Assembly: GCF_032191835.1 (NCBI RefSeq)
Contig: NC_083227.1
Span: forward strand, 41,230,001-41,294,000
Reading direction: 5' to 3'
Source: Heteronotia binoei
Lineage: Eukaryota
DNA: 64,000 nt
The notes under the pieces were generated by a model. That model was not told where the DNA came from. It made no database searches and saw nothing but the letters and a program-made list of their open reading frames with translations. The stretch's first letter is position 1. Every line of letters starts with the position of its first letter. This document shows positions 1 through 64,000 of the stretch, piece after piece. Made by a program: the position numbers and the translations under genes.

Positions 1-437
1 GGCTAGTCACACACCTTCAACCTAACCTAAGGATAAAATAGTGGATAGAACGATGATATACCGTAAGCTGCTCTGGATCACCATCCAGGTGGGCAGCTGT
101 GTTGGAATAAACCAACAAAAGTTTATTTAAGGTATGAGCTTTTGTGTGCACACTCACTTCCTCAGATACATTGAAATGGAAGTTAACACACACAGATATA
201 TGTGTGTGTGTGTGTGTGTGTGTCTACATTGGTGAACAGCAAATTAGCATAGAACTTAATGAACATGTTTTTATATATATAAACTCACTTGATGACTTTA
301 AGGAAGCCCTTCTTTGACTGAGCCTTCCCTACCTGCAGCAAGAGGATGACTGAAGCATTTTAAAAATGTAATTTAGAGAGAGAGAGCGCACATTTTGAAC
401 ATGTAAGCATTTAACACAACCTCTCTTTATCTCTTAG

Positions 438-539
438 GCGAAGCACTCCGATGTTACACCTGTGAACAAAGTCCTGTAGTGTGCAGGACCAATGTTACTT
501 GTACCCACGAAGAAGATGTCTGCTTGCAAATCAGGTTTT
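438..539 (+). CDS. CD59: CD59-like Ly6/uPAR (LU) domain, internal coding exon (signal-peptide exon lies upstream of the window)
   Basis: Acceptor ctcttag at 436-437, donor gtatgt at 540; 102-nt phase 1/1 exon reading (G)EALRCYTCEQSPVVCRTNVTCTHEEDVCLQIRF, with LU cysteine spacing as in CD59. Confidence 0.85.
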
Positions 540-922
540 GTATGTATACTATGCAAAATTATTACTTATTTATATTTATGCACTTGTGCCCTGACCCCCA
601 ATTCTCCAGGCTAACCAGATCTCATTGGATCCCAGAAGCTAAACATAGTTGGCCCTCATTAGTATGTGGTTGGGATCAAGGAATACTGGGCTCATTATGC
701 AGAGGCAGGCAATGTCAAACCAGCTCTGAATGCCTCTTGTCTTGTCAAAAGTTGTCAAAAGTCAGCTGTGACTTGATGGCGAAAAAGAAAACTTTTATGA
801 CTTAAGGCAGTCTACAAAGCTACAAACACACAATGTCCTGCAAAACCACTTGAACAGCAAAGTAAAGCAGTCTTGTTCAACTGATTCCATTGATATTAAA
901 GTCTCGTTTTAAAAAAATTATA

Positions 923-1196
923 GAGCCCCACAGCATAGAGTAGTAAGCTGCAATACTGCAGTCCAAGCTCTGCTCACAACCTGAGATCGATCCCGGCAGA
1001 AGCTGGGTTCAGGTAGCTGGCTCATGGTTGATTCAGCCTTCTATTCTTCCGAGGTTGGTAAAATGAGTACCCAGCTTGCTGGGGGTAAAGTGTAAAAGAC
1101 TGAGGAAGGCAATCCACCCCGTAAAAAAGTCTACCATGAAAACATTGTGAAAGCAGTGTCACCCCAGAGTCAGAAATGACTGGTGCTTTACCTTTA
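923..1196 (+). mobile_element. Sauria-type SINE (further copies at ~8641-8937 + and ~13219-13515 -)
   Basis: Three mutually similar ~280-bp copies with a tRNA-like head (gtggtaaagctgca...tcgatcc) and the shared core gactcagccttccatccttccgaggtcggtaaaatgagtacccagcttgctggggg. Family name from recall. Confidence 0.75.
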
Positions 1197-1439
1197 ATAT
1201 CAATAATAAGATTGAATGCGTGATTTAAAAAAAACACTGTGGTGGAAGAGTAAACAAAATTTATGTGTTTGTTAGTTTCTTGACTAGGAACACTCGCACT
1301 GGCCTGTTCAAACCTGGAAAATTTTAGTATGTTTTGGTGGCCTTTGTCTTACCAGCAGTTTTGGCAGAAAACTTGCAACCTTCCTACTTCTTCGGGACTC
1401 TGGGACACTTTTTGGTGGTCTCCCTCATTCAATTAAAAA

Positions 1440-2030
1440 ATAACAGAAGTGAAACTTCAATCTTTTAAAATAACCTCATTTTGGTACCTTACTCCACTTA
1501 AATTAGCGTGTATGAAATGTTCTTCCTCACCTAAATGCTGGGAAAAGTGTGGGCAGATTGGAGATTATTTACATTGTTGGCTAAAGTGTCCTAGTGTTAA
1601 ACCATTCTGGTCCTCAGTTATTACTCACATTAATTCAATTTCAAGTGTTGCTATTTTGGCAATCCCAGAACATCTTTTCTTAAATGGTTGGGTCTCTCAT
1701 AAATATATTTTTGCAACTATTGACAGAGTCTTATTATTGTCTGCAGCAAAAACATGCATTGCTAGGAATTGGAAAACCACATCACCCCCTTCCCTTACTC
1801 AGTGGCATAACAAAATCTAGGAGTTTTTATGTTGGCAAAATTGACTGACAATCTTAATGCAATTGATGGCTGTGAAACATCTTCCAATTTTAATACTATA
1901 TGGTTTCCTGTACTGGAATATCTAACTGCTCAACAAGAAATCCCTAAAATTGTTAATGATTTACATCTATGGTAGAATGCGGGCACTGTTTATTTATATT
2001 ATAATACCTTCCTTTGAAGTACATGTTATA

Positions 2031-2061
<31 letters not shown>

Positions 2062-2185
2062 GATAATGTGTGTGTGTATATATATATTGGCAGACATCTA
2101 GACAATATCAGTTTATTCATGTTTTATTTATAATTGTACTGTTTTATGATTTAAAACCAATAAACTGTGAATTTTCAAAAACAAA
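1440..2185 (+). mobile_element. 5'-truncated, decayed L1/Tx1 LINE: ORF2 C-terminal Cys-rich region and 3' UTR, in the CD59 intron
   Basis: ORF 1449-1820 has KCWEKCGQIGDYLHCWLKCPSVKPFW and IARNWK, typical of the L1 ORF2 end; AATAAA near 2159 followed by an A-rich tail. Confidence 0.75.
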
Positions 2186-2519
2186 GATAGTACATCAAGT
2201 AGCAGCTTACCTATGGTGACCCTATAGGGTTTTCAAGGCAAAAGGCAAACAGAGATGTTGCCATTGCCTGCCTCTGCATCACAACACGGGTATTCCTGGG
2301 TGGCCCTCTCATTCAAGTACTAGGGCTGACCCTGCTTAGTTTCTGAGATCTGACAAGATCAGGCCAGTGTGGGCTATCCAGGCTAGGATAATTAGGCTGT
2401 GGTTTGGGAAATCTTCCATTTTAGTGTGTTCAGAAAGCATGATTATTGTACAATTGTTCAAAAGTGTTGTTTTCAAGGAGGGAGTTAATTCGGGGTATGC
2501 AATTTTCTCTTTCTTTCAG

Positions 2520-2716
2520 TGCATCTGAGAACATACAGCTGCTGGAAGTCATCGCGATGCATCCGAAAAGAAGTTGCCGATGAATTTAATGCTGACAGTT
2601 TTAGATTCCTTTGCTGCTACAAGGATCTCTGCAACAAGAGCCCGAGCCTCCTGGCAGCCAGTGCAGCTGCATTCAGTATTTCTGCAGTGATTGTGCTTTG
2701 GATGGTGTCCCAGTAA
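2520..2716 (+). CDS. CD59: CD59-like last coding exon with CCxxDLCN motif and GPI-anchor signal
   Basis: Acceptor ttctttcag at 2518-2519, in phase with the previous exon; HLRTYSCWKSSRC...FLCCYKDLCN then a hydrophobic tail (AAAFSISAVIVLWMVSQ*). Confidence 0.85.
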
Positions 2717-3177
2717 CTCAGGGATTAAAATGTAACTTCACTCTGTACATCTTTTTTTTATCCCCCATCCCCCCGTGCCTGGATATGTCTGCGGCAGCAG
2801 CTGTTTGGAGAAGAGGCACATGGTTTAACCAGAAAAGAGATGTGTGAGAAAGAATCCCATTTCTGAAACTTACAAGATAAGGTGGGAAGGACTTTTGACA
2901 CTGTCCCTAATTCATCTATATCCTAAAGCCACAGTCACCGAATTATTGTGCTACTTGTAGAATTCTAGCCCATGAACACAAACAGTAGGTGTTACTCAGA
3001 CATTTACTATGTGAGATTTGATATGCTTACTTGTGTTCCTATTGAGGAGAAAGGCAGGGTATAAATGAAGTAAATAAATGAATACATTCTATATTCCCCC
3101 TTAAACCAACAAAAGGATTCTTTTTGAGTAAGTGTACTTATAACCTAGTTAGTTTTGTCTTCTGTTTTCATAAACAT

Positions 3178-3390
3178 GAACATATGAAGCTGCCTTATAC
3201 TGAATCAGACCCTCGGTCCATCAAAGTCAGTATTGTCTACTCAGACTGGCAGCGGCTCTCCAGGGTCTCACACTAAGGTTTTTCACACCTATTTGCCTGG
3301 ACCCTTTTAGTTGGAGATGCCAGGGATTGAACCTGGCACCTTTTGCTTACCAAGCAGATGCTCTACCACTGAGCCACCATCCCTCCCCTA
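3178..3390 (-). mobile_element. tRNA-derived SINE (related copies ~3725-3820 +, ~39740-39965 +, ~41385-41525 -)
   Basis: Repeated body catatgaagctgccttatactgaatcagacc...cagactggcagcggctctccagggtctca; on the minus strand, A/B-box-like tggctcagtggtagagc and ggttcaatccc. Confidence 0.7.
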
Positions 3391-4507
3391 TAAGTTAGAG
3401 CTTGTTGTGAAAGCTTTGTCCATAAAGAAAATTTTGGCCCTAACCTTGATAGTCAAGGCAAGCCCGATCTCATCACATCATGGAAACTAAGCAGGTTGAT
3501 CCTGGCAGGTACTTGGATGGGAGACCTCCAAAGAATACCAGGGCCACCTCTCTCTGTAATGTCCAAACCCCCACTAGGGGTCACCAGAAGTCATTTATGA
3601 CTTTCAAGAATACACGCATAAATGCGCACAAGAAAGAAAGAACGAAATCCATAAAGTGAATCTATGTGACTGCAGTCAGAGCTGTAAAAAGCATGATGTA
3701 TTTTATTGACTACTAAGGCATACGCTTGAGACCCTGGAGAGCCGCTGCCAGTCTGAGTAGACAATACTGACTTTGATGGACCAAGGGTCTGATTCAGTAT
3801 AAGGCAGTTTCATATGTCCATATTAGGGTTGTTAACTAAACAGTAGGATTTCCAGTATGGCAGTCTGTGTACTATAGAAGGTATATCTGATGGCCTGTAG
3901 TTAAGATTTGGTGATTCCATAGACAGTACAATCGCCAATTTTTCAGCTTTTACAACATTTAGAGAACTATCACTCCCTTACTGCTATTGCAGCAATTTCA
4001 CAGATATATTATGTGAATATCCTTGCACTGAATGTATAATGGCTCCTAATGGAGCAACCAGCTTTGCTTGCTAGCATTTGTACTCACAGAATGTATATAT
4101 CCATGGAGGGCAGTGTTTGGCAATCTTACAACCAGAATAATATTTCAAGATCATGTTTATCTTAAATTGAAATCCACACTGCTGGCCACATCAAGTGCTT
4201 TTCACTTTCTCTCCTGCTATTTTTTTGTAATGTATGAAAACAAAGGCAATTCTCTTAAACGCACTGATAGCAAATTTTTGAATTGATTGCCAGTCATGCA
4301 GGAAGGGTGAAGGTTTTTGTGAGCACAAAGTCATCTACGTTGCAGAAAGATTCACTTCCTGGGATCAAGAACATTCACTGCTTTCTAACATTCTGCATTA
4401 CAGGGAGAGAGAGCCAATCTGTGTTGAAGCATTGGTTTGAACTTGCATAGTATGTTTCTAGGAGGCTGCAGCCTCAAAACAACTTTCCTATCCTTTTTCA
4501 GGACTTC

Positions 4508-4552
<45 letters not shown>

Positions 4553-5827
4553 TAATAATAAATTTTATTTATATCCCGCCCTCCCCGCCTAGGCAGGCTC
4601 AGGGAGGCTGACAACAGTTCGAAAATTATACAATATAAAATATACAATATAAGGTAATTTAAAACAACATTTAAGTTATACATTGATTTAAAACAACAAT
4701 CTAAAACCAGTTCCAAATGTCTGGATCATTCCATAGTTTAAACGGCGGTGATCTTCCTGATGTTATCTGTACACTTGTATTATGGCAGGGGTCACTAGAT
4801 AAATCGTTGATAATTAAACAGCCATCCTATCAACTTCTACAAACGCCTGCTTGAAAAGGATGGTCTTACAGGCCCTGCGGAATTGGTCCAAATTCCGCAG
4901 GGCCCGTACCTCCTCCGGAAGTTGATTCCAAAGGCACGGGGCTATAACAGAGAAGGCCCGTGCCCGTGTACTCTGTAATTTCGCCTCCTTTGGCCCAGGG
5001 ATAGTCAGCGTGTTCTTCCCTGCCGACCTCAGTGCTCTTTGGGGCTCATATGGGGAGAGACGGTCCCTCAGGTAGGCAGGTCCTCGGCCATATAGGGCTT
5101 TAAAGGTAATAACCAGCACTTTGTATCGGACCCGGTATGTAACTGGCAGCCAGTGCAGTTCACGCAGCCCCGGCTGTATATGCTCCCATTTCGGGAGTCC
5201 CAATAACAGCCTGGCCGCTGCGTTCTGCACTAGCTGCAGCTTCCGGGTTCGACACAAAGGCAGCCCCATGTAGAGGGCATTGCAGTAGTCTAGTCTTGAG
5301 GTGACCGTCGCATGGATCACTGTTGCCAGGTCCCGGCGCTCCAGGAAAGGAGCCAGCTGCCTTGCCCGCTTCAGGTGGAAGAATGCCGACTTGGCAGTGG
5401 CCGCTACCTGGGCCTCCATTGATAGTGAAGGCTCCAGTAGGACTCCCAGGCTCTTGACCCGGCCCGCCGCCTTCAGCGGCGCACCGTCAAAAACCGGGAG
5501 AGGTATTTCCCTTCCCAGAGCGCCGCGCCCCACGCAAAGGACCTCTGTCTTCGTCGGGTTCAGCTTCAACCCACTCAGCCTAAGCCAAGTTGCCACGGCC
5601 TGCAGTGCCCGGTCTAAATTCACTGGAACGCAGTCAGACCGGCCATCCATTAGCAGATAGAGCTGGGTGTCATCCGCATATTGATGACAACCCAGTCCAA
5701 AACTCCGGGCAATCTGGGCAAGGGGGCGCATGTAGATGTTAAATAACATCGGGGAGAGAACTGCTCCCTGAGGCACCCCACAATCTAGTGTGCGCCTCCG
5801 GGAAAGCTCACCCCCGACTTCACTGTC
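4508..5827 (-). mobile_element. 5'-truncated L2-clade LINE: reverse transcriptase C-terminal half, 3' UTR and (TTA)n tail
   Basis: ORF 4814-5839 contains GVPQGAVLSP, QYADDTQLY, LQLVQNAAARL, LHWLP and APCLWNQLP; (ata)n tract at 4508-4560 marks the 3' end. Confidence 0.9.
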
Positions 5828-6073
5828 TAGGGTTCCCAAGCCCCACCTCCCCTTCCGGCAACCAGCAGGGGTGGGGGTACTAGATCCAGGTTGGGAAACT
5901 CCTGAAAACTTGGGGATGGAGACTGGGGAGGACAGAGATCTCAGTGGGGAACAAGGCTGTAGAGTCCACCCTCCAAAGCATCCATTTTCTCCGAGGAAAC
6001 TGATTGGTGTAGTCTGGAGATGAGTTGCAATTCCGGCGGATCCCCAGGTCCCACACAGAGACTGGCATCCCTA
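5828..6073. mobile_element. Non-autonomous hAT (Blackjack-like) MITE; relatives at ~10617-10812 and ~58699-58900
   Basis: Terminal inverted repeats tagggttccca...tggcatcccta, variants of TAGGGTTGCCA. Confidence 0.7.
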
Positions 6074-6486
6074 TTTAGATTGAAGATTTTTCTGCATGGG
6101 GTTTGTTTTGGTCAGTTCTGAATCCATACTACTTTCATTTGTTTCCTGATTTCCAAACACATTTTTGTTCCTTTAGCTTTAGTGTTTTGTTTTGCTCCCC
6201 CCCCCCCATTATTTTGAGACTGCTTTAACCCTGATCTTTTTCTGGAAGCCAATTTTGAGTAGCCTTTTTCCTCATGTATGTTTCTGTCAGTTTTATCCTG
6301 CTCATTCCCAACCACCTCCAGCTTACTTTTTAATGAATGGCCTGTCATCATTGTCAAACCACTCCCTCTCTCTTCCCCTGAAGACAAGAAGCTTCATTTC
6401 CATTTTTAAAGGCACTAAAACATCTGTGTGTGTATGTGTATATATATATATGTGTGTGTGTATGTATATACACACCCACACAACAT

Positions 6487-6674
6487 TGTAATGATAGGTC
6501 AAGCAGGTTTTCTGAATTCCCAGTTTTCATTTTAAGAAAAAATAAATCTCTTATGACTTTCCCTTGTGGAGATATGCCTTTTTCTTTATATCCCTACAAG
6601 GGAGGATACTAGAGACTTACTTTTTAAAAAATGAAAGCTGGGAATTCTGAGAACCTGCTAGACCTATCATTACA
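6487..6674. mobile_element. Palindromic MITE
   Basis: ~65-bp imperfect inverted arms tgtaatgataggtc... / ...gacctatcattaca. Confidence 0.55.
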
Positions 6675-9512
6675 GTGACATGGTAATACTTTAGTGCGTA
6701 AAAAAATCAAAAGTGAGTGCTGTGATGCTACTGATTACAACACCGATGACAACAGCACCTTCCCTTTAAAATCCTGGTTACTTTCCTAAGGAAAATAAAC
6801 TGACTTCACAATTGTGAAAATGAAGAGGAAGGACAGATGCGTGGACCAACTGTGTCCAAACTGATTCCTGTGTTTGTGGGTCAACTGCCAAGAAGATCAG
6901 GAGTAAGTCAATTGTGCAGAAAAGCCCTGGTGTTTTCAGGAGTTACTGTGATAGTTTTAGGAGATGGGTGAGTAAAATTTCCCCCTTCAGGACATACTTT
7001 TCTTGGACAGGAAATGGTGTGGCCATCACATGGAATCAGCCAGCACATAGGATAGTGGTTCTTGCTGGCTGCTGTAGGGTTTGGCCTATGTGTGTGTTGC
7101 CATCTAGCTAGACAAGTAGCCTATTCCACAGCCATCAGAGTGGCCCCCCTCCCCCGGCATCTGCCTTGGATGGGTCCCAACACACCTAGCCACCTGGTGT
7201 GCAGTATCCATGTGTGTCTGGTGGGCCACTGCTTGCCCCCATGGCTGCCAGGTTCAGGAGGGGGAAAGACCGTGTCCAGTGCAGCTTGGTGTCACCAAGG
7301 TAGGCCCAAGGGAGGTAAGGGGGTAGGGGACTGAGAGCATTTCTTACCTGTTCACACATAGCTGCCTTTTGGGATCCCGGTGTATTTGTGCAAGTCGAAA
7401 TCTTGGAGATGTCAGCCACAAAGTGTGGACTTTGCTTACCCTGGGTATATAACCTCCAAGTGCTCACCCAGCATAGCTAGGTGCCCTGGCTGTGTTGTGC
7501 CTGCCTCCAGTGTGCATATGCTCTTGCTGTAAGTCCACACAGCAGGGAGCTGTCAGACAGCATTCCATGGTGCACAACTTACCTCTGGAATTCTGGGGTG
7601 ACCTCCTGGAACCACTTGTAGGAGGGGTGAGATTGGGTCCTGAGAAGGGGTGCAGCTGCAGTGGGAAGTGTGCTGACTGGGTGCACAATTAGTCAGTATC
7701 CTGAGCTGCTTGAGGTTCCATGAGCATGGCTGCAGCTGTGTCTGGGGGAATGAATCTGAAGTGGACTACGATGCCATTTTTGCCAGTGCACCTTTGTGCC
7801 TGCTTTTTTTTGGGGGGGGGAGGCAATGTTCTCATGCTGAAAACACTTTAGAAGCCACCTAACTGCTACCACATTTCCTGGAACACCCGCATCTACACCA
7901 GCTGCGGGGTTTGTACTGTTGCTCCACCAGCATGTGGCTGCAGTGCTTTTGTGCCAGTGGTTCTCAATAGTGCACCACCACTACTGCCCTATGTCAGCAT
8001 AAACTGCCCTTATGTGTAGGGGCCAGTCAGGTCCCTATCCCCCCCCCCCTTAAGATTGCTTTGTTCAGTACCTTATTAAAAAAAAAGTTTATAGTTGGGC
8101 CCTGCAACCAGATATGAATGAACGAATCCACATGCCTTTCATATCTCCAGCATATATTTGATGTAGGAGATGTTGTTATTTCTTTTAACCTGTCTGGTGT
8201 CAAATATCACTGATACGTGAGTTTGATAACATTTTCTCTTATTGCTACATTCACTGAAACATTCCTTAATAACTTTTTCTCTTATCGTTACATTCATCGA
8301 AACATTCCTTATACTTTTATGGAAATTAGTCCACTGGTTATCAGAGAAATGTAGTAGCAGGTCTTTCTTTCCCCCACCTCTCCTTATATATGGTTACTTT
8401 TTGTTCTGCCTCTGCCAGTTTGCTGTAAATCATTGCTATTGGGCAAGTCCGTCTCTCTGGTGTAATAGGAAGGCCTCAGACCTAAATATATTTAGCTAAA
8501 TATCTAAATATATTCATTTGATCTTGCTTACTCTGTAGGTAATGCCTGATTTGTAAATACTGAAAAACCCTGCAAAGCCATATACTCATGTCTGTTGATT
8601 TTTTTTAAAAAATAATAACTTCACTGTATTCATTTTGTTAAGGAGCTCCATGACACAGAGTGGTAAAGCTGCAATACTGCAGTTCAAGCTCTCTGCTCAT
8701 GATGACCTGAGTTTGATCTCAGCAGAAGCTGAGATCAGGTAGCTGAGTCAAGGTTGACTCAGCCTTCCATCCTTCTGAGGTCGGTAAAATGAGTACCCAG
8801 CTTGCTGGGGGGAAGTGTAAATGACTGGGGAAGGCAATGGCAAACCACCCCGTTAAAAAAAAGTCTGCTGTGAAAATGTCATGATACAACGACACCTCAG
8901 AATCAGAAATGACTGTTGCTTTCACAGGAGACTTCATTCGTTTTGTTTAAGTAAATTCACATTAAGGATGATCTGGAAATTATTTGATTGCTCAGCATAT
9001 GAGAGACTGGTACTTTTCAAAAATTACAAAGCAGTAAAATAAAACACTTCTGCAAATTAAGATGGTTGTTTTGGTTGTATGATGTAACAATCAATAAGCA
9101 AAACTCTTATATAAAGGCAACCTAGAAGGAGAACTTCTGCAAATGAAAAAAGCAACCCAGTTTCCTCCTCCAAGCCAAGCATCCTCATTTGACAGAAACA
9201 GCTGTTTCCAAATGTGTATTCCCTGCTAGAGATGCCAGCTTCCAGGTGGGACCTGAAGATATCCTAGAATTACAGCTTAATACAAGTTTAATTCCAAGTC
9301 CAGCAACACTTTAGAGACCAACACAATTTTTGGAGAATAAGCTTTTTTTTTTTTTTGAGAGTCAAACCTCCCTTCGTATCTTGTGAGCTTTGACTCTTAA
9401 AAGCTCATACCCTAAAACTCTTGCTGAGCTCTAAGGTGCTAAAACTCTTGCTGGGCTCAGGTCTAGCTGTTCTACTGCAGACCAACAGTTTGGTCTACTG
9501 CAGACCAACAGC

Positions 9513-9790
9513 CAGTTTGGTGTAGTGGTTAAGTGTGCGGACTCTTATCTGGGAGAACCGGGTTTGATTCCCCACTCTTCCACTTGCACCTGCTAGAATG
9601 GCCTTGGGCCAGCCATAGCTCTGGCAGAGGTTGTCCTTGAAAGGGCAGCTGCTGTGAGAGCCCTCTCCAGCCCCACCCACCTCACAGGGTGTCTGTTGTG
9701 GAGGAGGAAGGTAAAGGAGATTGTGAGCCGCTCTGAGACTCTTCGGAGTGGAGGGCGGGATATAAATCCAATATCTTCATCTTCTTCTTA
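9513..9790 (+). mobile_element. tRNA-headed SINE with L2-like tail (Squam3-like)
   Basis: Head tggtgtagtggtt...gggtttgattcc; 3' end gagggcgggatataaat resembles the L2 tail at ~4560-4590; (tct)n tail. Confidence 0.7.
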
Positions 9791-10849
9791 TCTACCAACA
9801 TGGCTACCCTCTGAAACTCGAATACAAGCTTCTGTATCACAGCAGTACCATGAAGTGTGGGATCTTTGTTTTTTCAGGTACAGTCTGGGAGCACAATGTG
9901 GTGTGTGAGTTGATCTGATGGACCTCAAGTTAAAATAATGAGAGTCCATGCCTCAGATCTATGTGTTTGTTTAACTTCTAGTTAAACTGAAACTCAAAAA
10001 GAGTTTTCAATTTAAAAAAAAAAATTAATTCAGAATTCAGGAAGTTCTGGTTTTTGGACCCTGTGACCCCCACCTTGCAATACTTCTAATGATGAGAGTA
10101 ACAGCAAACACCAGATATCTATCTTTTTCCTTTTTTCAGATGCAGGACTGAAATGACAAGCTGTATAGAGTAATTAACATGGAACAATTCAGGTCTGTTG
10201 TGCCCAAGCAGACCAAGGGGGGCTCCCAGTCTCTTCTGACTTTAATCAAGCCAGTTCCTTGGAGTTGAACAGACTTGCAGCAATGTTCTGCCTTGGTCTG
10301 TTATCGCTTCCTTTTTCAGGGGGTTTCTTGCAGCCCCAAAAGCACTGATGTCTATTTTCACAGAAAAGGTAGTCCTCCTAAAGCTTCAGCTTTGGGCCCA
10401 CCAATCACTACAAAGAGGAAGACCGGTCTTTTAAAACATTATATGGAACAACTCTAGCCCCCTAGTGCAGTCAGGGTTACATTTGCACCTCCTGGTCGCA
10501 GATTGTAACTATGATTGTTTCAGTGCAGTGGATAGACATCACTATAACTCTACGGGAGTGTGTGTGGGGGGGGGGGGGCGGGGGGGGGGGAGGGTTCCTC
10601 AAAGTGTCGGTGCAAGTAGGGTTGTCAACCTTCAGGTGGGGTCTGGAGACCTCCTGGGATTACAACTGACCGCCAAGCTACAACGATCAGTTCCCCTGCA
10701 GAAAACGGCAGCTTTGAAGGGTGGACTCTGTGGCATTATGCCCCATTGAGACCCCTCCCCAAACTCCACCCGTGAACTTCAGGAATTCCCCAACTCAGAA
10801 CTGGCATCCCTAGTTTTACTGTACTCTCCTGCACTTCCATAAAAGTAGT

Positions 10850-11700
10850 CAGAGAGCCTATCCGCACAAGGGCAAGACATATGTATACATACACCCCATC
10901 TAGGACAGGCCAGCACTAATACCACATCCGCGCCAAGGTCCTCCTAAGCCGCTCTTCTCTAATTCCCAAAGCGAATGAACGCGCGCACGCGCGTGCACAA
11001 CACAGCCTTCTCCCTCCCCAGTTCGCCAGCGAGGCAATGCAGGAAACCCTCGGCGTTGCAGGGAGATGCAAGCCGCTCTCGTGGAGAAGAGGAGGAGTCG
11101 AGGGGGCCTCCTACCGCCTGGGACCCGCCTTCGCAGCCAGGCCGTCACTGCCGGCCGCCTGCCCTCCCCTCGGCGGCTCCCGGGAGACAGCGGTGCGTCT
11201 GGCCCTTGTCTGCAGCTGCCCTATACCGGGCCTTCTAGCAGCCCCATCCGGAGCAGCGACCCTGTTGGTTGGCGAGGAGGAGCGCAAAGGGCAGTCCGCA
11301 GTCCCCTTGGGCTGAATGCTGCGTGGAAGAAAAGTAGCCGGGGAGTCCCCGGGCGCCGTCGCCGCTCTCTGGAGGAAGCATGTAGAGGTGACCCAGTTTG
11401 ATTAAACGGGAATTGCAGAGACAGGCCCACTATCCCATCCATCAAAGGTAACGGCCGTGGCGTCCCCTTTGGGCCTGGAGGTCCTGCTGCCTTTCCTGCC
11501 CTCCAGCCATCCTCTGGGCCCATGTTTCCACAGCCTTTCATCCCAGTGGTGGCAAGAAGCTCAGAGATGGGGGGTACTTCTGTGCGGCGGGCCACTGTCT
11601 CTTCCAGGACCCGCTTGCGTGGCAGCAGTGGCACCATGCTGCTGCCCTCCATGCTGATGTTTGGTGTGATCGTGGCCTCCAGCGGCCTTCTGCTCATGAT
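10850..11700 (+). promoter_or_regulatory. CpG island / promoter of CHST14
   Basis: Dense CpG run directly upstream of and overlapping the ATG; NRF1-like gcgcgcacgcgc near 10981. Confidence 0.75.
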
Positions 11701-12640
11701 TGAGAAGGGCATTTTGGCTGAAGTGAAGTCCCCACCTCTCCATCCCTCCCATGGAGAGCTGTCCTGGAGGAATGCGGGCAGTGCCAGAGCTGCTTCAGTG
11801 CCAGAGGACATAGGGTACCATGTCCTGCAAGATATCCGTAACAGGACAATCCGTACCATGTGTGGGCAAAAGAACATGCCCCACAGTATCTGGGACCTCT
11901 CCGCTGGCCAGAGGAGGACATTACTCAAACACATTCTGGTTAGCGACAAACATCACTTTTTGTATTGCTACGTCCCCAAAGTTGCCTGCTCCAACTGGAA
12001 ACGGATTCTGAAAGTTTTAGATGGCGTGCTGGAGAATGTGGACGTGAAGCTGAAAATGGACCACAAGAAAGACTTGGTTTTCCTCAGTGAGATGAAACCA
12101 GAGGAGATCAGATACCGGCTAAAGCATTATTTTAAGTTCATCTTCGTCCGAGACCCGATGGAGAGACTTTTATCAGCTTACAGAAATAAATTTGGAGAGA
12201 TCAAAGAGTACCAGTTGAAATATGGAGTGGAAATAGTCAACAGGTATAGGAAAAACCCTGGGAAAACCACTGGAGATGATGTCACTTTCTCTGAATTTCT
12301 CCGGTACCTCTTAGATGAAGAGGTGGAGAAAATGAATGAACACTGGATGCCCATCTACAGCTTGTGCCAGCCCTGTGCGGTGAGGTATGATTTCATCGGA
12401 TCCTATGAAAGACTGAATGAAGATGCCAATTATGTTCTGGAACGGGTTCAAGCACCCTCCTTTATACACTTTCCAGAAAGGCAATCATGGTACAAGCCAG
12501 TAACTCCTCAAACTTTGCATTATTATCTGTGTAACACTCCAAGGGGGCTTGTCAAAGAGCTGTTGCCAAAGTACATTTTGGATTTCTCTTTGTTTGCTTA
12601 CCCTCTTCCAAACATTACAAGTGAATTTTGCAGGCAGTGA
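11522..12640 (+). CDS. CHST14: Carbohydrate sulfotransferase 14 (dermatan 4-O-sulfotransferase 1), single coding exon, 372 aa
   Basis: MFPQP start, transmembrane [26 protein letters not shown], 5'-[17 protein letters not shown], 3'-[20 protein letters not shown]-terminal [16 protein letters not shown]; matches recalled mammalian CHST14 along its length. Confidence 0.97.
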
Positions 12641-13733
12641 ACTTTTGTCCACTGCCGAACCATCTCAGTGTCCTATGCAATTTCATAATTTTTTTGTACT
12701 TTTACTAACATTTTCCACATCAGAATGTTTCCTATGTAGATTTAACCTTTATATACTATGTATATAGGCCGCTGACTTAAGCACAATATTTTCCTTTGAA
12801 TTTGGGGAGTGGTTTTTGTATATTTTAGGAACAAAGCAATTTTTTTAAGACTTAGTATCAACTGCAGGACAGTTACATTGTGGAAGTAAATTGCAATAGC
12901 AACAATGGAAAATTTCCAGAGAGGGCTTCACTTACCCCAGTCTGCATGTGTGTGTGAGGTGTGTTTGTGTCCCTAGCCAGTAAGATCTTATAACAAAAGG
13001 GCAGCAATTATTAGTATTATTACTTTCATTTCAGTGATAAAGTCAGCATTAAACCATAGTAATAGACATGGATTTCATTTTTGTATTGCTCCTAGCACAG
13101 CTACTAGTAGCATAATCCCAGATAGTTACTCCAATACAAGCTTATTAGAATTGGTTAGCATAGCCTGCAGTAAATCTCCATAGGACTGCACTGCATAAAT
13201 CAAAGATTACTTGCGTTATAAAGGTAAAGGTAGTCCCCTGTGCAAACACGTCGTTTCCGACTCTGGGGTGATGTTGCTTTCACAACGTTCACAGCAGACT
13301 TTTTACGGGGTGGTTTTACATTGCCTTCCCTAGTCATCTACACTTTTCTCCCAGCAAGCTGGATACTCATTTTACTGACCTCGGAAGGATGGAAGGCTGA
13401 ATTAACCTCAAGCCAGCTACCTGAACCCAGCTTCCACCGGGATCGAACTCAGGTTGTGAGCAGAGCTTAGGACTGCAGTACTGCAGCTTTACCACTCTGC
13501 ACTATGGGGCGTTATGCTGTGCCATAAAAAGTATAACACTTTGATTCTAAACATTTGTGTTCCTGTTGTGTGAGGCACTGCAGATGTAATGTTATGGCCA
13601 ATGCCACTGGATTGGCAAAAGTGCTGATATGCTTTTATCTGAAGCACTGTTTTGAGTGATTTGCAGTGCAGTCCTATGCAGGATTATTCCCTGATGAATT
13701 ACTCCATGCTGTTTTGCCTCCAAATTAATTGCC

Positions 13734-14542
13734 AGGAAAGAAAAACAACTGTGCCCACAGAACAGACCTTGTAATTGACTAGGAAAATATTTCTATTAAA
13801 TAAGCACAACAGCATTTAAAAACATTCCTATAGTTTCATAGCAAATTCACAAAGTCCAGTGTCTCTTAAAGCAACAATGAATAAGTTCTTCCTGTGTGAC
13901 TCCTCATGAAAATTACTTCTCCTTTCCCAAAGTCGCGAAGGCTCCAAAATTCAAGGCACCAGGAGGAATCAATGTGCAGGATTCGGCTCCAAAGGATAAG
14001 TTTCCTTCACGTGGTTGCCAGCTAGAAGATCCACGTTCCGCTATACAAAGCTTTTTCACAAGTCGAATAACAATGTTTACAAATTGCTCTCCAAGCATCA
14101 TTTCTATATGCCCACTTCTCAAAACATTTCTTCAACAGAAGGCTGTTGAAATGTTTTGAGAACTGACCGTATAGAAATGATGCTTGGAGAGCAATTTGTG
14201 AACACTGTTATTCGATTTGCGAAAAAGCTTTGTATAGCAGAACGTGGATCTTCTAGCTGGCAACCACGTGAAGGAAACTTATCCTTTGGAGCCGAATCCT
14301 GCACATTGACTCCTGGTGCCTTGAATTTTGGAGCCTTCACGACTTTGGGAAAGGAGAAGTAATTTTCATGAGGAGTCACACAGGAAGAACTTATTCATTG
14401 TTGCTTTAAGAGACACTGGACTTTGTGAATTTGCTATGAAACTATAGGAATTTTTTTTAAATGCTGTTATGCTTATTTAATAGAAATATTTTCCTAGTCA
14501 ATTACAAGGTCTCTTTTGTGGGCACAGTTGTTTTTCTTTCCT
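13734..14542. repeat. ~810-bp near-perfect palindrome (two ~405-bp arms, 4-nt loop at 14139-14142)
   Basis: Arms are reverse complements (about 14 substitutions and 3 small indels by hand); mirrored ORFs 13896-14159(+) and 14119-14379(-); 13-bp direct repeat ccaaattaattgc at 13720-13732 and 14574-14586. Confidence 0.95.
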
Positions 14543-15581
14543 CACTCTCACTGTGCCGCCACTGTTTTTTTGTCCAAATTAATTGCAGCAACTCAGCACA
14601 CATCAGTGTATTTTAGGATTTAGGGTGAAATGCTATGTCCATTTACCTGGGACTTTGGGCATAAGTACCATTGAATATTGTGGGACTTAATTCTGATCCA
14701 AGGTGACTACAAGAAACCTCCACATTCAGAGGCAGTAAACTTTTGAATACCAGTACTGAGACCATGCCAAGGGGAGGTGGCCTCTATCCCCTGGGTGTTT
14801 TTTTGTTTTTGTTTGCTCTCTAGGGTAACTGGTTTGCTGGTGTATGAAACAGGATGCTGAATTAAATGGATCTCCAGGCTCATGCACCAGGAGTCTTATG
14901 AGTAGAGACATGAACAGGATTGCACTGCTAGTGTCTAGGAAAAATACAAACATGCCAAACTTTATTAATCCAGTTGACCTGTGAGACAAAACAGTTGGAT
15001 AACCTTTACATTTAGAGGGTTTTTTTTCCAGTATTGCTTTGGAATAATAAAGTGAGTTCAAATACTTGGGTGTGTATGTTTCTCAGTGCAGTAGTTTGCA
15101 GTAGTTTGTGGAGATAACTTTATTATATATATAAAACTTCATTAGGGTTTTAAAACTGAAAAATCCTCTTGATCTTATCTCAAACATCAAAACATTCCCT
15201 CTGTGGTAAATGCTGCAGTGTAGTTAAAAAGGTAGAGACCCCTAATCTCTCCGGGCATTTGTTTAAGAAGAGCTGAGTTTGGGTTATCTTATTATTTCTT
15301 GTTAAAGAAAACCCGAGTTTGGATTATCAGCATGTTTATGGCATTCTCCTTGCTTTGTATTTAAGTATTATTATGAAATTTAAAACAAATATGAGTGAAA
15401 GTGAGCATACTGGCTCACCAATTTTTCTATAGTGTCTGCATTTCAATAAAATTTCTGTATGAAATTACCTTGGAACTGTGTGGAATTAGAAATGCTGAAT
15501 TGGAAAAATAATGTTTATTCACTTCAGTACATTTTTATCCTGTCTTCCTCCAAGAAACTTTGGTCACTGTACACTTCTCTG

Positions 15582-15752
15582 CAGGGGTGGAATTCTAACA
15601 GGAGCTCCTTTGCATGTTAGGCCACACCCCACTGATGTAGCCAATCCTCCAAGAGCTTACAAAAAAGAGTCTTGTAAGCTCTTGGAGGATTGGCTACATC
15701 ACAGGGGTGTGGCCTAATATGCAAATGAGCTCCTGGTAGAATTCCACCCCTG
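15582..15752. mobile_element. Palindromic non-autonomous DNA element (related copy ~44499-44682)
   Basis: Ends caggggtggaattct...agaattccacccctg with long internal inverted arms (ctcctttgcat...atgcaaa). Confidence 0.6.
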
Positions 15753-17788
15753 TGTGCTCTGTACTCCTTCATTTTAACCTCAAAGCCACCCTATGAGGTA
15801 AATTAGACCTAGACACGGTACCTGGCATGTGGTTACCCAGTGAGCTCCATGACAGTGTGGAAGTTTGAATCCAGGTCTCTTAAATTAACCACTACAAAAC
15901 ATTGGCCTTTCAAAAATTAATTTTCTATTACATGTGATTTACAAGACTCCATAAATTAGACAACATTACATATTCTGAGGTATATTCAGAGGAGGGAAGG
16001 TGGTGTGGTGTAGCTGAATCTTGTCAGATCTCACAAGCTAAATGGGTTGGTACATGGATGGGAGACAACTAAAGAAGATTCTTCAGAGAAAGGCAATGGC
16101 AAGCCAACTCTGCTTTACACTTCACTTGATAGCCCTTTGCTGGGGTTGCCATAAATTGGTTGTGAGAGCATTTATGTAATATATTCAGTAAGATACACAA
16201 ACTGTAAATAAACAAATATATCCTCACAAGTAAATGAGATAAGCCAACTATAAAATACATAATACAGAATCTTCAGTAAAGCTAAATATATTCCTGAATT
16301 GCTCCTACTGCATAATATTAATTCATGTGTAACTAACTTGCTACAATAATAAATTAAACTCATTTGTACCTCAAAAGTTTATTCTCAATCATTTGAATTT
16401 AAACATACACATGTTCCACTGCTATTCATAAAAAATGCATAAATACTTTTATAGGAAGATGTGATTATTTATGCCAAAATCAATAAAATGATTGCCAGCT
16501 ATCTGCAGGATAAGGTTTCTTGACATGACCATCCTGCAACTGAACTAATTCCATTAATTTCAAGTTTTGCTAGTTGCCATACTTCTGCTAACCAGATTTT
16601 AACATTTAACCTCTTTGTGCACCTGCTGTTACCACTCTTGTTGCAGTCAGCATCTCTTGCACCATGCCCCATACTTAAACTGAATATATTTATATAACCT
16701 TAGGATCCTTTGGTAATTTAATATCTAGCATTTCACATCAAGTATTTCAATACTTCTCTCCAAAAGTATTCCCCACAATGGCCTTTGTGGTAATTTTCTG
16801 AGCACAGGTGGAGGGAGCATAAGCAAACTGAGTGTTTTACTGTATACTTTGCTTCTCTCTTTCTTCTCAACAACAATCATCCACTAACCAGTACAAAATT
16901 GTGTGTCTTGAATGAAAGGGATCCATTGGGTGGCTCAGCTTTCCACCAGAGATTATCAACAGCAGCACAAATCAAATCACTGCTTACAGTGCAAGCCCAC
17001 CCAAAGGATCAGACCCTGTGATTTACTAATCCCAGCTAGGCTGCATCGTCTTTTGGGCTGAATATTGTAGTAGTGGAATAAAAGAGGAATCCAGGAGCCA
17101 CTTAAATTTGGTTAGACTTTATTCCAGGATAAGCAAAGCTTACTTTATTAGGTGCATGCAGTTGTACATCCACTGGATCATTGCAGTGAACCTAACAGCA
17201 GCCGTGGGTGATAGACACAGCCCAGACCTCACAACAAACCCAGAGGCAGACTCTATCCCCATTGAAGACACTCCAGGTACCTCAGTACAGAAATTACACA
17301 TTAGGGACTCTTTCACCAGTGAGATACATGTCACTCTCCATGGAGAGCAAACAGGTCAGTCTCTATGAAAAAGGAATAAATGGACACAAATCTAACATGA
17401 AACACTTGTCATAATTCAGAAATCAGCAGGAGAACATTGAAAGCTCAAGGACACTTTACTGGTGATCTGACAGTCACCACTGTCCGACAAAAGACATTTT
17501 AAGCATGAAGCTACTGAATTAGGATTCAGCAAGAAGCTGAACATCAGATGGCATCAATTGGGACAATTGTTCAGCTCCTGCATCTTGCCAGAAACTTACA
17601 GGCAAGCTGCTATTCTCTCTGCTTCAGACTCACAAAGGCCAGCTTTGACTTTGCTGCAATAATTCCTTCAATCAGCCGCAGCTCTTCCCTCGGCTTTATT
17701 TGGGCTTGGCTGCTGTAAAGAGATGCTCCTCATTTATCAATATGCAGGACTCTTTCGCATATAGTGCATGCTCTATGTAGCTCCTGCC

Positions 17789-18868
17789 TAGGGTTGCCAG
17801 GTCCAGCTCAGGAAATATCTGGGGACTTTGGGGGTGAAGACAGGAGCAAGGATTTGACAAGCACCATTGATCTCCAAAAGTTCTGGCCATCACCTTAAAA
17901 GGGACTGCACTCCTTTTAAATGCCTTCCCTTCATAGAAAATAATGGAGGATGGGAACACTTTCTTTTGAGGCTCATAGACTTGGACCTCCTGGTCCAATA
18001 TTTTTGAAGTGGCGGTGGGGTGAGAAGGGGCACCAGATGCAATGCTAAAATATTGGTGCTTCTACCTCAAAAAACAGCCCCCCCCAAGTCCCAGATATTC
18101 ATGGATCAATTATCCATTATACCCTATAGGGAACCAGTCTCCATAGGGCAGCAGTGGCCAAATTGTGGCTCAGGAGCCATATGTGGCTCTTTCACACATA
18201 TTGTATGGCTCTCAAAGCCCCTGGCATGGAGAAGGCATTTCTTTATTTAAATCACTTCTCCAAGCCAAGCCAGCTGGTGGCTTGGAGAATGCATTTAAAA
18301 GTTGCTTTCTTTTCCCTCCTTCTTTCCCCAATCTGTCTACTTGGCCTCAAACATCTGATGCTCATGTCTTGCAGCTCTCAAATGTCTGACATTTGTTCTG
18401 TGTGTCTCTTACATCAAGCAAGTTTGGCCACCCATAGGGCAATGTTCCCTCTAAGCTGAGTTAGTGTGAACTAGCTCACAGATTTTTAGCCTCCAGCTCA
18501 CACATTTTTGTCTTGGCTCAGGAAGGATGACCCTAAAGCACACTAATTTATGCAGTAGCTCACAACTTTAATGCCAGTAGCTCACAAAGTAGAATTTTTG
18601 CTCACAAGACTCTACGGCTTAAAGGGAACATTGCAATAGGGTATAACGGCATGTGCTCAGCGGACATTTCTCTCCCCCCTCCCCTCCGCTTTCTGATAAT
18701 TCTGAAGAGAGGGAGGGGTCCAAACCAGAGGATTTCCTGCCCCCAGCTGGGTATTGAACGAATGAGAGAAGTCACTCTAGTGATTCTTAGAAAAAACACA
18801 ACCCTAAGGTTACAGTGGCACATTTACTAATATATTGTAACGACAGACAGTTGGCAATGGCAACCCTA
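17789..18868. mobile_element. Nest of DNA-transposon MITEs (Blackjack-like host interrupted by other hAT-like elements)
   Basis: tagggttgcca at 17789, tggcaacccta ending at 18868; internal element caatgttccctctaag...ttaaagggaacattg (~18440-18632, relative at ~40915-41090). Confidence 0.55.
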
Positions 18869-18869
18869 C

Positions 18870-19391
18870 TAGGGTTGCCAATCCCCAGGTGGAGGCAGGG
18901 GATCCCCCGGTTTGGAGACACCCCCCCCCCCGCTTCAGGGTCGTCAGAAAGCGGGGGGGGGGGGGAGGGGAGGGAAATGTCTGCTGGGAACTCTGTTATT
19001 CCCTATGGAGATTTATTCCCATAGAAAATCATGGAGAATTGATCTGCAGGTATCCAGGGCTCTGGGGGGAGGGCTGTTTTTTGGGGTAGAGGAACCAAAT
19101 TTTCAGTATAGCATCTAGTGCCTCTCCCCAAAATACCCCTCCAAGTTTCAAAAAGATTGGACCAGGGGGTCCAATTCTGTGAGCCCCAAAAGAAGGTGCC
19201 CATATCCTTCACTATTTCCTATGGAAGGAAGACACTGAAAAGGTGTGCCGTCCCTTTAAATGTGATGACCAGAACTCCCTTTGGAGTTCAATTATGCTTG
19301 TCACAGCCTTGATCTTGGCTCCACCCCCAAAGTCTCCTGGCTCCACCCCGAAAGTCCCCAGATATTTCTTGAATTGGACTTGGCAACCCTA
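18870..19391. mobile_element. hAT (Blackjack-like) MITE with perfect 8-bp TSD
   Basis: TIRs tagggttgcca / tggcaacccta; TSD aaccctac at 18862-18869 and 19392-19399. Confidence 0.85.
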
Positions 19392-19479
19392 AACCCTACT
19401 CCTGCCCTCTCTTCACTGTCCCAATTTTCTCCTTCACTTTCCAATGCAGACTCTCTTTCCCAGCAGCTCTCAGTGAAAG

Positions 19480-19910
19480 AGGCGACGCACCGGCTTTAAT
19501 GCGCACGCGCAATACGGACCATTTGTACTGTAGCGGTAAATATTCGCTCCAAAGGCGGGGACGCGGGAAGGGTTGATTGGCTTTCCAGAGTGACTTTGGT
19601 CTTGGTCGCCAAAGTAGTGTTCTTTCGGGGAGTCGTAGTTCTCTTCTTTCCAAGCGTCCCTTCTGCTTCTTGGCGGGGGAACACTACCGGCTGAGCCTTC
19701 TCATCCCAAGGGACCACGCGGCATACCATTTGCCCATACAAAGAGGTACTCTCCAGCCGTACCTTTGCAGGAGACTAACGCGTACCCCCTCCCCCCCCCC
19801 CCAATGTAAGCACTTTCCATCCCCTAAAAGCAAACTGAGGGATTATTCCCCTTGCTAGGTATGTCTCCTGTTCAGAGAGCTGGAAATATCTCCCCATATG
19901 CAGCAAAGGT
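19480..19910. promoter_or_regulatory. CpG-rich promoter-like region with no assignable gene
   Basis: NRF1-like tgcgcacgcgca (~19500), GC box ggcgggg, inverted CCAAT gattgg, ZNF143/THAP11-like gggagtcgtagt (~19628); splice-donor-like AT|GTAAGC (19806) and AG|GTATGT (19859). Confidence 0.55.
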
Positions 19911-21699
19911 ACTTTCTTTTCATTCGCACTCTGCTTAGACTGGGTCTGGCTCTCACGCACAGTCTCCCTTTTTGTAGTGGGGCTTCTCCAATTATCTGCG
20001 TATCAGCAAAACGACGGTCTGTGAGTGTGAAAAAACGAAACGGTCTGGCAACAACCTTTGGGGAGAGGGGCTACAGCAGGTTCCATTGTATACTAAGCCC
20101 ACAAAACAATGCACCCCTTTTCAGAGTCCTTCAGGGGTTGGGGACCACCTTTTGTGAAGGCAGGATTGTCCTTATTGTGAGGCTATCTTGATCCCGGCAT
20201 AACGCCGGTACAATATATAGCTGCCTTTCATTTATGCTGCCAGATCACAGAGGGGAAGTCTCCTTACCCAAGAGCCAGTTACTATGATACTCCAACTGCT
20301 AGCTAGCATCTACCTCACTGATCAATATGGAAAGCTTCTCTGTTGCTGGGGGGAAATGGCAGCTGGATAACTCCTACCAAATGCTTCAGGGTAAAAAAAG
20401 GCATGTGGGTGTTGCACTTTGTGGAAATATTTATGAAATACATTGCTCACATAGCATGCATTATATGGGGAAAAAAGAGGCATCTAGCCAAGACAGCTGT
20501 TCTTTATGGCCAGTCTCTGTATACATGGAAATTCATCCACTGACCTATGCCCTGCCACTGATCTTCAGTTTTCAAAACAGCAGAAGCAAAGCAAAACAGA
20601 CTCCCTCTGAAGAAATCTGGCTGCTTTTTCCTAAAAAAAATTGCTGCTTGATTGCAACATTCTGCATTTAGGAGTCAGAGATGGTTGTTTATACGTGCAG
20701 TGCTGGGTTTTGGATTTTGCTCTGTGAGCCTCCTTGAGTTTTTGCTGGACAGATAGCATGAACATTTTATGAATAAGTCTGGAAGCAATGGGGGAAGAGA
20801 TGGGAAAATGATGTTTCAGGCCTTGCTGTTGTTGCATCTCCCACAGGATGCGTTGCAGATTCAATTACATCAGATGCTGCTAGGTGGAGCTGGTATGCAG
20901 CTATACCTTACCCTTCTGGGATGATGAAGAAAGTAATAGCAGCCAACTGTTGAACACATAAAAACACAGTTACAATACACACCCCAAAATGAAGATTCTG
21001 TAATGTCTCTTTTTGTCTATCCTTTGGCCCTGTGCCCACAGTATCTTCTCTGGACCTTAGTTTGTGCTCTGCAGGGGCCCCTTGTGGGATCTCTGTTCTC
21101 TTATAGATGAGATGTCCAGACTTGATTCTAGTCCTTGCCTAAGGAAACATCTCTACACTAATCTTAGGCCTAACCTTCATATCAAATATTAAGTCCGTGT
21201 AGATGTTAAGTCCGTGCAGATGACATACTCCAAAAAGCCATAACTGGAGAGAAAAGCCTGTGGTTGATCAACATACAAGCAACATGTCTTATGGAACCCC
21301 AAGAAGAACATATTTGATACAAGGCATATATAGCTTCCTGTACCAGCTGTATTTGTCACCCCTCTTTCCGAGAAAAGGCCTCTGAAACCCAATTTCACAC
21401 AGGCAGTACAGAAGGAGGGTAGCTCAGAAACTTTGCTGAGATACCATAGGGTGCAGAGCTCCTTTGCTGGCTGTATAGAGAGTCATCCTGTATGATGTTG
21501 TCGACACTAGCTGGCTTTTGCTTTCAGAATGGAAGGTCATCAGCAGAGAACAAAGAGAGAGGCTGTGTGTTTAGGAAGAGATATTGCCAGTGGGAAAGAA
21601 TTAATATTTCCACAGGCCACTGCAACTTCCGTGTTGGCTGCTCTTTATGCCAGCTGCCTTAGGGAGAGCCTAAGACAGGAAGGCAATATGGAACAAGTC

Positions 21700-22332
21700 T
21701 AGGCTTCCCAACCCTTCCGTCCTGGTGGGGGACCCCAGGATTTCCACCCTCTTCCCCCGCTCCCCCAAAAAACGGAAGCGGGGGGAGGGGGTGGAAACGG
21801 CACCGGGGAGGATGGCCAGCCGCCGCATCCCAGAGCCGGCGAGGCCGCCGCGCCGCTGCTGCCCCCTCCCCTCCCACTGCAGCTGCTCCTCCGAGATGAG
21901 CCCAGGCTGAGCCCATCTCAGAGGAGCACCCAAGAGGTGGCAGCAGTGCAGGGGAGCGCGAGGCAGGCCAGGAGCATGGTGAGCCGCGAATCCGGGCCCT
22001 TCTAGGACGCGGACTCGCGGCTCGCCACGCCCCCGGCCCGCCTCCACCCCCCCCCTCCGCTTCCACCCCAGAGGCGGAGCGGGCGAGGCGGCAGCGGCGC
22101 GGCAGCCTCTTCTCCGCTCGCCGTGGCTGCTCCTCCGAGATGGGCTCAGCCTGAGCCCATCTCGGAGGAGCAGCCACGGCGAGCAGAGAAGAGGCGTCAG
22201 CTGCGCAGCGGCGTCGCACGCTCCGAGACGGGGCGGCTTGCCGTTTCCCCCTCCCCCTAGCTCCACCCCAGTGTCTCCTGGCTCCACCCCCAAAGTCCCC
22301 AGATATTTTGGGGGTTGGACTTGGGAACCCTA
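21700..22332. mobile_element. CpG-rich hAT (Blackjack-like) non-autonomous element with a long internal hairpin
   Basis: TIRs taggcttccca / tgggaacccta; 8-bp TSD aacaagtc / aacaaatc (7/8); palindrome at 22105-22195. Confidence 0.8.
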
Positions 22333-23472
22333 AACAAATCCAACAAAAGCAAAAGACTTGTACATACTGTGGTAGAATTCAGTACATTCTGATAATCAGA
22401 TAGGAAGACAACCAGACAACAAGCTTAAAGATTTATCTGCCAGGCAAATGGTGATCACAGAAACAAGCAATTACACCCCCCTTCAAAGGTGGGCCTTGCT
22501 CCCTGCTTCAAAGGTGGCCAACATATTTACTGGGTTTTGTCACAGTTTCAGACATGTACACAAAATCTTAAAAGTAGAGCTTGGAGAAATACATTTTTTT
22601 CTTTGCTGCTCACAGCTCTCTGTACTACTAACCACAGTTCTCAAAAACTAAGTTTAGTCATCTGTACTTGTAGGCAACTTCCTCAGCAACGGCACTTCTG
22701 CTGCTTTCCAGCTGCTGAGCTCTGTAAAAGCCTTTTTGAAAGCTTTGCACACACAAAAACTGAAAACACCCAAATTACTCAAATACAGCTTCAGTCAGGC
22801 CCAACTAGATTATTTCTTCCGCAATAGCAGGGGAAGGTTCTGCACTCTGGTAGCAACTTTGACATGGCTTCTAAAGCACTTTCCTCCTCCAAGTCATGCC
22901 CAGTCTCCTGGACATGCATCAAGGCTAAATATCAGTGCCCTGTCAGTGTTGAGTTCCTTTAAGAACTAAACTGCTGAGTCAAGGTTATGCAACTAAAACT
23001 ATACAGCTGTGATAGAAGTCACGAGAAGCACAGGTGTGGCCCATGTTACCAATCAGGCTTAGGATTGGGTGGCTGCACTATATCTGTGGTAGCATTAGCC
23101 ACAGCACTTTGCCTTGGTTACATGCCGTGCCTTGGCCTTGGGCGATGCTGTATGAATAACATATGTGAAGGAGAAACTCTGTTGAACTGTTTCTTGGAAG
23201 GAGTGACTTACTGACTGACTTGCTGGATTCATGTAATGTATTGGACTGATTTTTGACTTCTCTATTGGACTGTGATTTGGTGCTGCATATTGGAGGACTG
23301 CTATTCTGTGTATGACCATTGCCTGTTTTGACTGCCTCTTCCGTTTGACCCAAAATATATCTGTTAACTGGCTGTTGTGGAGTCTGTGCTTTTACCACAG
23401 TGTTCTGGAGTGCACCCAACTATCTACTCACTCAGGGGACCACACCTTCCTGCGCATTCAAACTCTGTCATC

Positions 23473-23486
23473 GGTTATGGGCCCAG
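23473..23486 (+). other. Primer-binding site complementary to the internal (anticodon-arm) part of initiator tRNA-Met
   Basis: GGTTATGGGCCCAG is the reverse complement of CTGGGCCCATAACC in tRNA-iMet; 2 nt after the 5' LTR. Confidence 0.9.
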
Positions 23487-23609
23487 TGCGTAGGTCTCCT
23501 GGAGAGTAAGAGCGCTACGTGCCATCAGTTCCTGTGGTCTACTCGAGGTCTACTCGTGAGTAACAGCCATTTTTGGGCGTGGCAGTTTTTTGTTTTTTAC
23601 ACAGGCAGA

Positions 23610-26600
23610 ATGGAGTCCAGTATCCAAGTCTCCGGATTCCTCATCAAGAGGCTGAACGGGGAGAATTACTGCACCTGGTCGGAGAAGGTCACAATGATCC
23701 TCAAATATCATGGTTTGTGGGAGTACGTGACAAGTCCACCCAATATTGCTGTGTTAGACGCTGCTGATGACGCAGCTGTTATAGAAAAACACAGGAGTAA
23801 TGAGGATAAAGCTTGCGCACTAATTGGTCTAATGTTGGAAGACAGCCAGCTTATCCACATAAAGTCCTCCAGCAGTGCAAAGTCTTGTTGGGACGCTTTA
23901 AAGTCTCTCTATGTCAGTGAGAGTGTAGGCTCCCACATATACTTAATGAAGAAACTCCTTAGTGCAAAATATGTGCCTGGTGGGGAAATGAATGTCCACC
24001 TAGAGTTTATGCAACGTACCTTGCAACAGTTACAGGAGAAGGAGGTGGTTTTTTCTGAGCAGCAGAAAGCCTACATAATCCTTTGCTCCCTGGATGCTAG
24101 TTATGATCAGTTTGTATCCTGTTTGGATATCTTGCCAAAAGCTGAGATAACTATGTCTAACATCGCTCAACGTTTGTTGAATGAGGACATGAGGAGAAGG
24201 AACACAGTTTTGTTCGGTGTGTCTCCAGCTCATTCAGCCAAGTCTCCCGCCCGGGAGGAATTTAAAGGGGCCGACAGTCATGCAGCAGCTGGGAAAACTT
24301 ACTCAGTGAGGAGATGCTTTATATGTAACAGCCCTAATCATCTCAAGCGGAGCTGTAAACGTTTCAAAAGGAAACAGTCTTCTGTACCTCCGGTGGGAGG
24401 CAGGCATGTGAACCTTGTTGTTAACTATTCTTCCTTCTGCAATCAGTTTTTAATTGATAGCGGCGCGACTGTGCACATTATCAAGGACAAGAGTCTCTTC
24501 AACACCTACACACCAATTAAAGGTCAGTGTGTTATGTTAGCTGATGGGCTTTGTGCCAATGTAGAAGGAACTGGGCTTGTTAACATTCCTTGTCTAAGGA
24601 GAAAGTTCCAAATGCTTCACGTGCCCAGCATTAAGTACAACATGTTATCTGTCTCCACTTTAACTGAGCAGAGTTTTAAAGTGTCTTTTACAGCTGAGAG
24701 CTGCTTGATTAGTGGTGATGGCGTTTCAGTGGTGGCTAAAAGGAGAGACAACTTATATTTTCTGGAGAAAGAAAACCTTGTGCAACATGTGAGTATGAAC
24801 CGACCCCCTCATGATGAATGCATACACATGTGGCACAGGAGGCTGGGGCATATAACTTTCCAAGCTGTCAAGAGAACCTTGCAAGCTGCAGGAATTACCC
24901 CCAGAGCCTGTCATTGTTTTGTTGACTGTGAGATCTGCAAAGCAACGAAATCAAAGGCAGCACCCACAGTGTCTCCATCAAAATTCCAGTCTGCAGAAAT
25001 CTTGGACCTAGTTTTCATGGATCTGATTGGACCATTCCCAACCAGAAGTGTGGGCGGAGCTAAGTTTGCTTTACACATAGAAGATCACTATTCTCGCTAT
25101 GGTTTTTGTTATTTACTTAAATCCAAGGCTGAGACTTACCAAAACATCAGCAACTGGCTTCGTTTTGTCAACAGGAAAACTGGGAGAGTTCCAAGGGCTA
25201 TTATTTCTGATAACGGCACAGAATTTTGTAATGACCGCATGTCTTCTCTATTTAGGAGATATGGCATCAGCCATCAACGAACATCACCTTATAGGCCACA
25301 GCATAACGCTTTTGTTGAGAGGAGGAATGCCACCCTCTACAATATGTGTATCTCTATGTTGAGAGACAGTAACCTTCCCATGAGTTATTGGGGGGAAAGT
25401 ATCATGAGTGCCTCCCATGTGCTGAACTATTCCTGGTCTTCTGCTATTGGAAAGATCCCTGCTGAGGTCTGGTACGGCAGGAAAGTGTCCATTAGCCATA
25501 TAAAGATCTTTGGGATACCAGCCTATGTAAACATCCCAAAACAGCTACAGCGAAAGGGGAGTAATAAGGCTGTAAAGTTGTTATTTCTTGGGTATTCCAA
25601 CAATCACCAATCTTATAGATTTTCCCAAGTAGGTGACAAGAAGATAACAACATCCTGCTCTGCTAAGTTCCTGGAAACCTCTGTCGGTTGGGAGAGAACG
25701 TCCTCTACAGTATCCCTACCTACAGCAGTGGACACTGATTCGCAACTACCAACTGGAGGCGAGAGGCGGAGTCCTTCACCCAGCAGCAGAGCCATCAAGC
25801 CGGAACCTGTTACACCTGCGTCTTCTGGAGCGGGAGTGTCACAGCAGCAGCAGCAGCAGCCGGTGAGCCAGCATGGAGTGTCAGATGAGGAACCAGAACC
25901 TGTTCTCAGACGATCTACGAGAACAACTCGTCCTCCAGATCGCTACAGTCCTGGTCAGGCGTGTGTCGTCCTTGCTGAGCCTTCCTGCTACGACAGCATC
26001 AAGCATCTCACGCAAGACGAACAGGCTGGATGGAACGCAGCCATGAAGGCGGAGCTTGAGTCGTTGAAAGAGCTACAAGTCTACGAAGAGTCTGTACTAC
26101 CACCTAATCATAAACTCTTGGGTTGTAGGTGGGTTTACAAATTAAAATCTGGGGCAGACGGAAACGTATGTTATAAAGCTAGACTAGTAGCACAGGGGTA
26201 CTTGCAGTCCATGCAAGATTATGACGAAACATTTGCCCCCACACTCAAAGCTACATCAATCTTTTGTGCTCTGACTTATGCAGCCAGGCATAATTGTGTT
26301 GTAAAACATCTAGATGTTAAGACCGCTTACCTACACGCTCCTCTAGAACACACATTGTATATGAAGTTGCCACCTGGTGTTTCTGGTGGAAATAACAATG
26401 TAAATGTTTGCTGGAAACTTAAAAAATCACTGTATGGTTTAAAACAGTCTGGGCATCAATGGAATCAGTTCTTAACTGAATGTTTAAAGAAGCTTGGTTT
26501 CAAGCAAGGCATAGCTGACCCTTGTATATTTCTCAAAGGAAAAGGGGAGCAGCAATGTTTAATCCTTGTCTTTGTGGATGATTTAGCTTTGATTTGTAGA

Positions 26601-27509
26601 ACTGAAAAGATGATGAAATCTATTGTTGAAACTTTGAATGAACAGTTTACTGTGAGGGATCTGGGCAACATCAGACAATATGTTGGCTTAGACATTGAAC
26701 CTGTAAATGGTGGGTATCGTGTCTCACAGAAGGGTAAAATAGCTCAGTTGCTAAAGAGCTATAAAATGGACCAATGCAGGGGAGTGCAATCTCCTATGCT
26801 GCAGAACTTTGACTTAAATGATAGCAATAGTCCACTGTTTGACCAAAGCATCTATCAGTCTTTGATTGGAAGTTTATCTTATATAGCTAACTGGTCAAGA
26901 CCTGATATAGCTATGGCAACTAACCAATTGGCAAGGGCTGTAAAGGAGCCAAGACAATGCCATTGGATTGCTGCTAAACATGTCCTTAGATACCTAAAGC
27001 ATACTCTAGAGTTAAGCTTGTACATAACACCTCTTAAGGATCTAAAGGTGCATGCTTACGCAGATGCAAGCTTTGCTAGTGATCAGAGCACCCGGCAGTC
27101 AACCACCGGTCTGGCAATTTTCATGGGTGGTGTCCTGGTAGGGTGGAGATCTCTGAAACAACGACATGTGGCTCTCTCGACATGCGAGTCAGAGTATTCC
27201 GCACTCAGTACAGTCTGTAGTGAGTTAACCTGGTACAAACAGCTACTAGCTGACCTTGGTTTGTTTTACATAGAACCTATCACTGTGTTTGAGGACAATC
27301 AGGCGGCTCTAAAGCTAGCAACCAATCTTGGAGTTAAATCAAGTTCCAAGCACACAGACGTCAGGTTCCACAATGTAAAGCAATGCTTAACAGACAGGCT
27401 AATCACTTTGGAATACTGTGCCACGAGTGACAATATTGCAGACATTTTCACAAAGGCTCAGACACCAGTAAAACATAAAGACAACTGTATAAAACTTGGT
27501 CTGAAGTGA
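23610..27509 (+). CDS. Copia Gag-Pol polyprotein (Gag, CCHC knuckle, protease, integrase, RT, RNase H), 1299 aa from the first ATG
   Basis: LNGENYCTW (Gag), CFICNSPNHLKRSC, IDSGATVHI (protease), WHRRLGH..C..C and MDLIGP/SDNGTEF/ERRN (integrase), KARLVAQG/HLDVKTAYL/SLYGLKQS/FVDD (RT), YADAS/EDNQAA/DIFTK (RNase H). Integrase before RT is the Copia order. Confidence 0.96.
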   Translation: MESSIQVSGFLIKRLNGENYCTWSEKVTMILKYHGLWEYVTSPPNIAVLDAADDAAVIEKHRSNEDKACALIGLMLEDSQLIHIKSSSSAKSCWDALKSLYVSESVGSHIYLMKKLLSAKYVPGGEMNVHLEFMQRTLQQLQEKEVVFSEQQKAYIILCSLDASYDQFVSCLDILPKAEITMSNIAQRLLNEDMRRRNTVLFGVSPAHSAKSPAREEFKGADSHAAAGKTYSVRRCFICNSPNHLKRSCKRFKRKQSSVPPVGGRHVNLVVNYSSFCNQFLIDSGATVHIIKDKSLFNTYTPIKGQCVMLADGLCANVEGTGLVNIPCLRRKFQMLHVPSIKYNMLSVSTLTEQSFKVSFTAESCLISGDGVSVVAKRRDNLYFLEKENLVQHVSMNRPPHDECIHMWHRRLGHITFQAVKRTLQAAGITPRACHCFVDCEICKATKSKAAPTVSPSKFQSAEILDLVFMDLIGPFPTRSVGGAKFALHIEDHYSRYGFCYLLKSKAETYQNISNWLRFVNRKTGRVPRAIISDNGTEFCNDRMSSLFRRYGISHQRTSPYRPQHNAFVERRNATLYNMCISMLRDSNLPMSYWGESIMSASHVLNYSWSSAIGKIPAEVWYGRKVSISHIKIFGIPAYVNIPKQLQRKGSNKAVKLLFLGYSNNHQSYRFSQVGDKKITTSCSAKFLETSVGWERTSSTVSLPTAVDTDSQLPTGGERRSPSPSSRAIKPEPVTPASSGAGVSQQQQQQPVSQHGVSDEEPEPVLRRSTRTTRPPDRYSPGQACVVLAEPSCYDSIKHLTQDEQAGWNAAMKAELESLKELQVYEESVLPPNHKLLGCRWVYKLKSGADGNVCYKARLVAQGYLQSMQDYDETFAPTLKATSIFCALTYAARHNCVVKHLDVKTAYLHAPLEHTLYMKLPPGVSGGNNNVNVCWKLKKSLYGLKQSGHQWNQFLTECLKKLGFKQGIADPCIFLKGKGEQQCLILVFVDDLALICRTEKMMKSIVETLNEQFTVRDLGNIRQYVGLDIEPVNGGYRVSQKGKIAQLLKSYKMDQCRGVQSPMLQNFDLNDSNSPLFDQSIYQSLIGSLSYIANWSRPDIAMATNQLARAVKEPRQCHWIAAKHVLRYLKHTLELSLYITPLKDLKVHAYADASFASDQSTRQSTTGLAIFMGGVLVGWRSLKQRHVALSTCESEYSALSTVCSELTWYKQLLADLGLFYIEPITVFEDNQAALKLATNLGVKSSSKHTDVRFHNVKQCLTDRLITLEYCATSDNIADIFTKAQTPVKHKDNCIKLGLK

Positions 27510-28459
27510 AGTTGCAATATTACTGCCATGTTGTTGATATGTATGTGAACTATGAATGTAAATAGTTGATGTTACCTGTATAGAATGTTTTTAGTTCCAT
27601 AAGGGGAGGATGTCAGTGTTGAGTTCCTTTAAGAACTAAACTGCTGAGTCAAGGTTATGCAACTAAAACTATACAGCTGTGATAGAAGTCACGAGAAGCA
27701 CAGGTGTGGCCCATGTTACCAATCAGGCTTAGGATTGGGTGGCTGCACTATATCTGTGGTAGCATTAGCCACAGCACTTTGCCTTGGTTACATGCCGTGC
27801 CTTGGCCTTGGGCGATGCTGTATGAATAACATATGTGAAGGAGAAACTCTGTTGAACTGTTTCTTGGAAGGAGTGACTTACTGACTGACTTGCTGGATTC
27901 ATGTAATGTATTGGACTGATTTTTGACTTCTCTATTGGACTGTGATTTGGTGCTGCATATTGGAGGACTGCTATTCTGTGTATGACCATTGCCTGTTTTG
28001 ACTGCCTCTTCCGTTTGACCCAAAATATATCTGTTAACTGGCTGTTGTGGAGTCTGTGCTTTTACCACAGTGTTCTGGAGTGCACCCAACTATCTACTCA
28101 CTCAGGGGACCACACCTTCCTGCGCATTCAAACTCTGTCATGCCCCAACAGGCATTTGTCTGTGGTTCAATTGTTCAGAATGCTCAGCTGTTAACTGGAA
28201 GGATTGTCACATTTACCACTGTCAGGGGCAGGATTAGGTCCACCACTTCAGTCCACAGCCCTGACAACAGTATGGTCTGTCCAAGAATGCAAAGTCTAAA
28301 ACACAGTCCAAGGTCAGGCAAAAAGTTCCCACTTAATACCAGGCAGTACAGTCAAGGATGAATATAATAAGCAAAGGCCAGCTCCACTCCAAAGTCAGGC
28401 AACAGATATACTTCCAGAGCAAGCTCCATCACAAACATGCAAACACATCAATTCCCAAG

Positions 28460-28930
28460 TGTAATGAAAACATATATATATGGTGGTTTTGATTTCTGGG
28501 CTGCTTGCCAATTTCTTTTGTTCCAGTAGTGTTTTGGTTATGTGTGACCTTGGAAGGAGTTATTCTAATCTCCTTCTAATTAATGGTCACCCTCAGCTTC
28601 CTTGATTGGTTCTTCTGGAATGCCCATTTTTAGTTTTTAGTTTGTCATTAGCCGGCTGAGGGGGATTTATACTGTTTCCAAAACCGTTTGATATATACAC
28701 TGTCTTTTTGGCAAGAAGCCGTCCTGCTTCCTGGCTGGTGATTATGGTGTGATATAAGTCTTATTAGTTAGTTATATTTTAGTTATTGTTTTCCTTGCAC
28801 CAGTCTGTTTTAAACTACCTGCCAGCTCAATATTAATTTTTGCTTATCTTTGAGTTGTGCTGCCTTGTCTGTCACTCTAAAGAAAACGCCTTGCTCTGCC
28901 TCGAGCCAGAGGGGAGTTTGGGTTGTTACA
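28460..28930. mobile_element. Solo LTR, 471 bp
   Basis: Termini TGTAA...TTACA; 5-bp flanks ccaag / ccagg (4/5). Confidence 0.6.
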
Positions 28931-30703
28931 CCAGGTCTCGCGGCAAGTTTAAGTAGCTGGTTTTTCCCTTCCAGATGCATCTGGGTCCAGACCAGTCATT
29001 AGGATCAATGCTCTTAACTGAGTCCTCTTTCTTCCGCTTAACAAGCAGTAATGCCCAGATTATTTAAAAACTCATCACTCTGCTTCTACAAAGGAAGAGA
29101 AGTTGTGAGCTCCCAAGGGTGCAGTCCTGTACCTGCTCAAGACTGCCATCCTGGCTCCTTGCCGCCTTCTTTCCTGAGGAGGAGATAGTGGAGGATCTGG
29201 AAGGGGGTCTAGCCATACTGACACTCCCTGGCTCGAGGGCCCTTCTGACTCAGGGGCTGATGGTGATACTGTTGAAGGGTCCCTTCTGGGAGGAGGTTCT
29301 GCTTCATAGGGGCCTATCTTGCAGGGAGTGTCTGCTAGTGTGAGTCTCAGGAACAGGTGATCCTCTGATGATGACTCAGCCTCCCATGTGATTCAGGGCT
29401 GCTCATGACAAGGATGGCGGTTCATGTCCACTCAGGGATGGCTGTGGGGTGATCACAGCTATAATGAGGTGGCTGAGCGGTGAAGGCAATGAAACGCTAA
29501 TCTACTGTACTCTGTATGCTTGGGTTCCAATCACACACTTGTCATCCCCCTACAGGGACCTGAACCCAGGTCACAAGATTGGCAGCCTGCTATAATGCCT
29601 TTATACCATTGGTACTGAGGGTTTTCCCTGTTAGGATACAGTCTTGAAAGCTCCAGTCCCATGTCCAGGAGCCTGGGAAGTCCCATCACTGTCACAGATC
29701 TGCATCCTGAAAGGCACCCATTCCAGAAGTGTCAGCTTCTCTGTAACCACTGCCACTAACAAAATCTGGAAGACCACCTCCAGCTAAAAGGATTCATACC
29801 TCTAGGATTCCTTACTGTGCTGCCATTTAAAGGGCCCACATAGCTTCTGTGCTACCTACTTTGCTAGGGTTGCCAGCTCTGGGTTGGGAAGGAGAGAGAA
29901 GGTCTGTGACTTGACTGAGGGAACTGCTGATTTTGTTGCAGGCCCAAGTCAGAGAAGAAAAAGCTTCAAGAGCAGTAGCTGCAGGAACCCTTGAAGAGCA
30001 CACAGGGAAAGAAGGAGCCCTGCACTTCTTTAACACTTTGGACCAGCTGCTTTCTTGGTGTTACTGGGCTGCAGTTGTTAGAACTTGCCTTTGTTCTGAG
30101 TGCCCTTTCTGGAGGGTATTTACTGAAGATCCTGCCTCTGCAGATGTTGCTATGTTCTTAGCTTGGGTTACCATTTCTAGGGTGGGAAATTCATGGAGAT
30201 TTTGTGGGTGGGGTCTAAAGAGAGTGAGATTTGAGGAGGGGAGGTAGCTCAGCAGAGCATAATACCACAGAGCCCCCACCTTCCAAAGCAGCCATTTTCT
30301 CCAGGGGAACTGATCTCTGTAGTCTGGAGATCAGCTGAAATCCCAGCTCTCCAAGCGCCACCTGAAGGTTGGCAGCCCATTCCTAGCAATTATGATTCAC
30401 TTATTCCTGTGGCTGTAGAGGTGTTGGGTTTATGATGTTTGTTACCCTGAAAACTGTTTATACCTCGAATGCTTTCTTTTTGAAGCAATTTCATAATTAC
30501 TTGTCAAGCCAAAAAGGTGCTGTTATTTATTTATTTGAACCTCCCCCCCCCCCATTAGGAAAAGGATAATTTAAGAGAGGGATCTATGTAACTACAGTTC
30601 TACTGGGTCACACAGGCATCAGGCTAAACAAGGATTAAAAGAAATGGTGAAAACTTGGAGTCCTATTAACCCTCTATCAATGCTATGCTAAACAATGTTG
30701 AAT

Positions 30704-31087
30704 TAGATCCCAATAGGCAGTGGTGTTGGTCTGAAGCAAGAGAACAAAGCAGTAGACAAGTGCACCTTTAAGACCAATTAAGTTTTATTCAGAATGTAAG
30801 CTTTCGTATGCTCTTAAGCAGACTTCATCAGACAAAATGGGAATGGCAAGCAGCAGTTCTTAATATAAGTGGGCAGTGTGGAATCATGGGAACGTTTTTA
30901 GCAGATTAAAAGAATCACAAATAGGGATCTGTGTTTGTTAGTGTTAGAACAAAGCAGGGCTGAAACAAGAATTGCAGCTTGCCATTCCCATTTTGTCTGA
31001 TGAAGTCTGCTTAAGAGCATACGAAAGCTTGCATTCTGAATAAAATTTAGTCGGTCTTATAGGTGCACTTGTCTTCTGCTTTGTTCT
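30704..31087. mobile_element. Penelope-like-element-derived inverted-repeat element with two minimal hammerhead motifs (duplicate at ~35276-35659)
   Basis: Arms 30741-30861 and 30967-31087 are reverse complements; each carries TGT-CTGATGA-A-stem II-GAAA-GCTT; direct repeat aatgttgaattag at 30694-30706 and 31088-31100. Confidence 0.75.
30994..31033 (+). ncRNA. Minimal type I hammerhead ribozyme motif (mirror copy on - strand 30795-30834; duplicates at 35566-35605 and 35367-35406)
   Basis: UGU / CUGAUGA / A / GUCUGC-UUAAGA-GCAUAC / GAAA / GCUU / GCA: intact core, 3-bp helix I, palindromic AAGCUU in place of helix III, one C-U mismatch in helix II. Confidence 0.65.
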
Positions 31088-32145
31088 AATGTTGAATTAG
31101 GATAGGCTAGTACCTCTTGAAGTTGCAGTCCTTCATGACGTTGGTTCTTGGGGTCTGGGACTTCTCCCCATTGTTCTGCAACATATGGTCAGGATGGAGT
31201 TTCCTTGTGAAGGCTTTTTCTTCCATAGTTTTTGCCAGCAACTCATAGGCAGGAGAAAAGGGAGAGCTCCTTCCTTCTGTCCAGAGAATTTATAAGCTTG
31301 CCCTCTAGGGTCATTCTCAATCTTTCCATCCCAAAGGGAAGCATAACAGCCCAGCCTTCTTGCTTTCCAGTCTCTGCCCCTTAGGTGTGACGACTTAGCT
31401 GAGGTGTCAGATGGTAAATCTTTTTTCTAACTTCAGCCAGAGCCATTTACAATTCTGAGCACTGATGAGTTTGGGCACTGCTAACTCATCCCATGGCACC
31501 CTTGCAGCAGAGCCCTTGTAACGTGGATACAGTATAAATCCAGTTACTGAAATATAAATGCAACCTATAGGGTGGAGGGTATTTCTCCACCCACCCCAAA
31601 GGGCAAATTTCTTGGAAAGGGCCTTGGAAAAATTACTTCAGGAAGCCAGCAGATGGAGAAAAGGGGGATTGTCCAGTTCCTGGCAGATCTCTGTCTGCTG
31701 AGGGAACATAGCCTAGAGCGCTTTTGCTTGCTGTGTAGTGTTTTATCCTGTGTGGCACAGCTGGACAGAGCTGGACTGCTTACAGACATGAGGTTGTGGG
31801 TAGAGAATGTGGAGCTGTAACATTTATTTAAAAACATCGCTGGCAGGAAAGAATGGCCATTTCCCCCAGTCTCTGTGATTTGCCTATGATTGGCTTTTAA
31901 CAGCAATGGAATGGCCTTGACAGATTGCTGGTTGTTTTCTTCTCCTCATTCTGAGCCAAGGCAAGATGGAAAAAATCCAAGAACTTTGTCAGCAGAGAAT
32001 GACTCTGATCTATCGACCTCTGTAAGACTGGCCCAGCACACATCCACTACTCTGTTGCTGATCAGTGGCAGAAACACTTTGGCACAGCTCCTGCATCTTT
32101 TTGTCCTCTAGCCCTTGTCCATTATTGCTCAGCCAGAGCAAGCAG

Positions 32146-32219
32146 GTCCCTGTGGCACAATCGGTCAGCGCATCCGGCTGTTAACCGGAAGGATGGTGGT
32201 TCGAGCCCACCCGGGGACG
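32146..32219 (+). tRNA. tRNA-Asn(GTT), copy 1 (one D-stem mismatch)
   Basis: 74-nt cloverleaf, anticodon GTT at 32180-32182 in stem TCCGG/CCGGA, B box GGTTCGAGCCC; no T-run before the next tRNA. Confidence 0.85.
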
Positions 32220-32241
32220 TCTGTGGACTGGCCACGCCCTA

Positions 32242-32323
32242 GACGAGGTGGCCGAGTGGTCAAGGCGATGGACTGCTAATCCATTGTTCTCTGCACGCGT
32301 GGGTTCAAATCCCACCCTCGTCG
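32242..32323 (+). tRNA. tRNA-Ser(GCT), copy 1 (variable-arm G>T, T-loop G>A)
   Basis: 82 nt, nearly identical to recalled vertebrate Ser-GCT; T5 terminator at 32328-32332. Confidence 0.88.
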
Positions 32324-32392
32324 GCTATTTTTGCCATAGGCTAAGACAGCCTTGGCTCTCACTGGCAATAGTTTCAAAAGAGGAGGAAGAGA

Positions 32393-32463
32393 AGCACCCA
32401 CTGGAACTTGAACCCACAATCAGAGAGTGGTAGCCTCGCATGATGGCCCTACATCACTGGTGC
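32393..32463 (-). pseudogene. Degenerate tRNA-Gly-like pseudogene (others at ~29550-29615, ~34116-34181, ~36986-37056, ~38742-38820)
   Basis: Aligns with vertebrate tRNA-Gly (GTGATGTAG..ATCATGC..GGGTTCAAG) but anticodon and T stems are broken; anticodon loops read GCC or ACC in different copies. Confidence 0.6.
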
Positions 32464-35400
32464 AGGCCTGTAGCCATGAGAGGCCTGCGGGGCAATGCCC
32501 CTTGACTTCTAAGTAGGGCCCCCTGACTCTCATCAGTGGCAGCCTGAGCCAGGAGAGCTCATCAGGACACAGTGTACAGCAGCAGCAAAAGCAGCAGACA
32601 GAGAGGAGGGAGGTGGAGGAACCCATGTGGAATGGGCTGGGGAGGGGGATGGATGGAGTTGCTGGCTGCAAAGTGTTGGGGTGGGGGAGAGGAAGGTGGA
32701 AGGAAACCCCCCTGCTTGCATGCAAGGTGCAGTCTCTTCTTGACTCCAAAGTTTTAGGGTTGGCTGCCTCACCTTGGCCACTTTCAGAGTGTCAGGATTT
32801 GGCCCTAGCCCAGAAGGCTTCTGAGAAACAGCAAGCCCTGCAATGGATGGGAAAGGGGGAAAGGATACTCCACGACTTTTAAAAAAGCTCCCTGACTTTT
32901 AAAATCCTGGCCATGCCCTGCGTTGCTCTCTAGAAGTACCTCTTTTTTAGAAATAGTTCAGGGAGACACGGGGGGGGGGGGGCGGGGACTGTAGGCTCCA
33001 GTCTGCCAAGGAAAATGAGAGCAGGGGGCATCTTGATTGCCTGTGGGTGGTCCTGTGTGTTGCATCTGGCTGGAGCTGGCCCACCATGGAAGGCTGCAAG
33101 TTCTGTCTGTTACAGATGGCTTTGTTTTTTCTTTGTATATTCCAAGGTTTGTCCTGGATCTTCAAGGTAGAGCTGTGGGGGGGGGGGGAGGGTGATGGTG
33201 GAGGTAAATAGGTCCAATTTAAGCACAGCAGAATCTTTCTATGTCCTTCTTCCAAGCTGCTGTCCCCACTGCAGAACTCCTGGAGCATATTCTTATTGGG
33301 CCATTCCCCCCCCCTTTAAAAAAAAATTCAATCAAACTTTAATAAAGGAATAAATACCAAAATATACATATTTTTCTTCGTATACCAAACATTGGCAAAT
33401 ATTTCCCCCCTTTTTTACATAAATGACAAAAGTAGTACTTTCTGCATACCAAGGGATCCCCGGCCTGAGTATGAGGAGCCCCCATAGCGCAGGTGCTCCT
33501 AAAAGGCCCAGGGCCCAGTCCCTCCACTAGTCTATAACAGAAAGGATAGTTCCTGAGTTGCCCTTTAATCCTCTTTCATTTCCTCACTTGTCTTAGAATT
33601 CATTATTTTCTGTTTCCCATTTTGCATTATGATTGCACCCCTTTTCAATACTGAAAACTACTGAGTTCACTGACAAAAAAGCATCACACAGCAGTGTTAA
33701 ACTCAAGACTGCCATCCTGGCTCCTTGCCGCCTTCTTTCCTGAGGAGGAGATAGTGGAGGATCTGGAAGGGGGTCTAGCCATACTGACACTCCCTGGCTC
33801 GAGGGCCCTTCTGACTCAGGGGCTGATGATGATACTGGTGAAGGGTCCCTTCTGGGAGGAGGTTCTGCTTCATAGGGGCCTATCTTGCAGGGAGTGTCTG
33901 CTAGTGTGAGTCTCAGGAACAGGTGATCCTCTGATGATGACTCAGCCTCCCATGTGATTCAGGGCTGCTCATGACAAGGATGGCGGTTCATGTCCACTCA
34001 GGGATGGCTGTGGGGTGATCACAGCCATAATGAGGTGGCTGAGCGGTGAAGGCAATGAAACGCTAATCTACTGTACTCTGTATGCTTGGGTTCCAATCAC
34101 ACACTTGTCATCCCCCTACAGGGACCTGAACCCAGGTCACAAGATTGGCAGCCTGCTATAATGCCTTTATACCATTGGTACTGAGGGTTTTCCCTGTTAG
34201 GATACAGTCTTGAAAGCTCCAGTCCCATGTCCAGGAGCCTGGGAAGTCTCATCACTGTCACAGATCTCCATCCTGAAAGGCGCCCATTCCAGAAGTGTCA
34301 GCTTCTCTGTAACCACTGCCACTAACAAAATCTGGAAGACCACCTCCAGCTAAAAGGATTCATACCTCTAGGATTCCTTACTGTGCTGCCATTTAAAGGG
34401 CCCACATAGCTTCTGTGCTACCTACTTTGCTAGGGTTGCCAGCTCTGGGTTGGGAAGGAGAGAGAAGGTCTGTGACTTGACTGAGGGAACTGCTGATTTT
34501 GTTGCAGGCCCAAGTCAGAGAAGAAAAAGCTTCAAGAGCAGTAGCTGCAGGAACCCTTGAAGAGCACACAGGGAAAGAAGGAGCCCTGCACTTCTTTAAC
34601 ACTTTGGACCAGCTGCTTTCTTGGTGTTACTGGGCTGCAGTTGTTAGAACTTGCCTTTGTTCTGACTTCTGAGTGCCCTTTCTGGAGGGTATTTACTGAA
34701 GATCCTGCCTCTGCAGATGTTGCTATGTTCTTAGCTTGGGTTACCATTTCTAGGGTGGGAAATTCATGGAGATTTTGTGGGTGGGGTCTAAAGAGAGTGA
34801 GATTTGAGGAGGGGAGGTAGCTCAGCAGAGCATAATACCACAGAGCCCCCACCTTCCAAAGCAGCCATTTTCTCCAGGGGAACTGATCTCTGTAGTCTGG
34901 AGATCAGCTGAAATCCCAGCTCTCCAAGCGCCACCTGAAGGTTGGCAGCCCATTCCTAGCAATTATGATTCACTTATTCCTGTGGCTGTAGAGGTGTTGG
35001 GTTTATGATGTTTGTTACCCTGAAAACTGTTTATACCTCGAATGCTTTCTTTTTGAAGCAATTTCATAATTACTTGTCAAGCCAAAAAGGTGCTGTTATT
35101 TATTTATTTGAACCTCCCCCCCCCCATTAGGAAAAGGATAATTTAAGAGAGGGATCTATGTAACTACAGTTCTACTGGGTCACACAGGCATCAGGCTAAA
35201 CAAGGATTAAAAGAAATGGTGAAAACTTGGAGTCCTATTAACCCTCTATCAATGCTATGCTAAACAATGTTGAATTAGATCCCAATAGGCAGTGGTGTTG
35301 GTCTGAAGCAAGAGAACAAAGCAGTAGACAAGTGCACCTTTAAGACCAATTAAGTTTTATTCAGAATGTAAGCTTTCGTATGCTCTTAAGCAGACTTCAT

Positions 35401-36738
35401 CAGACAAAATGGGAATGGCAAGCAGCAGTTCTTAATATAAGTGGGCAGTGTGGAATCATGGGAACGTTTTTAGCAGATTAAAAGAATCACAAATAGGGAT
35501 CTGTGTTTGTTAGTGTTAGAACAAAGCAGGGCTGAAACAAGAATTGCAGCTTGCCATTCCCATTTTGTCTGATGAAGTCTGCTTAAGAGCATACGAAAGC
35601 TTGCATTCTGAATAAAATTTAGTCGGTCTTATAGGTGCACTTGTCTTCTGCTTTGTTCTAATGTTGAATTAGGATAGGCTAGTACCTCTTGAAGTTGCAG
35701 TCCTTCATGACGTTGGTTCTTGGGGTCTGGGACTTCTCCCCATTGTTCTGCAACATATGGTCAGGATGGAGTTTCCTTGTGAAGGCTTTTTCTTCCATAG
35801 TTTTTGCCAGCAACTCATAGGCAGGAGAAAAGGGAGAGCTCCTTCCTTCTGTCCAGAGAATTTATAATCTTGCCCTCTAGGGTCATTCTCAATCTTTCCA
35901 TCCCAAAGGGAAGCATAACAGCCCAGCCTTCTTGCTTTCCAGTCTCTGCCCCTTAGGTGTGACGACTTAGCTGAGGTGTCAGATGGTAAATCTTTTTTCT
36001 AACTTCAGCCAGAGCCATTTACAATTCTGAGCACTGATGAGTTTGGGCACTGCTAACTCATCCCATGGCACTGCTAACCCATCCCATGGCACCCTTGCAG
36101 CAGAGCCCTTGTAACGTGGATACAGTATAAATCCAGTTACTGAAATATAAATGCAACCTATAGGGTGGAGGGTATTTCTCCACCCACCCCAAAGGGCAAA
36201 TTTCTTGGAAAGGGCCTTGGAAAAATTACTTCAGGAAGCCAGCAGATGGAGAAAAGGGGGATTGTCCAGTTCCTGGCAGATCTCTGTCTGCTGAGGGAAC
36301 ATAGCCTAGAGCGCTTTTGCTTGCTGTGTAGTGTTTTATCCTGTGTGGCACAGCTGGACAGAGCTGGACTGCTTACAGACATGAGGTTGTGGGTAGAGAA
36401 TGTGGAGCTGTAACATTTATTTAAAAACATCGCTGGCAGGAAAGAATGGCCATTTCCCCCAGTCTCTGTGATTTGCCTATGATTGGCTTTTAACAGCAAT
36501 GGAATGGCCTTGACAGATTGCTGGTTGTTTTCTTCTCCTCATTCTGAGCCAAGGCAAGATGGAAAAAATCCAAGAACTTTGTCAGCAGAGAATGACTCTG
36601 ATCTATCGACCTCTGTAAGACTGGCCCAGCACACATCCACTACTCTGTTGCTGATCAGTGGCAGAAACACTTTGGCACAGCTCCTGCATCTTTTTGTCCT
36701 CTAGCCCTTGTCCATTGTTGCTCAGCCAGAGCAAGCAG

Positions 36739-36812
36739 GTCCCTGTGGCGCAATCGGTCAGCGCATCCGGCTGTTAACCGGAAGGATGGTGGTTCGAGCC
36801 CACCTGGGGACG
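36739..36812 (+). tRNA. tRNA-Asn(GTT), copy 2 (intact D stem; two adjacent G-U pairs in the acceptor stem)
   Basis: gtccctgtggcgcaatcggtcagcgcatccggctgttaaccggaaggatggtggttcgagcccacctggggacg. Confidence 0.88.
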
Positions 36813-36834
36813 TCTGTGGACTGGCCACGCCCTA

Positions 36835-36916
36835 GACGAGGTGGCCGAGTGGTCAAGGCGATGGACTGCTAATCCATTGTGCTCTGCACGCGTGGGTTCG
36901 AATCCCACCCTCGTCG
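36835..36916 (+). tRNA. tRNA-Ser(GCT), copy 2, canonical
   Basis: gacgaggtggccgagtggtcaaggcgatggactgctaatccattgtgctctgcacgcgtgggttcgaatcccaccctcgtcg, followed by gctattttt. Confidence 0.93.
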
Positions 36917-38487
36917 GCTATTTTTGCCATAGGCTAAGACAGCCTTGGCTCTCACTGGCAATAGTTTCAAAAGAGGAGGCAGAGAAGCACCCACTGGAAC
37001 TTGAACCCACAATCAGAGAGTGGTAGCCTCGCATGATGCCCCTACATCACTGGTGCAGGCCTGTAGCCATGAGAGGCCTGCGGGGCAATGCCCCTTGACT
37101 TCTAAGTAGGGCCCCCTGACTCTCATCAGTGGCAGCCTGAGCCAGGAGAGCTCATCAGGACACAGTGTACAGCAGCAGCAAAAGCAGCAGACAGAGAGGA
37201 GGGAGGTGGAGGAACCCATGTGGAATGGGCTGGGGAGGGGGATGGATGGAGTTGCTGGCTGCAAAGTGTTGGGGTGGGGGAGAGGAAGGTGGAAGGAAAC
37301 CCCCCTGCTTGCATGCAAGGTGCAGTCTCTTCTTGACTCCATAGTTTTAGGGTTGGCTGCCTCACCTTGGCCACTTTCAGAGTGTCAGGATTTGGCCCTA
37401 GCCCAGAAGGCTTCTGAGAAACAGCAAGCCCTGCAATGGATGGGAAAGGGGGAAAGGATACTCCACGACTTTTAAAAAAGCTCCCTGACTTTTAAAATCC
37501 TGGCCATGCCCTGCGTTGCTCTCTAGAAGTACCTCTTTTTTAGAAATAGTTCAGGGAGACACGGGGGGGGGGGGCGGGGACTGTAGGCTCCAGTCTGCCA
37601 AGGAAAATGAGAGCAGGGGGCATCTTGATTGCCTGTGGGTGGTCCTGTGTGTTGCATCTGGCTGGAGCTGGCCCACCATGGAAGGCTGCAAGTTCTGTCT
37701 GTTACAGATGGCTTTGTTTTTTCTTTGTATATTCCAAGGTTTGTCCTGGATCTTCAAGGTAGAGTTGTGGGGGGGGGGGGGGTGATGGTGGAGGTAAATA
37801 GGTCCAATTTAAGCACAGCATAATCTTTCTATGTCCTTCTTCCAAGCTGCTGTCCCCACTGCAGAACTCCTGGAGCATATTCTTATTGGGCCATTCCCCC
37901 CCCCCCTTTAAAAAAAAATTCAATCAAACTTTAATAAAGGAATAAATACCAAAATATACATATTTTTCTTCGTATACCAAACATTGGCAAATATTTCCCC
38001 CCTTTTTTACATAAATGACAAAAGTAGTGCTTTCTGCATACCAAGGGATCCCCGGCCTGAGTATGAGGAGCCCCCATAGCGCAGGTGCTCCTAAAAGGCC
38101 CAGGGCCCAGTCCCTCCACTAGTCTATAACAGAAAGGATAGTTCCTGAGTTGCCCTTTAATCCTCTTTCATTTCCTCACTTGTCTTAGAATTCATTATTT
38201 TCTGTTTCCCATTTTGCATTATGATTGCACCCCTTTTCAATACTGAAAACTACTGAGTTCACTGACAAAAAAGCATCACACAGCAGTGTTAAACTCATTG
38301 AAACTGATGAGTTAAACATACGTTGATGCATCTCCCATTACAGATCAATGGGACTGAAAAGCATTTATTTTGGGATGGATTGCCCCTTCAGCATCCTTTA
38401 ATTACCCTGTCTTGGCCCTTTGTCTCCCAGCCATGATCAACCTCCTGAAAATTTGGCAAGGCCCAGCTGCATCATCCTAGCAAGCAA

Positions 38488-38647
38488 GTCTCTGTGGTGC
38501 AACTGGTTAGCACATTTGGCTGTTAACCTGAAGGATAGTGGTTCCAGCCCAGCCAGGGATGTCTGTGGATAGGCCAAACCTTTGATGAGGCGGCTGACTG
38601 GTCAAGGCAATGCTCTGCGTGTATTGGTTTGAATCTCACTTTCATTG
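38488..38647 (+). pseudogene. Older decayed tRNA-Asn (38488-38561) plus tRNA-Ser (38584-38647) pair
   Basis: Homologous to the intact pairs, with many CpG transitions; the Ser copy has lost its anticodon arm; same 22-nt spacer starting tctgtgga; T-run afterwards. Confidence 0.8.
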
Positions 38648-39188
38648 GCCCTTTTTGCCTCTCACTGGCACCTCTTGAAGTGCCAAAGGCTGTTATGCCA
38701 ATAAAGGTTTTTGGAAATGGAATTAGCAAAGGCACCAAAAGAGGCAAAGATGGAGCAAGCAGGACTTGAACTCAGGTCGCACGATCGGCAACCCCACATG
38801 ATGCCTCTACTTCACTGGCACAGGTACTGAGGGTTTCTTGCCTTGCTGTTTCTTTCCTGGAAAGAGCCTTAGAAGCATTTCTTCAGGGAAGCAGCAGAGA
38901 GAGGGAGAGGAGGACTGCCTGGTTCTGTCAGAAGAATATAAGGGTGGTCTTACATGGCACATCTAGCATTTGCTGGGCCAGCATGCCAGACTGTGGGCAG
39001 GACACAGAGTGAAAGAGGACTATATCATTAGGGGAAACAACTGACAATGGGAAAGGATGGCCGTTTTTCCAGCTCTCTGTCACTCAGCTATTGGTTGCTT
39101 TAAACTGCCTATGTCCCTTAGGGAAAGCCTGTGATGGGAAGGCAGGGAGGAAAAATTGTAAGGACAGAAAAGCAAATGCACACTTGCC

Positions 39189-39260
39189 TAGCAGAGGATG
39201 TTTTTGATCCACTGACCTCTGGGTTATGGGCCTACCACACTTCCACTGTGCCACTCTGCT
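39189..39260 (-). pseudogene. Initiator tRNA-Met pseudogene
   Basis: Minus strand agcagagtggcacagtggaagtgtggtaggcccataacccagaggtcagtggatcaaaaacatcctctgcta; iMet body with broken anticodon and T stems. Confidence 0.85.
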
Positions 39261-42251
39261 GGCCAGCTGAAAGCCTGTGTCACTCCTGAGGTGCTCTATC
39301 CCCTAGCCATGCCTGGCCTCTGTAAAGGCAACTTAGGGGATATATGAGGCCTGACAGAGCTCCTCAGCTCTGGGTGGGTAGTGTGTTGTTCTGCATGGCA
39401 TAGCTAGCTTGGGCTGGCCTATTTCAGGATGGAGGGGTCACTTTTACTGATGTTATTTCTGTGTATATTTCATGGCAAGAGAGAAGGCAGCAGAGTACAG
39501 CCTGATCTCATCAGATCTCAGAAGCTAGGCAGGGTCAGTACATGGAAGAGAGACCACCAAGAAGGGCTGCAGAAGAAGGTACTGGCAAACCACCTCTGCT
39601 TTCCAGTTGCCTTGAAAATCCCTTGCTGGGGTCACCATAAGTCAGCTGCAACTTGGTGGCGCTTCATACACCCACACATCATCAAGAATCCATCCCCGAG
39701 TCACCACTCCTTTCGCTAAAGAGCAGTGCCCAGACCTGTGGGTCCTCAAGGATATGTACACACAAGGGGGTCTGTTACAGGGCACCTGCTTGGCATGCAG
39801 AAGGTCCTAGGTTCAGTCCCCCACCTCTCCAGTTAAAAGAGCCAGAGTCTCAGGCAGTAGAAGACCGCTGCCTGAAACTCTGGAGACTCAGTGCCAGTCT
39901 GAGTAGACAGTACTGACTCTGATGGGCCCATGGTCCGATTCAGCATAAGGAAGTTTCATGTGTTCATGTGTACTTTTTGCCTAACTGAATGAGACACTGT
40001 CATACATTTGGCTGATCGTAACTGGTAACCTGGGTGTACAGACACATTTCTAATTTTTATTTTTAATCATTTAGTTACATCACAACTCCTAGAAATATAT
40101 AAATAGTACATAAAACATAAACAAAGGAAATTATCTAGAACAGAAGTCTTTCATGTTGATAGCTGTCTCCATTTTCTGCCTGTTTCCACTCTGTCACCCT
40201 TTTCTCCTAGTGTATTGTCATGTACACCTTTTAATACCAGTGTACCATCTTTGCAACAGAAGTGGTACTATTCAGAGTATTAAGTTTGTTTTGGAGTATT
40301 CCCTGTTTTTGTCTCAGCTGCTCCTGTATTTCCGAAGGCACACCACAAGGGGAGCAAATTACTTTTGGTCTTTTTTTGTGTGTGGGGGGGGTATGTTGTT
40401 TAAAAACTGCATTTAGAACACATTCATTCGTCTGAATCAGTGGATTTGCATTTTGAAATTCATAAAAAAGTCATTATTACTGAAGTAACTATAGTGAAAG
40501 CAGTAACATTCACCAAATCTTGTGGCTCTGTGGATCTCTCCAACAAGAAAAAAACCCTGACTTTACAGGATTACAGGGAACCATGTGAGGCCATTGAATA
40601 ATGGAAAATGCCTGGCAGAATCCAAACAAGAAAAAGTGGTTACCCTGTGACAAGAACAATTACTCCACATGTGACTGTAACAGCATGTGTCTTGCATGCA
40701 TGAACTCAGTACACTCACATGACCAGAAGAAGTGTTTTCCTCTATGAGATCAGTGGACAACCTAATCCAGCATTCTGTTTTATACGGTGGTCAACGTAGG
40801 TGCCTTGGAAGGCCACCAAAACAGCACAGAGGCCAAAGCCTTCCCCCTGATGCTGCCTTTTAACACTAGGTTTCAGAAGTTTACTTGATTTGCATGTATC
40901 TCTTTCAATATTCCCTCTAAGCTGCAGAATCTTGTGAGCAACGATTCTACTTTGTGAGCTACTGGTATTAAAGTTGTGAGCTACAGCATAAAATATTGTG
41001 CTCTGGGGTCATCCTTCCTGAGCTAAGACAAAAATGTGTGAGCTGGAGGCTAAAAATCTGTGAGCCAGCTCAATCTTAGAGGGAACACTGGTCTCTTTAT
41101 TTTTCATGGTTTGAAATCATGGGTGGATCTATCCTCCATGGATCTGCAACCCCTTTTAAAGCCCTCTGTGCTTGTTGCGACCATCATAATGTCCCCTGGC
41201 AGTGAATTTCGCAATTTAATTACTCATTGAGTACACAAACATTTTTTCTTGTCCATCCTGAACCAATTGCCCATCAATTTCACTGGGATCCTCCAAGTTC
41301 TTGGATTATGGGAGAGGAAGAAAAATCTTCACTCTACCCACATTCTGTACCCTATGTATAATTTCATAAATATGAACATATATATATATATGAACATATG
41401 AAGCTGCCTTATACTGAATCAGACCCTTGGTCCATCAAAGTCAGTATTGTCTTCTCAGACTGGCAGCGGCTCTCCAGGGTCTCAAGCTGAGGTTTTCACA
41501 CCTATTTGCCTGGACCCTTTTTTGGAGATAAATCTGCAACATGTTTCCACTTAGCTTTTTTCAAAACTGAAAAGCCCTGTATTCTTTAGCTTTATTTCAT
41601 GAAAAAGGCAGTCCAATCCCTTCATCACCTTGATTGACCTCTTCTGACCTAACCAGAATCTTATGCAATACTGCAAACCCAGACTGCACCATAAATATAT
41701 GCAGGAACAGTATAACATTGGCCATTTTCAGTCCACCAAATACATACTACTTTTTTTCCAATGTGGCTGCATACTAAATTGGCATTTTCATCAAACTGTC
41801 CACTATAACTCAAAGATACTCTAGTTCGTTTTAGACCTGAGTGTAATAAATAAAATGTACCTGAAAGGAAGACTAGTTTTTTCCTCTGAAGTTGTTAATT
41901 CCCATACAAGTTACAATTATGTACAATACTTTTTGTTAAAATGACATATCTTGCATTCAGGGTTGTCTTCCTTTCAAGTAAATTCAGTAGGCTACTCTCA
42001 CTCCCAAGAGCAGCAGTTCTACCTTGACAGAATTAGCACACACACAATAACAAAGGCCATTTTAATTTTCCTATGATCACCTCTGATTTACTGAAACAAG
42101 TAGGGATCCAAATGCTTGCAAAGGTTTTCAGACATGGTGAAAACAAATGCTACTTTCATTGGCATCAAACTTCCTGTTCCCTGAGCCTCAGTCTGAACCA
42201 TATATCTAACCCAAGCAACCTCTAGCAGCTGAATCAAGTTGGGGGGCAGAA

Positions 42252-44149
42252 TCAGGGGCTCATTTCTCTCTTGACCCCCAGCGATGGCCACAGTCCTGCT
42301 ATGACATTGGTCTGCACAGCTTTCCCAACCAGTTTGGCTTCAATAGCCTTAATGTCATTGCAATGCTGCACCAACTGGGCCTCGGTATTCTGGGAAGTGA
42401 ACTCCAAATCCGAGATCCGGTGCTGAACATCATCATTGCTGCCGGAGAAGTTCCTCAGGGCATTCTGGATGTCAGCCACTGTGGGGTGCAGTCTGGAGAC
42501 CAGAGATTTAATTTCCGCTGTGTCTGCAGCTACCTGCTGCAGTACTGCCATTAGCTGTGCCACAGTAGGCTCAGCAGCCATTTTGTCTAGAAGGAAAGAG
42601 GAAGGAGCTCTTGGCCAAGGTTCCGCTTCCCTGATGTCTGAGGAGGAAGCTGCCTCTATGGTGGTTCTGTGCTCCTCTGTTGCTGTCTGAAGAGTTTCAT
42701 GGGAATGGGCATTAATATTTACAGAACTGTGTTTCCTCAGGCCCATTTCCTGCTCAGGAAACCTGCTTTCCCATCTTCTGGAGGCCCACCAGTTCCAATT
42801 CAGATGTTTATGTAGCCTCCCTCCTGGGGAGATCCTCCACTGAGTCCCCAAGACAGATCTGACAGGCATATTTCTCCTACTACAAGGTTTTCTTTTTTTG
42901 TCAAACCTTCTCTGTTTTGTCAAAACTGAGAGACTGCCGGAATTTCCCCCAGAATCAGAGCAGGTGGGCTGTGTAGTAGAAGCTAGACTCTGGATGAACT
43001 GTCTCTTATGACTGGGGCCTTCACACAGATCATTTCCTTGGCTGCTTTTCTGACAACTGTTGTGTTCTGAAGATTCCTCTGGATTGGGGCCTGCAGGCTG
43101 GAGCTCTGATGTCAGTTGAGAACGTAAGAGAGGTTGGTCTTCGGTCAGTTCTGGTAAACCATTTTCAGAAAGAACAGATTTCGCTTCTCCTCCTTCTGTC
43201 CCCGGACTACTGATCTCCTCATGGCTACTGATGGTCTCCTGATTCATTGAAGCTTCAGTCCCATTCACACCTTCCTCAGAGTAAGCCTCATTTGGTTCAT
43301 TGACTGAGTAAACGTGTACTGACTCAGGCTTAGAATCTTTCTCAGGACTTTGGAAAATTTCTTCTTCTGATATAAACAATGATCCCTCAGGTAAGGCTGC
43401 ACATTCCAAGTCATCCTGCATAGTGATATTCTGATCATGGAGAAATGTTAAGGATTTATCTTGGTCCCCACTATCAATAGCCATGTGGAAAGTCTCCTGC
43501 CTTGGCCTACTGTCTTGATGGTCCCTCAAGGCTTTTCTAAAAGGAACTGAATTTTCTTCCACTCTAGGGTTGTTTGACTCCACATCCTTCTGGCCCTCCT
43601 TGATTAAAGTTTCCTCTGGATTCTGAGAAGTGAACTCCAAATCTGAGATCTGGTGCTTAACATCATTGGTGCTGCCAGAGAGGTTCCTCAGGGCATTCTG
43701 GATGTCAGCCATTGTGGGGTGCAGCCTGGAGACCGCAGATTTAATTTCCGCTGCATTTGCAGAATTTTCTTCTCGGAGGATTTTCTTCTCTGAGGACTCC
43801 TGCAACTCCCCAGATAATACTGCGGGTTCAGCAACTTCCTCTCTGGGGCTTTTCCTACAAGTAACAATTGCGGATGAGTCTTCTCCTTTTCTACAACCAC
43901 AGCATACACTCACAGTCTCCAGACCTAGTTCATCATCTATGGTTATTTCCTCCAAATCACTGAGGAAAAGAATGGCATCTTCTTTTTCCACTGAACTGCT
44001 CTTTGGCTGCCTTTCCAGATGAGCCTCCCTAATCAAATCTTGCTCAACATCCCAGGAAATCTCCTTGCTGGATTTTTTCAGCAGCTCCACTGTAGGTTCA
44101 GAAGCTTCCTGCCAGGGGTCCTTTCCTGTCTTGCTCCCTGTCCCTGCAT
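42252..44149 (-). CDS. FLYWCH-SCAN-KRAB gene, last coding exon: acidic low-complexity region with two coiled-coil repeats, no C2H2 fingers
   Basis: Acceptor cctctttgcttcaacag (AG at 44151-44150), phase 1, matching the KRAB exon; 1898 nt open to TGA; candidate poly(A) signals ATTAAA (42061-42066) and AATAAA (41591-41596) on the minus strand. Confidence 0.8.
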
Positions 44150-45187
44150 CTGTTGAAGCAAAGAGGTGGAAAGTCAGCTTATTCCCCCAGTAATGCAATA
44201 AAGCCCTTCATTTGCTGATAAGACCATTTAACACTATTTGTTATATGTATCATTGTATATGTATCATCATGAAATGCCTTGGACCCCAGGCAACGGAAAA
44301 TATGTTTATAAGAATAAAAGCACCCATCAGGTTTAGAATGTGTTTCGTTCTATTGGCAATTATACCTTATTTTTGTCATTCTACTATAGGTATGTAGATA
44401 CTCCTGAACTTTATCCTCACAATAAGTTTATGAGGTAGGCTAAACCAAAAGATAAATAGGCCAAAGGTCAACCAATGAGCTCCATGGCTTAGGGAGAGGC
44501 AGGGCTTTTTTTGTAGCAGGAACTCCTTTGCATATTAGACCACACCCCTCTTATGTAGTCAATCCTCCAAGAGCTTATAGGGCTCTTAGTACAGGGCCTG
44601 CTCTAAGCTCTTGGAGGACTGGCTACATCAGGGGTGCGTGGCCTAATATGCAAAGAAGTTCCTGCTACAACAAAAAAGTCTTGGGGAGAGGGATTTTCTT
44701 TCATGGAATTCCAAGTGGTATGCAGAGGGAACCCTGGCAATTTTCCACCCAGGTACAGGCCATAAACAGAGTTACAGTCAGGCCAAGCAACAGTGACTGT
44801 CTTTGTGCCACTCAGAAAACTTCACTGGTAAAACAGAGATTAACACTGACACCTAAGGTGGCCAAATCACTGGAGAAAAATGTCCTGCCCCTTTAGTAGA
44901 GGCTTAATGGGATGTTATTTACCTCTGTCCCAATTTTAAAAAAACTTTTGGTTTTCCATTTCCTCACATTAAACCTCATTATACATACAGGACATCTTTT
45001 CCCCAGGCCTGTTGGCAACCCTATTACCACACCTGCCCATGCACCTATCTTCTGGAGTGGTCATGTTGGTCAGCTTGTTGTTGAAAGGGCTCAATAGGCC
45101 CTGAAAGATAGGGACAGCATTTCTTGTTGTTTGCACAGAACCCTAACCACACAGCAGGATTTTCTAGGAACCAAGAGGGACCCTTAC

Positions 45188-45314
45188 TCAGCCAAGACAC
45201 GTTATTGTAATTCTGATGCATAACATTCCAATACAGTGCTTTTTCTTCCTGGTCCATCAAAGTCCATTCCTCCTCAGAGAAACGCAGAGATACATCTTCG
45301 AAGGTGACCAGGTC
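45188..45314 (-). CDS. KRAB-A box exon (127 nt)
   Basis: tttcag|DLVTFEDVSLRFSEEEWTLMDQEEKALYWNVMHQNYNNVSWL|gtaagg; canonical KRAB-A length and phase 0/1. Confidence 0.92.
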
Positions 45315-47104
45315 CTGAAACAACCAGAAGGAAATTATATTAATCACGTGACCATCTTTTACATAGACTTGGAGACAGGATTGCCAAGTAAATCTCAGAT
45401 CAGTGATGGATCACTTGCAGGGTCTTGGGCAAACCCACTGTCCTTCAGTGTCAGTTTGCAGTCTGAGAAGGGGGTATAATAAAGCCACCTTGCATAGTAC
45501 CCGCTGGGGAGGCAGATTGAAACAGTGGGGGGCCCTTTTTATGCCCAAAGAAGGATGATACTATATATAAAATGCACAAATTTTAAAAGAGAGAAATCTA
45601 CAAACACCTCCAAACTATTAATTCTACTGCCATCTAGACATTAATACTAGACAATACTACTAGACATTATATCCCACTGCTATTAGCAACACAGAAGAGC
45701 TCATTCCCACAAGACCGGATGATGACCACTAACTCAGATAGCTTTAAGAAGTGATTGGACAGATGTTTGGAGACTTCTCAAAAAATACCTCTGTTAAGTT
45801 CCACGCTGGCAGAAAGGTAGGATAGAAAAGTGAATACATGTTATATTAAAGGTGTGGAAGTAACAGCAACTGAACAGCCTTCTGACTAATGATACAAGCA
45901 GACCACTGATAGGCAAGTTAGCATAACTAATGCCATTTTCTTGTTATTCTGTTACTCAAGTTATTCTGTATTGCTTTAAAAAGCAAGTAACAGGGCCCAT
46001 ACCTCCAATTTTGTCAGATCTCAGATGCTAAACAGAGTTGAATCTGGCTATTACTTGGATGGGAAACCTCCTTGAAATGCCAGGAGACAGGGGCAGGCCT
46101 TATTCAGCCACCTGCTTGAATATCCTCCAGGCTACTAGTAGGGGTCAGTCACCAGAGGTCGCCATGACTTCCAGGTGCACATGCGGTCCCACACAAAAAA
46201 TTACAAAAAAAAAGAAAAGTTACAGGCAAGTTATTTTCAGCATCTATGCAAAACAGGATGTGGGTAAGATGTTCTGGGGCACATGGGCAAGCAAGACAGT
46301 TGGTGAAAAACAGAAAAGCAATCTTGCAAGATTAAAAAGCAGTATGAATGTTCAAAAGAAGGGCAAAAGACATACATGCTTGGCAAATGTGTGTGCGTGT
46401 GTATAAAAAAACCCCTCTGTAATCTAATCTGTATAGATATATCCTCTGTAATCTAAAGACATCTGCACAGGTCTAAAAGTTGTTTACTATAGTAGATAAA
46501 AAGCAGGTGCTGGATGCTTTTCTAATGGATTTCTTGGGTTTTTGCTGCTGAGATCCCCTTTATGGCAATAAAATTCTGTCTGCTTCTGGAATCTCACTAG
46601 TTATGTTCATCAGTGGGCTTTGGATGCACCAGCTAAGGGCCCATTTGGGCAACACCACAAATAAGAGTGTGGCATCTGTGCACAGAGCAGCCTTGGGAGA
46701 GCACCATACTCAGTGCAAAGAAACATGTTCAGGCAAGCCTCTAGAAGCACCTCTAAGAGATGCGTGACAAACAAGCGAAGCGCTGCCCATTTCCAAAAGC
46801 TTTGTCTGCTTCTCATACAGCTTTCAGAAAGAAAAAACGCTCAGGAGTCTCATTAGGGGAAAAAAAACTGCTACACTTTGGCTGGGCACGTGGTGTCACA
46901 ATCTCTAGTACCTGATTCCCTTTGCATTAAACCTTCTGACATTACGTGCATTTGTAAAGTGTTTCCTAGAAATGTTCTCCTCTCCCCACCCCCCCTTCCA
47001 ATGATCTGAGGCTGCTGTTGCTGGTTAATGACTCTGCATTGCCTGCTTCAACTTCAAAAGCACTCAGGGGCCAGCGCCAACCACTAGTAAGCAGTTCTTG
47101 TTTC

Positions 47105-47400
47105 ACACAGGACATAAGAGAAGCCATGTTGGATCAGGCCAATGGCCCATCCAGTCCAACACTCTGTGTCACACAGTGGCCAAAAAACCCAAGTGTCATC
47201 AGGAGGTCCACCAGTGGGGCCAGGACACTAGAAGCCCTCCCACTGTGTCCCCCCAAGCACCAAGAATACAGAGCATCACTGCCCTAGACAGAGAGTTCCA
47301 ACAATACGGCTGTGGACCTCTGCTCCATATGCTTATCCAATCCCCTCTTGAAGCTGTCTATGCTTGTAGCCACCATCACCTCCTGTGGCAGTGAATTGCA
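47105..47400 (-). mobile_element. CR1-type LINE 3' fragment in an intron
   Basis: cataagagaagccatgttggatcaggccaatggcccatccagtccaac matches the recalled squamate CR1 3' end in reverse. Confidence 0.6.
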
Positions 47401-47469
47401 CAGAATACACAGCAGTTCTGCAGAACCCATTCAACAGGCAGAGCCATTAAACACTCTCAAAACACTTAC

Positions 47470-48345
47470 CTTCTCCAGCTCCTGACCAACCATGACCAGT
47501 TCCTGGTCCCCCAAATAGGTCTCGGCCAGCCAAACTGCCTCCATGCTGGTTCTTGGCTCCCTGGCTTTCACCCAAGCCTGCATGCTCACTGGTAGCACAG
47601 CTAGGAACTGTTCCAAGATGACCATGTCCACAATCTGGTCTTTGTCGTGCTCCCGAGGACACAACCACTGCCGAGCTGCCTCACTTATCCAGGACAGAAT
47701 CTTCTGGGGATTTGCTCCAGGTGGGACAGCGCCCGAGCGAAACCTCTGCCTCCCAGCTTCCTGGCTGGCCTGAAGGTGGACTGAATGGGATGTTTGGGGC
47801 TCCTCACAGAGCACGGGACTGGCCATGGCACCACCATCCTTGAACCTCTCTGAGCATTCCTGCAAGTCTGGAGGAGTTACAAAGACCACTGAGGATGGCT
47901 CTGCAGGAACCGATTCAGCAACTGTGGCAGATGTTTGCGAGTGACACGTCCCTTGCAGAGTTGCACTCAGACATGCTCTCAAGCGCTCCATTGTCTGTTT
48001 GGGGTTTTGGATACATGGCTTCTTGGCAGGAACTGTTTCCGACAGCCCATCAGAAGTTGGCGGGACCCCTTTGTACGTCAGTTGTGGAACAGAAGGGGTT
48101 GTGGTCTTTGTGCTCCGCTCAATTCTCTTGGCTTCTCTGGCTGCCTTGATTGGAGGGTGACAGTGTGCTGAGTACTTTATGACGCGGTCATCATATGTGT
48201 GAGCTCTCCCCGGGCAATGGTCCTTATAGTAGATTGCACATTTCCAAAAGGTTTTGTTCCCAACCACACGCTCCTTTGTATGCAAGTATCCATCATAAAC
48301 CAACTGATCCCGCCCTTTCTTACTCTTCACATACTGTAGGGGCAT
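47470..48345 (-). CDS. First coding exon: N-terminal FLYWCH zinc finger (aa ~5-65) plus SCAN domain (aa ~196-278)
   Basis: KSKKGRDQLVYDGYLH...TFWKC...HCPGRAHT...HCHPP (FLYWCH); RQRFR...ARQWLCP...EQFLAVLP..MQAWVK...EAVWLAETY (SCAN); donor AAG|GTAAGT at 47469 in phase 0, matching the KRAB acceptor. Confidence 0.9.
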
Positions 48346-48570
48346 TTTTCAAAAGAATCAGGGTAGGGAACTGGGGATCAAGGTGTGTATATATATATAT
48401 GTATATTTTTTTTAAAATGGGGGGAACAGGTAACTTGCGGTGAGAGAAAAGAATCCAGAGAAGGTGCTGCCACAAAATGGCACTTCAGGATATTCAGGGA
48501 GCCAGGAAGAGATCCTTAAACATCATACAAGAGGAAAGAGGCTCAAGTTTCCCCTTCATGGTCCTCTCAC

Positions 48571-49030
48571 CCACGTTATGTCTGCAAACATTTTTTCCTC
48601 GAGTTCTATTTCCAGGGTCCGCCCAACCCGATTAGGCAGCACCTGCCTTTGGAAAGCCTTTCCGATCCCTCCAAGCCCAAACCGATGTCGGGTTTATTCT
48701 TTTCCTTGTTAAATGCTAGACCTGTCTTCCCCCTCCCCCGCCAGACGTCACTTGGCAGAGGACTCCGGCAATCAAACGGTTAAAAGAATACCCTGAATCT
48801 GGCGACGGCAGGTGGATTCAGGAAGTCAGAATCTGCAAGGCAGTTCTCACTCCAGTCGGATCGCAGTGAAAATGGCTGCGATGAAGTCAATCCGGTTCTT
48901 AGGGCAGCCGCTACCCAGCCCCGCCTCCTTGTTGCACAAATCAGAAGACTACAGAGGAGCCGGCACGCCAGCAGATCCGGTCTCCATTGTAATTTCTTTT
49001 AGCAAGACGCCTTAGGCGACAGAGGAAACA
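48571..49030. promoter_or_regulatory. CpG-rich promoter and probable non-coding first exon of the FLYWCH-SCAN-KRAB gene
   Basis: CpG cluster, CRE-like gacgtca (~48744-48750), YY1-like aaaatggctgc (48869-48879); minus-strand donor GG|GTGAGA at 48570 and acceptor cccag at 48372-48371. Confidence 0.6.
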
Positions 49031-51036
49031 GCTGAGTCTTCCGGTGCATGAAGCCCTCTAGAGGGAGCATTAAGACAACCAATCTGCTTCCAGTGGAAAA
49101 TGAAACTAACCTGAATAATCAGAACAAAGTTTAAAGGCACCTTTAAGACCAACGAACTTTTATTCAACATGTAAGCTTTCCTGTGCACGCGCAGTTCTTC
49201 AGATACAGTGAAATCGAAATTACCAGTCCACACATATAGGTAGAGGCAGAGCAGAAAATTAGCATACAACATAATAAAGATGTTTAGCAAGGACCAGGTA
49301 GTACATTTACTGGACCAGGTAGTCCAGTAGCACCTTTAAGACCAACAAAATTTAATCAGAATGTAAGCTTTCCTATGCATGCATGCTTCAGCAGACAATG
49401 GAATGGAGTACAGTGAGCAGAGGACCAAACAGGAATAACAACTGTAGTTTATATGATTACCATTTGTTTGGGTTTAATTCTAGGGGAAAACATAGTAAAG
49501 GAAATAAATATGTCAAAATTGGAGATTGATGGGCTGATGTATCCTTAATTGTGGAATGCTGAGAGTAATTAACAGAGACCGTGCCATTACACTCCATCCA
49601 TCCTCTCTCAAGCATGGAGGCAACCTTATAGTATGTTCCTTGAAGCAGGGTGATTGGCTGTGTAGAGTTATCACCTTTGTCCTCAGACCAGAGAAATACA
49701 CTCCAATCTAACATTCCAAATTTCATTATATTGCATTACAACCTACCATTCTAATCTATTATGTCCCTTTTGCAGGAGTAGTGAGAATACAGATGTCAGG
49801 GCTGAATGAGGTTAACATATGTAGTGAGAGAAGAAACTCAGCTTATCCTCTAATATTGTATATGTCATTAAATGCCAACAGTACCCTTCGGTTCTTTACA
49901 GAGGTCAAACAGGTCAAACTGAATGCCAAAGGATAAATGAACACAAATCTGACATCAAGAATCACAAGACTGAGAAATTTGTAGGAGTACACTTAAACCT
50001 TCCAGGACATTCTATAGGTGACCTCAGAGTAGCTGTTCTATTGCAAAGGAACTTGAGGAACAGACTAGAAAGGGAAATTACTGAGCTGCAAATTGTTACA
50101 ACAATGGAATCCCCAGAACTTAACAGGGATATTGGTTTTTATCTCACTATATATGCTAACATAATTCAGTCAATACATCTATATTCTCATGAATCTCCAA
50201 GAAGGGCCATACATCCTCTTCGTTTTATTTCTTATTTGGAATAGTAGGTTAGAATTGTGATGTAAATAGTAATAATGTAACATAAATAGTAGAATGTAAT
50301 GTAATTTGGAATGGTAGATTGGTCTGAATCCAGTCTGAATAGAAGTGAGGGGAAGGGGTAAGGCAAAGGTCAGAGATGAGAGAAAGCATTCAGCAAAGTA
50401 CTTTGGGTTTGCGCATGGCAAAAAAAGGCACTGGATGAGTGTCTGTGGCCTTGCAGAAGGTGAACAATGTTTTGGGTGGCTGGATAATGCCATGGAGACA
50501 GCAGGAAGCAAAAAGTCAGCAAAAGGCAATTAAAGTGGAGCTTGGATCTTTGGTTATGGTGTTGAGAAGCATCACAGTTCCTCTAGTCATTCAAGATTGT
50601 TTTAATAGTTTATAGTGTCAAGCATGGCTAATTCTGATCAATAACCGATGGGTTTGTGGCTTGTCAAAAGCAGGCCTAGGTAAGATCCTAGAGAACCAAA
50701 TGCTACTAGTTTATTATCTTTTCCTGGCTCCTCTTTGTTTTATGACTGTTAATTAGAGGGAACAAAGCAATCAGCACCTTCCCATGAATCCTTCCGCGGG
50801 AGGGAGAGCCATCTGGGCGGTGCAAGGCCGAATGCCTGATAACGCCCTGGGAACGTATGTAGTTTTGATACTCTATGTGTGAACGCTCCCCTGCTTCCCC
50901 TCCCGTAGGAATCCCTTTGAAGTATCTTAAAACCTGTGTATCGATGTATTGGTTTCATTCTTCTCAAGCCACGGCTTGAGCCATTTTGAGAAGAATCCTT
51001 TTTGAAGCTTAACCACCCTGGCTACTTTGTAACCGA

Positions 51037-54000
51037 ATGGCTGAAAAGATTCCAGGAGGCGGTGAGCTTCCCGATCCTGAAGATGAGGCGCCCGTACCAT
51101 GGCATGTACTGGACGCCCGGAGAGCAGCAGGCTCACCTCTCCAGATCCAACAGCTCCTGGCCACACCCCAGGAGTGGCAGCCGCGGACCTCCACCACCAC
51201 AATGGACGAGGCACCGGTGCAGAGAGAAGCCATCCTAACCCAACACATGTGCCGGGTAAAGATGGCCAACGAAGGGGCTGGCAACCCGGGACTGATGGAG
51301 CCGGAGATCGATACCATCATGGTCGTTCCCCTGCCAGACAGAGATCCCGATCTGAGGGAGAGGGATCCGGAGGCCCCGGCCCTGAAGGAAGAGGAAGATG
51401 AGGTGGCCCATGAGTTCCGTGTGATGGTCCACAAAGAGGTGGAGGCCGTGGCCAAGGGACTGCAGGATGAGATGCAGGCGATGACCACTCGGATGGCGGG
51501 AGAGATCACCAGAGAGATCACCTGATCTCTGGGACTGCCCAGACCCCAGAGGGTTCAACCACCCCCTCTGGCCCGGCAGCTGGCAGCCCCGGGGGCACTG
51601 GCTGCTCCACCACCTGCGGGGCCGGCACCTAGATCAGCAGCACCCCCGGCGCCAAGGGAAGGGGGCCATGGGTGGGAGCTGGATGCCATGGGGACCTGGA
51701 GGAAGTGGAATACTTTACGATCCAGGCTAACAGCTACATGCATTACTGGGGGAACACGTTCCCCGATGAATTTAGTCGAGTGGACTATTTGGGGTCGAAA
51801 CTGAAGGGGGCCGCCAAGAGATGGTACGTGAGCCTGTACGAAGCTGTGAGCCCGGAACTGGACTATGTTGCTACGTTCCTCCAGGCTCTGATGGCCCAAT
51901 ATGAAGACCCCCTCCAAGAGACCCAGGCGTTAGCGGCCTTGCGTGACATGCAGCAAGGATCAAAGTCGATTAGAGAGTACGCTGTGGAGTTTCGGGCAAC
52001 GCCGTGAAGGTGAGAGGGTGGAGTGAGTTGATGAAGATCGAGCACTTCATCAGAGGGCTGAATGCGGGCATACTGGATCGGGCCCTTACTCAGGCCAGAC
52101 CTACCACGCTGGTGGGATGGATCCAATTGGCAGGTGAGGTCGAGACCAACATGAAATGAGTGGCCATGCAACGCCAGCAGCAGAGCGGTAAGGGAAGCCG
52201 AGATCCAAAGACGGGGGCCAAGCCGGAGGTGAAGAAAGCCCAAGGAGGCGGTGGTGGGAAGGCTGCAGGGTCCCGAAAGTGTTTTCGATGTGGGGACCCC
52301 AACCATCTGGCCAGCAATTGCCAGATTTCGATGTGGGCACCCCCGAGTGCACCCAAGCCGGGCACCCCAGTGCCAAAAAAAAACACTGGGCCGCTTTAAG
52401 GAAGCGGCAAAAGGCAGCGCTGCAACCACAGGGGAGCCGGAGGACGAAACTCTCATCGCGGACGAGCTGAGTGAGCTGGTGTGGATGGACAAGCTGTCAG
52501 GAAACGAGGACAACCTGCTCTAAAGGGTGCCAACCAGCAGGTCGCAGAGGAACCGGCACCACTCAGGGTGAGAGTAATGGGGTTGCTGTATTTTGTACCA
52601 GTGAAACTGCTGAACAGTAAGCTCAAAAGATTTGTGCAGGTGAGAGCCCTGATTGATTCAGGATGCAATCGGGACTTAATCACCCACAAGTTGGTGGACG
52701 CCTTGGGGTTGGCCACCACGGCCCTACCCTTTCCCATACAATTCGAACAGATGGACGGGACAGTGATGCGGGGAGAGCCCTGCGTGCTGGAGACTCAGTT
52801 GGTGCCCGTGGGGATCGAAGGGCATTGGGACCAAGAGACGTTTGTAATCGCTCCCTCCTGCTCTTATGATGTAGTCCTGGGAGTGGGGTGGTTGGCTAAA
52901 CAGGAACCAAGCATCCGGTGGGGGGGGGATCAAACCATAAAGTTTGTTGACTCGCTGTGTGAGACCCATCTTTGGAGTCTGGATTGGGGCCCATAGCCCC
53001 CTCCCATGAAGGAGAAGGTCTGTTTGACAATGCAGGAGGTCCCAGCCGTTCCTAAGGCATATCGGAACGATGGGGTGTTTAGTGAGCAGGGAGCGGACAA
53101 ACTTCCCCCTCACAGGAGCACCGACTGTGCTATCGAACTAATAACAGGGCAGTCGCTGCCTAAAGCTAAGCTGTACTCTATGGGGTGGGCAGAGAAAGTG
53201 GAGCTACAAAAATTTCTAGACCGGAACTTGAAACGGGGTTTTATCAGACTGGCGACGGCCCCCCACGCCATCCCAGTTTTATTTAGGAAAAAGAAGGACA
53301 GCTCGCTTAGGCTTTGTATGGACTTTCGTGGGATTAACGGGATTTCAACCTCCAATGCCTATCCCATCCCCCTCATCAAAGACTTATTGAGCACGGTGTT
53401 CGAAGGTAAGATTTTCACCAAACTGGGCTTGAGGGATGCGTACTTTAGAGTGCACATAAAGGAGGGGGATGAATGGAAGACGGCTTTTAATACTCCCATG
53501 GGACAATTTGAGTATTTAGTGATGCCGTTTGGACTACAGGGCGCGCCAGGGGTGTTCATGAATTTTATCAATGATGTGTTACGAAAATTTTTGTTCAATG
53601 GGGTAGTGGTTGACATCATTATTTATTCACAGGATGAATAGTCCCATGTAAAATTGGTGAGGGAAGTATTGAGCACCTTATTGGAGCATAAGTTATACGC
53701 CAAACTGTCCAAGTGCGAGTTCCATAAGACCGAGCTAGATTACCTGGGGTTTCAGGTGTCCGCACAGGGACTGGCTATGGACCTGGCCAAGGTACAAGCC
53801 GTATTGGATTGGGCCCCCCCGAGGACATGTAGACAGCTACAATCTTTCCTCGGGTTCGCAAATTTCTACAGAAACTTCATTGCGTGGTTCGCCCAGATTA
53901 TGCTCCCCCTCACAGAGTTGTTAAAAACGAAGGGGCCTGAGGCAAAGCGCCGGGGGCCCATCTAAATTGGACACCGAAATGCCAAGAGGTGTTCGACAAA

Positions 54001-55920
54001 CTCAAACGGCTGTTTACTAGCGAGCCGGTCCTGAGCCACCCCAATGAGTTGCGGCCCTTCATTGTGCCATGCAATGCCTCCGACGTGGCCGTAGGAGCCA
54101 TTCTCATGCAGAAAGATGAGAAAGGGAGGCTGAGACCCTGCGCATATATTTCCAGAAAGTTCTCGGCCAAACAAAGGAACTGGTCGGTGTGGGATAAAGA
54201 GGCGTTTGCTGTAATTTATGCTTTGAAAACCTGGCAGTCATGGTTAGAGGGGGCCAAAATCCCTTTTGAGATATGGACGGACCATAAGAACCTCGAGGCT
54301 CTCACTGGGAGGAGGAAACTGAGAGAAAAACAGATCAGGTGGGTGGGGTTTTTCTCCAAGTTTGACTTTGTGCTGAAGCATATTCCCGGAACCAAGAATT
54401 TCTTGGCTGACGCACTCTCTCGCTTGTCTTAGCACAACAGTCAGAGGGAGGAGGTAGTAGATTCCCTAGTCTCTCCCTCCCAAGTAGCTGCTGTAGTGAC
54501 AACCCGGTCCCAGACCAAATGTAAGCTGGAGGGGTGGGGGACCAAAAGGATGGCTTTGGAGACAGAAAAGGAAGGGGACGACCGGCCAGGGGAAATTCAG
54601 AAGAAAGAGGATGGGTTGTGGTATAGGGGGGAGAAGCTGTACGTCCCCAAAAATATGAGAGCGGAAGTCCTACAATTTTGCCACTCAAACAAACTGGCCG
54701 GGCATTTTGGGTACATGAAGATGCTCCATCTAATTAGTAGGCAGTTCTGGTGGCCCTCCCTAAAGAAAGATGTATCCGAGTTTGTATCCTCCTGCCCCAT
54801 ATGCATAATGGCGAAAAGGAGGGGGGGGACCACCTGGACTGCTAAAACCACTAGAGACAGCTACCAGACCCTGGTCGGTAGTCTCAATGGACTTTATTGT
54901 GGAACTACCGCCATCACATGGCAAGACAGTAATTCTGGTGGTAGTAGACACATTTTCAAAACAAGCCCATTTCATTCCTTGTGCACAATTACCCACGGCT
55001 AAAAAGCTAGCCTATTTGTTTTTTAACCATGTTGTTAAACTCCACTCATTCCCGGACAAGGTAATTAGCGACTGGGGCCTGCAGTTCATTGCTAACTTCT
55101 GGCGGGAGTTTTGTAAATTGTTAGGGATGGAGCAAGGCTTGAGTTTTGCCTACCACCCTCAAACTGACGGACACACGGAACGCGTAAATGCCTTACTAGA
55201 GCAATACCTGCAGTGCTACATAAACCACCAACAATCAAATTGGGTGGATCTCCTCCCCTTTGCTGAATACAGTTACAACAGTGTGCACAGCTCCACCAAA
55301 ACCTCCCCCTTCCAAACCGTTAATGGGTACGAAGGAAAACCAATCCCAACGCTGCCAGGGGGAGTGCAATCAAAGGAGCCCAGCTCATTCAAACAGTGGT
55401 GGAGAAACCTGAGTGAGGGTTGGAAAGGGATTCAAGAGAATTTGGAGTCTGCAAAAGGTGTACAAAAAACAGTATGACAAGTCCCATGTGCCCGCCTGGG
55501 ACTTCAAGGTGGGGGATTCGCTGTTCGTTTCAACAAAGAACTTGCCCCTGTAGCAACCCTCCAAAAAATTGGCTTATCGATATTTAGGACCCTTTAAGAT
55601 CAAACGGGTGATCAATAAGGTAACTGTAGAATTGGAACTGCCTAAAATGTTTAGTAAAGTACACCCTGTCTTTCATTGCAGTCTGCTCCGAAGAGACCCC
55701 AGTGCTTCTCTTTGGCACCCTCAACCGACAGCTCCGCAACCTATCCAGATTGGGAATCAGAGTCACCATGAGGTCCAGGAGATTCTGGACTCAAAAGTCT
55801 AACAGGGGACATTGTATTACTTAATCAAATGGAAACACTTTCCTTCTAGTGAAAATGAATGGGTGGCACAAAAAGATGTTTTAGCCCCAGATTGGTCAGT
55901 AAATTTCACAGAAAATTCCC
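51037..55920 (+). pseudogene. Disrupted Gypsy gag-pol: Gag, CCHC, protease, RT, RNase H, integrase, chromodomain
   Basis: YLGSKLKGAAKRWY (Gag), CFRCGDPNHLASNC, ALIDSGC, LRLCMDFRG/EWKTAF/VMPFGL, NASDVAVGA/TDHKNL, GHFG..K/CPIC/MDFIVELP/HPQTDG, HEVQEILDSKV*QGTLYYLIKWKHF..SENEW (55767-55890); many stops and frameshifts; RT motif reads VVVDIIIYS (YLD missing). Confidence 0.93.
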
Positions 55921-56354
55921 TCAAAGACCGAGGGGTTAAGCTTAAGGGGGGCAGTATGTCAAGCATGGCTAATTCTGATCAATAACCGATGGGTGTATGG
56001 CTTGTCAAAAGCAGACCTGGGTAAGATCCTAGAGAACCAAATGCTGCTAGTTTATTATCTTTTCCTGGCTCCTCTTTGCTTTATAACTGTTAATTAGAGG
56101 GAACAAAGCAATCAGCACCTTCCCATGAATCCTTCCACAGGAGGGAGAGCCATCTGGGCGGTGCAAGGCCGAATGCCTGATAACGCCCTGGGAATGTATG
56201 TAGTTTTGATATTCTATGTGTGAACGCTCCCCTGCTTCCCCTCCCCGTAGGAATCCCTTTGAAGTGTATCTTAAAACCTGTGTATCAATGTATTGGTTTC
56301 ATTCTTCTCAAGCCACGGCTTGAGCCAAAGTATCGGTCTATCAATAAACGTAGT

Positions 56355-56976
56355 TATCAAAGATTTCAGGTTTTCATGGCTGGTAACATCATTAGGGTTT
56401 GTAGAATCTTTCGGGATCAATCTTTCGGGTCTCACACTATCATACCCGCCTGAACAGAGAAGCTATTGAGATTTACAAACACCAGCAGAATTTTAACAGA
56501 AAGGAAGAAGGCATTTTCATCCACCAATCTTGGTACCCAGCTCTGCAAAACACCCTACAGACTATAAATTGCAGAAAGTCTCAGAACAACCAGCAAATTC
56601 CACAGAACAATCAACACAGTCAACAACCATCTTCCTTATCTTCAAACCCCTTCCAACCTTCCCAGTAATTAACACAGAACAATGGTCACATTCAACAGCC
56701 AGTTTCCTTATCACTACCCTTCCAGGAAGCCCCACCAAACAATGGGCACATCCACAAACCAATTGCCCTTTCATCACACCCCCTCCAGCCTACAAATAGC
56801 AGCTCTCCAGCAGCCCTGGCCCCACTCAATGCACAGCAGCCAAGAAGGTCTGAGCGCCTGCTCCGGCTGCAACGCCACTGAGGATGTTCTCCGCAGCTGA
56901 GAACGAAACGTCTGGAAGGAAAACTTTCTCCAGTAGAACACGGCACTTGATCCCGAAAGATTCTACAAACCCTAAT
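56355..56976 (+). mobile_element. 5'-truncated Penelope-like element with an inverted 5' pLTR segment
   Basis: Frame 56423-56668 reads YHTRLNREAIEIYKHQQNFNRKEEG..W.PAL (GIY-YIG C-terminus); perfect 30-bp inverted repeat 56391-56420 / 56947-56976; 12-bp TSD aataaacgtagt (56343-56354, 56974-56985). Confidence 0.88.
56875..56915 (+). ncRNA. Minimal type I hammerhead ribozyme in the Penelope pLTR
   Basis: CCA / CUGAGGA / U / GUUCUC-CGCAGCU-GAGAAC (perfect 6-bp helix II) / GAAA / CGUC / UGG; predicted cleavage after C56912. Confidence 0.8.
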
Positions 56977-59612
56977 AAACGTAGTCTTTGTAGCAACCTC
57001 GACTTGTCATTGAACCCGCATGCTTGACATATAGTACAGTAATAGCCCACGTTACTCTTTGCACTGATATTCTTTAAATTAGATTTAGGTTTTAAATTCC
57101 ATAATTGATTGATTATGGCATCTTACATAACTTGATGTTAATCTACTTGGTAGATTTCCTATCTTTTAATTTCTTTTTTATACATAATGTGGCTGTTATG
57201 TTCTTTGTCCAATATGGTTTACATCTTGCTTATACATACTTCCTACTTAGCTATAGTCAATATTATTTACTGCACTGCAATGTTATTTACAATGTTATTT
57301 ACATCCTTGTTCCTTTGCAATCTTGTTTGTTTTTTGTATTGGAAAACTCCAACAAAATGTTAATTACCAAGATTGTTTTGATAGAGGGATTTGTGGGAAT
57401 GTGCAGTTACTTCACCCCCTGCTTTCCCCAAGGCTTGTTGACCATAGAAATTTATTTAAGGCTGGATTTGTTTGTTTGGTTGATGTGATTTAGCACCTGT
57501 CTTTGGCTGTCGCACCTGTAGCAATGGAATGCAGCCCTTCATGTTCCAGCCCATCAAAAGCTTCTGAAATGTGTTAGTCTTTCAAGAGCCACAAGAGTCT
57601 TTAGTTGTTGCATCTTGATTGTCAAGCAGTAGCTCTCTGTGCTGTTCAAAACGTCTTGTGCATATTAAACAAAAGGTAGTTTGGTGCTGAGGAGAGGTGG
57701 GGTCATGGTCAGTGGTAAAATATCTCCGGTACCTAGCATTACATTTTAGGGCACACAGCCTGACAAGATGACATTTATGTCAGATCTGGCCCTCGCAGCA
57801 AATAAGTTCAGCACCTCAGTTCTAAGAGACAAGTCTCCATTGTGCTGCAAATGCACAATGTGGCTCTGATACCCCAGTGACAGCACAGTTCGCACACGCT
57901 TCCTCTCGCTAAACTGATGGCTTCTAGTCGCTATTCTCAAATGTGGAAAACTGTAGCATTAACTGATCTGCTTTGACTGCAGCTCTGTCATTAACACACC
58001 ATCTGCCCTCTCACTGGAAAATGGGAGCAGAGATTATTTTGCGCAGCATCAAGCAAGCGGGACCCAATTTTGGTTAGAGCTACAGCACTGGGGGCTTTAG
58101 GCCTCCTCCTACTAGCTTTCTGATATAGGCCCACCATATGAGTCTTTTGGTCCAGAGATCTTTACCTACAGCTACCAGGAACAGAATCCTGAGCCTTCTA
58201 TATTGCTGTCTTGATTTTTGTTAGTTTTGGCAACAGACTTATTTTTTCCCAAATAAGAGAAGACAAATCTGCTTTTTACTAGTTTATTTTGCAAACATTT
58301 GCCCCAACTTCTATCATTTTTTACACATTTCTCATGAGAGAAAAAACACATTATACATATATATTTCAACTATCTATAAAATAGAGGTTTTTTTCACAGC
58401 ACATCAGTCAGCCCCAACGAGGAAGTCAAAAGAACCCAAGTCCAGTTTTGGCACTACAAACTCCCCCCCCCCAAAAAAAGAAAAAAAGAAACACAAATTC
58501 TGTTTTCATAAGCGTGGGCCAAGATTTAAACCTTCACTTATGCATGTATTTTACATGTATTTCCTAAAAGTTTTACAGTTTGGCAAGATGTTAGTATGGC
58601 ATTGGATCCAGCCAACTTTTTCGCTCAATCACACAATTTTGCTTCTTGCTATAGCTGCCATCCCACATGCCTTTGGTTCGGGCAGATCCCATGATCCTGA
58701 GGGTTGCCAACTTCCAGATGAAGGCTGGAGATCTCCTGAATTGCAGTTGATCTCCAGGTAGCAGATCAGTTCACCTGGAGAAGGCAGATGTTTTGGTACA
58801 TGCACTATATGGCATGATACTCCATTGAAGTCCCTCCCCTCCTCAGGCTCCTCCTCCACCCCAATCTCCAGGTATTTCTCAGCCCAGAGTTGGCAACCCG
58901 ACATAGTCCCAAGCACAGCCTTGTTCATAATCAAAGGAGATTGCCTCCTACCCTTTTCACCAGTGGAGAAAATGGTTGGATCCAACCCTATGACAATCTG
59001 CAGAATGAACCCCTCTGCATGGAGCACCTTCCCCATGAAAAATAAGCTAAAAACATAGGGCAGCAGCATTTTTCTCCCAATCCCAAATTCTGCTTCCACC
59101 AAACAGTTAAGAATATGCTGCACAAATGGACCAAGTTGCACAAATGTGCTTCACTTTCTGCAGCACTGTGTTCGTGGGCACAGAACTTTTTCTCAGAAAC
59201 TGGGAGTACAGAAAAAGGATAGATGAAGTGGGGGCCTGGAGTTTCCATTAGAAAGGTAGACTGTGAGGTAAGTAAACAAATAAGTAACTGTTCTAAACCT
59301 GGAAGCTCCATGCATTAATCCACCAACATGCTTACAGCCATAGACATGTCTGAGAGTAACAGTCACACAGCGGTACTTACCTAGGCAAAGCCTTGCAGCA
59401 GACAAAAGCTTTATGTTAATTGTTTCTGCCAAGAAAGGCTTGAATGCCTCAGTCCTCCTATCTTTCTCCCCAGCATCTGGTATTCAGAGATACAGTACCT
59501 TTGGACACAGAAGTTCTTTTTAACTACCACAGCTAATAATTTGTTTGTAGATTTATTTAAAAGCATGTGCCATGGAGAGCAGCCTGATTTACTCCAGGGT
59601 AAGTGTATGGGG

Positions 59613-59871
59613 CAGGGGTGCCCAAACTCGCTTAACATAAGAGCCACATAGAATGAATGTCAGATGTTGAGAGCAGGCAGGCAGGCAAATGGAAAGGGAG
59701 AAGTGGTGGAAAGAAAGCAACTTTAAATGCATTCTCCAAGTTGCCAGCTGGCTTGGCTTGGAGAAATAATTTAAAGAGAGAAATGCTTTCTCCAAGCCGG
59801 CAGTGGGGGCTTCAAGAGCCATGTGTGAAGGAGCCACATGTAGTTCCCAAGCCATAGTTTGGCCACCCCTG
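59613..59871. mobile_element. hAT (Charlie-like) MITE
   Basis: TIRs caggggtgcccaaact / agtttggccacccctg; 8-bp TSD gtatgggg / gtataggg (7/8). Confidence 0.75.
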
Positions 59872-62835
59872 GTATAGGGGGTAGCTGCTTAAGGCTGCCA
59901 TCCTAGGCACACACTTACCTGGGAGTAAATCCACTTTAACTTGATGGAATTTACTTCTGAGCAGACATTCTTAGGATTGCCTATGGGTTGAATTCCACAG
60001 AAGAATTCTGTGTTCACAGCACTCCTTGCACAATGGAAGGGCTAAACTTGCTCCATGATGTCCACTTGTATTTAGCAAAAATGTTCACATCCTGTCTTTT
60101 CCACATGTGCTGCAAGACACAGCACCAGGTATATATCTTCTGATACCATTTCAAAAGCAAAATAAATAAAATAATGTGAACTGCCTGTTGTGCATTCTGT
60201 TGCTCCATTATTTTGTTAAAAATTATATGAAGTGCCATGCATTGCTGTCTTTCACCAGTGGACTTGGGCTCAGTGCATTTTCCTTCCTGCTCACGCATCA
60301 CTGGATCAAACCATGTATCTCTGAAGAGCGGGAGAAAAATCTAGAGAGGAAAAGATGACTTACAACCCTGTGATATATGAATCTACCCAGAGAAAATGGT
60401 GCTCAGATACACTTTGCTTGCTGCTGTCACTCATTTTCACCCCAGACCACATGACAGGAATATCTGAAAACAAAAGGAATTTGGGGAGTGGGTCATACAT
60501 CAAGCTCCTTCCAGGAAGTCTTTCAGAAACGGAAAGTTAAAAGGGGCAAACAGGTTAGGCCTCACAGCTGTATCTTAACAGCACTTTCCAGTTTTGGGCC
60601 ACAGCCAGGGCCGGCCCTAGACTATCTGGTACCCTAGGCCAGGCTAACTTCGGACACTCCTCCCCCCACACTGATAACAGATTTTCAAAAACAGATGAAT
60701 TGTAGCACCCAATTTGGTGCCACCAGAAGGCCAGCCCCCTGGACAATTGCCTAGTTTGCCTAGCGGCAGCCGGGTCAACCCTGGCCACAGCTTCATTCTT
60801 GCCCACTCCTTACTGCTTGGACAATGAAATGTCCCATTACGATGACCAAAGCACCCAACTGAGTTTTGTGTGAAACATCACACCAGTTGCTAAGGGTGCA
60901 GGGGTAACCTAAGTGGGCTCACAGTCTTTAAAAATGATATACATTTCCTAGCAACAGGAAAGAAGGAGAAGAGGGCATGGTTGAGGGGTCTCCAATTTTT
61001 TTGAGCCTGTGGGCACCTTACCTTCAGTCATGCAGAGAAGAGCCTTGCGTTGTAGTGGCAGCAGCTGCAGAACCAGCAACATTTTTTAAAAAAAATCAAC
61101 ACAGCCAATCAAATCTTCAGTGACTAATCTGAAGCCTTGCTGAGCTAAAGCCCCACCTGACCCACCTCACCTTCTAAAAACACTTGGGGGCACCAGGAAG
61201 CAGTGGTGATGCCCACATTCACCATGTTGGGGATTACTGATATAGTCCAAGGTATTCTGTATTACAGAATGTCACCTGAAGGTGTGGTATTGGCTGAAGG
61301 ATTCAGCTTCCTGAGAATCACATCTTTCACTGGAAAAACAAAAACAAATCCAACCTTTCTGCATCCAGGAGGACTACATATCATTTTTTAGGCTACAGTG
61401 TTTGTGGACAATACCTGATGAATCTCAGAAACAAAAGGAGTGATGGCAATTGCTCCAGTGCCCAGCATAACTGCTTTCCTGTCTCCAGGGCTCAAAAGCA
61501 ACAAGAGAAGCTAAGGGTATGCACTTTACATGCAGAAGGTCCCTAGTTCAAATGTGGCCATCTCCAATCAGGATAGCCAAATGTTAGCAAAGACCCTTTT
61601 ATGTTTGAAAGCCACAACAAGCACATGGCGCAGACAGCACTGAACGATCGAGGCCAGTGGTCTCTTTGCAAAGTGGCTTCATTCCTCAGCTCTTGACCAA
61701 GATGATTTCTGACAGCAGGCTGGAAAGAAGGTTTGTGTCTGTGACCCTGGAGAGCAGCTGAAACCTTTCCCTAGCTAGGGTTTCCTTCATGTCATCAAGG
61801 AATTCAATAGGATGTGAACCCCTTGTTGATCAGTAATGGAACATGAATGTCTCCCACCTAAGACACCTGACTGTTATTTGCATGATCCTGTTTTCCAAAA
61901 TGAAAGAGAGGGGAGAGAATGATAGGAAAACTAGGTTGAGCTCTCAAGCTTATGAAGATGTTTTGATCTAGATGGGGTTTTCTTCTTTACATGCACTGAA
62001 AGATACGTTGTGTTGTGTGGCTGGCAGACCAGCAGTTACTAAAACACCCACACAAACCACCAAGAGAGACATGGATCATGGACCACCAAGAGAGACATGG
62101 ATCAGAAGCCACTCTCAAAGGGCTTGTTTGCTAACAGGGCATTAAATTATCACAAAGTCCTTTAAAAAATATCTTCTACAGGGGCTAAACCCTACTTTAA
62201 GACAAAAACCCAATGTAAAAACAGAATTAGGCAATTAGACCTATTAAGTAAGTAAGCAAAACCTGTCTTCTCATCTGGACAGGACTACTGCATCCTGGAT
62301 TTTCAACCTGTATTGCAGGGAACCTGCCCAAATCTTTTCAGTGTTTCAGTTGGGGTTTCCTTAAAAGCATTTTAAAAGGAAAACCAGGGTGAAGGTGGAT
62401 GTTACCTTCCAAGAAGAATGAATTTTCCAGCTGTGGGACAACACCCCCCCCCCACAAGAGTTATGTACTGTGAACCCTTGCTGGACCTGCATATTGTGTC
62501 TAAAGAGAAGTCTGGGAGCCAAGTGCCACAACTCCTATTGGACTACCTAGTCATTCTGTAACCAGGGATGCCTGAGGCCCAGACTGTCTTTGGTTGCTAA
62601 AACAAAATGAGAAAGGAGCTGTGCTCAGGAAATGTAGTTAGAAGGGTGTTGCCTCAAGGATTTTCGTTTCAGCCCCCTAAGGTTTCAGTGGTGGTGCTCT
62701 GTAATCTAAGTTGCAATCCTCTGTCAGCCACAAAGTTTCAATGTCTTACTGGAGACACTTCTAGAGTTCTTTTGTTGCTAGCAGGATTAGTCAGGATTTC
62801 TCTCTGCCACTGCACTTCTTGTTTTGTCAGCTCCT

Positions 62836-63139
62836 TCAGTTCATAGCGACCATGGCAGCAAGGACAGACTCCTCTCTGCACTTTTCTGTGTTACTGGGAT
62901 GGCTTTGAGGCTCCATTGCTATTGGGAGACACAGGGTTGGGGGCTCCTGCACCAGCTGGGGAGGCCCAGCGGCTGCTTCAGGGTGGCTCTTGCTCTTGTG
63001 AGCAGTGACATTGTCTTTCTTCTCAAACTTCTTGCCACAGAGGTCGCAGGAAAACTGGTAGAAGGAGTCCGCATCGTGTTTCTTCATGTGCCAGTTCAAA
63101 GAGGCCTTCTGGCGGCAGGTGAACCCACAGATTTCACAC
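62836..63139 (-). CDS. Last coding exon of a ZFP91/ZNF692-family C2H2 zinc-finger gene (upstream exons outside the window)
   Basis: Acceptor ctttacacag (AG at 63141-63140); CEICGFTCRQKASLNWHMKKHDADSFYQFSCDLCGKKFEKKDNVTAHKSKSHPE. Fingers are ZFP91-like but the tail is short as in ZNF692, so the paralogue is unresolved. Confidence 0.85.
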
Positions 63140-64000
63140 CTGTGTAAAGAAGAGGGATGGAGGACAGAATCACACACAAGCATGGCCATGGTAAAGGAGA
63201 CCAATGGTTCATTTGGATCAGTACTGTCTCTCTGTCAGTGTCCAATCAGAGGGCACCCAAAAGTTCCCAAATAAGATGCAACGGCTCTCACTATTTTCTC
63301 CAGTTTGTCTTCAGCATCTCAGGGGATAACCTCCTCTTTGAACATGGAGGGTGTGATTTGAGTTACCTTTCTCCACAGTATATGATCTAACATTTTTAAA
63401 AAGTTTTTTTAAAAAAAAAATTCATGGCAACTGCAACTCCCTGGGATGATTCATCCTATATGTTAGCTGTGGATTTATCTATATCCCACTTTTCAGCCAA
63501 TTGTTTCCCAAAGTGGTTCAAATCACAAAGAGAGGCACCCTCTGCTCAGGAGCTTAAAAAGCCAAGGCAATCAAAGGGGAGAGGTGGGGAAGGAAGGGAA
63601 GGTCTAACTATATGCTGTGCTGTTCTTGGCCTCTCCCCCATACCCAGCCTGCCTATTTCAGTTCACAGGTTGGGATTGGGCCACTTAAGCCTCAACACCC
63701 CACTCTTTTCCCAACCCGAAATGGCCTTGGAGAGCTACTATTTGTCCCACTGAGGAAATTTATGTGTAGCCCATCACTATCCACATACACTAATGCCTCT
63801 TGGAGAACAAAGTGGCTCTCCAGAGCCCTTGCGGGTTGAGAAAACGGGATTGGGGGAAACGCTTAATTCTCTTTCCCCTGCCATGGCACGGTCCCAATCC
63901 AACGAACTCCCATATGCCTGAAAATTAAGTTCTGAGCCCAGAACTTCCAGCAGCACATGTCTCATCAACAGGACTAAGGCAGACCAGGGCGGGGGAGAGG

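What the first reader, a model, noticed from the sequence alone, without database searches (positions are those of the whole stretch)
42252..48345. Intact chimeric gene FLYWCH-SCAN-KRAB with no C2H2 array: a candidate repressor built from transposon-derived parts
Seen: three exons (48345-47470, 45314-45188, 44149-42252) with canonical GT-AG sites and matching phases (0, then 1) join into one 2901-nt ORF (966 aa + stop), below a CpG-rich promoter. Established: FLYWCH occurs in Mutator-type transposases, SCAN derives from a Gypsy capsid domain, and KRAB recruits TRIM28/KAP1 and is normally followed by C2H2 fingers. Inference: an N-terminal FLYWCH finger may replace the zinc-finger array as the DNA-binding module, making this a host-transposase-type fusion. 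I know of no characterised protein with this order, but cannot search.
Basis: partly seen in the sequence, partly recalled or inferred. Interest (0 to 1): 0.88.

Follow-up and report, generated by a model that had tools for sequence, protein, structure and literature searches.

The report
Gecko copy of KMUTD1 fusion gene
This is a real, intact gecko gene that joins a DNA-binding finger captured from a Mutator-type transposon to SCAN and KRAB regulator domains, but it is the orthologue of a fusion gene (KMUTD1) already catalogued in snakes and lizards, so it is conserved and untested rather than new.

Summary
The three exons join exactly as described into a 966-codon ORF. Pfam finds FLYWCH, SCAN and KRAB-A well above threshold and no C2H2 finger. 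The window is from Heteronotia binoei. NCBI already models the gene (LOC132572350, 966 aa), differing by two residues at the exon 2/3 junction.

The architecture is not new. The same gene, with the same three coding exons and the same flanking genes, is annotated in over 20 squamates. Two of them (Pogona LOC110088025, Anolis LOC103277990) are the gene IDs listed for "KMUTD1" in Cosby et al.'s catalogue of host-transposase fusions. That entry reads Mutator FLYWCH plus KRAB and SCAN, Toxicofera, dN/dS 0.126, and it was never tested functionally.

What I add:
- The gene is present in geckos, lacertids, an amphisbaenian and a cordylid, so it probably dates to the squamate ancestor.
- Transposase homology runs about 65 residues past the FLYWCH domain, with no catalytic core.
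- Exon 3 holds two fossil C2H2 fingers (hhalign 97.5%, E 7e-12) with zinc ligands lost in all 20 species. The parent was therefore a SCAN-KRAB zinc-finger gene whose array decayed.
- A conserved C-terminal coiled coil has no detectable relatives.
- All folded modules are under purifying selection.

The likely function, a FLYWCH-targeted KRAB/TRIM28 repressor, is inferred only.

The parts
48551..49050 (.). Short CpG-enriched patch 200-700 bp upstream of the ATG; candidate promoter or 5'UTR
   Evidence: GC 0.52 and CpG o/e 0.68 (22 CpG per 500 bp), against o/e 0.27 for the window and 0.05-0.2 nearby. No transcript evidence.
47470..48345 (-). Coding exon 1 (292 codons): start codon, FLYWCH, transposase-derived linker, variable linker and SCAN, in one uninterrupted exon
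   Evidence: The same single exon of 855-876 nt is found in Paroedura, Eublepharis, Hemicordylus, Pogona and Lacerta.
47956..48345 (-). MULE (Mutator-like) transposase-derived N-terminus, residues 1 to about 130
   Evidence: Aligns colinearly with the N-termini of FLYWCH+MULE transposases P0110, P0134 and P0065 and with beetle and metagenome fragments. A profile of the linker alone hits the same proteins just after their FLYWCH domain. No MULE catalytic domain is present.
48157..48333 (-). FLYWCH zinc finger, residues 5-63
   Evidence: Pfam PF04500, E 1.6e-13. W34, C36, C44, H61 and H63 are invariant in 20 of 20 squamates. omega 0.24, p 4e-15 against omega = 1. AF2 predicts a beta fold with pLDDT 68-87.
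47944..48027 (-). Conserved helix after FLYWCH, residues 107-134 (motif KQTxxRLRACL); it matches the LKxTIQRxR motif of the transposases
   Evidence: Alignments A2, A3 and A6. Predicted helix 115-134, pLDDT 62-67. Translation checked.
47503..47760 (-). SCAN domain, residues 196-281
   Evidence: Pfam PF02023, E 2.3e-24. omega 0.38, p 1e-10. pLDDT up to 89.
45188..45314 (-). Coding exon 2 (127 nt): KRAB A box. There is no KRAB B box.
   Evidence: Pfam PF01352, E 1.5e-16. Exactly 127 nt in six orthologues. 11 of 12 residues needed for KAP1-dependent silencing are kept or conservatively replaced; Glu35 is Gln. NCBI's alternative donor is at 45182.
42252..44149 (-). Coding exon 3 (632 codons plus stop at 42252-42254): long, mostly disordered region, fossil zinc fingers and C-terminal coiled coil
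   Evidence: Homologous exon in all squamates. The middle part has omega about 0.7 and pLDDT below 40. NCBI's alternative acceptor is at 44143.
43613..43762 (-). Heteronotia-specific in-frame 150-nt duplication of part of the C-terminal coiled-coil sequence (source copy 42380-42529)
   Evidence: Direct repeat, 88% identity. Absent from all other orthologues.
42813..42968 (-). Two fossil C2H2 zinc fingers, residues 729-780, with zinc ligands lost
   Evidence: hhalign against a tandem two-finger profile: probability 97.5%, E 6.9e-12, score 55. The best of 100 column shuffles scored 25.5 (mean 9.4, sd 3.3). Exon-3 windows away from the relic score 16 or less. No species of 20 keeps a full ligand set. 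Translation checked.
42324..42590 (-). Conserved C-terminal coiled-coil module, residues 855-943
   Evidence: Best-conserved part of exon 3 (A4). omega 0.32, p 4e-19. Two predicted long helices, 863-900 and 913-943. Only generic coiled-coil matches in Pfam and PDB. No relatives outside this gene.

Best explanation
The locus is the Heteronotia binoei orthologue of KMUTD1, a single-copy squamate gene. It arose when the N-terminal DNA-binding part of a Mutator-like (MULE) transposase, the FLYWCH finger plus about 65 following residues without the catalytic core, became the start of the SCAN-coding exon of a SCAN-KRAB-C2H2 zinc-finger gene. The host's finger array then decayed. Two ligand-less fossil fingers remain in exon 3.

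Shown here: the gene structure, the domains, the transposase homology, orthology and synteny across squamates, the fossil fingers, and purifying selection on each folded module.

Inferred: the protein acts as a sequence-specific transcriptional repressor. FLYWCH would bind DNA, originally the transposon's own ends. SCAN and the C-terminal coiled coil would make it dimerise or oligomerise, possibly with other SCAN proteins. The KRAB A box would recruit TRIM28/KAP1 to silence bound loci. I put identity as KMUTD1 at about 0.95 and the repressor mechanism at about 0.5.
For: - Gene model and domains.
- NCBI protein essentially identical.
- Same FLYWCH-SCAN-KRAB order in geckos, Hemicordylus, Varanus, snakes, iguanians, lacertids and Rhineura.
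- Hits P0172 (Pogona LOC110088025) and P0183 (Anolis LOC103277990) carry the gene IDs listed for KMUTD1 in Cosby et al. Table S3.
- Same three coding exons with a 127-nt KRAB exon in six other species. A gene with the same faint C2H2 Pfam profile lies upstream in five of the six fetched loci, and the window carries a ZNF692-like exon in that position. A Sulfotransfer_2 gene lies downstream in both the window and Paroedura.
- Transposase origin.
- Fossil fingers.
- Selection (ML omega): FLYWCH 0.24, SCAN 0.38, KRAB 0.43, C-terminus 0.32, all significantly below 1.
- FLYWCH zinc ligands invariant, and 11 of 12 KAP1-critical KRAB residues kept: with residue roles from PMC9753469.
- Four other KRAB-transposase fusions repress reporters carrying their cognate transposon ends, wholly or partly through KAP1: Cosby et al..
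Against: - There is no transcript, binding or reporter evidence for this gene in any species; KMUTD1 was not assayed.
- KRAB Glu35, which forms a salt bridge to KAP1 Arg311 and is essential for silencing in ZNF10 scanning, is Gln in all but the lacertids. There is no KRAB B box.
- KRAB domains that accompany SCAN in old mammalian genes are often 'variant' KRABs with KAP1-independent roles (Helleboid et al. 2019, as cited in PMC9753469).
- From my own knowledge, FLYWCH domains can mediate protein-protein contacts, as in Drosophila Mod(mdg4).
- In Sphaerodactylus the FLYWCH part is cut off from SCAN by an in-frame stop. Snakes also have a FLYWCH-less isoform. The rest of the protein may therefore work without FLYWCH.
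- About half of the protein (exon-3 middle) is predicted disordered and only weakly constrained.
Confidence: 0.6

Rival explanations
1. The protein is a KAP1-independent scaffold or modulator. The KRAB is a variant that does not recruit TRIM28. The protein would act mainly through SCAN and the C-terminal coiled coil, for example by heterodimerising with other SCAN zinc-finger proteins and bringing FLYWCH, or nothing, to their complexes.
For: - Glu35 to Gln in the KRAB A box, and no B box.
- SCAN and the coiled coil are as constrained as FLYWCH.
- FLYWCH-less forms exist in Sphaerodactylus and Thamnophis.
- SCAN-linked KRABs are often variant KRABs (literature cited).
Against: - The other 11 KAP1-critical positions are canonical or conservatively replaced and are conserved over 20 species.
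- Even the charge-reversal mutant E35R in ZNF93 only weakened binding 26-fold, to about 200 nM.
- The KRAB exon is under purifying selection.
Confidence: 0.25
2. FLYWCH here is a protein-protein or RNA-binding module rather than a DNA-binding one, so the gene is not a sequence-specific transcription factor.
For: FLYWCH domains have non-DNA partners in some proteins (my own knowledge: Mod(mdg4)-Su(Hw), FLYWCH1-beta-catenin). No binding site is known. No tool result bears on this directly.
Against: - The captured piece is the N-terminus of a transposase, the part that normally recognises the transposon ends.
- In Cosby et al., 76.5% of captured transposon domains are DNA-binding domains, and the fusions tested bound their cognate ends.
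- All zinc ligands are invariant.
Confidence: 0.1
3. The model is an annotation artefact or a decaying pseudogene: a chance ORF stitched across transposon debris.
For: - Exon 3 is largely low-complexity and disordered, with omega about 0.7.
- The locus is surrounded by retrotransposons.
- No RNA evidence was available here.
Against: - The 966-codon ORF is intact, with the same three exons and open frames in at least seven species from lineages that split at or near the base of Squamata.
- omega is significantly below 1 for every module, exon-3 middle included (p 1e-6).
- Cosby et al. report 100% coverage and splice-junction support in 7 RNA samples for KMUTD1.
Confidence: 0.03
4. It is a conventional SCAN-KRAB zinc-finger gene whose C2H2 exons lie further downstream and are spliced in, so the finger-less form is only a minor isoform.
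For: - A snake paralogue (Erythrolamprus P0180) does combine FLYWCH-SCAN-KRAB with a real C2H2 array.
- Cosby et al. list 'parental + fusion' transcripts.
Against: - No C2H2 array lies in the 42 kb downstream within the window.
- All orthologous models end in the same exon 3, at a conserved stop after the coiled coil.
- The finger remnants lie inside exon 3 itself.
- P0180 is only 84% identical to P0174 over the shared part, so it is a paralogue and not an isoform.
Confidence: 0.02

Closest known systems
[quoted passage not shown]
   Same: The same gene: Mutator-derived FLYWCH fused to KRAB and SCAN. Pogona LOC110088025 and Anolis LOC103277990 are direct hits of the window protein. Purifying selection on the transposase part is seen in both studies (their dN/dS 0.126; mine 0.1-0.25 pairwise, 0.24 by ML).
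   Different: The catalogue gives the span as Toxicofera, 170-200 My. I find it also in Gekkota, Lacertoidea, Amphisbaenia and Cordylidae. The catalogue does not mention the transposase linker homology, the fossil zinc fingers or the C-terminal coiled coil. It calls the birth mechanism alternative splicing, whereas FLYWCH and SCAN share one exon in the six species where both could be mapped in a single ORF.
KRABINER and the other KRAB-transposase fusions (KMARD, KTIGD and KHARBID series)
   Same: A KRAB domain joined to a captured transposase DNA-binding domain. Four of these act as sequence-specific repressors, wholly or partly KAP1-dependent.
   Different: They derive from other superfamilies (mariner/Tigger, Harbinger, hAT, P/Kolobok). 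Most are young and keep more of the transposase. None has the SCAN + KRAB + fossil-finger + coiled-coil layout.
PGBD1 (mammals)
   Same: A host-transposase fusion that also combines SCAN and KRAB with a transposase part (Table S3).
   Different: Its transposase part is a piggyBac catalytic domain at the C-terminus, not an N-terminal DNA-binding finger. It is an independent event in Theria.
SCAN-KRAB C2H2 zinc-finger proteins (ZKSCAN type; many in squamates, e.g. P0013, P0185)
   Same: SCAN exon, then a 127-nt KRAB-A exon, then one long last exon. This is the inferred parent architecture.
   Different: There is no working C2H2 finger, only two ligand-less relics. An N-terminal FLYWCH is added and the C-terminus is a coiled coil.
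FLYWCH+MULE transposases (e.g. P0110, P0134, P0065) and the beetle fragments P0085 and P0164
   Same: The N-terminal FLYWCH and the following linker with the LKxTIQRxR motif are colinear, at about 27-34% identity over the aligned N-terminal stretch in A3 (up to 41% in the phmmer stretches).
   Different: No MULE catalytic domain, no sign of multiple copies or terminal repeats in the window, and a fixed syntenic position.
Vertebrate FLYWCH1
   Same: Contains the FLYWCH zinc-finger fold.
   Different: FLYWCH1-type proteins have several FLYWCH repeats, and one such hit (P0102) also carries the FLYWCH_N and FLYWCH_u regions. They lack SCAN and KRAB and do not match the linker profile.

Membership tests
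KMUTD1 / host-transposase fusion gene (Cosby et al.) | A transposase-derived domain and host domains encoded in one ORF | tested here: met
   FLYWCH plus transposase linker, SCAN and KRAB lie in one 966-codon spliced ORF.
KMUTD1 / host-transposase fusion gene (Cosby et al.) | Orthology to the listed genes (Pogona 110088025, Anolis 103277990, Python 103058648, Thamnophis 106544370) | tested here: met
   The Pogona and Anolis LOC numbers appear among the hits with the same three Pfam domains. Exon structure and the upstream neighbour are shared with the Pogona locus L005. The Python and Thamnophis sirtalis entries were not seen by name.
KMUTD1 / host-transposase fusion gene (Cosby et al.) | Purifying selection on the transposase-derived part across more than 50 My | tested here: met
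   FLYWCH omega 0.24, 2dlnL 61.6, p 4e-15 over six species. Pairwise dN/dS 0.09-0.26.
KMUTD1 / host-transposase fusion gene (Cosby et al.) | Transcript support for the fusion junction | not testable with these tools
   No RNA-seq was available. In this gene FLYWCH and SCAN share an exon, so the fusion does not depend on a splice. Cosby et al. report support in 7 samples for other species.
KRAB zinc-finger protein (KZFP) | KRAB A box | tested here: met
   PF01352, E 1.5e-16, 60 bits against a cut-off of 20.4.
KRAB zinc-finger protein (KZFP) | Tandem array of functional C2H2 fingers | tested here: not met
   No C2H2 Pfam hit. Only two relic fingers remain, lacking zinc ligands in all 20 species.
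KRAB zinc-finger protein (KZFP) | KRAB binds TRIM28/KAP1 | not testable with these tools
   By sequence, 11 of 12 critical residues are kept or conservatively replaced, and Glu35 is Gln. The residue mapping assumes that the paper's KRAB logo uses Pfam PF01352 numbering.
SCAN-domain family | SCAN (leucine-rich, capsid-derived dimerisation) domain | tested here: met
   PF02023, E 2.3e-24, 85 bits against a cut-off of 27. Confident helical model. Dimerisation itself was not tested.
MULE / Mutator-like transposase | N-terminal FLYWCH DNA-binding domain with the family's linker | tested here: met
MULE / Mutator-like transposase | MULE (DDE) catalytic domain | tested here: not met
   No PF10551 hit in any exon. 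Homology stops at about residue 130-150, before the DGTFK block of the transposases.
MULE / Mutator-like transposase | Mobile: multiple copies and terminal inverted repeats | tested here: not met
   One copy in the window and in each of six orthologous loci, at a fixed syntenic position. Terminal repeats were not searched for specifically.
FLYWCH1-type host proteins | Several FLYWCH repeats plus FLYWCH_N / FLYWCH_u regions | tested here: not met
   A single FLYWCH domain and no FLYWCH_N or FLYWCH_u hit (compare P0102).

The most novel reading that the evidence does not exclude
KMUTD1 is a squamate-wide case, roughly 200 My old, of complete DNA-binding-domain replacement inside a KRAB zinc-finger gene. 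A captured MULE FLYWCH module took over targeting and the original C2H2 array decayed to two recognisable fossils before the squamate crown. A coiled-coil module with no detectable relatives has been conserved at the C-terminus since then. The protein may still recognise sequences descended from the donor transposon's ends, which would make it a lineage-specific regulator with a traceable origin for its binding sites. Neither the fossil fingers nor the coiled coil appears in the published catalogue entry.
Probability: 0.5. Interest if true: 0.5.

Novelty: already known. Interest (0 to 1): 0.35.

Why it matters
The headline architecture is already catalogued, so the finding is not a discovery. 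The gene is still a useful natural experiment. It shows a KRAB zinc-finger gene swapping its DNA-binding module for a transposase finger, with the old fingers left behind as fossils. It has been kept under selection since about the origin of squamates.

Nobody has tested what it binds or whether its slightly atypical KRAB still recruits TRIM28. Natural FLYWCH-less forms exist (a gecko with a stop in the linker, a snake isoform). A snake paralogue has regained a real finger array. These offer built-in comparisons for asking what the captured domain contributes.

Tried and rejected
- C-terminal coiled coil as a LINE-1 ORF1 coiled coil. I suspected this from memory of an 'AExRISxLED' motif. No Transposase_22 family was listed at E up to 1 among the top 25 families for the 17 orthologues. 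PDB profile hits were only generic coiled coils such as keratin, GCN4 and coronin. There were no other copies in the window or in six orthologous loci. A profile search of 5.8 billion proteins returned only three unnamed Logan fragments (226, 226 and 185 bits), most likely pieces of the same gene. The idea is not supported and the origin remains unknown. The sub-threshold DUF7491 hit matched only the Heteronotia sequence and was dropped.
- Extra C2H2 exons downstream. None were found. The weak tblastn hit at 5399-5845 is a LINE reverse transcriptase.
- Erythrolamprus P0180 as a finger-bearing isoform. It is a paralogue, 84% identical.
- Literature. No paper in the library combines FLYWCH, SCAN and KRAB meaningfully. 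'KMUTD1' occurs in no main text, only in the supplementary table.
- The look-up of encoding contigs failed for the X2 isoforms P0005 and P0006. The X1 isoforms were used instead.
- The first iqtree parsing script failed and was fixed.

Full report
**1. The observation**

Translating the three proposed exons on the minus strand and joining them gives 2901 nt, 966 codons and one terminal stop. The splice sites are canonical GT-AG and the phases are 0 then 1.

Pfam scans of the pieces give these hits:
- FLYWCH, residues 5-63, E 1.6e-13.
- SCAN, residues 196-281, E 2.3e-24; both of these are in exon 1.
- A KRAB A box filling exon 2, E 1.5e-16.
- No C2H2 finger in the 631 in-frame codons of exon 3.

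A regular-expression scan of all six frames, and tblastn with about 200 fetched SCAN/KRAB/C2H2 proteins, find no finger array in the 42 kb downstream of the stop.

The 'CpG-rich promoter' is a single short patch at 48551-49050, with GC 0.52 and CpG o/e 0.68. The window background is 0.27.

**2. What the locus is**

Exon 3 retrieves an NCBI protein, 'uncharacterized protein LOC132572350 [Heteronotia binoei]'. It is 966 aa with the same three Pfam domains, so the window is from Bynoe's gecko.

NCBI moves both the exon-2 donor and the exon-3 acceptor 6 nt downstream. I mapped six orthologous proteins back onto their genomic loci. All combinations stay in frame, and only RNA can decide.

**3. Distribution and prior knowledge**

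A full HMMER scan with exon 1 and a word-indexed search with residues 1-334 give full-length FLYWCH-SCAN-KRAB proteins of 800-1050 aa in these groups:
- Geckos: Paroedura, Eublepharis, with partial models in Gekko and Sphaerodactylus.
- A cordylid: Hemicordylus.
- An amphisbaenian: Rhineura.
- Lacertids: Lacerta, Zootoca, Podarcis.
- Varanus.
- Iguanians: Sceloporus, Pogona, Anolis.
- Many snakes.

Cosby et al. (bioRxiv 10.1101/2020.05.07.082677, Table S3) list exactly this architecture as KMUTD1. The entry reads:
- Transposase type Mutator, domain FLYWCH, best Repbase hit MuDR-5_Lsal.
- Host domains KRAB and SCAN.
- Span Toxicofera, 170-200 My.
- 'Parental + fusion' transcripts.
- dN/dS 0.126.
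- Gene IDs including Pogona 110088025 and Anolis 103277990.

Both of those LOC numbers are among my hits. The gene is thus an orthologue of a catalogued host-transposase fusion. The name occurs in no main text in the library, and KMUTD1 was not among the four fusions assayed.

**4. Orthology**

Six orthologous loci were fetched (L001-L006). All share three coding exons. Five of the six show a gene with the same faint C2H2 Pfam profile upstream. The window carries an exon 85% identical to turtle ZNF692-like at 62938-63141 in the matching position. A Sulfotransfer_2 gene lies downstream in opposite orientation in both Paroedura and the window, at 11522-12640.

Gekkota split from other squamates at or near the base of the crown (my own knowledge). 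The fusion therefore probably predates crown Squamata, which is older and wider than the published 'Toxicofera'. I could not test tuatara.

**5. Transposase origin**

The N-terminal roughly 130 residues align colinearly with the N-termini of proteins that carry FLYWCH followed by a MULE transposase domain (P0110, P0134, P0065). They also align with short FLYWCH proteins from beetles and metagenomes that continue into the start of the MULE domain.

The similarity goes beyond the Pfam domain. A conserved helix (residues about 115-134, motif KQTxxRLRACL) matches the transposases' LKxTIQRxR motif. A profile built only from residues 66-140 of 20 squamates hits those proteins immediately after their FLYWCH domain, with E down to 9e-8. 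One caveat applies: that database was small and had been pre-selected by similarity to exon 1.

No MULE catalytic domain is present. FLYWCH and SCAN lie in one uninterrupted exon in the six species where both could be mapped in one ORF. The captured piece is therefore contiguous with the SCAN exon and is not spliced to it.

**6. The parent gene and the missing fingers**

Residues 729-780 of exon 3 (window 42813-42968) align over all 56 columns of a profile made from 300 genuine tandem two-finger units. hhalign gives probability 97.5%, E 6.9e-12 and score 55.

Controls support this:
- One hundred column shuffles of the same alignment reach at most 25.5 (mean 9.4, sd 3.3).
- Exon-3 windows that do not overlap or adjoin the relic score 16 or less.

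The C-x2-C-x12-H-x3-H spacing of the first finger is preserved. Its second Cys and second His are replaced in all 20 species, and the Cys knuckle of the second finger is deleted. The host was therefore a SCAN-KRAB-C2H2 gene, and its fingers were already dead in the squamate ancestor.

**7. The rest of exon 3**

The last 110 or so residues are the best-conserved part of the exon. They are predicted as two long helices and have omega 0.32. They match only generic coiled coils in Pfam and PDB and have no relatives outside this gene.

Heteronotia alone carries a 150-nt in-frame duplicate of part of this module, at 43613-43762, 88% identical to the source copy. The 500 or so residues in between are predicted disordered (pLDDT below 40) and evolve with omega about 0.7.

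**8. Selection**

ML codon models on 6-7 species give the following values. All are significantly below 1, and Nei-Gojobori pairwise values agree.

| Region | omega |
|---|---|
| FLYWCH | 0.24 |
| Transposase linker | 0.68 |
| Variable linker | 0.66 |
| SCAN | 0.38 |
| KRAB-A | 0.43 |
| Exon-3 middle | 0.72 |
| C-terminus | 0.32 |

FLYWCH residues W34, C36, C44, H61 and H63 are invariant in 20 of 20 species.

**9. Likely mechanism**

By analogy with the KRAB-transposase fusions tested by Cosby et al., the most likely function is a sequence-specific repressor. FLYWCH would bind DNA. SCAN and the coiled coil would provide oligomerisation. KRAB-A would recruit TRIM28.

I mapped the KRAB exon onto ZNF93 numbering through the Pfam coordinates and the rule given in PMC9753469. 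Eleven of the twelve residues required for silencing are kept or conservatively replaced. Glu35, the salt-bridge partner of KAP1 Arg311, is Gln everywhere except in lacertids. There is no B box. Recruitment may therefore be weakened or altered, and this is the main uncertainty.

Natural FLYWCH-less forms show that the remainder may also act alone:
- In Sphaerodactylus the linker has gained 27 nt, has diverged, and contains an in-frame stop.
- A Thamnophis isoform uses an alternative 5' exon.

**10. Verdict**

The gene is real and intact, and its interpretation as a host-transposase fusion is correct. It is already catalogued and widely auto-annotated, so novelty is low. The incremental points are:
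- the wider taxonomic span;
- the extended transposase homology;
- the fossil fingers;
- the orphan coiled coil;
- the lineage-specific variants.

Function remains untested in any species.

Noticed in passing
window 22941-28061 (+): An apparently intact, very young Ty1/Copia-type LTR retrotransposon. It has a single 1369-aa ORF (23400-27509) with gag, integrase and RVT_2 domains. It is flanked by direct repeats that are 100% identical over at least 300 nt (22941-23240 and 27611-27910).
   Followed up: partly
window about 51000-55500 (+): A degraded Ty3/Gypsy-type LTR retrotransposon (aspartyl protease, RT, RNase H, integrase zinc finger and core) split over several ORFs. It lies about 2.7 kb upstream of the gene's start codon and is CpG-richer than its surroundings.
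   Followed up: partly
window 11522-12640 (+): A single-exon 372-aa ORF of the Sulfotransfer_2 family (E 4e-64). The same kind of gene lies downstream of the Paroedura orthologue (L002), which supports synteny. The spacing is about 30 kb here against about 7 kb in Paroedura, presumably because of retrotransposon insertions.
   Followed up: partly
window 62938-63141 (-): An exon 85% identical at protein level to turtle ZNF692-like (SCAN-KRAB-C2H2) proteins, the upstream neighbour gene. A gene with a matching faint C2H2 Pfam profile lies upstream in five of the six other squamate loci.
   Followed up: partly
window 4814-5839 (-): A LINE-type reverse transcriptase fragment (RVT_1) inside a CpG-enriched stretch.
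   Followed up: no
L001 (Sphaerodactylus townsendi) 9461-10000: The FLYWCH coding sequence is present and open just upstream of NCBI's start codon. The linker where the conserved TIQRLR-type motif should lie has gained 27 nt, has diverged, and contains an in-frame TAG. In this assembly FLYWCH is therefore cut off from SCAN-KRAB. This could be a real loss, a tiny new intron, or an assembly error.
   Followed up: partly
P0180 vs P0174 (Erythrolamprus reginae, same chromosome): A snake paralogue has the FLYWCH-SCAN-KRAB front end (84% identical to the orthologue) joined to a genuine array of about 9 C2H2 fingers. This is a secondary re-fusion or duplication that restores a KZFP layout.
   Followed up: partly
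P0184 (Thamnophis elegans isoform X2); P0202 (Rhineura isoform X3): Annotated isoforms exist that lack FLYWCH, through an alternative 5' exon entering exon 1 just after the finger. Others stop after SCAN by read-through into intron 1. The window's own ORF 47431-48345 would give such a 304-aa FLYWCH-SCAN protein if intron 1 were retained.
   Followed up: partly
window 45182-45188 and 44143-44149 (-): Two in-frame donor/acceptor pairs lie 6 nt apart at the exon 2/3 junction. NCBI's model uses the downstream pair, and conservation of a 127-nt exon 2 favours the upstream donor. Other geckos and lizards have a NAGNAG acceptor here, which explains their X1 and X2 isoforms differing by one residue.
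   Followed up: yes

What the first reader, a model, noticed from the sequence alone, without database searches (positions are those of the whole stretch)
42300..43760. Two LINE-1-ORF1-like trimeric coiled-coil modules where the zinc fingers should be
Seen: a ~125-nt segment occurs twice in frame (~43626-43754 and ~42394-42520): AEIKSAVSRLHPTMADIQNALRNLSGSTNDVKHQISDLEFTSQN and AEIKSLVSRLHPTVADIQNALRNFSGSNDDVQHRISDLEFTSQN. The second copy is preceded by MAAEPTVAQLMAVLQQVAAD and continues in heptads. RISDLE fits the R-h-x-x-h-E trimerisation motif known from L1 ORF1p coiled coils. The 630-codon exon has no stop despite low complexity. Inference: an exonised and partly duplicated L1/Tx1 ORF1 N-terminus, reminiscent of mammalian L1TD1 but independent. 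It could oligomerise the protein or co-assemble with L1 ORF1p.
Basis: partly seen in the sequence, partly recalled or inferred. Interest (0 to 1): 0.72.

Follow-up and report, generated by a model that had tools for sequence, protein, structure and literature searches.

The report
L1 ORF1 coiled coil in lizard KRAB gene
The last exon of a gecko FLYWCH-SCAN-KRAB gene ends in a piece of an ancient LINE-1 retrotransposon (the start of ORF1, its coiled coil) that all lizards and snakes examined have kept under selection, and this gecko alone carries a second, partial copy of it further up the same exon.

Summary
The repeat is real. It is 150 nt, 88% identical and in frame, at window 43613-43762 and 42380-42529 on the minus strand. 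Both copies lie in the last exon of Heteronotia binoei LOC132572350, a FLYWCH-SCAN-KRAB gene with no C2H2 array. A spliced RNA contig carries both copies.

The 3' copy belongs to a roughly 440-570 nt block derived from an L1-clade LINE. The block holds the 5'UTR end, the ORF1 start codon and about 85 coiled-coil codons in the original frame. A net 4-nt gap follows, so the conserved 24-residue tail is the start of the ORF1 RRM read in the +1 frame. The evidence is homology to decayed L1-like elements in turtles:
- Protein profile: E 2.5e-16 and 8.7e-15 at a library size of 1.84 billion.
- DNA: nhmmer E 3.7e-26.
In those elements the same segment runs straight into a Transposase_22-like RRM and L1 ORF2 remains.

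The module is present across squamates, with dN/dS 0.11-0.31 in five of six pairs against 0.4-0.8 in the linker. It is predicted as one helix of about 90 residues with a conserved R-h-x-x-h-E motif in register.

The 5' copy is a partial insertion seen only in Heteronotia. It lacks the motif's arginine and both ends of the helix.

This is a new, apparently independent member of a known kind: L1 ORF1p co-option, as in DUF3669 KZFPs, Lyosin and L1TD1. Trimerisation was not tested. The scan had noted this gene before.

The parts
47469..48345 (-). First coding exon: FLYWCH zinc finger plus SCAN domain. The ATG is at 48345 and the splice donor at 47469.
   Evidence: Pfam FLYWCH E 1.7e-13 and SCAN E 2.6e-24. 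The exon end comes from the RNA contig.
45188..45313 (-). KRAB-A exon (126 nt).
   Evidence: Open stretch with the KRAB sequence. Pfam KRAB E 1.7e-14 on P0026. Exon limits come from the RNA contig.
42252..44149 (-). Coding part of the last exon: 630 codons plus the stop at 42254-42252. It has no C2H2 fingers. It consists of a long, poorly conserved linker followed by the L1-derived module.
   Evidence: ORF; acceptor at 44149 from the RNA contig; P0026 100% identical; no zf-C2H2 Pfam hit.
42201..42640 (-). L1-derived block. The solid part is given here; weaker DNA similarity reaches up to about 42772. It holds the 5'UTR end, the start of ORF1 and the start of the RRM, and continues about 50 nt past the host stop codon.
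   Evidence: nhmmer of the window against L002 gives E 3.7e-26, against L001 1.5e-22 plus a second piece at 1.4e-5, and against L006 2e-20. DNA alignment A3.
42327..42581 (-). ORF1 start codon (42581-42579) and about 85 codons of the ORF1 coiled coil, read in the element's original frame. This is the conserved module.
   Evidence: Ungapped 102-residue alignment to the L002 ORF1 N-terminus. The squamate HMM hits L001 and L002 at E 2.5e-16 and 8.7e-15. AF2 predicts a single helix. dN/dS is 0.11-0.31 in five of six pairs.
42402..42419 (-). RISDLE: the R-h-x-x-h-E motif in g-a-b-c-d-e register.
   Evidence: Heptad analysis; the motif is kept in 18 of 20 squamate sequences.
42252..42326 (-). 24-codon tail plus stop. 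This is the start of the L1 RRM (the CNIRVVGVPEG region) read in the +1 frame, after a net 4-nt gap lying between about 42327 and 42311.
   Evidence: DNA alignments. The +1 frame of L002 gives ..SGLWVSL.. against the window's ..AGLWPSL... The tblastx hit is in the shifted frame. The tail is conserved in all squamates.
42380..42529 (-). Copy B: the part of the module that served as source of the duplication.
   Evidence: the repeat finder family D1.
43613..43762 (-). Copy A: a partial, Heteronotia-lineage duplicate of the middle of the module, inserted in frame into the linker. It reads QISDLE at 43635-43652.
   Evidence: 88% identity. It is a clean 50-codon insertion relative to Gekko, Eublepharis and Lacerta and is absent from all other orthologue proteins examined. 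dS between A and B is 0.19.
43759..43790 (-). A 16-nt tandem duplication (two GAGAAGAAAAT-containing units) at the 5' junction of copy A. The 3' junction lies in a CAGAAT shared by donor and target.
   Evidence: Read directly from the sequence and from the orthologue alignment.

Best explanation
Origin. In the common ancestor of squamates an L1-clade LINE inserted in sense orientation at the end of the coding region of a FLYWCH-SCAN-KRAB gene. The insertion was truncated within its 5'UTR. The host reading frame ran through the remaining 5'UTR into ORF1. The first 85 or so ORF1 codons, its coiled coil, were kept. A net 4-nt deletion then shifted the frame, so the start of the RRM is read as a new 24-residue tail ending in a stop. 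The rest of the element decayed in the 3'UTR. This much is shown by homology and conservation.

Function (inferred). The module serves as a C-terminal self-association domain, most likely a parallel trimer as in ORF1p and in DUF3669 KZFPs. Combined with the dimerising SCAN domain and the KRAB repressor domain, it would give a multivalent FLYWCH-targeted repressor.

Copy A. It is a later event in the Heteronotia lineage. About 134 nt from the middle of the module, plus a 16-nt local tandem duplication, were copied in frame into the loosely constrained linker by a microhomology or template-switch type event. It is most likely a tolerated passenger, not a second oligomerisation module.
For: The repeat and the ORF are established.

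Gene model and expression: Pfam domains and a spliced RNA contig spanning both copies.

Orthologues with the same architecture and a C-terminal module occur in geckos, iguanians, an amphisbaenian, a cordylid, lacertids, a skink, a varanid and viperids.

L1 origin:
- phmmer of the module finds turtle sequences P0013 (E 8e-10) and P0015 (E 7e-5) in 1.84 billion proteins.
- A squamate-only HMM scores L001 at 75.5 bits and L002 at 70.6 bits, E 2.5e-16 and 8.7e-15 at Z = 1.84e9, with no other hit among 2833 six-frame pieces.
- The alignment is ungapped over 102 residues and starts at the ORF1 methionine.
- DNA homology gives E 3.7e-26, 1.5e-22 and 2e-20. It extends into the 5'UTR and past the host stop.
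- In L002 the homologous segment continues directly into a piece whose 25 of 30 nearest named Atlas clusters are PF02994 Transposase_22 (score 0.94, 194 of 256 features).
- In L001 a downstream piece has LINE-1 ORF2p as its five best PDB hits (E 0.0025-0.006).
- L001 and L006 lie in different gene neighbourhoods and have no FLYWCH, SCAN or KRAB sequence.

Selection: dN/dS is 0.11-0.31 in the coiled coil in five of six pairs, against 0.37-0.84 in the linker.

Structure: AF2 with 22 sequences gives one helix over residues 10-100, mean pLDDT 84. There is a single heptad register, and R-h-x-x-h-E is in register and conserved.

Precedent: the DUF3669 domain of KZFPs is an L1 ORF1p trimerisation-domain fragment, shown experimentally to trimerise (bioRxiv 10.1101/2025.03.01.640934).

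Copy A: it is absent from the other squamate orthologue proteins examined and is a clean 50-codon insertion. dS between A and B is 0.19, against about 0.21 between Heteronotia and Gekko.
Against: - No Pfam L1 ORF1 profile (PF02994) or DUF3669 (PF12417) matches any of 22 module sequences at E <= 10.
- The short RRM pieces of the turtle elements gave no Pfam or PDB hit on their own. Their ORF1 identity therefore rests on the Atlas feature search, on contiguity and on the ORF2 hit.
- No intact source L1 and no squamate L1 with this N-terminus was found.
- The profile search of the PDB finds only generic coiled coils, not mammalian ORF1p.
- The oligomeric state was not tested, because only a monomer could be folded.
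- In viperids the motif's arginine is lost and prolines appear, so the function is not universally retained.
- The closest pair (Gekko-Heteronotia) gives dN/dS 0.52 in the module, based on few changes.
Confidence: 0.72

Rival explanations
1. Decoy or restriction factor. The ORF1-derived coiled coil co-assembles with ORF1p of active L1 families. This would poison their trimers or bring a KRAB repressor to L1 ribonucleoprotein or L1 loci, as Gag-derived restriction factors do for retroviruses.
For: The module is the part of ORF1p that determines trimer assembly (homology). L1TD1 associates with ORF1p according to the title and abstract of PMC11925450 (listed). DKZFPs hetero-oligomerise through their L1-derived domain. 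Squamate genomes carry many L1 lineages according to the abstract of PMC5381506.
Against: The module is under purifying selection with no sign of an arms race (dN/dS 0.11-0.31 in five of six pairs). It has been nearly fixed for the whole squamate radiation, whereas the N-terminal part of L1ORF1p is described as rapidly evolving (abstract of PMC5940361). No squamate L1 with a matching N-terminus was found.
Confidence: 0.15
2. Two functional modules. Copy A is a second working coiled-coil unit that adds valency or pairs with copy B within or between chains.
For: Copy A has stayed open and in frame for a time comparable with the Heteronotia-Gekko split (dS 0.19). dN/dS between A and B is 0.44. 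Copy A is transcribed. A run labelled as a second organism holds its 5' junction (X3 piece starting at 43734).
Against: Copy A covers only 44-50 residues from the middle of the helix. It lacks the arginine of R-h-x-x-h-E. The single-sequence AF2 model shows broken helices with pLDDT 48-84. It is absent from every other orthologue protein examined. It sits in a linker whose dN/dS is 0.4-0.8, where neutral in-frame insertions are tolerated.
Confidence: 0.1
3. The resemblance to L1 ORF1 is spurious or runs the other way. Either the module is a host coiled coil and the turtle matches reflect coiled-coil composition, or an L1 captured host sequence.
For: Coiled coils do give spurious hits. One search also lists repeat-rich bacterial and mollusc proteins, and Pfam gives many weak coiled-coil matches. 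No curated L1 ORF1 profile matches.
Against: The match is collinear and ungapped over 102 residues. It includes non-heptad positions, the start methionine and the Cys-Asn-Asp-Ile-Lys stretch. It holds at the DNA level (E down to 3.7e-26). It continues upstream of the ATG and downstream into the RRM-coding DNA, which the host reads in another frame. That pattern is expected only if the host exon derives from the element.
Confidence: 0.04
4. Neutral relic. The gene simply ends in old transposon sequence that has no role.
For: The module is degraded in viperids.
Against: The module has 65-82% amino-acid identity across non-snake squamates, while the adjacent linker has 33-72%. Its dN/dS is well below that of the linker. 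The frameshifted tail is nearly invariant.
Confidence: 0.04

Closest known systems
DUF3669 domain (PF12417) of KRAB zinc-finger proteins such as ZNF746/PARIS, ZNF282 and ZNF777 (Rosspopoff et al. 2025, bioRxiv 10.1101/2025.03.01.640934)
   Same: In both cases a fragment of L1 ORF1p covering the trimerisation coiled coil up to the junction with the RRM was co-opted into a KRAB-containing transcription factor. Both are kept under purifying selection and have about 10 heptads with R-h-x-x-h-E motifs. Trimerisation is shown experimentally for DUF3669.
   Different: There is no PF12417 match in any of the 22 sequences. Here the module is C-terminal, in the last exon, not N-terminal to KRAB. The host gene has FLYWCH and SCAN domains and no C2H2 array. 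The event is squamate-specific rather than amniote-wide. The RRM junction is read out of frame. The oligomeric state is untested.
Lyosin (MYL4-L1 ORF1), L1-RFX5, NUP42-L1 and USP4-L1 (Kitao et al. 2025, PMC12129022)
   Same: L1 ORF1 sequence was turned into a first or last coding exon of a host gene. For Lyosin this happened in sauropsids, with purifying selection, and the source L1 is no longer recognisable by RepeatMasker.
   Different: Those exons keep the coiled coil plus RRM (and the CTD in NUP42-L1) and are alternative isoforms. Here only the coiled coil survives, the exon is constitutive in the RNA seen, and the gene is not in their list. Their screen needed similarity to ORF1p.
L1TD1 (mammals; PMC4161310)
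   Same: A host protein-coding sequence derived from L1 ORF1.
   Different: L1TD1 is almost entirely ORF1-derived, is an RNA-binding protein and is cytoplasmic (abstracts of PMC4161310, PMC11925450 and PMC11014241). Here there is no RNA-binding part, and the module is an appendage of a KRAB/SCAN protein.
L1 ORF1p itself (type II ORF1p: coiled coil, RRM, CTD; Pfam Transposase_22)
   Same: The N-terminal coiled coil is homologous to that of L1-like elements, including the start codon. The R-h-x-x-h-E motif is in register.
   Different: The RRM and CTD are absent as protein, and there is no Pfam match. It is not a transposon gene but part of a host transcript.

Membership tests
L1 ORF1p (Pfam PF02994 Transposase_22; coiled coil + RRM + CTD) | Match to the curated family profile | tested here: not met
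   No PF02994 hit at E <= 10 for the ORF, for either copy, or for any of 22 module sequences.
L1 ORF1p (Pfam PF02994 Transposase_22; coiled coil + RRM + CTD) | Sequence homology to ORF1 of elements that also carry an RRM and ORF2 | tested here: met
   HMM E 2.5e-16 and 8.7e-15. nhmmer E 3.7e-26. The downstream piece gives Transposase_22 clusters in the Atlas. L1 ORF2p PDB hits in L001.
L1 ORF1p (Pfam PF02994 Transposase_22; coiled coil + RRM + CTD) | RRM and C-terminal domain present in the protein | tested here: not met
   The frame shifts before the RRM and the ORF stops 24 codons later. There is no similarity further downstream.
L1 ORF1p (Pfam PF02994 Transposase_22; coiled coil + RRM + CTD) | Homotrimeric parallel coiled coil | not testable with these tools
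   Only a monomer could be folded. The heptads and R-h-x-x-h-E are compatible with a trimer.
DUF3669-KZFP (PF12417) | PF12417 match, N-terminal to KRAB, followed by a C2H2 array | tested here: not met
   No PF12417 hit. The module is C-terminal. No zf-C2H2 hit.
KRAB / SCAN zinc-finger protein | KRAB and SCAN domains | tested here: met
   SCAN E 1.7e-23 and KRAB E 1.7e-14 on P0026.
KRAB / SCAN zinc-finger protein | Tandem C2H2 zinc-finger array | tested here: not met
   No zf-C2H2 hit at E <= 1 in six orthologues. Only finger-like remnants were seen by eye.
R-h-x-x-h-E trimerisation motif (short coiled coils) | R at g, hydrophobic at a and d, E at e | tested here: met
   Met for copy B and kept in 18 of 20 squamate sequences. 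Copy A has Q instead of R, so it is not met there.
L1TD1 | Protein almost entirely ORF1-derived, with RNA-binding domains | tested here: not met
   Only the coiled coil is retained.

The most novel reading that the evidence does not exclude
Squamates co-opted the L1 ORF1p trimerisation domain into a KRAB repressor independently of the amniote DUF3669 event. They placed it at the C-terminus of a protein that also carries a dimerising SCAN domain. A dimer-plus-trimer combination would build networks or condensates on FLYWCH-bound targets. Its invariant tail is a peptide born from an out-of-frame reading of the RRM. In Heteronotia the domain has begun to multiply within the exon.
Probability: 0.35. 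Interest if true: 0.7.

Novelty: new member of a known kind. Interest (0 to 1): 0.55.

Why it matters
Few host proteins are known to derive from LINE-1 coding sequence: L1TD1, Lyosin and three other fusion isoforms, and the DUF3669 domain of KZFPs. This would be a further, pan-squamate case. It would also be a second, apparently independent instance of a KRAB transcription factor acquiring the ORF1p coiled coil, which suggests a recurrent route to multimeric repressors. It shows that screens based on ORF1p or Transposase_22 profiles miss exaptations that keep only the fast-evolving coiled coil. It also gives a clear example of a conserved peptide created by a frameshift inside a transposon-derived exon. 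The Heteronotia-specific copy A is a dated, clean example of intra-exon duplication by microhomology.

Tried and rejected
- Pfam on the ORF, both copies, 22 module sequences and full orthologues gave only sub-threshold generic coiled-coil families. DUF7491 scored 23 bits against a cut-off of 30, only on the Heteronotia copies, and was judged meaningless.
- The Atlas search on the module returned bacterial hypothetical clusters and was uninformative.
- The search for homologous proteins with a 250-residue query restricted to the module found no ORF1-length relatives. A profile of the turtle N-termini found only one more turtle fragment.
- Pfam on short stop-free pieces of the turtle elements gave nothing. 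The PDB search on the two RRM pieces and on the endonuclease-like piece gave nothing significant.
- The PDB profile search with the module found only generic coiled coils.
- A motif search for an L1 ORF1 RRM start in the window found none. tblastx of the turtle RRM and ORF2 DNA against the window found nothing beyond the block itself.
- Four encoding-contig look-ups failed because only the longest isoform is on record.
The full-length protein used was the database entry P0026.
- Stops in the L1-like copies were read through only as X, inside scripts.
Full report
**Observation**

The minus strand of window 42252-44198 is a 648-codon open frame. The repeat finder reports one 150-nt direct repeat, at 42380-42529 and 43613-43762. 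It is 88% identical, ungapped and spaced 1233 nt apart. Within-window blastn gives E about 1e-50 and finds no other copy in the 64 kb. The 3' copy (B) reads RISDLE at 42402-42419. The 5' copy (A) reads QISDLE at 43635-43652.

**The gene**

- The open frame is the last exon of a three-exon coding model on the minus strand.
- The first exon (48345-47469) holds FLYWCH (E 1.7e-13) and SCAN (E 2.6e-24).
- The KRAB-A exon is 45313-45188.
- The last exon runs from 44149.
- The database protein P0026, LOC132572350 of Heteronotia binoei (966 aa), is 100% identical to the window. The window is therefore from Bynoe's gecko.
- One 3685-nt contig from an RNA library joins 48000..47469 | 45313..45188 | 44149..42050. 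It has 13 mismatches over the last exon and spans both copies.
- Raw RNA reads cover the exon thinly and leave the unique intron stretch just upstream of the last exon (44239-44437) uncovered.
- No C2H2 finger is detected by Pfam in this protein or in five orthologues.
- I made no joined spliced model of my own. P0026 was used as stored.

**Orthologues**

phmmer of the last 109 residues against 1.84 billion representatives returned 19 hits. Eleven of them are proteins or fragments of 108-939 aa with the module at their extreme C-terminus. The named hits and further searches give the same FLYWCH-SCAN-KRAB, linker, module architecture in many squamates:
- Geckos: Gekko kuhli, G. japonicus, Paroedura, Eublepharis, Sphaerodactylus.
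- Iguanians: Sceloporus, two Anolis species, Pogona.
- Other lizards: Rhineura, Hemicordylus, Podarcis, Lacerta, Tiliqua, Varanus.
- Viperid snakes.

The module is 65-82% identical to Heteronotia in non-snake squamates, apart from Sphaerodactylus at 56%. The linker is 33-72% identical.

Pairwise Nei-Gojobori dN/dS among Heteronotia, Gekko kuhli, Eublepharis and Lacerta:

| Region | dN/dS |
|---|---|
| Coiled coil | 0.11-0.31 (0.52 for the closest pair, few changes) |
| Linker | 0.37-0.84 |
| Translated 5'UTR-like stretch | 0.56-1.03 |

**Origin from an L1-clade ORF1**

- Two weaker hits, P0013 (Caretta caretta, E 8e-10) and P0015 (Logan contigs, E 7e-5), are not orthologues.
- Their loci (L001, L002) and a third turtle locus (L006, Mauremys) were fetched.
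- An HMM built only from 21 squamate C-termini scores L001 at 75.5 bits and L002 at 70.6 bits. At the size of the 1.84-billion library these are E 2.5e-16 and 8.7e-15. L006 scores 43 bits. Nothing else scores among 2833 six-frame pieces.
- The alignment of the window to L002 is ungapped over 102 residues. It begins a few residues before the shared methionine and ends at the His-Ser-Arg that precedes the RRM.
- In L002 the same frame continues, after one stop, into Cys-Asn-Ile-Arg-Val-Val-Gly-Val-Pro-Glu-Gly.
- That 34-residue piece has PF02994 Transposase_22 clusters as 25 of its 30 nearest named Atlas neighbours (score 0.94, 194 of 256 features, recognition 2788).
- In L001 a roughly 450-nt insertion splits the same point. 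Further downstream a 119-residue piece has LINE-1 ORF2p structures as its five best PDB hits (E 0.0025-0.006).
- L001 lies next to a sortilin-like gene and L006 next to a P450 gene. Neither has FLYWCH, SCAN or KRAB sequence. They are 74-76% identical to each other in DNA. They are therefore dispersed, decayed copies of an L1-like family.
- Pfam and PDB searches on the short stop-free RRM pieces alone found nothing. The ORF1 identity of these elements therefore rests on the Atlas result, on contiguity and on the ORF2 hit.

**Extent and frame**

- nhmmer aligns window 42772-42201 (minus strand) to L002 at E 3.7e-26, to L001 at 1.5e-22 with a second piece at 1.4e-5 across its insertion, and to L006 at 2e-20.
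- The similarity starts upstream of the ORF1 ATG. Part of the element's 5'UTR is thus translated as host linker.
- The similarity also continues about 50 nt beyond the host stop.
- Between about 42327 and 42311 the host has a net 4-nt gap relative to the elements.
- Downstream of the gap the DNA still aligns, but the host reads it in the +1 frame. L002 in the +1 frame gives ..Ser-Gly-Leu-Trp-Val-Ser-Leu.. where the window has ..Ala-Gly-Leu-Trp-Pro-Ser-Leu...
- The nearly invariant squamate tail (Gln-Thr-Asn-Val-Ile-Ala-Gly-Leu-Trp) is therefore a frameshift-born peptide, not the first strand of the RRM.
- This pattern shows the direction of transfer: element to host gene.

**Structure**

- AlphaFold2 with the 22-sequence alignment predicts one uninterrupted helix, residues 10-100 of 112. 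Mean pLDDT is 84, and block means reach 94-97 in the best-predicted stretches.
- Conserved hydrophobic positions follow one heptad register for about 11 heptads.
- In that register RISDLE has R at g, I at a, L at d and E at e, which is the R-h-x-x-h-E pattern. It is kept in 18 of 20 squamate sequences, and L002 has R-I-S-G-V-E.
- The oligomeric state could not be computed here.
- A PDB profile search returns only generic coiled coils, several of them trimeric, and no mammalian ORF1p.

**Copy A**

- In a codon alignment, copy A is a clean 50-codon insertion in Heteronotia. It lies between Lys-Lys-Ile and Gln-Asn-Pro-Glu-Glu, which are adjacent in Gekko, Eublepharis and Lacerta.
- It is missing from every other orthologue protein examined.
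- Its 5' junction carries a 16-nt tandem duplication (43790-43759). Its 3' junction lies in a CAGAAT present in both donor and target. This points to a template-switch or microhomology event.
- A and B differ at 13 of 132 core positions (dS 0.19, dN/dS 0.44). This is comparable with the Heteronotia-Gekko dS of about 0.21.
- Both copies carry derived changes. The insertion is therefore old but specific to the Heteronotia lineage.
- A run labelled as a second organism holds a contig that ends 29 nt inside copy A's 5' end.
- Copy A lacks the first 20 or so and the last 25 or so residues of the helix, and the motif's arginine.
- A single-sequence AF2 model shows broken helices with block pLDDT 48-84.

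**Comparison with what is known**

- Kitao et al. (PMC12129022) describe L1 ORF1-derived exons in MYL4 (Lyosin, sauropsids), RFX5, NUP42 and USP4. All of them keep the coiled coil plus RRM. This gene is not among them.
- Rosspopoff et al. (bioRxiv 10.1101/2025.03.01.640934) show that the DUF3669 domain of a KZFP subfamily is an L1 ORF1p trimerisation-domain fragment reaching the TD-RRM junction. They show that it forms trimers with two RhxxhE motifs and drives nuclear condensates.
- The squamate module has no PF12417 match, sits at the other end of the protein and lies in a different gene type. It is best read as an independent event of the same kind. Independence is inferred from position and the lack of a profile match; it was not shown by a tree.

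**Verdict**

'Two trimeric modules' is not supported: there is one conserved module and one partial, lineage-specific duplicate. Function as a self-association (probably trimerisation) domain is inferred, not shown. The same gene was noted elsewhere in this scan (s1-340639). A younger L1-capped KRAB-ZNF gene in this genome (s1-323883, not tested here) illustrates how such an event can start.

Noticed in passing
window about 42795-43070 (minus strand): Just upstream of the L1 block the linker shows patterns that look like three or four decayed C2H2 fingers when the orthologues are aligned. Examples are C-x2-C-G...H...Q, ..IKHRR.., ..LGAHQRIH..RK. This would mean the element landed at or inside a former finger array. 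Pfam zf-C2H2 does not detect them, so this is by eye only.
   Followed up: partly
P0038 (Crotalus), P0039 (Vipera), P0017 (Protobothrops), L005: Viperid snakes keep the gene. Their module has lost the arginine of R-h-x-x-h-E, gained prolines and changed the tail, which suggests relaxed constraint in snakes.
   Followed up: partly
L001 13895-13900, L002 828-830, L006 about 10570: Three L1-like copies, 74-86% identical to one another where compared, all carry an in-frame TGA at or next to the same codon, between the coiled coil and the RRM (HSR*CNIR). This may be parallel CpG decay of CGA or a feature of the family. It is unexplained.
   Followed up: no
window 44438-44835 and 47025-47422: Intronic repeats reach word depths of up to several hundred thousand in the RNA-library contigs and depths of tens to about 1,500 in the raw RNA reads, with many rearranged joints. 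The first overlaps a 75-nt inverted repeat (44506-44580 / 44601-44675, 87% complementary). They are probably abundant SINE-like elements and not part of this gene's mRNA.
   Followed up: no
window 42250: All four RNA runs read C where the window has A, two bases after the stop codon. It is probably a polymorphism or a difference between individuals.
   Followed up: no
P0029 (Paroedura picta) residues about 806-816: An 11-residue insertion in the first heptads of the module, seen only in this species' model. It could be real or an annotation artefact.
   Followed up: no
window 42591-42605: A polypyrimidine tract plus AG lies directly before the ancestral ORF1 ATG and looks like a splice acceptor. 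The RNA contig runs straight through it, so it is not used in the transcript seen.
   Followed up: partly
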